DNA of 54,062 nucleotides, the filler included, from Sluysia triapertura (lineage: Eukaryota), in NCBI GenBank assembly GCA_046118255.1. It is 3 parts of 3 records of this genome, joined end to end, with 100 filler letters (N's around TTAATTAATTAA, not from the genome) between each part and the next. Parts side by side here need not be neighbours in the genome. Positions count along the whole stretch, not along the records: positions 16,076 to 28,568 come from JBJNIA010103987.1; 2 more parts are not named here. One strand, written 5' to 3'. Within the stretch, counting starts at the first letter, position 1. Each line of letters starts with the position of its first letter. Positions 1 through 54,062 of this stretch are shown here, piece by piece. The notes below the pieces were generated by a model that searched no databases, had not been told where the DNA came from, and saw nothing but the letters and a program-made list of their open reading frames with translations. A program made the translations under genes and the position numbers.

Positions 1-13876: not shown

Positions 13877-15705
13877 CTTAATAAATAATTAAATTTCATT
13901 AAAATGTGATTCAATGTTATATGTTTTCATTAGAAATAAATTATATACTACAAAATCACAATGTAATCTAAATTACCGGGTGTCGAAATTCGTATTGTTT
14001 TCTTAAGCAAACAGTAAATATTATTGAATATATGTTGCGTGAGTATTTATTCGATGAATATTTTACAAAATTTGTAATAAATGTTGCAGTTCTTATCATA
14101 AAACTATATTATGCAAATCAAAAAGTCAATCAATTACCTTAACGAAATCCATACAAAGATGAAATATAGCATCAAAATGGAAACCAAAAATTGAATATAA
14201 CAAAATATTGTTTAAATATTCATTATAATTATTAAAATCATGTATGCAGATTTAAATTTCAAAGGTAAATTGTTATTTATAGGTGTTTTTCATAAAGTTC
14301 ATATTCGTCAATGGATTCTTTGCGAGTTTAACACGGGTTCCAAAGTCACTGAAGGTTCCAAAGGTTTTAATAAAATTTCAAAAACATCTTCAATTTTTGT
14401 AAACATTAGAGTAATTGAAGTGGTTTTAAATATTTAGATAGGAAAACTCTATGACCTAGGATATACCTAGGAAATACCTAGATATTGAAGAGCATAACAA
14501 CCTGAAATTGATTCTGTGAACACACTGCAATCCAATTCAGGATTTTCAAGAATTTCTCTATTATCAAAACTCGGTATTTAACCCTTTATAAACCTAATTG
14601 CCACATAAACGAAAAATGGGTTGAAAATAACTCACTCCTTAAAATAGCTTACACCTAAAAGGTATAACTAGAGTCGTACTTATGAATTATTGAAAATAAA
14701 TGAAACGGTATCGTCTAACATCTATTAAAACGCTAACATACGAAAAAAGCTTCTTTTGTGCGTTTAATATGATATCGCCTGACATCTATTAACAGCAAAA
14801 AATGTTAAACTTCAGTCAACATTTATCACTAGGAAAGGTGAAATTTTGCTTCATAACATACTTGAAGTCAGAGTATCATCTATTTCGGCCAATGTAATAG
14901 TTTTTAGACAGAGAGAAATAAATGATATAAAACTAATATTGATTAAATAAAAAGAAATAATGATCATTTTTGACTAATACATACATTTTTATATTTTCTC
15001 AAACTTAAAGCTTTGTGTAAAGACTTTGTACTTACTCACATATTGCACAATAAACACACAGTAAATTGCAAAGCGAATGGTGGATATTTTCGATATTTAA
15101 TTTAGATTTTTAACTATTTCTTAACTATTTCTTGTTCAGACAATAAATTTTTTAACACAATTCTTATTTTTTTATGTGATATAAACATTTTGACTCTGAA
15201 CATTTATTACAAATGTTCAGAGTAACAATGATGTGTTGTAGTAACAGTGATGTCTGCTATGTTGGTGACTAATCAAGTTTAACAATGATATTTAACAATT
15301 TTTATTTGACTGTTTATAATTATCTAATTTTATTAGTTTTATTATTTTTAATTTCATCATTTTATTAGTTCTATTATTGATTTTGATTTCATCGATTTTT
15401 AATTTGGAATTTCAAAAGATATTAATTTTAAAGTATGTGATTTTTATTATCATTTTAAATTAAATTATTTTAAATTAAAATTTTTATTAAAAACTATTAT
15501 TTTTGAATTAAATTATTCTAAATTAAGCTAATGAAATCCAATTATTTTTAAATTAAAAAATTTTATTTTGTTTTATAGAAATATGACCCTTTGTTTTAAT
15601 CTGACTTCAAGGCCAGATTAAAACTACTATATATACAATCACAAAATCACATAAAACTCACAACAATATAACAAAAATTTTGCTTAAAAATTTGTTCATT
15701 AACTC

Positions 15706-15813
15706 GGAAGAGTTAATTTAAAGGACAATTATCAATTCCTGTTTTGGCGCATCTGAGTATTAAATTGGAAAAGTTAATTTAAAAGACAATTATCGATTTT
15801 TATTTTTGGCGCA
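15706..15813 (+). repeat. Imperfect tandem duplication, period 61 nt
   Basis: GGAARAGTTAATTTAAARGACAATTATCRATT...TTTTGGCGCA begins at 15706 and at 15767. Confidence 0.8.
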
Positions 15814-15975
15814 GATATTTGAACAGTTTTATTGGATCACGTTAGCTTGATTTTTGTTAAGATTAGATATTCGTAGAATATCAAGAGCAAAATCCACTTG
15901 AATTTATAAATTTTTATAAGGATCGTATGACGATCTTAAGCAAAATATTGTTTAAAATATCCTTATATATATATA

Positions 15976-16075
15976 NNNNNNNNNNNNNNNNNNNNNNNNN
16001 NNNNNNNNNNNNNNNNNNNTTAATTAATTAANNNNNNNNNNNNNNNNNNNNNNNNNNNNNNNNNNNNNNNNNNNN
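15976..16075. other. Assembly spacer (N44-TTAATTAATTAA-N44)
   Basis: 100-nt pad whose 12-mer has stops in all six frames; identical to 28569-28668. Confidence 0.98.
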
Positions 16076-16398
16076 GTTTTTATTTTAAGAATTTTTAAAG
16101 AGTAGTTTACCTAAGCTGACCTTTTGATTTGACATTAATATTACGAATATTTAGAAAGAACTAAATACATATAGGGTAGACGTTGACTATACGACATAAC
16201 CACTATTCACTACTTATAATAGCTAGAATATAAACCACCTTAAGTAAACTAATTTAAGAGCAAACACTCAAAGATTTTAAAAGGTTAAGTTACTAATCTG
16301 ATAAATTCTTCACAATAAATATTACTGTAGGAAATATACTTAAAGTAATATAACTAGGATATTTCTAGAGAGAATCTTGAACTTAAAAGTGCTGTTAC

Positions 16399-16438
16399 TT
16401 ACGAATACGTCTCTTTAGGTCTAAATCGTATGTCGTAA
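16399..16438 (-). other. 40-nt conserved hairpin, family A copy (intermediate to family B)
   Basis: CTTACGA/TCGTAAG and ATACG/CGTAT stems; followed by TAACAGCA on the minus strand, where other copies have TGTCAGC. Confidence 0.65.
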
Positions 16439-17130
16439 GCGGACCATTATTAATTATAAACAATTTGCACGAATAAATAAAAAGAACAAATCGTAGTAAT
16501 TTTAAAGTTTTAATGAAATTGATTTTTGATTTCATGAATCATTTGTAATATTAATGTTTATGTAATTCAATTGATTCAGACTTATTTTTGTGTGTCTTGT
16601 TCACTACTGCATATATTGTTTCATATGCTAATTTATCTCTGATTCCAATTGATGCTTGTGAATAATAATGTGATTAACAATGTTTAATTTAGAACATTAA
16701 TCTAATTTATTAAAATTAACTAATTTTTTTTAGTTTTTTCGAGAAATACAAGATCATTTTAATTCAACATTCATTTTTCGTAAAGGAAAATTCTGCCATT
16801 ACATGCATAAATTCTTGATAGTTCCATCAGTTATGACCTCAATAATTTTCTCACTTTTTTAAATTATTTTCATTTTCTGAGTATTTTACAGATTCACAGC
16901 TTTTTTTGGATTTAATTTTTTGATTGTTTAATCATAAATGTTTTCTAATTCTACCGAATGTATAAACAGAAGAATTCATTTTTTCATATTATTATGCCAT
17001 ATTGGGCTTTTTTTATTTTTGGTTAATTTTTTATTTAATTTCAGTTCATTAAATTAGGATTAAAATTACTTTATTAAATGTAATTTTTATTAATATTAAT
17101 TGTTTTTTCATATCATCATCACAATTATAG

Positions 17131-17250
17131 TGTAGTGGACTCCAGATTAATTCATGCCAATAACAAAAACACCAACACAAATCCACGCATTTTACATAAA
17201 CACATTATTAGACAAAGTACAACACATCAAACCACTACTCAATACATATT
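17131..17250 (+). mobile_element. Truncated LTR of the TGTAGTGG family
   Basis: Starts TGTAGTGGACTC like 2128, followed by the same AC-rich sequence type. Confidence 0.5.
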
Positions 17251-17285
17251 GCTAGTGTTTTCTTAGACTTAAGCTTATTCACTGC

Positions 17286-17730
17286 AAATTATCTGATGAG
17301 TCGGTTCGCCTAATACATACGCTTTATACCAAAATGGAGACGTGTTATTAGGATTTACTATAATTTCTTATTTGATGTTTAACTTAACACTCTTACTTAG
17401 AAACAGTTAAAATTAATTAATTAAATTTTTTATGGTGTTGCCTTTTAAAATTATCGATTATTTCACAACCCTTGTTATGGTGTTGCTTAAAATAACTTTA
17501 TGATTTTATACTTAAGCAACCCTTTTTATGGTGTTGCTTCGAAAAACTGACTTTCTGATTTTAAAATTTACGCAACCCTTTTTATGGTGTTGCTCGTCGA
17601 AAAATATATTAAATTAATTAAAGACAAAGTGTGTTACTTCAATATTTATTAAACAAATATATACTTAAAAAACCAGAGTTGGTACTTATCAGTTTATAAT
17701 GAAAATTACGCAACCCTTTTATGGTGTTGC
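17286..17730. repeat. Structured element, locus 1: multi-stem fold plus array of five GCAAC-CC-TTTTTAT-GG-T-GTTGC hairpins
   Basis: Fold at 17309-17352 (CCTAATA/TATTAGG). Hairpins at 17426-17441 (half copy), 17466-17486, 17514-17539, 17572-17593 and 17710-17730. Confidence 0.85.
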
Positions 17731-19774
17731 TTAAAATGAAAATGAATTTTAAGTATATTTTATGATTTCCGGATGGTGAATCAAACCTTAAAGGAAAATA
17801 AAATTACTTGTGCATGGAATCTTGCAATTGACTAAAAATTCTCGAAATGATAATTTTAATCTTCTTCAGATGCTAATTTCAAAACTGTAAATTTCTTAAC
17901 TCTAAAACACTTATGTTGAAATGAAATTTTGCTTACCTATTTATACTAATTGATTTCTTTCTCCATCTTGGATTTTCTTTCTTTGATTCAAACAATTGAT
18001 TTAGTAAAACAAAAAATTTTAAAATAATTTAATTCTTGCTATTTTTGTTTAATTAATTTAAAATAATTATTAATTTTATTATTTTTATTTTATTTTATTT
18101 TCGTAATTTTATTTTGTGATTTTATTTTCAATATTTTATTTTGTAATAAATTTAAAATAATATTTTGTTTTCCAAAATATAATAATATTTAAAATAAAAA
18201 TAAAAAATAAAAAATGATTAAATAAATAAAATATAAATATGAAACATACACACAAAACACGATTCACGCAACGTTAATTCTAACAATATAAAACATAAAC
18301 ACAGTCAATAATTTCATAATTATTAAATTTTTTTTATTATTGCTGCAATATTTTCATTGTTATCATTCTTTATGCATGTACGTGTATCTTTATGTAATAT
18401 TTCTGAAATAGAAAAGGCATTATCTCTCTTTTGAATTCTATCCTTGCTTTTATAGGTTACCGATGTAATTCCTTAAGATAATGTGTTACTTGAGATCTAT
18501 TTCCCACTTTGAGAATTAGTCTTGTTGCTTGTTTAATTATCTTAATCAAAAATCCGATAAATCATTAAAGGTGAGAATCTTTAGCCATATCAATTTCAAT
18601 ATTTCAACTTATTGTAATGGAAACATGAAAATATGTCAAATTATGTTTAAAGAAATAAATTCTTGAATTAAATTAAAATTAAGGGTGCTCAATATTTTAA
18701 CTAACAATTTAGTAATTCTTAGTATAATAAACAATTATTTGATTTGTTTTGATTCGCTGCTACGTGTTAAAATTTTGTATATATTTAACGATGATTTTAA
18801 CCAAATCTCTATAATCTTGAATTTATCTAGTTTTCAATCATGTTAATTTTATACAATTTCATTTCCTTTGTACAATAAACCTTTTAGCAAAGTTTCTTAA
18901 TGCAAAATGTTACTTGATTTTAAGATTTCATACAATAATGTACAAATGATTTTATGTGAAAACTCGAACTTGTACATCAAGTTTTCTGTCATCTTCTGAA
19001 GCATACATATTTTAGTTTATGTATGTTGACTGTTAGAAATTTAGTTAATATAAAATTTAACAGAAAATATCTAACTAATAAGATAATTGAAATTTTTATT
19101 TATTTAAATCTTTTATGCACAATTATATTAGGTTGTTAAGTTCTGTTAAATAAAAAACAAATATTTTATTTTATTAAAATAATGATGAATGTATATCATG
19201 TTAATATTATGCATTAAGTTAATGTTATTACTAAATCAATAATAATTTCTTCAAATTTATTTTATACGGGCAAATTAAATTTCGCAAAAATTTTTAAATT
19301 AAGATTTTATCAAACTTTATAAAATAAATCAAAAATTAATTTATAAACTAACGAAAATTTTTTTATGTATAAAACAAGTCTCCAAAGCAAAAAATGGTAA
19401 AAATCAATAAATCAATTTGATCAACCAAATTAAATAAATTAATCAACTTGTACCAAAATAATAAGCGAACAATAGTTGTTGACAATTTATGTATCTAATG
19501 ACTTTAAAACAATTTATGTAGTTAATGACTTAAAAAGTTTTGTAGTTATTATTTATGTTATTTCATTATCCAATAATAATAATAATTATAAGAATAAAAA
19601 TAAAAATAAAAGTAAAAATAAGAATAAAAATAAAATTTCATAATCAAATAATAATAATTATAAAATATCAACTATTAAAACTAGTAAATCTTATACTTAA
19701 ATTAATTATATTTAAAATAATTTAATACATTTACAATTATTATATTTTTATTTTAACATTTTTATATATGTGCG

Positions 19775-20240
19775 AAGGTTCTAACTTAAAATGAACCCGA
19801 CTTGCAAAATTATCAATGTCTGGAGGAAAGTTGGGCTAATTAGATACGGTTTATGTCACTAACTGACGACGGTCTAATTAGACTTAATGAATGACAACGT
19901 GTGTGGTGAAGCTAAGTGATAAAAACGCAAAATTTAACAACCTTATTCATACGTTGAGACAGCCTTTACGGTCTGTCGAAAATTTAATGATTTTAAAATT
20001 AAATCAGCTTTTTACGCACTGATTAAGTTTGGCAAATGATTTTAAATACAAGAAAACTTTACGATATAAAGGTTTATTAATCGTACAGAGTCAAAATAAA
20101 CTTCAATTAATATAAAACTTAGACAAAAGTATAATACCAATAATATTTTAAATCTTAAGGTATTGATCCTACCTTTGATTGAAATGATTTTAGTTGAAAG
20201 TTTAAGTCAGCCTTTTTACGGTCTGACAATAAATTAAAGA
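19775..20240. repeat. Structured element, locus 2: multi-stem fold plus three bulged hairpins
   Basis: Fold at 19836-19881 (CTAATTAGA/TCTAATTAG, GTCA/TGAC). Hairpins at 19958-19977, 20002-20024 and 20206-20227. Alignable by eye with 32562-33051. Confidence 0.85.
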
Positions 20241-20933
20241 TTTTAAGTAGGAGTTTAGCCCTATTTAATTAAAATTAGGACATGAAAAAACTTATTAAAA
20301 TAGAATTTCTTTTTCATGGAATAAATTGAGATCTTATAAAAACTGGAATATTTTAATTTCTCTATGGCGACTGTCTGTTTTGTGTCTTGTGAATGTCTAA
20401 AATTTTGTTAATTATTTGGTATTTTTATACCTGTTTTTTGTCATCCATCTTGTTTAATTTAAACAAATTTTTAAATTGATCTATTTAAACAAAAAATTTT
20501 TTAAAAATAATTTTTCGTTTTCATTTAAATTTATATTTTAGTTTTATTTGGCTAAATAATTTTATTTAGATAATTAATTTATTTTTATATGATAATAATA
20601 TTTACAATTAGTATAAAATAACACAAACAATAAATAAAATAAATAATATAAACAAAATTAATCAAATCAAATAAATCAGTTTATAATCAAATAAGTTTTA
20701 ATAAAATTAATAAAAAATCAATCAAATCAATCAAATCAATCTAAATCAAATAAGTAAAAATCAGTCAAATCAGTTTGAATCATATGAATAGGTTTCTAGT
20801 AGGTTTTCTCCTCTAATCCAACACATGGCCAATATACAATGTTACACATGACAGTACCAAATAATGTATCCGGTCATATGAAAATAACTCAGCTCACTCT
20901 TTAGTTAAATTACAAAATGATGGTTATTCTTTT

Positions 20934-23900
20934 GTGACGAATTATAATTCAGATAAAGCCATTAAAATGTATGGATTTCGAGATTCAAATTTCCGAAAGC
21001 CTTATAGTCCAAAAAAGAAGTTAACAGAATATGAAAATAAAATGAATACTTATGTATCTGATATATCAAACGATATTAAAATTAGTGATGAAATGTCACC
21101 TACAATTTCTTTAGAATGTATGGTTTTAGAAAATGAAATTGATAGAAGTGATAAATTTAGTGAGTTTGTTTATACATTTTGTGGTGCTTACATTTATGTT
21201 TGCATGTACATACTTTATTAATACTTATTATTTTGCTGCCATAATTATCTTATCATTTTTATTTAAATTAACACGTTATGTTGAAATAGGTAATGAACTC
21301 CGCTGGGATTCAGTTAGATATCTTCTAACCATATTTTTGCGAATTTAACCATATTTTCTGCAAATGCTGCTTTAAATTTCGATATTATCATGGCAAGTCT
21401 GTGATCTTATATTAACCATATCGTAGTCTATTATTATTCAATGGAAACTATAACACATTTATGCATAATATTGTATGTATATGGTAAATTTCACAGTCAT
21501 CAAGTGATAATTACTATATTGCGACAGTCATTATCTTATATTACAATATTTACTACTACCATTATTGGTTGTACATTTTTATTGTTAGATATTGCTTTAG
21601 AAAGAAATGTATTAATATCACGTCATAACAATCAAACTAGCTTATTTCTAGAGATATGTTGTGTTATTTCCATATTTTATTTTGAATTTAATTAAATGGT
21701 TATTTTGTTTCGTTAAAGGTCTTAAGCCGAAATTTAATGTTTTTAATGTAAAAAAGAATAATTAAAATTTATCATTTATTTAAAATAATTTTTAATTTAA
21801 GCAAAAATAATATAAAATTTTTAAAACCCACGACAGTAGATTCACCATCTAAATTTCATAAGTAATTCTTTTATTATTTTAGTGTTTATATTTACTTCGG
21901 CCAATGATGTGTAAAACCTTTTCAAATTGATACATTTCTATACTTTCGATGTAATTAAGCAAGAAATTTTTCATCAAAATTTTCCGCTTTTTTCCAAAAA
22001 CTATTTTAGCTTTCATACATAATTTCGACGAATCACTAGATTTTTTCACTGCGATTTGCATTGCATTCAGATCATGAATTTACATAAGATATATGCCTAT
22101 CAAATATTTTCAGACGTATAATTTATATAATGTTTAATCAAATCTTAACAGAGATATCACAATAATCGCAATTCAGCTGTCAAACACAATGGAACAAACC
22201 TCTAAAACGATTTGATGCAAATATTATTGATATGATGAGCTCAAGACAAAAACGCACTTATCATCAACACAATCACAAACAAACCTCAAAAAAATCCAAC
22301 ACGTTTATCATAAACAAAATCTGAAACAAACTTCAACTCAATCTAATACATTTATCAAATCACCAAATAACAATAGCAATTTTTACACGACATCACAACG
22401 CAAATTCAATATATATTCACAACAACAAACAAAACATGTATGAACTTTAACAATCATATACAGTTTTACAATCAAAATGTAACATGGTTATTTAACATTA
22501 CTCTAAAATAAATAATGGCTCTTAACTGTAATGTATATATAGATTATTTATATATTTATTCTGCTCGATAAAATTTTAGTTTGCAGTTGATTTTTACTAT
22601 TCTCTACGATGTATGTATTTTTCTCTGAGTTCTTTTGGTTGCATATGTTTATTTACTGTGTAACTTTAATCAGTCTAAAATTATTTTCTAGAGTTCTTAT
22701 GCAAGTCTATTATTTACGAGTCTTATACTCGTCTCAGGTGTACGAGATGGAAGTGCTTAGATGATACTTTAGGCTTTACTTTATTTCTATAAGTTCTGTT
22801 GCATTTCTATCTGTTGATTAATCTTTATTTTATCGAATTTTAATTCTTCAGGTTATTTTATCAAATTTTAATTTATTAACCCTAATGACTTATTAATGCT
22901 TCTTTGACAATTTTTAACTAATTTTGACAATTTCACCGCCTTTAGGCAACTTTAACAGTCTTTTATAAACTTTAAGTTAATAACCCTCTTTTTCTACAAT
23001 ACGTTGGGTTAACAACAAATTTTATTTATTCAAATTTCCTTATCGACTTTACTTTAATTTTTTTACAACATAAAAATTAAATTATATTAACAAAAATTTT
23101 TATTTAAGAATTAGAACGTTATATGTAAATATCAACAACATAAATATAACAGAATTTAATTAAATTAAGCCATAAATTAGTACCTCACTCGTAATATAAA
23201 CGCCTCGGATTAGTTCATATACAATTACACTTTTCATAAATAGTCTTCGGATGGAGGACAGAATGCGAATGATCTGTTTCAAATTAATTATTTTGAATAC
23301 AATAAGTCGATTTACTTTATATCACTACAAGATCTCTACAAAAGCTCTTATCGATTTCGATTAATTCATTGTTCTGTTGGCACTATACATAATGTATTAA
23401 TTTCCGTCGTTAATAAAAGTTATAATAGTATGTATTAAATAGTTACACTAGTATGTCCTGCTTAATATTAGGCTGAAAATTTTATTATTATTAGCATTTA
23501 GTGATTTCATACTATGATTAACTTCATAAAAATTTATTTTATACTATTAACATTCCTATATTTTATTACAATCTTGTTTTAAGATAATTTTAATTGAATA
23601 TAATGTTCATTTAAGATTATTTTATTGATCTAATCAATTACGATATTATGAGGTTTAATGTTTTTAGATTTTGATTTCTATAAAATTCCGATTTAAAATG
23701 ATTTTTGCTATTGGAACATTCAAGCCCTTCTAAGAAATTTTACTTTTCATTTCATTATTTAGCATTCATTCATAACTTTATCAGCATTCGATATTATTTT
23801 CATACAATTTTAATATAATATTTTAAAATTATTTTATGAATATTATGCTTGTATGAATATATCGTATGATTGTTATGAATATATCATTTGAATATAATAT

Positions 23901-25073
23901 TAGTATTAAATTATTGTTACTTGTGAACCTCCTAATTTTATGTTTCCTAGTTTTTATTTTAACTATTGTATCCACTTCTTTTTATGCATTTACTGCTACT
24001 ACATTTACATAAACGTACTGTATTCTTGAAGTTTCTTGTCTTATTTAATTTCAAATAGTTTCCTGATTTCAAAAGAATTATGAAAAATGATTTTGAAAGA
24101 TTTCATCAAGCCTTTTTCTTTCCGCAATGATTTGTAATAATTGAATTTAAAATGCTTGTTTACTTATTTGTTAACGTGCCATAAAGTGAAATGTACCGGG
24201 AAAAAATGTTACATGTATATTTGTAATAAGCATATATCATTAATTTCGATCCTCATTAATTATTTAAATAAAATTCAATAATAATTTATGTATTGCGCAT
24301 ATCTACTATGAAGTAAGTATTCATAAGGGCTTAAAATAATTCATAATATATCATAATAAGAAAAAACGTCACTTCTTTTTGTATAAATATTAAAATGTTA
24401 ATTATATGATAAATATATTAATTATTAATCAATAAATGCCAATTACTGAAATAATTATTACTATACAGAATGTGTTAACACTACTTTTATTAATGAATGT
24501 TAAACTTAGTGAAAAATTATTATTGTTTACGGTAATATTTCCAATTATATCAACTATAATATTGATAAAAGTTTAACAATTTAAAAGGTCAGGAAGGATA
24601 TGTTTTTTTACAACAAATGTGTCAAAATTTCTTGATTATAAAACATTTTCAATCTTTTATCTACTGATTTCTTTCTGTGTTGTCTATGGAGTAACAAGCA
24701 ATATGGCGTTCTATAATAAATTCTATGCTAATATATTAAGAGACTCAATGCTATTAAAAGCTGTCATTTTTGTAGCATCAATTATTAATTCTATATTAAT
24801 ATTTATTTTATCGAAAAGAATTATTGCGTTTTAATAACTACCTTCGAACTTTAAGTGAAGGTCTCGAACTTTTCTTTATTGTTTTTTATGGACTATTGTA
24901 TTCTAGAAATAATATTTTATGTAGTTGATGAATTAGTGGTATTTTTAAAAATATGCATAATTGCGTGGTATGTAAATATGTTAGGGCAAAGAGAGTGTTT
25001 TACCTATTTAATGTTTACATTGACTGTATTTGTATTTTGTTTTATGGGTATTTTTCTTTATTTACCAGTTTGA
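20934..25073 (+). pseudogene. Possible decayed SLC28-like N-terminal and central fragments (blocks ~20934-21695 and ~24590-25073)
   Basis: Hydrophobic broken ORFs with collinear motifs AALNF (cf. CVLNF), TIIGCTFLLLDIA (cf. VLAVIFWLAFDTA), VSKFLDY...VVYG (cf. VQTFLEY...FVFG), VIFVASII (cf. VVFFSTVM), NMLGQRE (cf. NIFVGQTE). Weak, recall-based match. Confidence 0.35.
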
Positions 25074-25401
25074 AATATGTTCATGAATTGAATATAATAT
25101 AAATGATATTACTATTGCTTAAAATATGTGGTTTAAATTTCGCTCAACTGCAAAAATGTTTGAGATCTCATCGTCGATTTTAATATTTCTAAATTTATTT
25201 CCCAGTTCTATTAATCGCATTATTTGGTTCGCCAATTTTGTCAATATATCCTGTAACTGTTTTAAATATCCCTAATTATATAAGAATTGATAAAAATTCG
25301 TATTATTTGGTTTTGGGTGAGTCATCATATAATGGCAGTGTAATTATTGTATCTATTATTTGAGAATTTGATTTGAATTTTTTATTTATATGTTTCTATT
25401 C

Positions 25402-25520
25402 GTGAGTACTCTATGACACCGGGCTTACGCACTTAAGAGCCTATGCATAGATGTCAGCGAAAGGTTATTGGAAAGAATGGAGAGATTAAACAGAATTATT
25501 GATCCGCTAAAACCAGCGAG
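25402..25520 (+). other. Family A hairpin element copy
   Basis: GTGAGT, 40-nt hairpin at 25411-25450 (CTATG/CATAG, GGCT/AGCC), TGTCAGCG, TATTGGA and a small CGCT/AGCG hairpin. Close to the 44792 copy. Confidence 0.8.
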
Positions 25521-28470
25521 TTTATTTGCAATTTTATTATATTTAAGATCTAAAAAGATGTGAATTCGATAATTTAAAAATTACTATAAATGTCCAAAAA
25601 TTTATTATATAGTAATAATTTTCGATGATTTATTAAAGTTATATAATTTGAATTTCACGTTTAAGGTTTCAAAGCTATGGAAAAGCTTCTTTTCTTAATG
25701 ATTCAAAAATTTAAATCTTATAAATTAGTAAAAATAAACCGAATTATTTATTTTAAATAACATTAAAATAATTTACTATAATCTACTATAAAATTTATTT
25801 GTGTATAGAAAGTATGATATAAAAATTGATCATGGTGATGTTTAGTTAATACTTCGTAATAAAAGAGATACAAATTGTAAATATTATTATTTCAATTATA
25901 ATAAAATATATCTATTTTTTATTTAGATTTACTGTAAAAATTTTAATAAATATTACAGATTTTAACTTATTTTTTAAAATTAATTAAAAAAATCTCATAA
26001 ACTAACGTTATACAAATTCTAGTGTATATATGATTTAACAATTACTATGTGTTCAAAAAAACTCTTTGAAATAGTATTGAAATAATTTGATGTTAAAATT
26101 GTTCACAAATTTCTTGCACTAGAAAATTCAATGTTAAAACTTTAAAAATCAGTTCAATTATGTAATGTCTAACTTAAAATTATATTACTATATCGATTTT
26201 TAATGACCTTTAAACCTACACAACTATTGTTTTAATTATTCTCTAGAATAATAATTAATAATAATATTAATATAAATAGTAATAATAATTAAGTAATAAT
26301 AATATATTTTTTAATAATAATAATGTTAATTTTTTATAACTATTTCAAAACTATTCTGTTTCTTAAAATGAATTAAAACAATTCACATTATTACATAGAT
26401 TAATTATATACATTAAAATTACCTACATTTACTACAAACTTTTTTTACATATCGTACAATCTATTATAACAAATTTCTCCATTCAATCAATACATTTTTT
26501 CTTCTGTTGCTGCAGTGTTACTGCTTACTTATTCATCAAAAATTTTGTTAGATTAATATGTATTGTTTTATGTTCAATCTTTCGTTCTTTGTTTATTTTT
26601 GTGGGTTAATTGGCCGTTTAAGTTTTGTTAGTTTGGTTTCACCAGGACTTAAACCTTAAAATTTTTATAATTTAAAGGAAATTTTAAGAGAATTCGAGTT
26701 AAACAATTGAATATAACATATCGATAACACGTAATCCAAAATACATTTGCTTGAGCGAAATAGATAACTGTTGAATTATTAAAACAGCCCTCAAAATTAA
26801 GTTTTAGAAAATAAAAAGAAATCTTATTTTCTTTATCAGATTATTTTGTCGCTATTCAGCGAGATTACTTCCTACTATATTTTATATGTTATTCGTTTTA
26901 TAAGGATTTTTTGGTAAGATTTTAAGTTTAACTTGTAGGTAAGATAAGTAGTTCTTTTCGGGTATAATTTAAAGCAAATGTAAAAGTATTAATATCATAT
27001 TAATCCCAAACTAATCGATTAATACAAATTAAAAAATTATATTCAATTAATCAGTTACACTGTTAATTATAAAATTATACTCAATTAATCAATTAAACTG
27101 TTAATTACACACGAATTATGAGCAACCTTCGAATTGTAAATGTATTCAAAATAAAAATATATTCGATAAGAATTATAAATATATAATCCAATATTACTAT
27201 TTTGTTAATATTTCGTAATTAAGAGATTATGTTAATAATTTATTTTCGTAAAAAATTTTACTAATGTTTAAATACGTATTAAGTATGAAATTTAATTTTT
27301 TATTAAAATAAAAATAACTTATAATATTAACTAACGAGATTTTTTCTTTCACAGGAGACAAACAAATTTTTGGTACTACAATCGATGAAATTAAATGGAT
27401 TATATAATTCAATAGTTATTTAAGGAATCCGAATATAAGTTTTTCTTTAAAACTACTACTACAATAAATGTTCAAAATGAACGCCTTATTAATGTAACTC
27501 TTAAATTATTTTTAGAACTACTCTTTGGTTAATAATAATATTATACAAATTCAACCTTATCTACTACAACCTTATATACACAAATAAGAATGCTTTTGTT
27601 ACACTTGATATGATTGATTCATAACGCTAGCTAGTATTTAGACTAATTGATAAATACTTTAATATATTAGTAAATAATAAATACTTTAAAATAATTGTTA
27701 TATAAAAATTGTTAATAATATTAATTATAATAATTACTATTTTCTTTAATTTACTTATTTTTTATTGGTATATAAAGAAATAAACTTTATTTAATGAAAA
27801 TCGAATGCTCACTTCTCAGCTTATCAATGCAGCTTACCAATAAATAATATAAAAGGAGTTCGCCTACGATCCTAAACTTACGAGTTACGGTTTTGAGAAA
27901 GGTTATAAATATTAAGCAATGCAATAGAGGTCAAACATGTTTACAGATTATTTTGAGTGAAATCATAGGATTTATTTCTAATCTACATAAGTTAATCTTT
28001 TAATTCTAGGTTCGCACTGAGGCGAGATTAATAGAATTTAGACCTTATAATTCAATTTCTGTGTAATAGTTAGATTGATATAGTGTAGAATTTTACTCAG
28101 GTTCTATTTAAACATAACCGCGACAAAATATTTTGTTTTTCGCTCTTATACATCGAAATGATTTTTGAAAGAAAATTGTAAATTAGTTATATTTTGTTGT
28201 TGATCCAATTTAAAGGGATGAAAGAAGACATAATTTAAAAGGATTCAAGGGTTAAGTTTTATGTTTTAAAATATTTTTTAATCGAACAGAAGTTACTTTA
28301 TTACGAATAATTAACAAGTCAATATAGTTATCAAGTAACAAAAATTTAAAGATACACTGATAGTAAATTAAAATTCTTTTCTTGTATAATATACAATAGT
28401 TATTTTATAAGATTATAACTATTTTTATAAATTTCTTCAATTCAATATTTATAACAACTTTAGTATAGAC

Positions 28471-28568
28471 CAGGGCTTCTTAAACTTTTTCATATAGCGA
28501 CCCCCTTCAAGCTTAGGAAATTTTAAACGACCCCCTCCTCCATATAATGAAATATATATTAACCGTAG
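28471..28568 (+). mobile_element. hAT (Charlie-like) element end, truncated by contig end
   Basis: CAGGGCTTCTTAAACTTTTT terminus preceded by GTATAGAC (8-bp hAT-type target), with repeated CGACCCC subterminal motifs. Confidence 0.65.
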
Positions 28569-28668
28569 NNNNNNNNNNNNNNNNNNNNNNNNNNNNNNNN
28601 NNNNNNNNNNNNTTAATTAATTAANNNNNNNNNNNNNNNNNNNNNNNNNNNNNNNNNNNNNNNNNNNN
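28569..28668. other. Assembly spacer (N44-TTAATTAATTAA-N44)
   Basis: Same 100-nt pad as 15976-16075. Confidence 0.98.
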
Positions 28669-29097
28669 AATTAAAGACAAGTAATAAATCTAAAAACTTG
28701 TTTTTAAATTTTTCTTCAAAATGCTATATAAAATTAATTCATACATCTTCCATAAAATGGTGTCCGGATCCAGCCGCCATAAAAATATTTATAACACATA
28801 TAAATTTTGGTCAAAAGCTGAGAGCAGTAAAAAAGACAATAAAAATTATTCATATGATAAAAAATAAATTAATCTTCATAAATATTTTAAAATATGTTTC
28901 ATTTTAATAGATTTTAATTTTTTTTATCATTCGCACAATTTTTGGCATTACCATATAAATCGATTGCTTTTTATTATCATATTAATAATTATCATGAATC
29001 GAACACGTAATTTAAAGTTGCATATTTTGCACAATATTAATTGTAACAATGACAACATATTAATAATTGTTTAATTAAAAAAGCTCTACAAAATAAC

Positions 29098-31172
<2,075 letters not shown>

Positions 31173-31987
31173 TTATATTTTGAATATTTATTTTAATTCT
31201 ACAAGAAACTTCAAATTACATAATATTATATATAGTAAACATCAAAAAGTAAATATATAATCGTATATTTAAAAAGTATTTAAAAATCCAACTTAATTTA
31301 TATTTTTTTAAAAAATTCGGTTTCTAAAAATACTAAAATCATATTATTTTATAGTTTTTAAAAATTATAATCTCAATGAAAATTTAGACATATCTAAAAA
31401 ATTGAAAGATTTAAACAAAATTACAAATAACACATAGCATTTGTGATAAACGCATTCAATTTTATATTTTAATGCACAAACAATGTGAAATTTTATTTTA
31501 TTTCATATACATATAGAGATATAACATAAGTCACTTATCTTTAATAATAAAATAAAACGTGACTTATTTTAAGCATATTATGAATCAAAAAATATGTTAC
31601 CCTGCGGTAGCTCATCTTGAAACTCAAATATATTACTAATACAAACAGTAATAATAATAATAAAAAAAACACAAACTATTTTAATTTCAGCACATCATAA
31701 ACTTTACAATTTTCCACTACAAATATTATATTTCCATTTCTACCTTAAATATCAACTTAAAGTTTCTGCTTTTTATTTCAATCATATATCTAAGAAGTTC
31801 TAAACTCTTCTTCAAATCTACAAATAAGAATTATTAGAACTTTAATATCTTCGGGAAATGTTAAAATAAAAAACTATACATTATCAATTTCATTTTGTCA
31901 AAGCACCAAGCGCTAAAAGCACCCATGAATTTATTAATAATATTATATAATAATTATTATTGGTTTTAATTTTTGTTGAATGTATAT

Positions 31988-32100
31988 GTGAGTTCCTTAC
32001 GATCCTGGAATTACTCACTTAAAGGCTAGTTCTTAAGTGTCAGCAAAAAAATAAATAATTGGAGGTCAATTAGGAATTGGTGCTATGACGAATGCTAATG
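31988..32100 (+). other. Family A hairpin element copy
   Basis: GTGAGTTCCTTACGA...TTACTCACTTAA...TAAG-TGTCAGC; hairpin at 31997-32036. Confidence 0.75.
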
Positions 32101-32561
32101 TATTTTGGATGTTAATAAGTTAATAATAATACTAATAATAGGTGAAGTATTTTATATATGATCCTAATATTTAAAAAGGATCTGAATTCTGTTGATATGA
32201 CTTTGGACTTTATGATTTGTTTTTCTAATTTATTATAAACAATTTATTTATTGATTTTTTTATTTAACAATTTATTTATTATTTTATTGCAATTTATTGA
32301 TTTGTTTTTAAAATCATTTAGATTTAAATTATTGGAATAAACCAAGTAATTATATTTATTTTAAATTATTAATTAGACATAAATTTTAATATCATTAAAA
32401 TTAATTAAACTTAACAAATAAATTAATTAAATAAATAAATTAAATGTTTAAATAAATTAAATAAAATATATTGTTTAATTCTGGCCAAGGCCAGCTAAGT
32501 CGACTATTATTGGTCGCAAGATTTACCAAGCATCTCACATTTTTGTAAACACAACTTTTCA

Positions 32562-33051
32562 AAGGTTCTGTCTTAAAAGAAACCTATCTAACAAAATCGT
32601 TAATGTCGGGAGGAAAGTACGGCTAATTAGAGACGATTTATGTCACTAGATGACGACGGTCTAATTAGACTTATGAGTAACGCAAAGAAATTAACTGTTA
32701 AAAATAATCACAATTATGGCGAATGATGTGCAATAGGAATGTAGAATAGTTAAAGTTAATAATAGAAATGCGAAATAATTGAGGTTAATAACCTTAATTA
32801 TACTTTAAGACAGCCTTTTTAAGGTCTGTCAAATGTTCAAATAATTTAACGGTTAAATCAACCTTTTTACGGTCTGATTAAATTATCGTGGATTGTAAAT
32901 AAAACAAACTAAGTTGACTACCGAATAATTTTATTCAAAAAATTACTGTAATAGACTTTACAAGACAAACAATATAATAATGATAATATTTTGAATCTTA
33001 AGATAATTATCTTAGATTACAAAATCAAATTTTAGTTAAAGTTTAAGTCAG
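32562..33051. repeat. Structured element, locus 3: multi-stem fold plus bulged hairpins
   Basis: Fold at 32623-32668. Hairpins at 32809-32830 and 32856-32879; a third is cut off after TTTAAGTCAG at 33051. Homologous to 19775-20240. Confidence 0.85.
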
Positions 33052-34628
33052 TATTGTGGTTATATTATGATTAATTCGAAGATTATAATATTTATATTTG
33101 ATAATTATTGTATTAACATTATTAATTACTCTACATTTAATTACATTTAGATCTATTATATAAATTCTTGCACGTTTTCAAATATTTATGATTAAAAAAT
33201 TAGTGCTTAAGGCACAAATCGGTTTCATTATTAAATGAAAATTTTGCAATATAAAAATACAAGGTTGTTTCATTTATTAACCACGACAGAAAAATTTTAA
33301 TCATTCTTGACACATAATAAGTCATATAAAAACTACAATTCTTACGTCTCGCATTATTAATGAACCTAACTGACACTTGATAGCTTGACGACCGAGTGCA
33401 ATTTGAATTTGACAATCTAATTCCTTCACTTATGTAGATAACCACGCATTTGTCATTTTGATGCAATTTATACGCCTTATTATAGTCCTTTACCATGCTT
33501 TCCAGGTAAACGTAGACAAGTTTATAAGATTTAAAACTAAACATGATTACATTACTTAAGTTATGACTATCTTGTAAATTGAAATTAATATAAAAGCTAT
33601 TATAAAGTTCGATTTGTAATAAATCAAAATTTTTGTTATACAAAATAAAATAAAGACAGTTGAATATTAATTTTAAAAGAATAACAGTGATTATTTTTAT
33701 TTTAGTTATATCATGTTTGGAGGTGATGTTACAACAGAAATAACGTATAAGTAATAAGTGTCATTAATTCTTTTTATCGCCAAAACTTCCTTAAGTTTAA
33801 AATTATATAAGTATTTCAAATAATGATCTAAATAGAAGGATATTCTAGTCGCTTAAGTTTATTATATTCATCATATTTGAAGTAAGGTAAGTGTCGGTAG
33901 TACTCTTATTAACGACACTTCTTTAATTTTAAATGTTTTTAAATAATCAAATTCAAAATTGAACATATAATATGTTCAATATTGAACATATAATAAACCA
34001 AGTAATGTGCTGCTCGACCAACTACATCATGCCTTTTTATTACTACTCGATCACCATTATCACCAGTAGCCAAATTCGAGAAGGATTGTGGTATCATCAT
34101 CATTGAGAAGTTCCTTTTTTACATCTTTCACTTGATAGTAATACCATTCTATATTTAATGTTTATCCTTCACCTGCTACATCGCTTGAATCCACTTGCAT
34201 TTCAAATATAGTAAACCATTGAACCATCGGACAATAATTTAAAAAATCTTGAATTTGCATTTTTGTCTGTTTTTGGATGGTTATATGTTATATTTATATG
34301 CTACATACACTATGAATTTAATTGGCCGTTGTGTGTATGTTATTACTATAATTATCCTCATAACCATCGTCATTATTGTAATCATTATCATCAGATTGAT
34401 TGTGATCATCACTATATATATGATCATCATAATTGTAATTATTATTATTACCACTACTACTACCATTTTTATTAGTAGTAGAAATTAGGTTTTGTAATGT
34501 ATTTAAAAGTAGCATTTGTTTACGTTTGGGACAGTTTTCATATTATTGTTTTTGATGATTAGCAAAAAATAAACATATTTTTCGATTACTGCTAATCAGG
34601 AATTAACATATCACACGCGTTATATGAT

Positions 34629-35413
34629 TTATTTAAAATTAAAATTATATTTATATTTGAGAAATACTGTACATGTACATACATTTACAAATGTTAAACA
34701 GAAGACCAACTCTCGAGATGATTTAAAAATTTTTGATTGTAGTGGCAAAGTTTCTAATACTTTATGAGCATGTTTTAATAACTGTACAGATAATTGGATT
34801 TTATAATTTAATATTTTAACAACTTTGAGAACCATTAAATATATGAGATCTTCTTTGCACTCAATATTAATGGAATTTATATTTGTTAAACTATTTTCTA
34901 AATTTTCTTCTGAAATAACTTCTGCTTCTAGAATAGAAATAATGTTGTCTATCATTTTGATATCTCTATTATTATATCACCATTTTTGTTGGCCACCGTC
35001 TGCGTTCAAAGTGGAATATCTTTGCAATGCTGGACAAATCCGAAATTGTGTCAAAAGCTTCCGTATGGTCATTTACGTTTGTAATCAAAAAAATAAAAGG
35101 GAAACTTGAACTAAGAGAAAATAAGCACAAAACACGTACATTTCAGATATAAAAATATAAAATAAAAATTGAGAAATAGAGCAAGAGGAGAGTGTGTCAT
35201 GACGATGATAAAAATGACAATGAAAACTGAGTTTAATATTTTGATTTAAAAATGTTAATAAAAGAAATTTTACTAGACGTTTGTGATTTTATAATGATAA
35301 GTAGTGTAATCTTGTGAATGATGTGTAAAATTTGCTATGGTATAATTTTTTGTGTTGAGGTTTGTGTAGATGGTTTATGTGATGTGTAGATAGGTGTAGG
35401 CTGGGCCACTACA
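34629..35413 (-). mobile_element. Gypsy-like LTR (35413-34987), PBS-like TGG and gag-like ORF relic
   Basis: Minus strand begins TGTAGTGGCCC, ends GGCCAACA, then AAAA-TGGTGA, then ORF 34955..34629. Confidence 0.55.
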
Positions 35414-36735
35414 ACAACAATTTAAAGAACATCGTATTTTTAGGTTTAAATACTTGTCATATTTCACTTTATTTTGTTAATCTTGTGTGATTCTCAATAA
35501 TACCTTTTACACATACAACTTATTGCAAGATAAGAAAATGATTGGATATTAACTTGAGGTAGTTACATTGTAACAGTACGTTATGCACACAAACGTACAA
35601 ATATGTCAACATATAGATAATATCTACCTTCAACTTGTTGTCATAAGCTTAGTAAGGATAACTCATTAAGTCAAAACACCATAAGCAATCGACTTGTGGT
35701 GCACTCTACTGAGGATTAATATTTAATAACAAAGCCCGAAATAATTATTGTTCTATTTAATAATATAAATAACGAATAGTTTGTAATAAAAATTTCATTT
35801 TTGTAAAACATTTAATTATCACACTTAATAAAATGCCTGTTTTCTAAAATTTGCACTTATAATATAAATTAATCAATAAAAAATAAGTAGCTTAAAAGCT
35901 TTTAATATTGATTCTTAAAAGGAAATCTGAATTTTAAGTAGTAAAAAAGAAAGTAAGATTAAAAATAATAATCTCGGAAATATGAGATCCCAAAATAACT
36001 AAATAGAAAATTGACATTATTGTTTATATAAATAATTGGATAATAGGTTGGAAAGAAAGTGTATTTAAAAATTGAAAAATTTTTTATTTAATAAAATAAT
36101 TATCATACTTATTGAGATATGATTCCACATCTGATATCTATTTAATCAAAAAACATAATAATAGAATAATATATATTAAGCATGATTTTCCTACGTTAGA
36201 AAATAAAAGTAGTAATTATTAATAGTAATCAATACATCAATTACTGATTGAAGCTAACATTAATCATTTTGCAGTTCCTGTTAAAATAAAGGGAAAAGTT
36301 GACTGTATAAGCTATAAAGCTATAGCGAAAAGTAATGCTGATGTTGTTTTGTTTAATGAAGACAACCTACTATCGTATTGAATTCGCTTATGATCGAAGA
36401 CTTAGTAAAACAACACAAAAACTGTAAATTTAAGAAACTAAAACAATAATATAGAAAATCTACCAACGGATATTTTTATTCAAAATTTCAGCCAAAAACA
36501 TGTAAAAATGGTTCAAAGCATGACAGTTACAGAAACAGAAAAAACTAAATCTAAAGTAGACGAAAACAGGAAAAAATATCATTCAAGCATTTTCTTACAA
36601 TTTTCTCGAAATTTTGAATAAAATATATTAACATTCTGAAATCTTTCTTGAGCAACATGATTTCATTGAAAATCAATCTTATAGGTGCACTTGATCAGAT
36701 TCAATTCCATGTGCACTGTCATAGTTTTGATATTA

Positions 36736-37049
36736 CTGTAAAATCCCGAGTATAAGCTGCAGCTAATACTTACATAAAGGCAACATTTTTGAATTGCAGC
36801 TAATATGATGTGTAGTTTATACAACTAAAAAACAATTCAAATTGAATATAAGATTATTTATTTGCTGAACTAAAAGATCTTCGTTTTTTCTTTTGTTTTT
36901 TATCCATTTTAATCAAGGATTCAAAACAAAATGGTTATTGTCACTGTGACATTTGTTTTTTAATGATAGGTTGCTGATTTTAAAATCATGATCATCAACG
37001 CAAATGGTGCAGCTAATACTTGCTGCAGCTTATGCTCGGGATTTTACAG
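36736..37049. mobile_element. 314-bp MITE, Tc1/mariner superfamily (Tc2/pogo-like ends)
   Basis: 28-bp TIRs CTGTAAAATCCCGAGYATAAGCTGCAGC (one mismatch), TA on both sides, internal repeats of TGCAGCTAATA. Confidence 0.92.
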
Positions 37050-37769
37050 TATCTCCTTTATAAATTTAACTTGAAGAGTGAGTTATTTACTCGTCTTTGT
37101 TCTTAAAGATGGAAATGCGTATTGTAATTCTTATAATTTATTAACCTCAATTCTTATTTTTCAGTTCCTTTTAAATGAACTAATGAACTTTATTCAAATA
37201 ATATATTTGAATAAAGCTGAAGTGAAATCGAAATATAGTTTACATTGAATAATAATTCTCTATAAATCTTTCTGCAAAATAATTCACAATCAAAATATAA
37301 CTTTACGTCGACTATAAATTACTTATTCCTTGCTATTCAGTAACAAAGTATGAATTTAAAATTTGATTTTAAATACCTTGTGCAGGAAAATAACTAACTT
37401 TCGAAACTGCCTTGTAAATTGTCTGCAGATAGAAACCAAAGGGACCACTTTGTGCAATTGAGATTATTTGTGATTTTGTCAGTGTTTACTAAATAAAAAA
37501 AGCACACATAGTAGCTCTGGTTTGTATATCAATAACAATTTATTTATTTGCATTTCAATAATCATTTTGTTGCTATTTGTATATGATACAGCTTTGTAAC
37601 TTTCAGGTTACATTGGGCTATTGTGGTAGATTTGAGTGTTTAGAAAGAGTTGTGCTTTATATTTTTAAATTTATAAATCAAATAGCCAAAATTTGGATAC
37701 AAAATCATAAAAAAGAGAAATTAGTATTAGCAGTAATAGATCCGAATTTCTTTATTAGATTCTGAGTCC

Positions 37770-38045
37770 GATGAAGATCACCCAGTAGCATTTACCAGAC
37801 GACACAAATATTATTGACAGTGACGACGAACTGAGTACTGAGGAAAATTCAATACCGCAAAAAATTGTTTGGCAATCATACCAGACGAATAATAATTGTC
37901 ATCGCTATTGGAAAGGATATTGACATGTGACTTATTTTCGAAAACTATTTTAAATCATGAGTAATGTAATGGACTAAACCAATACATATACAGTGCAGTT
38001 TGATCCAGCAAAACCCATAGGTGTGTAAGATTTATTTGGTGTGAT
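37770..38045 (+). mobile_element. piggyBac transposase N-terminal relic
   Basis: Acidic IIDSDDELSTEE, then VTYFRKLF and NTYTVQFDPAKPI in broken frames (cf. piggyBac-family TN.Y..Q.DP.KP). Confidence 0.5.
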
Positions 38046-38050
38046 TATTT

Positions 38051-38160
38051 ATTCCTTACGATGTTAGACTTCCTCACTTAAGGGCCTAATTAAATAATTA
38101 ATGTTATAATGTCAGGAATTTAGTTTCTGTCTTCTTGCAATGACAGGTTAAATTATATAT
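38051..38160 (+). other. Family A element, partial copy
   Basis: TCCTTACGATGTTAGACTTCCTCACTTAAGGGCCTAA, with a tail (TGTCTTCTTGCAATGACA) resembling that of the 6817 copy. Confidence 0.7.
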
Positions 38161-39329
38161 TTTACTTCGTATCCCAATTTAATACTAAACTTTATAGATT
38201 TATCAAGAATATTTAGAAGAGTTATTCAAACTATAATAACTTTTAAATAACCACTATGATGAGATTTTGTAACTTCTCTTTCATTTTGTAGAGATGGAAA
38301 TGATATTAGTACTTTAAACCACGAAATGAAGTATCTGCGAAATTAAATTACTGAAAATGAAATTTACGTTTAAGTGAGGAGTAGAACTTTAATTATTACT
38401 TAAATGAGAAATACAAACTTTAATAAAAAGTTATTCAAAAAGCAAATTATCACTTAGAAATACAATTTTAAAATAGGGTTACATTTTAAAACTTTTAGAA
38501 TTTTTCACAAAATTTATTTTATTCGACTTTTTCGATTATTGAAATTATGGAACAATTATTTTGAATAGGATTCTTAGGCAAGATTAAAAGGATTCCAAGG
38601 AAATGTGAATTCAGTTAACAAATTGTCAAAATGTAGTGACGGGATTCCAATAAAGTTAAGTAAATTGTCAGTGTGTATTAATATAATAAAGTTAAATAAA
38701 TGATGTCTAACTTTTTCACAAAGTTGTTTATCAAATGAAATATGGTAAATTATTGTTCAATTTTCGTGACATCTTTATTACGTTCGATCTCCATCCATAT
38801 AAGCTTCCAATATCTAACCAATTTATTTCTATAACAATTCATAAGTATTTAGATTTACACTCTCATTGTATAACCAGTTTCTGCATAAATTGTCATTCAT
38901 GTATTTATATATATTAGTTAACTATAATTTATTTTATAGTTTTAGCCAAGTACCTTTGTGCATTTACATCCGCCATGCTAGATAGTATTTGTGCTGGTTA
39001 CTAATTTTGAGCTATTTTTCTTATTTTATTAGTATAATGGATTCCTAGCTACTTTCTCTGGGTTTGTTTTTAATTTCCTTGTTTTCCTTCTTTAAAGATT
39101 TTTCCAAAGTATATAAAAATACTTTGGGTATTTTCTAACGATTTCTCTAATTTATTTAATTTAGTCATAATTTTTTCTGAGGTATTTTAAAGCCAATTTT
39201 AAATACGTTGAGGAAGAAGTTTGTCGCCGTGTTATAATAATACTTATTCAAAAATAACCAATCTTCAAAAGAAAGACCATCATTATCCAAAAACCTCCTG
39301 CCACGATCCGTAAGGTTTTGGATTTGACA

Positions 39330-39560
39330 TATCTTAAACTCATCGAATAACTTAAATAGGCGGCCTTTCGTAAAATTCTACATTAATCGGAATATTCACC
39401 ATCAAATTCTTCATTCTTGTTGTCAGTCTTTCTGGTTATATGCAGCTTTCCTTGTCTGTTGAAACAAAGCACATTTTCGAAAAACAAAATTTGGTTACTC
39501 GATCAATATTTTAAGACGGTGCATGGAATTTTTTCCTCAAGCACCTAATATTTTGAAGCA
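39330..39560 (-). mobile_element. Highly decayed Tc1-like transposase fragment
   Basis: KY*VLEEKIP...LFQQ / KLHITRKT...ERPP parallels Tc1 Y..ILE...P...FQQDNAPCHT...WPP. Confidence 0.35.
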
Positions 39561-40513
39561 AGTGAAATATAATTACGATTTCATTTATTTTATAAGTTAT
39601 TAATAAATTTATTTATTTATTTTAACTCATTGAATATTTTTCATGTTTAAAAATAATTTTCAAGTTTCAAACTTAAATGATAAATTTAGCAGTTACGTAT
39701 TATTTCACATTTTAAAAACATCCAAAATGTAATTCACAATAATAAATCAAACATTCAAAGTCAAATATTATTTTAATTATTATTAATAAAAGGTTATATT
39801 TTTTATAGTCACTTAAATTAGCATTGTTTTCTGTCTTTTGTTTAATAATATTTACAGTTTTTTACAAAAATTGTACACTAAATGTTTGCACGTTAATCAA
39901 ATAATGAAATATGAATCTTGCCACGAATTAAAAATTTTAATTGTATGATGTAAAATTGTAGAAACTTTTACACCAACATTATTTTTCATTTCTCTATTTA
40001 AAATGCACTTCCTGCCTTACTAAATTTTCAACAATATTAACTTTTTGGTGTCACATTTCTGTTTGGTAATATGTGGTATTTCAGCTGGAAACCATATAGA
40101 CCCATTATTTGTTTTATGAATGATTAACTATAAATTATAGTTTCTTTTTTTATCACAAACTAAAATCTAAAAACTATTTACAAGAAAACAATAAAATTTA
40201 CAAGAAATAGAATAGTAAAAAACACAACTCTTGTAATACGATATTTTTCAATGTTGATTGTGATTGGTTGAGGTTGCTGGTGGTACAAATATTCTTGAAA
40301 TTTTGTCCGCCAAGTTTATGGAAGTGTATATATAACTGTTAGTGCAGTGACGAATAATATTTGGCATAGAATGATTGTTTCTTTATGTAGTATCTGAGAT
40401 TTTTTTGTATGAAGCCAGAATATTGTTAATATTGTTTGATAGGATCTAGTGTTTATGAATTACTAACTAGTTTTAATAACTAGTTTTACAGTTGCTAAGT
40501 TATGGTTCCCTAA

Positions 40514-42796
40514 CACTAGATTGCCTGAGATTTCTTGTATATCTATATTGCCCAAAAACAGTCAAAATAACTGCATTGTGAAAAAATAACTAATGTGCAA
40601 AGAAATTTGTTTAAAATTATTTTTTAATTTTTATATTATTTACACTTATACAACAAGTTATTAGTAAATATTAACAATAAAAAAATTTACTCTAATTGGA
40701 AAAAAAATAATTTATGCATTATTATTTGTAAATTTTATGCAAATGAAAGTGGAAATCTTTTTATGCGTACATCTTTTGACATTTTTCACATATTATTTGT
40801 TTTGTTGTGGCAAAGTCGTACTTGAAAAAATTTGCGTTTGTGAGAATGGGTTGCATTTGATCTTTGTGGGTCTTCATGTTCTGATAAATTTTTCTGTCTT
40901 GCAACTCTGTATTCGTTGGAAAGCTGTTCTGCTAATTGAATTAAGAACTCTTTTCGTTCTATTTGTATTCCTGTCGTATCTTTGTAAATGATCCAAGAAT
41001 TTATGACAGCCAAATCTAAAATATTGAAAAATATTTGGAGGGGCCATCTACGAGAATTAGCTTTTACTGTATATTTTCTGGCCATCTGATCCGCCATATC
41101 AACTCCAAATTTTGTACTGTTATAAAATTAAATTGATTCCGGTAACATTTTTTTATTACTTTTATCAATTTTAACAAATTTATGCTTAGAACTTTGAACA
41201 GCTACTTTTTAATTTGGTTTGTTTTTATATATTGTAACACAATTCTCTTATTTAAATAACAAAGTGGAAAAACGAGGCATGTTATCCTTCGTTTGTTTGG
41301 CTGCTTTTGGTATTTCTCTTTGGTTTCCTCTAATAGTTCCAACTAGAGTTGATTTATGACCAATAATTTTGTCGCGAGTGACACGCTAGTGAAAAAGTTA
41401 TCGGTCGTGATATTTTTTCCACAGTTTGCATATGGCTCGACAAGTTTCAGAACAAAGTCACTGAGAAGCATTGACGATGGTCGTTGTTCATCTTTCCCTA
41501 AACATGAAAACCATTCAAAATATATTTGCTACTAACATATAATACAAGTCAAATTTGTTGGGTTTATTAAGTGTATATTGCGTAAACCTGCACCTGGTTT
41601 TTGACGGAAATAATTGCTCATCAACTGTTATATTTTGCCCTAGTTGATAGCAAGCTTGACCATTTTCAATAAACCTCTCCCATATTTCCGAAACCAGAGC
41701 ATATTTATTTGTTTGTAGGCGCCTACTTCTTTCGGTTCTTTTGTCAAAACGAATAAATCGTATGATTTGCTTGATCGTTTCTCTGGTCATAGTTTCTCTA
41801 AAAAATTTGGGACCCCACTTTGCTAACCATAAATAACTCAATTTTAAATTTTTTGCATCGTAGGATCCACAAACATATAAAATCCCAATAAATGCATGTA
41901 TTTCCGTTAATGTTGTTGTCCAATCGTTCCGCAAAATTCGGCGGCTTTCTGTGCACTTTCTTATATGTTTAATAATATAGTTATCTATTATCAATGAGAA
42001 TGCACTGATAAGATTATCTGTCATAATGTTCCTTTTAGCGTAGCCTGTTGGGCCTTTGGCACCCTTGAAAATATAAGTAGATGGTAACCTTCCAGGAATA
42101 CCACCTTGGTTAATTTTTGTCCACATATTACCATCAGCAGCTGTTTCGACCTTCTGAAACGTATTTTCAGTTTCTTTATCAGAATCTGAACTAGTTAGCA
42201 CCCTACACCTTTTCCTGGGCATATTGATGATAGTTTCATTTTCATCACTGGTGATAGACTTTTCATCGCTATCTTCAGCATCAGATGTTTCACTTTGAAT
42301 ATAATCCGCTTTGTTGCATTTGATTCTATATCGGAGCACTCTTCACTTATGTTCCAATAACTCATTTCTGTTCGACATTTTTTTCATGAAGTTAGGGCAC
42401 ACGAAATAAAATAAACAACTTGTTAGAACAACACTCGAATTTAGTTTCTTGAGCAATTGCAACTTATCAGGTATACGCCCAAATCGACAATTTATCATGC
42501 ATCGGTATGTTACCGTAATCGAAATTTACTCAATTCAATAATAAGAATCTTTTGATTATTTAAAATTTCCCAAGCAGTCAACATGACTGCTTCTGGGCAA
42601 TATAGGTATATATAGGCAATGTAGGCAATATATACGGAAGTAAAGCAGGGCGGAAGTAACTACAATTATTCATAAACGTATTTATGTGCTGTTGAAAAAG
42701 TCACCAAATTCTAAAGAATTGTGTCATTATATACATAATTGTTTTTCTAATTGAAATTAAAAAATAGTCAAAATGACTGTCTTGGGCAATCTAGTG
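40514..42796 (-). mobile_element. Full-length defective piggyBac transposon (2283 bp)
   Basis: TIRs CACTAGATTGCCYRAGA (15/17 match); TTAA on the right and CTAA on the left; internal inverted repeats at 40543-40574 and 42574-42605; encloses a transposase. Confidence 0.93.
40735..42378 (-). pseudogene. piggyBac transposase (PGBD4-like) with frameshifts and stops
   Basis: ORFs 41515..42339 and 40786..41097 plus intervening frames give ITVDEQLFPSKTRCRFTQY, ITTDNFFTS, GVDMADQM, SRRWPLQIFFNILDLAVINSWIIY and a degenerate C-terminal Cys-rich domain. All three catalytic Asp motifs are present. Confidence 0.93.
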
Positions 42797-43508
42797 TTAA
42801 GAAACGTGATGTTTTTTGAGAATCTTATCATAAAATGCCTCCAATTGAAGTGGACGTGCCTGAGTAGATATTTTTATTGGATTTAGAGGAAAACGAATGC
42901 GGAAATACTTGTTCTAGTAGAAGATTGCAAATATGAATCTGCCAAATAATTTTAATGAACTCAATTTTAGGCTTTATATTAGGCATCGCTTTATTGTTAG
43001 CATAGTACATTTTTCAAATTGTGATTTTTAAAATATATTTAATATTTTTAAACTGTACTTATATTTTTCTTAACGTAGACTGTAGACTATATTAGTGCTA
43101 CATTTCTAATTTTTCAGGAATCATTTGAAATCACCTACCATAATTAATTTTATTTAACTTTAAACCTAAATTTTTTCTTAACAAATTATTCAACTGATTC
43201 AACATTTCTTCATTTTAACATGAATTTCTCTCCATGGTCTCAATGGCTCATATATAAAAAGTAAGATTTTAAATTGGTTACATTTTTTGAAATATTTTTT
43301 GTAATTTTTAGCAAACCTTAAGCTGCTTTATTATTTCACAATTTTTCATAATTGTTTTAAATACCAAAATCAAAATTATAATAATTATGCAACTAATGTT
43401 TAAAATTAAATATTTAATATATTCTGTCGTTGGAACCCTCTAAAATCCTCAAAAATGCTTTAAAATGTTTATTTTTCAAAAAAGAAAATTAGCTTTTAAA
43501 AATAGAAT

Positions 43509-43570
43509 AGAAGCTTCTAGAATGTTCTAGAACATTCCATCAGTTCTTATTGGCTGATGACTAGTATATA
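43509..43570 (+). promoter_or_regulatory. Six-unit heat-shock element, inverted CCAAT box and TATA box
   Basis: aGAAg-cTTCt-aGAAt-gTTCt-aGAAc-aTTCc at 43509-43538, ATTGG at 43549-43553, TATATA at 43565-43570. Confidence 0.65.
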
Positions 43571-44615
43571 GACTAGCATCAGTTTAGTTACTCTCCATTT
43601 TGTAATTCCACCCTTTTGAAGTTAGTAACAATTTGTAATTTTTCGCTTGGTGCAATTTTGCAACGTCATTGTTGGAGGAATTGTGAAATTTTAGTAATTG
43701 TTCACAAATCAAAATTTTGGAAATATCTGTAGAACCACAAGTATTCAATTTATTGGTAAGTTATATATTTTCAAGTTCAATTTAAACTTTAGAAGTTGAA
43801 ATTATAAAATTTGCAATTTTTAAGTCCCCGATATATTGAGGGGTAATATACACTCAAATTATTAAAGTTAATAGATTAAACGCTCTTGGAACTTTAATCC
43901 TTAATTATTATTACTCTAAGATCTTTTGTTGTTTATTTAATTATTAAAATTTCATTATCTTAGCATTTGTTAAAGACCCTAACTGCAGAACATTTATAAA
44001 ATATTAGCTTATTCACGACATAAGACGTTTAATGTAACCGGACCCTTGCCGTAGGTTAAGTATTATAAAAACCGCAGTATTTCTAATTTTGCAAAATTTA
44101 CCTTCAAAGAAATAAGAATATTTTAAAAAGCATATTAATAATTTCTAAATAAAAATTTTAAATAAAATTAAACTAATATCTTGTTCAATTTTTATTTTAG
44201 TGATCAAATTAAAATTAACTTTAATAAAAACAGAACCAGTAACAATAACAATAACATGTAAAACATAAAAGTAGTAATGCAACTCTTGATCTTTCGAAAT
44301 TCATCAATTTATTGTATTTTAATGTTCTCATATCATCAGCCATTACTATAACCAACATATCTATTTGTTCTTCGGTTAATATTTTTGAGTGTAGCTGTAC
44401 TTTATTCAACATCTTTAATGATAAGCTCATCATCGTCATTATTTGCGTGTACTTTATATTTATTTTCATCTAATTCTACATCTTCAATATGCACCAACAT
44501 CAGTTTAACATCGAATTTTTAGTCATTTTTAATCAGGAACATATTGATTCATTGATTTTTTTATTTTTTGTTTACAACACCAATAAATTAAAACTTATTA
44601 TTATATAATTATTGA

Positions 44616-44685
<70 letters not shown>
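44616..44685. repeat. (AAT)n microsatellite
   Basis: Near-perfect triplet run. Confidence 0.97.
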
Positions 44686-44791
44686 TCAACAGTGTGGAAA
44701 TTTAATGAGAATTAAATAGTTTATGTTATGTGAGAATTTGGTTTAAAACTTTAAAATATTTAATTTGTAATATTTCTTTATGTGTTTATAT

Positions 44792-44925
44792 GTGAGTCCT
44801 CTATGATACAGGGATAACACACTTATGGACCGATACATAGATGTCAGCGTAAAAGAGTATTGGAAGCTTTTAGGTCAAGAAAAATTTGAATTGGATTTCT
44901 GCTAACTTTTAGCGATGTTATAATT
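44792..44925 (+). other. Family A hairpin element copy
   Basis: GTGAGT, 40-nt hairpin at 44801-44840 (CTATG/CATAG), TGTCAGCG, TATTGGA and a GCTA/TAGC hairpin. Confidence 0.8.
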
Positions 44926-46003
44926 ACTTATTTTATTTATGATCTAAAACCATCCTTGATTAGCTATTTTAATGTAAAATAATGTTGCGTTTTTAGATAG
45001 TCAGAATTTTTATGAATTTATAACAATTTAAATTGAATATTACGAGAGGAAATTAATAATCTAAGTCTCACTATTAATTTAATGATATTTCTTTAACGCA
45101 ATATAATAATTCAAGTGTTGTTTATATATTTGGTAAACAATAATACAATTTAAATTTATACAACAAAAATGTTAAGTAATGCAATAAAAGTTATAATAAT
45201 CAACGAAGTCAAAATTAATTAATTAATACAATTGTTAATAGAATATACGAAATATTACTTCCAAAAATTTAAATAAGTGCAACTAATGCGATTGATAATT
45301 ATTCACAAATTATGCAATTAATACAATTAGTCATTATACAAATTTAAATATAATGTTTGTGATCGTTAATTCATAATCTAAAAAACACAAACTAATATAA
45401 ATGATTAAATTACAAAAATTTAATAATTATGAAATACATTAAATAAAACTAAAACTTGTTCAATTCAGACTGTTTATATAAGGAATTAGTTAAATTTGAG
45501 TATTATTAATTGTATTATTAATAATAATGTTTCTCTTTTTTAGATTGATTCTATATTAGTAACCAAATTTTACAGAAATTAAAAAATATCTTTTCATTTA
45601 TTTTATTTTATTTTGTAAAATTAAAACCTTATGAATATATAAACTAACGTGACACCAAAAATTAAAATAATAGAGTTTTTTGATTTCAAATTATCAAAAA
45701 ATCTATAATCACTGTACTGTGCAAAAAATCTTGAATGAATGAAGAATTGTCTTTTAAAAAAATCTTTTTGTATGACAAATAATTCAAAATTCTACTTGAT
45801 CAAATGAGTTAGAAATGAACGTGCTAACTTCAACTAAGTATTCAAATTTCATATTCCCTTATACTCAATTCAATTTTTACATGAATATATATAATAATTC
45901 TATATATAATTCTATTCCATTAATAAGGTATTTAAATATTTAATACTTAATACATATAAATTGTATTTTACATTTGTGATTTATATACTTTATAAGTCTT
46001 ACA

Positions 46004-46135
46004 TTTCTTCCGTGGTGAGTTAACTTTGCTAATTAAGAGTGGAGATTTAATTAATTCAGCAATTGTAGTATAATTTCTACCATCAGCGACCAATTCAAAA
46101 CTACCTTCCACGTTATATAAACTTATGATAAAATC
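46004..46135 (-). CDS. Candidate internal exon of an unidentified gene
   Basis: Open frame FIISLYNVEGSFELVADGRNYTTIAELIKSPLLISKVNSPRKK bounded by TATAG and GTAAG, with raised GC. No family recognised. Confidence 0.35.
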
Positions 46136-47663
46136 TATACAACATAAAATTAATCATCTTATTATAAAGTGATAGTAATGTAATAAAATAACTAAGTTAT
46201 ATCATAAATATAAAATCTATTCAAAATAATCAAAATATTTCGAATAAAAATAAATTATAAAACTCAATTTTTAATTACAATTTATTAAACAAATAATTGA
46301 AAAATCTTTTTAATATGTTGTTAACCAATGATTGGTTAAGTAATTGTCTTTTTACTACAAGTAGTACATTGTAAAAATGAAAACTTTGTTACTTTCTTTC
46401 TATTTAGAAATGAAATAAAATTTAACAATAATAGAAATAAATTAATAAATTATGCATAATATTTTTATGACTTAAATAATTAATTATGGCATAAAATAAT
46501 TACAAATTTTCATATAGTATTACAATAGTTATTGTTTTCGAAGTTGTACACACTAAATGACTTTCATAGGTAAATTCTAAATGATAATAATGGTAAATAA
46601 AATGTTTTAAAATATTTATAGTAACACTTTAAAAATTGGTTATTTTTCTTATTGTTATTATTAATGTTGCATTGTTTCAATTTAAAAGACAATTAAATAA
46701 ATCTTAATAAATATAAATATTTAATTGACAAATTTATAATTAATTTATAATTAATTCAATGCCTTACACAACGTTAATAATATTATGCAAAATTATGAAT
46801 AGCAACTATTATCAGTAAATGTAAGCCTCATTAGCATTTTTACATATATTAACATGAAAAATTAAATGAAAAAATATCTTAAGTGTAATATTATTTGTCT
46901 AATCTGCTTTTATTTATAACTATTAAAGGAAAAACTTAAATTAGCACGGAAATTATTTTATAAATGTCGAACTCACTTTGAAATCAATTAACTGTCTCAT
47001 AGATCAAATTTGTGTATTTTATTTTGAATTTATAAAGTTAAAAATTCAAAAATTAAGGTCAAGTTTTATTAACCTTAAAAGTCCTTAAAATCGTGCTTTT
47101 GCATTCTTCTTGCAACAGCAGAAGAATTTATTGTGCATCTATCCCTTTTTAAAAGCCAGATCTGAATGATCTGAATGCACGTTATATTTTTAAACAATGA
47201 CATTGAAAAATAAATAAACCACTTGATTAATTAAAACATTCAATTTTAAACCTATATACACAAAATTTAGTTCTTGAATCTTTTGTACCTTTTAGAAAAT
47301 AATTGCATAGCAAAATATTTTAAGATTTTACAAACGAATACATCAAAATTATTTAATTATTACAAAAGAAAGTTTTATTAATTCTTGTTTCATATAAGTA
47401 ATTAAAAATTTGGATTTTTTAATTATTTTCTTTTAATAGTCAAATGTAATATACATTACCACCAATTGCGTCTGTAATGTTGAAGAAATCTTAGGTTCTT
47501 AGGTTTTTAAAGTAGTCTAGTCCATCGTGGTAAATCGATCTTTAAATAATTTTACAATTTCGCATCGACTATCAATTTTTTCATTTAGTTATTTTATGAA
47601 TTAATTCTCATTAAACATTGTAAACATTATCCTATACTTAACAATGTACGTAATTAATTTTAG

Positions 47664-47918
47664 GACTGATTTTTTTCCTGGTCTTGGCTGGATGTTATTG
47701 AGATCATTTTGGCACGAAATTCGTTTGAAATGGCCTACCAGTTTTTGGGATGAATATCTTCGTGATCCAGTTGTTCGTAAAGGTCGACAATGTCTTAGAC
47801 CGGAATTGCCAAGGACTGCTACATTCGGACGCAAAGGAGTCTCTAATGGACAGTTCTTTGATAAGCATCTTCGATATTTAATGCTCAATAATAAACTGTT
47901 TAATTTTTGTCGAATTAT
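47664..47918 (+). CDS. MGAT1: Alpha-1,3-mannosyl-glycoprotein 2-beta-N-acetylglucosaminyltransferase (GlcNAc-TI, GT13), one internal exon
   Basis: Bounded by TTTTAG and GTAAGC. TDFFPGLGWMLLRSFWHEIRLKWPTSFWDEYLRDPVVRKGRQCLRPELPRTATFGRKGVSNGQFFDKHL matches the MGAT1 signature RTDFFPGLGW..W...KWP..FWDDWMR......R.CIRPE..RT.TFGRKGVS.GQFFD.HL. Confidence 0.95.
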
Positions 47919-48399
47919 GTAAGCATTTATATTAGTTAAAATTAAAATAGTGACATTAATAGTAACATTAAATTGAATACAAAAAATAGTATCACTGTAT
48001 TTGAGATTTAATCAATTATTATAATATTTAATATAGAACGATGTAAACCTAAGTCATTAGAGTTGATATTCACCATTTTGCCTGCCATAAGATTATCAAT
48101 TAAAGAGGTTTTCGCAACTTGATCTGACAGCATTGATTTTAGGGGTTTATGAGTAATTGGAAATAGTACTTATTGCACTTTAAAAACTTTATTTATTACC
48201 TCCGCATCCATAAATAAATCAAAACGACGCAAGAAACATTTAATTAGTAATACGAAAATAATAGATACTAGATTTAAAATAGGATCATTAGAAATGTCAA
48301 ATTAAAAATTAAAAACATCAACTTCTACTAATTCATTTTATTCAACGAATTCTAATCGGAATCATTATTCTCTTCGTATCCTTTTTTAATAACTTACGA

Positions 48400-50243
48400 A
48401 CACGGTGTTTGATCGACTTGAGCTAATACTTAATAGAGACTCGTTAACCTTAAAAATGGCACATAAGCAAGTTGCATTAGAGACATAATCATAAAATTAT
48501 AATTAATAGCATATAATGAACGAGTTCTAAGATTTAAAAACTGCTGAAATATCCAGTGTTCCTTGTGCTACATACTTCATCAACTCTAAAGTCTTTGAAG
48601 GTTATAACTAAAATATCAGTTTTGACTGGTACTGTTTCAGTTTCTTCTAACCGGGACATGTAGTTAGGAAACTTTCTAACATAGTGTGTATTTCAAATTG
48701 CATTCCAATTATCAAGACAATATGTTCGATACACATTCAAACTCTTTAAGTAAAGATTCATTAAAATTAATGTTTGAAAAATGATAATTATTGTAACTCT
48801 GAACTTACTTGTAATGGTTTGACTCAATGATATGGTAAACTGGAAATTTTCTTCAGTAACAAAATCACTGATCTGAAATTTAAATTGTAATAATTAAAAA
48901 TAAACTGCTGCCACATAAAGCTCTTGGCACTTTTTTTGCTAAGGTTGATATTAGTACCAAAACTGTCAATAGTCTAAACAGATTTCAAAACTGTTTGATG
49001 TAAGACTTTCATTTCTTAAGGTTAAATTGGCACTTCTGTCATTATAATCAAACATCACATGAAAGAAGTCATTAACAGAAACATGACGAATTGATTTTAA
49101 CTTGGATTCTACATTTGCATCATTTAAAATGACATAATGGGTATCGATTTCAGAAACACAACCTTTTCGTCAACCAACAGTCTCTTTCAACTTCAACTTC
49201 TTCGAAACAAAACAATTGACTTCAGTTGGAGCATGTACAACAATTAGCAACATAAAAATATTCAAAAAATACAAACTGAAATGGAAATATTTCTGAAACC
49301 GTTTCCAGTTCTGTATTTGTTAGATTTAGTGTTGGTGATACACCAATTCCTGATGTTGATAAGTTTCACTAAACATTTTTTAGGATATTTAGTGTTCAAG
49401 ATATTTTTTAGAATATTCTTTGAATATGATAATTTCAAGATGACTAGTATTGTAATTCAAAACTTTATTTTTATTTTTTTAAACAAAAATTGCTATAAAA
49501 CGAAAAACAACCAAAATAGCTAAGAAGAATTTAAACTATAAATTTGAAATGAATTCATAAATAACATCGAAAAGTATTTTGTTCCAAATTATTAATTTTG
49601 GTAAAATCAGGTGCTACTTCATTAACTAGAATCTGAGATACTACCATTCCTTTGGTCAGAACGCATTTCTTTTTTAATTTCATAACAAAAGTTATAGTCT
49701 TTATTTCCATATCGCATATTGCATTTCTTTTGAGAAATTTTCATTAATGTGGTTCAATTTTTTGACATAAATCATACAAGCTTCAAACATTATTCCAACA
49801 TAAATACGTTTATTACAAAATGAAAATTACAAATATGTATATTTGTAAATATAATTCTGTTCGTTCATTAAAATTAATATTTTCAATTCAATATTAAATG
49901 TTCGTTTCTTCAGTTATCATGTTTATTGTAATTGTTGTTTATCATTAAAAAGCACTTCTTTTTCTTGCGATAATGAACTGTGATTAAATTTTTGTTGACT
50001 AATTTCATCGAAATTACTGTTTAAATCATTTGAAAATCTGCTCACTTGAACCCGAATCACCCGATGTAAATTTTCATGATTCAAGAATTCTGTGTTGCTT
50101 CTCTAGTCGAATTACCCGTATTATTAATCGATTTGTTGAAGGAATCTGAAGGTAAAGCTTCTTTTATCGTATAATTTGTCTCAGATTCTTGTTTAATTAT
50201 GTTTTCTATTAGTTCTTAGTTAACAATAATGATAATATTAATT

Positions 50244-50310
<67 letters not shown>

Positions 50311-50472
50311 GTTCTAAAACAATGAGATGTGTGATGTTTGGAATATTTCGTAGATGAATATTTCGTAGATTTGCAGAGGTGTAGTAGGTGTTGTGTAATA
50401 GCATACGTTGAATGTGCTTTGATATCTGTTTTTGATGTATTGAAATCATTGGTAATGTTTTGGGCCACTACA
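48400..50472 (-). mobile_element. Decayed Gypsy-like LTR retrotransposon (LTR start plus gag/protease relics)
   Basis: Minus strand begins TGTAGTGGCCC at 50472, as at 35413. Broken frames include KFLKRN..DME...TFVMKLKKKC (gag F..R.Q...E....F...L....C) and MQFEIHT (protease-like). Confidence 0.5.
50245..50310. repeat. (TAA)n microsatellite
   Basis: Perfect run; explains the poly-I and poly-Y ORFs. Confidence 0.97.
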
Positions 50473-51813
50473 TGGGTTTCTGTTGAAAATCAATCAGAGT
50501 ATTGCATAACAGCCACTGGAGAATCTTTCGATCATTAACAATAATAGCTTTACAATTGTTTCTGTTAAAAATAAAAATCTTGTAAAGGGACTTCTGTGGT
50601 ACATTCTATGTATTAGACGAAGATTAAAATTAAGGAAGAAAATATTTTATTTCGTCACATTCAGAAAAAATGGATTTGATTGAATAATTCATTAAAAGTG
50701 TTTCAATACATAATGCAATGATTTCGGATACTTAATTCAAAATTAAACCTTTATAATAATGCAACTATTCATAGTAAACGTTAAAGACCAAATTTGTTCA
50801 TTTTTCTATCTATTCTAGAGTCAATATTTGGCTATTTATTTATTTTCGAAAGAACAAATTACTCAAATCTGTTTTTAGATTGTTGTACTACCAAGTTATA
50901 AAAGTGTACAATGCCTTTGTAAGATATTAAAACTTTTATTTGCTTAAGATTTTTGTATATATACAAAATGCATGTTTTATTTATTTGGTTAGCAGCTTTT
51001 AAGTGCCTGATTTCCTTCAGGTAAGTAGATATTTCTTGAAATGTATTTTTAAGCTGATTTATTTTGGTGCTTGTAATTTCTGCGAATTGGCTATTCATTT
51101 AACAATAAATAATATGTTTTGCAGTTAGAATTATACAATTAACTTGTACATGTATTAGATTTGTGGTGGTATTTAACTTTATATATTTCATTGTTTAGTT
51201 CTTCATGGTTTAAATTTTCTCACTATTTGTCTAACACTTAGCATGCCTTGTAACGTTATCTCAAACCTTAATAAATAAAATAAGCATATGGAAAATAAAA
51301 TTTCTTATGAGTTTTGTTAAAGATGCACACTGATTTTTTAGAATTTTTTCATTTTCACACACTTTAACAAACAATATATGAAAATGTTTATTGTTTTTGT
51401 TATTTAAATTTTATAATGTAATATTTCTGGTAATAAAGCACAACTTTTATTTTTAAATATAAATTTATAACTAATTATGTATTTAATAGATTAAACAAGA
51501 AAATTTTTGAATTAGTTTTAAGACAATAAAAACTGTAATAGTTTCATTTTTATATATTGATCTTTAATTGAAACATCTGTCATAAATAATAACTTATAAA
51601 TACCAGTATTATTTAACATTTACTTAATTTATATTTGTTTGGATAAATAAAATTACAATTTACAAATAATACTAAATATTTGCTGAATAAATTCTTGTAT
51701 TTAAAAGTACTACTGCAAGGAAAATTGAATATTTTAGGAAAATGATATAATAAAATAATTAAAGGATAACCGTTGATATCTTAGGATTTCTTAGTATTAT
51801 TAGTAGCATGTAA

Positions 51814-51886
51814 CACGTTGCCGAAAAGTGCGGCTGTAGCCGCCAATTTTTGTCAACTTGAAAGCAAAAAAGTGTAGGTCAACGTG
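51814..51886. mobile_element. 73-bp piggyBac-type miniature element
   Basis: CACGTTG...CAACGTG ends, flanked by GTAA and TTAA, with internal palindrome GCGGCT-GT-AGCCGC. Confidence 0.6.
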
Positions 51887-53989
51887 TTAACTACTGACAA
51901 ACTAAAGAGTAATTACACAAACAATGATAGTGTAAAATTAAAATTATATAATGTAAGATTTTAAAATTATGTATGTAAAATAAAAATAATGTATCGTCCA
52001 GCAGAAAAATAATCATTATTTTGTATGGTATAATAATAATAATAATAAAATGTGTGAAAAAATCCAATACAGTATAATAAAGATGTATATATGCAAATAA
52101 GAAGGAAAATAATTATGGAATTATATTGTTGCGTATGATTGAAAATAATATAGTTGTCTAAATTTGTCGTTACGCATATGGGAATGAAAATTCATGTCTA
52201 AATTTATTCTAACTTACAGAATGTTAAGTTTTAATATTACATATGTGAAAATAAGAATGAAAAAATAATATTGGCAATTACAATGGAATTAACTAAAGAG
52301 AAGAATTAATTATATAAAAGTTGAAAGAAATTACTATTATAAAGAGGTGTTTTTTCACTCTAAACACACAAGAATTATAATTTACAACTTACAAATAAAA
52401 ATAAAAGTTTTATAAGTAATTTGAATTGAAATAAAAATCATTAAGCTTAAGTATACCTAGTGTAATAAAGATAATTAGTTTTAAAAAACAAAATCTGAAC
52501 TATTTTTATTTACAATACTGTAATAAATAACTTTGGATTTATTACTTCAAATTTCACAAAAGATTGATTTTTCAGAATTGTATAGACAATTATTTCAGAA
52601 TTACAAACATTAACTTCAAATTTTTTTCTTGAATATTTATCGTAATATTAATATTACCAAGGTTTTCTGTCATCTCGAATAAATTAATAAATTAATTCAT
52701 ACCTCATATATCTTGGAATTGAATTTTTTATGGAAATGCAGCGTTTTATTCTTTGCAATATTATCTCAGAATTTTCAATCCCTTATTTAAATCGGAAAAT
52801 CAAATATTTAGAAATTTATTTATATAAAAAGTACTTACATATTTCTTAATTTTATTTTACGGAAATATTCTAATTTTAAATTTATCTCAAATTTTTGGTT
52901 TGCCTTCTATTTAATTTAAAATTTTATTTTATTTTAACTTTAAATTTTTAATATTGTACTTATTCTTTTTAAATCGATTAATTCACAGTTGGTTGAAGTT
53001 TCCACCTGCAACTGTAAAACGATATTTGTAAGTCAAATGTTACATCAATTGTATCCGCCTAATAATAATTTAACCAATATATTTATCAAGTAATATTTTT
53101 TACCAAAAATTAATATTGTTTTTACCAAGATAATATTTATAAATTTATTTGCATGCCGAAAACATCACTTTAAACAGTGTTTCGTATGGCCAATTAATTT
53201 TCTAATTTCATTTTGTAGTATCTTTTTCCTACATCGAATTCTATTATATGGCTAATTTCATTCCATAATTTAATGGTGTACATATTATGTTAATATATAT
53301 ATTTTGTGATATATATGTCCAATTTTTTCTAATGTAATAGTTAATATTATTCTATAATTTTAATAATTTGTAATAAAAACTTCCTGATATGTTATAAAAG
53401 CTGTTAACTGTTTATCCTTTTTTAATTTAAACTCGTAATAGTTATGGGTAATAATTCTTATTAACTTTCAAATTGTATGTAATAGAATTTTTACTTTCAT
53501 TCCTTTAGAATTACTCAAACTTTATTGAATTTACTTTAAACTGAAGTAATATTTTATCTAATAATATAAACATTCTTAATCTGAAAATCGGAGTTCTACT
53601 TGTCTCTTATGTAATACATAGAAGTGCTTATTGAAATCTAAACTCTCTCTCTCAGTCTCTAAAAATCAAAATTTAAATTTGTCTAAGGTATATTAAACAA
53701 AGTGATAATTGTAAAAATGTTGTAAAAAAAGCCATAATAGTATTGCATACAATCTTAACAGAAAACAAAATTAATTTACCACACATACTTTCAAGCTTTA
53801 TAAATTACAGTAAAAGAAATGATTATGTTAATAATCTATTTTTGATTAGCATTTTAAATTTACAATATTGTACTTACGTTAATCAATCCCCAATATTATG
53901 TGCGATTTCTAATGAAATTAGTAGTATTATAGATACTATAGCTATCTTTATATCTGCTACTATTATTACCATCATCATCATTGGATATT

Positions 53990-54062
<73 letters not shown>
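53990..54062. repeat. Compound (ATG)n(ATT)n microsatellite
   Basis: GAT run switching to an ATT run at the window end. Confidence 0.97.

Follow-up and report, generated by a model that had tools for sequence, protein, structure and literature searches.

Arrays of bulged hairpins with variable but paired stems, accompanied by a second structured module, at three non-coding loci of Sluysia triapertura

The window analysed here, a stretch of 54,062 nucleotides (filler included) from Sluysia triapertura (GCA_046118255.1), has a GC content of 19-33% by 2-kb windows, mostly near 24%. Its coding content includes KDM5 exons with JmjN, ARID, PHD and JmjC domains on the minus strand (29037-31172), the JmjC exon having its top matches in molluscs and other invertebrates at no more than 63% identity, which points to a fast-evolving animal that is probably a spiralian, and a GNT-I exon identified by Pfam scan. 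A broken piggyBac-type transposase (PF13843) occupies at least three frames at 40786-42342 (minus strand), and a weak match to a Mos1-type HTH at 14216-14434, possibly a mariner relic, lies below the cut-off (E 0.003). Identical N-run separators at 15976-16075 and 28569-28668, placed around TTAATTAATTAA, delimit three window pieces that need not adjoin in the genome. Scattered across this window are three non-coding stretches, designated loci A, B and C, each with a row of small bulged hairpins. T-rich then A-rich tracts of 300-450 nt, which resemble bidirectional promoter regions, flank the loci (17950-18310, 20340-20790, 32150-32480 and 16890-17260), and these tracts are followed by plus-strand frames, decayed or orphan, at about 18370, 20865 and 33250.

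All hairpin units are assigned to the minus strand. At locus A, the unit at 17426-17441 (A1) has one arm only, a 3' half whose 5' arm is missing; the unit at 17465-17486 (A2) has a TTGTTAT loop and an outer pair that is mismatched on the plus strand and G-U on the minus strand; and perfect copies are found at 17514-17539 (A3, with an outer stem of 7 bp, the copy itself spanning 17516-17537), at 17572-17593 (A4) and, as the distant copy of this locus, at 17710-17730 (A5). Locus B comprises a perfect copy at 19958-19977 (B1), a unit with a 6-bp outer stem and a broken core at 20002-20024 (B2; 20003-20023), and a perfect distant copy at 20206-20227 (B3). Locus C includes a unit with a perfect outer stem and a TTTTTAA loop at 32809-32830 (C1), a unit with one mismatch on the plus strand, G-U on the minus strand, at 32856-32879 (C2; 32857-32878), and a 5' arm alone at 33047-33051 (C3), where the homology to B stops. 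The array coordinates and sequences given for these three loci in the original prediction thus check out with small corrections, as do its imperfect copies at 20002 and 32856, while its count of about ten copies becomes nine two-armed hairpins and two halves. The predicted layout of close copies followed by one distant copy also stands, with a slightly narrower range for the close copies (45-56 nt rather than 44-56 nt) and about 138, 203 and 190 nt to the distant copy. Each of the three loci contains a broken or half unit. Hairpin loops are 5-7 nt long and read (A/G)UAAA(AA) on the strand that carries the bulged A, i.e. the minus strand. On the plus strand, the core TTTTAYGG varies at Y only, with a flanking ATGATTTT word of weak conservation, and the T-run of the core ranges from 3 to 5.

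The hairpin arrays are real. A generic scan of both strands for CC, a loop of 4-9 nt, GG, one bulged base of any kind and an outer stem yielded seven matches with a stem of at least 4 bp and six with at least 5 bp, all of them inside A, B and C, on one strand and with a T bulge; unbulged equivalents numbered zero in the same scan. Local shuffles gave on average 1.3 (at least 4 bp) and 0.39 matches (at least 5 bp, maximum 4), none of 300 attaining the observed counts, and dinucleotide shuffles gave a mean of 0.56 and a maximum of 4 hairpins. As an outside control, 57 public loci with two cores in tandem supplied 170 cores, none of which had an outer stem of at least 4 bp, and a single one had 3 bp. 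Across the alignment of nine units and their four stem sequences, 60 of 63 pair cells are paired, compared to only 20-38% in slid controls, with double changes at four of the seven pairs. The outer stem varies in sequence yet stays paired, as predicted. Because there are only four distinct stems, the double changes amount to about five independent ones, and the copies of locus A, which have one stem in common, contribute no independent covariation.

The arrays belong to a larger structured unit with a second module, which was absent from the original prediction. Each array is accompanied on one side by another covarying stem-loop, in which an outer stem of 7-9 bp leads through an internal loop, with conserved ACG-N-TTTA and GACG motifs in plus-strand writing, to a small terminal hairpin. 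This module is found on the minus strand at 17309-17352 in A (outer stem of 7 bp around the ACG-N-TTTA and GACG core), at 19836-19881 in B (outer stem of 9 bp) and at 32623-32668 in C. A model trained on these three modules recovered a held-out fourth copy, designated E, at 16381-16487 (29.6 bits, rough E-value of 5e-4; runner-up at 18.2 bits), the module itself spanning 16398-16439 in the opposite orientation (plus strand) with a third outer-stem sequence. Over the four copies, 28 of 28 outer-stem cells are paired and four of seven pairs doubly changed, for three different sequences, and a descriptor of the module matched the window exactly four times (A, B, C and E) versus 0.002 times per shuffle. 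The four copies fall within a 17-kb interval of the window, spread over two contig pieces, and no hairpin array was detected beside E in the 320 nt before an assembly gap.

Selection on the hairpin fold is supported by the comparison of loci B and C, which are homologous at 83% identity over 112 nt and 68% over 289 nt in a self-comparison of the window. With stem positions defined by pairing, albeit with knowledge of both copies, identity between B and C reaches 50/51 at stem positions and 235/359 elsewhere. The same contrast was observed in the array region only (24/25 at stems, 151/237 at other positions, p-value of 3e-4) and within base classes, both for GC (20/21 vs. 49/104) and AT positions (30/30 vs. 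197/266), and three position-specific stems are retained between the two loci. Since this pattern is not expected from the uniform decay of one dead element, the two lineages would have diverged under a constraint on the fold, or been constrained in place, while the broken or half unit in every locus points to later decay. The homology among the loci supports an interpretation of A, B and C as dispersed paralogous copies.

No folding would be needed if the TTTTAYGG cores were instead double-stranded DNA sites for a transcription factor, with inverted repeats arising from template switching and spread by tandem duplication. We take these cores to resemble posterior-Hox/Cdx sites, and the limited variation of the core and its ATGATTTT neighbor, along with the common stem of the A copies, would fit such sites. 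Template switching should however remove the bulge, and all intact units retain it. The three stems kept between B and C, a T-run whose variation alters half-site spacing, and the covariation of a separate module likewise argue against DNA sites, which we consider an improbable explanation.

The strand assumed in the original prediction, i.e. the one with the bulged A, is the one indicated by a promoter-like motif common to A and B. The sequence CAAGATGG occurs twice in the window (shuffle mean of 0.02). Both copies lie on the minus strand, one upstream of A and one of B, and each precedes a TATAAA located about 200-215 nt upstream from the distant hairpin. In A, CAAGATGG then TATA-like TATAAATA span 17938-17970 (minus strand), 215 nt upstream of A5, and in B, CAAGATGG then TATA-like TATAAAAA span 20422-20452 (minus strand), about 200 nt upstream of B3. 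Sequence similarity between A and B extends about 330 nt past the distant hairpin, with a p-value of 0.013 for the proximal part and no significance for the far part. TATA-like words are frequent at such an AT content (TATAAA[AT]A[GA] matches 18 times), and C, which breaks off within its distant hairpin, has no homology to the A/B promoter region. Folding z-scores lean slightly towards the plus strand (-2.8, -1.75 and -2.06 vs. -2.3, -1.1 and -1.8 on the minus strand), and wobble pairs, examined by eye, are split between strands: the mismatches of A2 and C2 are G-U on the minus strand, and two or three others, in the A module, in the helix left of the B module and in the B2 core, are G-U on the plus strand.

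Locus A also includes a GT-rich stretch with a sharp CCACTACA end (17131-17240, minus strand). The 110 nt before CCACTACA at 17131 are homologous to 2128-2236 (z-score of 11.9 with the end motif; p-value of 0.004 without it), and G[GT]CCACTACA occurs four times in the window for 0.07 expected, while no significant similarity to this sharp end was observed in B, C or E. At the three other sharp ends, ORF-like sequence comes after, on the TGTAGTGG strand, so that the CCACTACA junction could be a 5' end. No short inverted repeat partner for the end of A was found within 2.6 kb at two mismatches, no target-site duplication could be assigned for want of an opposite end, no TGG follows the sharp end in a check for a primer-binding site, and self-comparison of the window revealed no paired repeat around A, B or C. 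Among the other occurrences, the GT-rich stretch at 50320-50472 has the same CCACTACA junction with TGG directly after and an AAT microsatellite before, and a decayed coding-like region at 850-2250 adjoins the sharp end at 2128. Interpreting this decayed frame as Penelope-like was not confirmed, as it had no Pfam match, and neither an HMMER search of one plus frame against 1.84 billion representatives nor a minus-frame search returned a homologue.

Searches for a carrier and for relatives covered protein, RNA and nucleotide resources. Pfam scans of 17, 67 and 108 open frames, the latter two sets picked by composition from 149 and 321, identified no gag, pol, integrase, Rep, helicase, capsid or transposase ORF linked to the arrays; 6 and 9 read-through frames gave no gag-pol Pfam match, and the orphan frame at 20865 had no homologue. 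A comparison to Rfam, already envisaged in the original prediction, gave no match at the gathering score, including to any ribozyme, the sole match over a locus being to snoR29 (27.6 bits for a cut-off of 50, E 0.9). On inspection by eye against consensus sequences, resemblances to hammerhead, twister, HDV-like, RNase P, SECIS and K-turn structures were also set aside, Rfam giving no match to any of them, and the hammerhead core CTGANGA...GAAA matched the window six times and A, B, C and E zero times. Pattern scans of three public collections (viral contigs, metagenome and GTDB) found no copy of the array. Neither the hairpin pattern of A nor the module pattern matched any locus in viral contigs, the hairpin pattern of B matched four public loci, each a single core without array, and a two-core pattern matched 3 viral, 42 metagenome and 12 GTDB loci, none of which had outer stems. 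The model R1 gave two weak matches (E 0.051) over 49 loci, and no further unit below an E-value of 0.3 on the window. We found no description of such a hairpin array in the literature, and Repbase/Dfam, outside this search, could hold an entry. Overall, these loci represent a multi-part structured element which is real, under selection, and without a catalogued family in Rfam.

The units could instead be a host family of structured non-coding RNAs, e.g. divergent transcripts of bidirectional promoters before orphan genes, serving as protein decoys or scaffolds, and no transposon enzyme was found near the loci. The plus-strand loops would then presumably read as U-rich, CPE-like words. Strong stem conservation next to 35% spacer divergence fits selection in place, and by eye A, B and C are each followed on the right, after several hundred nt, by a plus-strand frame that is decayed or orphan. 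On the other hand, a host family does not readily account for four module copies so close together on two contig pieces, all of them with parts broken or missing, or for a sharp junction of A common to another locus, and no Rfam match was obtained, so that we regard a host RNA family, which would then be an undescribed structured non-coding RNA, as unlikely.

Hairpins are predicted with DNA parameters as well, and could act as single-stranded DNA signals for an HUH-type transposase or primase of a rolling-circle element (Helentron-like or IS200/REP-like), in which case the plus strand would show a bulged T and a T-rich loop. Such a role has precedents in IS608, whose TnpA touches an unpaired stem T and a loop T, and in REP elements, whose activity requires the bulge, as described in PMC8266576. 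More generally, the end hairpins of IS200/IS605, REP/BIME (PMC8266576) and DINE-1/HINE Helentrons (PMC4067079) are described as imperfect palindromes whose bulge is required and whose loops contain T, often present in repeated copies and mobilised in trans, non-autonomous Helentrons having terminal stem-loops and central repeats (PMC4067079), and the wobble pairs observed here favour neither strand. Unlike in these systems, neither an HUH enzyme nor a guide tetranucleotide nor subterminal inverted repeats were found here, and the hairpins are repeated at internal positions rather than placed at an end. Helentrons and HINEs are marked by subterminal inverted repeats of 11-15 bp with one 3' terminal stem-loop, whereas a scan of locus A (17101-18400) for such repeats of at least 11 bp returned only AT-rich internal 11-mers of low complexity, and none at the element ends. 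The scanned frames include no Rep or helicase fragment, the DNA hairpin energies are modest (-2 to -6.5 kcal/mol), and a single-stranded DNA signal leaves the promoter-like motif at a near-constant distance unexplained; we accordingly assign a low probability to this alternative.

The arrangement of the loci instead recalls the control regions of retroelements. LTRs are described as following the order of TATA box, stem-loops, GT-rich tract and CA end, with structure kept more than sequence (PMC3601003, PMC2664473), and the loci studied here include a TATA-like box at two of three loci, AATAAA on the minus strand downstream of the module at one of three (B only), and a GT-rich tract that is clear in A. 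Read on the minus strand, the unit runs from the TATA-like box through the bulged-A hairpins and the module to the GT-rich tract and a CA end, which suggests an RNA produced from the control end of a mobile element. The stem-loops of LTR R regions (HIV TAR, HTLV RexRE, MLV and HML) are reported in the same order, with structure kept as sequence drifts (PMC2664473, PMC3601003), but differ from the three to five equivalent bulged hairpins distributed here over about 600 nt. The explanation we favour, tentatively and at somewhat short of an even chance, is that the arrays act in RNA as a multivalent signal for protein binding and lie in the LTR-like control end of a mobile-element family that is old and has diversified, where they would form the core, conserved in structure, of a non-coding unit that is dispersed and measures at least about 0.9 kb. 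The broken or half unit in each locus, as expected of decaying insertions, counts in favour of a mobile element, while confidence is limited because no second end and no linked ORF were found, AATAAA is restricted to one locus, the sharp end is ambiguous, z-scores lean to the plus strand, and TATA words are common.

Under this mobile-element explanation, minus-strand transcription by polymerase II would begin about 30 nt past the TATA-like box and proceed through the distant hairpin, the close cluster, the module and the GT-rich tract end, in this order. The resulting RNA, of roughly 0.6-0.8 kb and derived from the control end of the element, would carry three to five equivalent sites, with each hairpin exposing its bulged A and, on top of a free-sequence stem, a CC-(A/G)UAAAA-GG cap. 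Recognition by one protein would rest on the bulged A together with the CC/GG pairs and the A-rich loop, with avidity provided by the three to five copies. This partner may be element-encoded or a co-opted host protein, with a putative role in packaging, export or TAR-like activation, and the copies would stem from different subfamilies, partly decayed since insertion.

The proposal of a multivalent protein-binding signal draws on known systems in which bulged-A hairpins serve this purpose, namely the MS2 operator and the L-A binding site (PMC4403262, PMC4569859). In the yeast L-A/M totiviruses, the viral binding site is described as a stem-loop with a protruding A needed for Gag-Pol binding and packaging (PMC4569859), yet this site sits in an RNA virus genome, while no viral ORF or sequence link was found for the arrays here. 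The MS2 operator and its engineered synonymous MBS arrays, like the arrays here, are composed of short bulged-A hairpins with free stems and unrelated linkers (PMC4403262), but the present arrays are in animal genomic DNA without a coat-like ORF in Pfam scans. The MS2-like geometry originally proposed holds for the bulged A within a free-sequence stem, as seen in minus-strand folds, and not for the loop, as the MS2 operator consensus requires an ANCA tetraloop (PMC4403262) that is absent here. Identity with the MS2 operator was thus ruled out by A-rich loops of 5-7 nt: failing the tetraloop test, these hairpins are not MS2 operators, although they may be of the operator type in their working. 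These loops sit within a scheme that otherwise follows the 5-bp stem, bulge and 2-bp stem spacing of the MS2 operator.

For other element classes, the mark of Penelope pseudo-LTRs and retrozymes is described as a type I hammerhead core (bioRxiv 10.64898/2026.07.22.740005), which has zero occurrences in A, B, C and E. With their defining features not found or not established, we did not file the unit as an LTR, a Helentron or a Penelope pseudo-LTR. Planarian Burro elements, giant Ty3/Gypsy elements with tandem repeats and accessory ORFs and no hairpin arrays in the part of the description considered (PMC6431247), and LTR-mediated retrocopies with chimeric cargo (PMC5131818) are likened to this unit by description and represent a possible host group and context only.

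A bolder and rather unlikely version of the preferred explanation is that of a natural "synonymous" operator array in an animal mobile element, in which three to five phage-operator-like bulged-A hairpins with interchangeable stems, together with a second conserved fold, would be transcribed from the element's own promoter and cooperatively bound by an element-encoded capsid-like or regulatory protein. If true, this would represent an undescribed RNA-protein recognition system and possibly an orthogonal RNA-tagging pair, and a cognate protein, if one exists, would mean that an animal genome had given rise to a multivalent scheme of recognition resembling that of phage operators. Cis-acting packaging, export and activation signals are poorly catalogued in invertebrate mobile elements, and since the site has a fixed shape, free letters and repeated copies, its recognition rules could be deduced from natural variants, with tests on oligonucleotides of 22 nt.

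Two additional features were observed in the window. A second dispersed family of about 50-100 nt has five copies, at 25366-25473, 31975-32048, 44758-44865 and 38030-38110 (+) and at 6790-6885 (-), with a consensus fold of 13 pairs, seven of which are doubly changed, and an invariant CACTTA. Separately, a 430-nt stretch at 34987-35419 starts with TGTTGGCC, ends with CCACTACAACAACA, and includes TATA-like and AATAAA words as well as a GT-rich end; flanked by ATTTT and ATTTA, it looks by eye like a solo LTR with a decayed 5-bp duplication.

Follow-up and report, generated by a model that had tools for sequence, protein, structure and literature searches.

Does a short hairpin that recurs through a stretch of animal DNA represent a structure kept by selection, and if so, what might read it? 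The question is raised by a 40-nt element at position 25411, with copies elsewhere in the window (the whole stretch of DNA analysed here, 54,062 nucleotides with filler, from Sluysia triapertura). A preliminary description of these copies, made from the sequence, had viewed them as a possible retroviral-type dimerisation or packaging signal, or else as the core of a short interspersed element. In what follows the element is called hairpin A, its copies are named by position, and published work is cited for excerpts of the papers named.

The window is animal DNA with a G+C content of 24% (for comparison, that of Dicyema japonicum is 36.7%). It consists of three segments, whose adjacency in the genome is not assured, joined by two identical 100-nt linkers (15976-16075 and 28569-28668), each with 44 N on either side of a 12-nt palindrome that has stops in all frames; the KDM5 gene terminates at the second linker. 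The named KDM5 proteins closest to that of the window are at most about 63% identical to it (BLASTP). In a KDM5 tree of 22 rows the protein grouped with neodermatan (parasitic) flatworms with support of 95/91, a grouping that may reflect long-branch attraction because the tree was built without the obvious long-branch groups (planarians, orthonectids, dicyemids and myxozoans). KDM5 contains introns of 29 and 42 nt (30967-30995 and 30787-30828, minus strand), and kilobase introns also occur in the genome; for 51 animal genomes, the excerpt of PMC13644364 reports introns of less than 30 bp in myxobolids and dicyemids only. A profile search of the 25-kb segment for the remainder of GNT-I, a conserved gene, detected just one exon, for which very long introns, a captured fragment or a mis-assembly are possible reasons. 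Coding-like segments with no Pfam match (1520-2140, 33942-35142, 33200-33760 and 44224-44518 on the minus strand, and 20865-21218 on the plus strand) are probably exons of fast-evolving host genes. Also present are a frameshifted piggyBac-type transposase (PF13843; 40789-42383, minus strand) with inverted repeats that are 75% identical (40517-40594 and 42555-42632), a second relic that resembles an acidic N-terminus (37740-37920), a weak mariner-type HTH match that falls under the cut-off (PF17906, E 0.003; 14216-14434, plus strand), and a MITE-like 30-bp inverted repeat (36734-36763/37022-37051, 97% identical, spacing about 260 bp).

A bulged hairpin in dispersed copies

The five 40-nt copies first described (6817, 16399, 25411, 31997 and 44801) were all confirmed at their positions and align without gaps. 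The switch of their basal stem between two sequences is also as described, and 7 of the 12 pairs are changed on both sides among the five copies, which bears out the compensatory changes that had been noted. Each hairpin has a 6-bp stem I, a bulged A, a 6-bp stem II that includes mismatches, and a 17-nt apex in which a short inner stem forms (Table 1); RNAalifold, run on the five copies, returned the identical fold. In a leave-one-out profile, four of the five held-out copies scored 31.6-34.2 bits, a level that none of 106,286 other positions reached. The 16399 copy scored 12.6 bits, close to the background maximum of 12.0, yet it forms 11 of 12 pairs, as 0.05% of the background does. Across the five copies 85% of the stem cells are paired and the covariation was equalled by none of 500 shuffles, whereas controls in which the alignment was slid were 22-38% paired.

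The folding energy of the hairpin is weak (z-scores from +0.45 to -2.45), and in a context of about 200 nt the pair probability of stem I is 0 in the 44801 and 31997 copies. Within the 42-nt hairpin no indels are seen in the five copies, while the flanks contain many. The closest copies, 25411 and 44801, differ at 11 of 56 sites; four of these differences fall among the 24 stem positions, and none of them breaks a pair. Two partial copies had also been noted, one of which (38056) is a genuine derivative by internal deletion and the other (27864) a weak relic: this scored 24 bits against 31997 (null 99th percentile 17.6), gave an nhmmer E value of 4.4, and was absent from the results of the first covariance-model search. 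Broader covariance models, run over the window, revealed no further copies; the best new E values were 1.8 for hairpin A and 0.82 for the B hairpins described below.

Table 1. Positions of hairpin A copies, related repeats and host genes in the window
Feature	Positions	Strand	Details
5' flank, index copy	25402..25409	+	begins GTGAGT, as at 31988 and 44792; preceding 40 nt 57% T
Hairpin A, index copy	25410..25451	+	stem I 25410-15/25446-51; bulged A 25416; stem II 25417-22/25440-45; 17-nt apex; CTTAAG 25432-37
3' body, index copy	25452..25555	+	motifs 25452-58, 25468-72, 25547-55; small stem 25506-17; about 100 nt of homology with 44801, score 26.1, above all 150 null pairs
Sister copy (44801)	44792..44950	+	hairpin 44800-44841; identity to index 45/56; 10/12 pairs
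31997 copy	31988..32150	+	hairpin 31996-32037; 9/12 pairs; about 850 nt upstream of KDM5 start codon, opposite strand
6817 copy	6678..6892	-	hairpin 6816-6857; 11/12 pairs; 5-bp palindrome downstream near 6709-6726
Divergent 16399 copy	16392..16490	-	hairpin 16398-16439; 11/12 pairs; no homology to other copies downstream
Sixth copy (17309), missed in the preliminary description	17301..17358	+	hairpin 17309-17352; sibling of 16399; 19-nt apex
Deletion derivative 38056	38047..38175	+	left arm, apex and partial right arm; tail 79% identical to 6817 over 66 nt
Decayed relic 27864	27855..27908	+	left arm readable, as is stem II; stem I without its right arm
Likely distant relative	19775..20231	+	A-like hairpin 19836-19881, 21-nt apex, shifted bulge; B hairpins 19958, 20003, 20206
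Sister of 19775 repeat	32562..33050	+	A-like hairpin 32623-32668; B hairpins 32809, 32857
B hairpin array after 17309	17461..17734	+	hairpins 17465, 17516, 17572, 17710; 5-bp stem, 2-bp C-G stem, T-rich loop, bulged T
KDM5, 5' half	31145-29097	-	
CLASP-like gene, exons	13888-10957, perhaps reaching 7512	-	name CLASP from a reading of the sequences
GNT-I, single exon	47659-47915	+	in the 25-kb segment

Selection on pairing

A structure-only scan gave nine matches, made up of four known copies, the new copy at 17309, and others. Stem II and the apex alone are sufficient to place 17309 with 16399 (score 39; next unrelated 26), and since the copy can be recognised without stem I, its stem I provides an independent test of pairing. 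When compared with its sibling 16399, three of the six pairs of this stem are doubly changed, two of them by transversion, and all six are still paired (chance 0.001). With all six copies taken together, 62 of 72 stem cells are paired, where neutral evolution gives 42.5 on average (sd 4.9); among 20,000 tree-aware neutral simulations, which used a fitted tree and a fully paired root, one reached 62. Double changes are present in 8 of the 12 pairs, and the CpG observed/expected ratio of 1.00 indicates that CpG decay is not the source of the compensatory pattern. Hairpin length had been thought fixed; the 19-nt apex of 17309, and the 21-nt apices of the likely relatives 19836 and 32623, refute this, so length is constrained rather than fixed. 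Only 10 of the 72 stem cells are unpaired though the copies differ by 20-55%, and thus most of the divergence arose under pairing selection, either in active lineages or at each locus. Hairpin A is genuine and is under selection for pairing.

The repeats at 19775 and 32562 carry A-like hairpins (19836 and 32623, the second of which was found by a relaxed scan). These repeats are 83% identical over 112 nt and homologous over about 450 nt in all; their hairpins have arms of the same lengths as hairpin A, with the bulge displaced. Against 16399 and 17309 they score up to 20-22 bits (null 99th percentile 17.6). Downstream, the similarity of 17309 to 19836/32623 is not significant, so that the link is probable, not proven; from these comparisons of sequence, 19836 and 32623 are likely, at moderate confidence, to be distant relatives of the hairpin A family. 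Just 5' of the 32562 repeat, at 32481-32520 (plus strand), lies a GC-rich 14-nt palindrome with smaller palindromes, which could be an element end; no partner copy of it was found within the window.

A second family of small hairpins, B, consists of nine members in three plus-strand arrays (17461-17734, 19954-20231 and 32805-32882) with a unit of about 50 nt; one array lies downstream of each of the 17309, 19836 and 32623 hairpins. The B stems are 95% paired, 15 of their cells are doubly changed, none of 500 shuffles did as well, and the covariation is seen both within and between arrays. On the opposite strand, the geometry of the B hairpin may resemble that of the MS2 operator.

Compensatory change could also be mimicked with no selection on structure, if inverted-repeat homogenisation (template switching or cruciform repair) copied one arm from the other in dead repeats. 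Several of the double changes are adjacent (columns 9-10 and 13-14), as one copying event would yield, the folds are weak in two of the five copies, and covariation may have sources other than RNA structure, according to the excerpt of PMC11234323. However, such copying should erase the bulge and the mismatches of stem II, and the bulged A is invariant in six of six copies, as is the B bulge in nine of nine. In addition, arms that are short and far apart are poor substrates for inverted-repeat copying. We regard this explanation as distinctly improbable.

The repeats that carry the hairpin

Hairpin A was shown to be the best-conserved part of a clade of non-coding interspersed repeats of about 200-500 nt. 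There are about 10 copies in 54 kb (about 1 per 5 kb), and the six intact ones are at most 80% identical; about 100 nt of downstream body is common to 25411, 44801 and 6817. Both orientations are seen (31997 lies antisense upstream of KDM5, and 16399 and 17309 diverge, 850 nt apart), and the copies have no fixed relation to genes. The 6817 copy probably sits in a CLASP intron, in sense orientation, a placement that we hold weakly. Upstream homology is general when measured against random pairs, but a composition-matched null leaves 3 of 21 pairs below 0.01; two pairs of copies have sequence in common 50-65 nt upstream (p 0.002 and 0.005), and in the 19836/32623 pair at least 60 nt of homology, which is not A-rich, precedes the hairpin. 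T-rich DNA (55-57% T) is found 5' of 5 of the 10 copies, a level that 3-5% of background windows reach.

No copy has an assignable reading frame, and at none of the 10 is there a target duplication above the null. No Rep/helicase relic was detected in 297 ORFs or in 30 frames read through stops with Pfam; the latter lie beside 7 of the 10 copies, mostly on one side or strand, with the other flanks covered as stop-free ORFs only. The coding relics common to the flanks amount to one weak match (E 0.04). Dispersed as they are, in both orientations and with no assignable frame, the repeats show the behaviour of non-autonomous mobile DNA.

The earlier suggestion that the hairpin forms the core of an interspersed element is borne out in a broad sense by its dispersed copies, both orientations, homologous flanks and deletion derivatives. 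No pol III B box is present in the six copies (a relaxed scan of 10 copies gave two poor matches), and a tRNA search of the sequence found none. On the opposite strand 5 of 10 copies have an A-rich stretch, without a repeat unit; old copies could have lost both tail and duplication. The lack of a B box, a simple-repeat tail and a target duplication means that the family cannot be filed as a SINE. SINE superfamilies (CORE, V, Deu, Ceph and Meta) each share a central domain, and the apex motif of hairpin A may resemble that of CORE.

Comparison with known RNAs gave little. Rfam returned no match in the whole window at the gathering score, and E-value scans of four regions, which did not take in those of 44801, 38056 and 27864, gave none near a cut-off, the best having an E value of 0.16 and 20.7 bits against a cut-off of 65. 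Identity with an snRNA or SL RNA, which had been named as a possible objection to the family, was not found in the regions scanned, and snRNA, SL RNA and snoRNA (including H/ACA) were rejected: besides the lack of an Rfam match, in 18 of 21 pairs the upstream "leader" is no more alike than its composition would give, and an Sm-like site is found downstream only in 6817. Self-cleaving ribozymes (hammerhead, HDV-like, twister, pistol and hatchet) have no Rfam match either, and their core motifs are absent near the six copies save for one distant chance match that resembles an HDV loop. A hammerhead-core-like 8-mer (17293-17300, plus strand) abuts the 5' side of the 17309 hairpin; about 0.5 such matches are expected by chance in the window, and its partner motif is absent at the expected distance. 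SECIS and IRE were rejected by inspection, by their motifs and with Rfam. A hairpin intron of the introner type was rejected too: GT...AG spans of 53-56 nt do exist in four of the six copies, but the homology runs about 100 nt beyond the AG.

Like the nematode sbRNA/Y RNA genes (PMC4450293), which are dispersed and divergent, hairpin A has two stems parted by one bulged base, a G-C pair that closes the loop, and, on the 5' side of that loop, a motif like TTA. The excerpt of that paper gives as features a bulged C, a GUG-CAC upper stem, UUAUC and a poly(U) end, whereas the base bulged in hairpin A is an A, the others are absent from the alignment of its copies, and there is no Rfam match; this candidate too was rejected. 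The exact degenerate pattern of hairpin A had no match among GTDB genomes, and blastn of the index copy against phage and plasmid sequences gave short matches only (E 0.05-0.7). A different stem, in which the 5' flank would pair with the left part of the apex, does not covary (269 of 500 shuffles), and a flank-apex pseudoknot gave a weak signal (12 of 500). The family may be undescribed: no description of it appeared in a literature search that covered few subscription journals.

The dimerisation or packaging signal of the preliminary description would be a palindromic kissing loop in the 5' leader of an LTR retroelement. Retroviral DIS palindromes are remarkably conserved, by the account in the excerpt of PMC516450, and hairpin A is like such sites (HIV-1 SL1) in that it is a stem-loop with internal loops and, in some copies, a 6-nt palindrome. 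CTTAAG had been placed in three copies. Among full copies it is found in 25411 and 6817 (two of five), the third being the broken 38056 only, and hence in three of six examined copies; the 10-nt palindrome of 6817 was confirmed at 6828-6837. The 17309 copy lacks CTTAAG, so that the palindrome is present in two of six intact copies and missing from four, and it lies partly inside the apical mini-stem. In loop-loop homoduplexes of the six loops, 6.8-97.7% of shuffles were as good. Unlike that of HIV-1 SL1, as excerpted in PMC516450, the palindrome of hairpin A is AU-rich, partly paired and mostly absent, and has no LTR, primer-binding site or gag as its context: there is no PBS-like motif in the six copies, and no gag domain was matched in three frames after 25402 (Pfam, read through stops). 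The gag relic proposed earlier, LPLYDDSP, is in a minus-strand frame (from 25338) that hits stops within a few codons, and no Pfam retroelement family was matched. When the opposite strand of the 6817 copy is read, it shows TG...CA at its ends, AATAAA and a motif like TATA; these are similar to the LTR motifs in the excerpt of PMC3601003 and raised the possibility of a solo LTR. This was rejected, since the homology continues beyond the supposed end on both sides (p 0.005 for one; for the other, 2 of 15 pairs with 0.004 and 0.009), and the flanking sequences differ, with no 4-6-bp duplication. With the palindrome not conserved, homoduplexes no better than shuffles, and neither gag nor a primer-binding site, an LTR end or a duplicated target found, a dimerisation or packaging signal is very improbable.

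Candidate roles of the hairpin

We consider it rather probable that hairpin A is a signal of a mobile element, of whichever class. The repeats would be non-autonomous elements derived from many master lineages, and the mobilising enzyme would read the fold-back in a single-stranded intermediate, with the shape (stem, single bulge, stem) selected more than the sequence. We tentatively suggest that hairpin A may act like the left-end subTIR/IR hairpin of the Helentron-derived HINE/DINE-1 elements. A rolling-circle Rep/helicase, supplied by an autonomous partner elsewhere in the genome, would recognise the fold-back on single-stranded DNA, nick close by, and place the new copy in T-rich DNA with no duplication of the target. 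In this version the B arrays would correspond to the central repeats.

In DINE-1 there is a 13-bp subTIR with an IR 3-22 bp away, and recognition of the fold-back by the Helentron Rep is a hypothesis in the excerpt of PMC4067079. HINE/DINE-1 elements have a 5' subTIR 2-4 nt from the 5' end, at TT, a 3' subTIR with a 3' palindrome, and T-rich targets that are left unchanged (PMC4067079, PMC7492417), and they carry short central tandem arrays (PMC7492417). Hairpin A likewise has an arm of 13 nt whose inverted partner lies at a distance of 17-21 nt, as in the subTIR/IR arrangement, together with a T-rich flank at half the copies, central tandem arrays, no target duplication, and deletion derivatives; in the 6817/38056 pair, a palindrome that lies about 30 nt short of where the homology stops would also suit HINE. 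Unlike the HINE/DINE-1 subTIR, the arm does not lie 2-4 nt from the 5' end, but has a minimum of 8 conserved nt before it, and a minimum of 60 nt in 19836/32623; hairpin A also differs in its invariant single bulge and conserved apex, and the central repeats are themselves covarying hairpins. An inverted copy of the arm, as a 3' subTIR, is found within 6 kb of 1 of 10 copies, which is the chance level, though the ends may be decayed, and a 3' palindrome is seen in the 6817/38056 pair only, not in 25411/44801. Given the lack of a 3' subTIR and the distance of the arm from the 5' end, the family is not filed as HINE. Against this version there are also the lack of a Rep/helicase relic in the frames read, the moderate strength of the link between 19836/32623 and hairpin A, the invariant bulge, which fits RNA equally well, and the fact that nearly every copy is its own lineage, which is unusual for a dead repeat.

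The main alternative, somewhat unlikely and with that bulge read in RNA, is that hairpin A is the signal of a retroelement clade, either the 3' stem-loop of stringent LINEs and SINEs or an element in the UTR of another retroelement. On the opposite strand the hairpin would be followed by the A-rich stretch with AATAAA; reverse transcriptase would bind the bulged stem and prime at the tail, and copies would be 5'-truncated. Stringent LINEs need a 3' stem-loop, the stems can be swapped, and UnaL2 requires one bulged nucleotide (PMC4176376), and such tails are reported with compensatory stems and conserved flanks (PMC3747384). In four of six copies the opposite strand carries AATAAA no more than 25 nt from the 5' flank of the core, the A-rich stretch adjoins 5 of 10, and homology on the far side stops at variable distances. 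The likeness to the UnaL2 and ZfL2 stem-loops (PMC4176376, PMC3747384) thus consists of a bulged stem with compensatory change and an adjoining A-rich stretch on one strand; unlike those ends, as excerpted there, hairpin A has no clean simple-repeat tail, ORF2 relic in the frames read or tRNA head, nor is there a target duplication or pol III box. The other strand also folds better: that on which the hairpin was first described is favoured in 7 of 10 copies, strongly so in 17309, and the best-folding copy is far weaker on the strand opposite to it (-8.3 against -16.1 kcal/mol). (Wobble pairs do not fix the strand, with two G-U against one shared C-A.) Moreover, in 19836/32623 homology that is not A-rich runs past the supposed start of the tail.

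The copies might instead belong to a structured RNA or cis-element family used by the host, possibly transposon-derived, with each copy kept at its own locus; examples would be a protein-binding stem in introns or UTRs, or a fold that hides a donor-like GUGAGU motif through pairing with the apex. Consistent with such a function, the closest copies have accumulated 11 differences in 56 sites without breaking a pair at any of the four in stems, the hairpin is free of indels in five copies where the flanks are rich in them, the density is about 1 per 5 kb, and the flank-apex pairing gave its weak signal (12 of 500). Against it, 2 of the 10 copies are plainly dead, and in 31997 three of the 12 pairs are broken; the orientation to genes is inconsistent, Rfam gives no match, and neither a pol III promoter nor an Sm site that recurs consistently was found; 16399 and 17309 either lack the donor-like motif or have it out of place, and apex position 28 varies uncompensated. 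We judge this role unlikely.

As one more repeat family, hairpin A would be of merely modest interest. Structured cis-signals in non-autonomous elements are already known; what is new here is how widely the lineages are spread in only 54 kb, together with a bulge that does not vary and a second array of covarying hairpins. Were each copy kept at its locus, it would be a new host RNA or DNA element. There is a small chance that the family represents an undescribed class of mobile element or host RNA, with a two-hairpin shape code (a bulged-A stem-loop plus arrays of bulged small hairpins) at about 1 per 5 kb and with each copy under pairing selection; thousands of loci in this animal would then have in common a fold that a protein reads, while their sequences are hardly conserved at all. 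If the HINE-like reading is true, the copies would constitute a natural mutational scan of the fold-back recognised by the Helentron Rep. The natural variation reveals what is read, namely the stem lengths, one bulge and the closing G-C pair. In small AT-rich invertebrate genomes repeats are mostly unclassified, and tools that use sequence only would break up the hairpin A clade into unrelated families.
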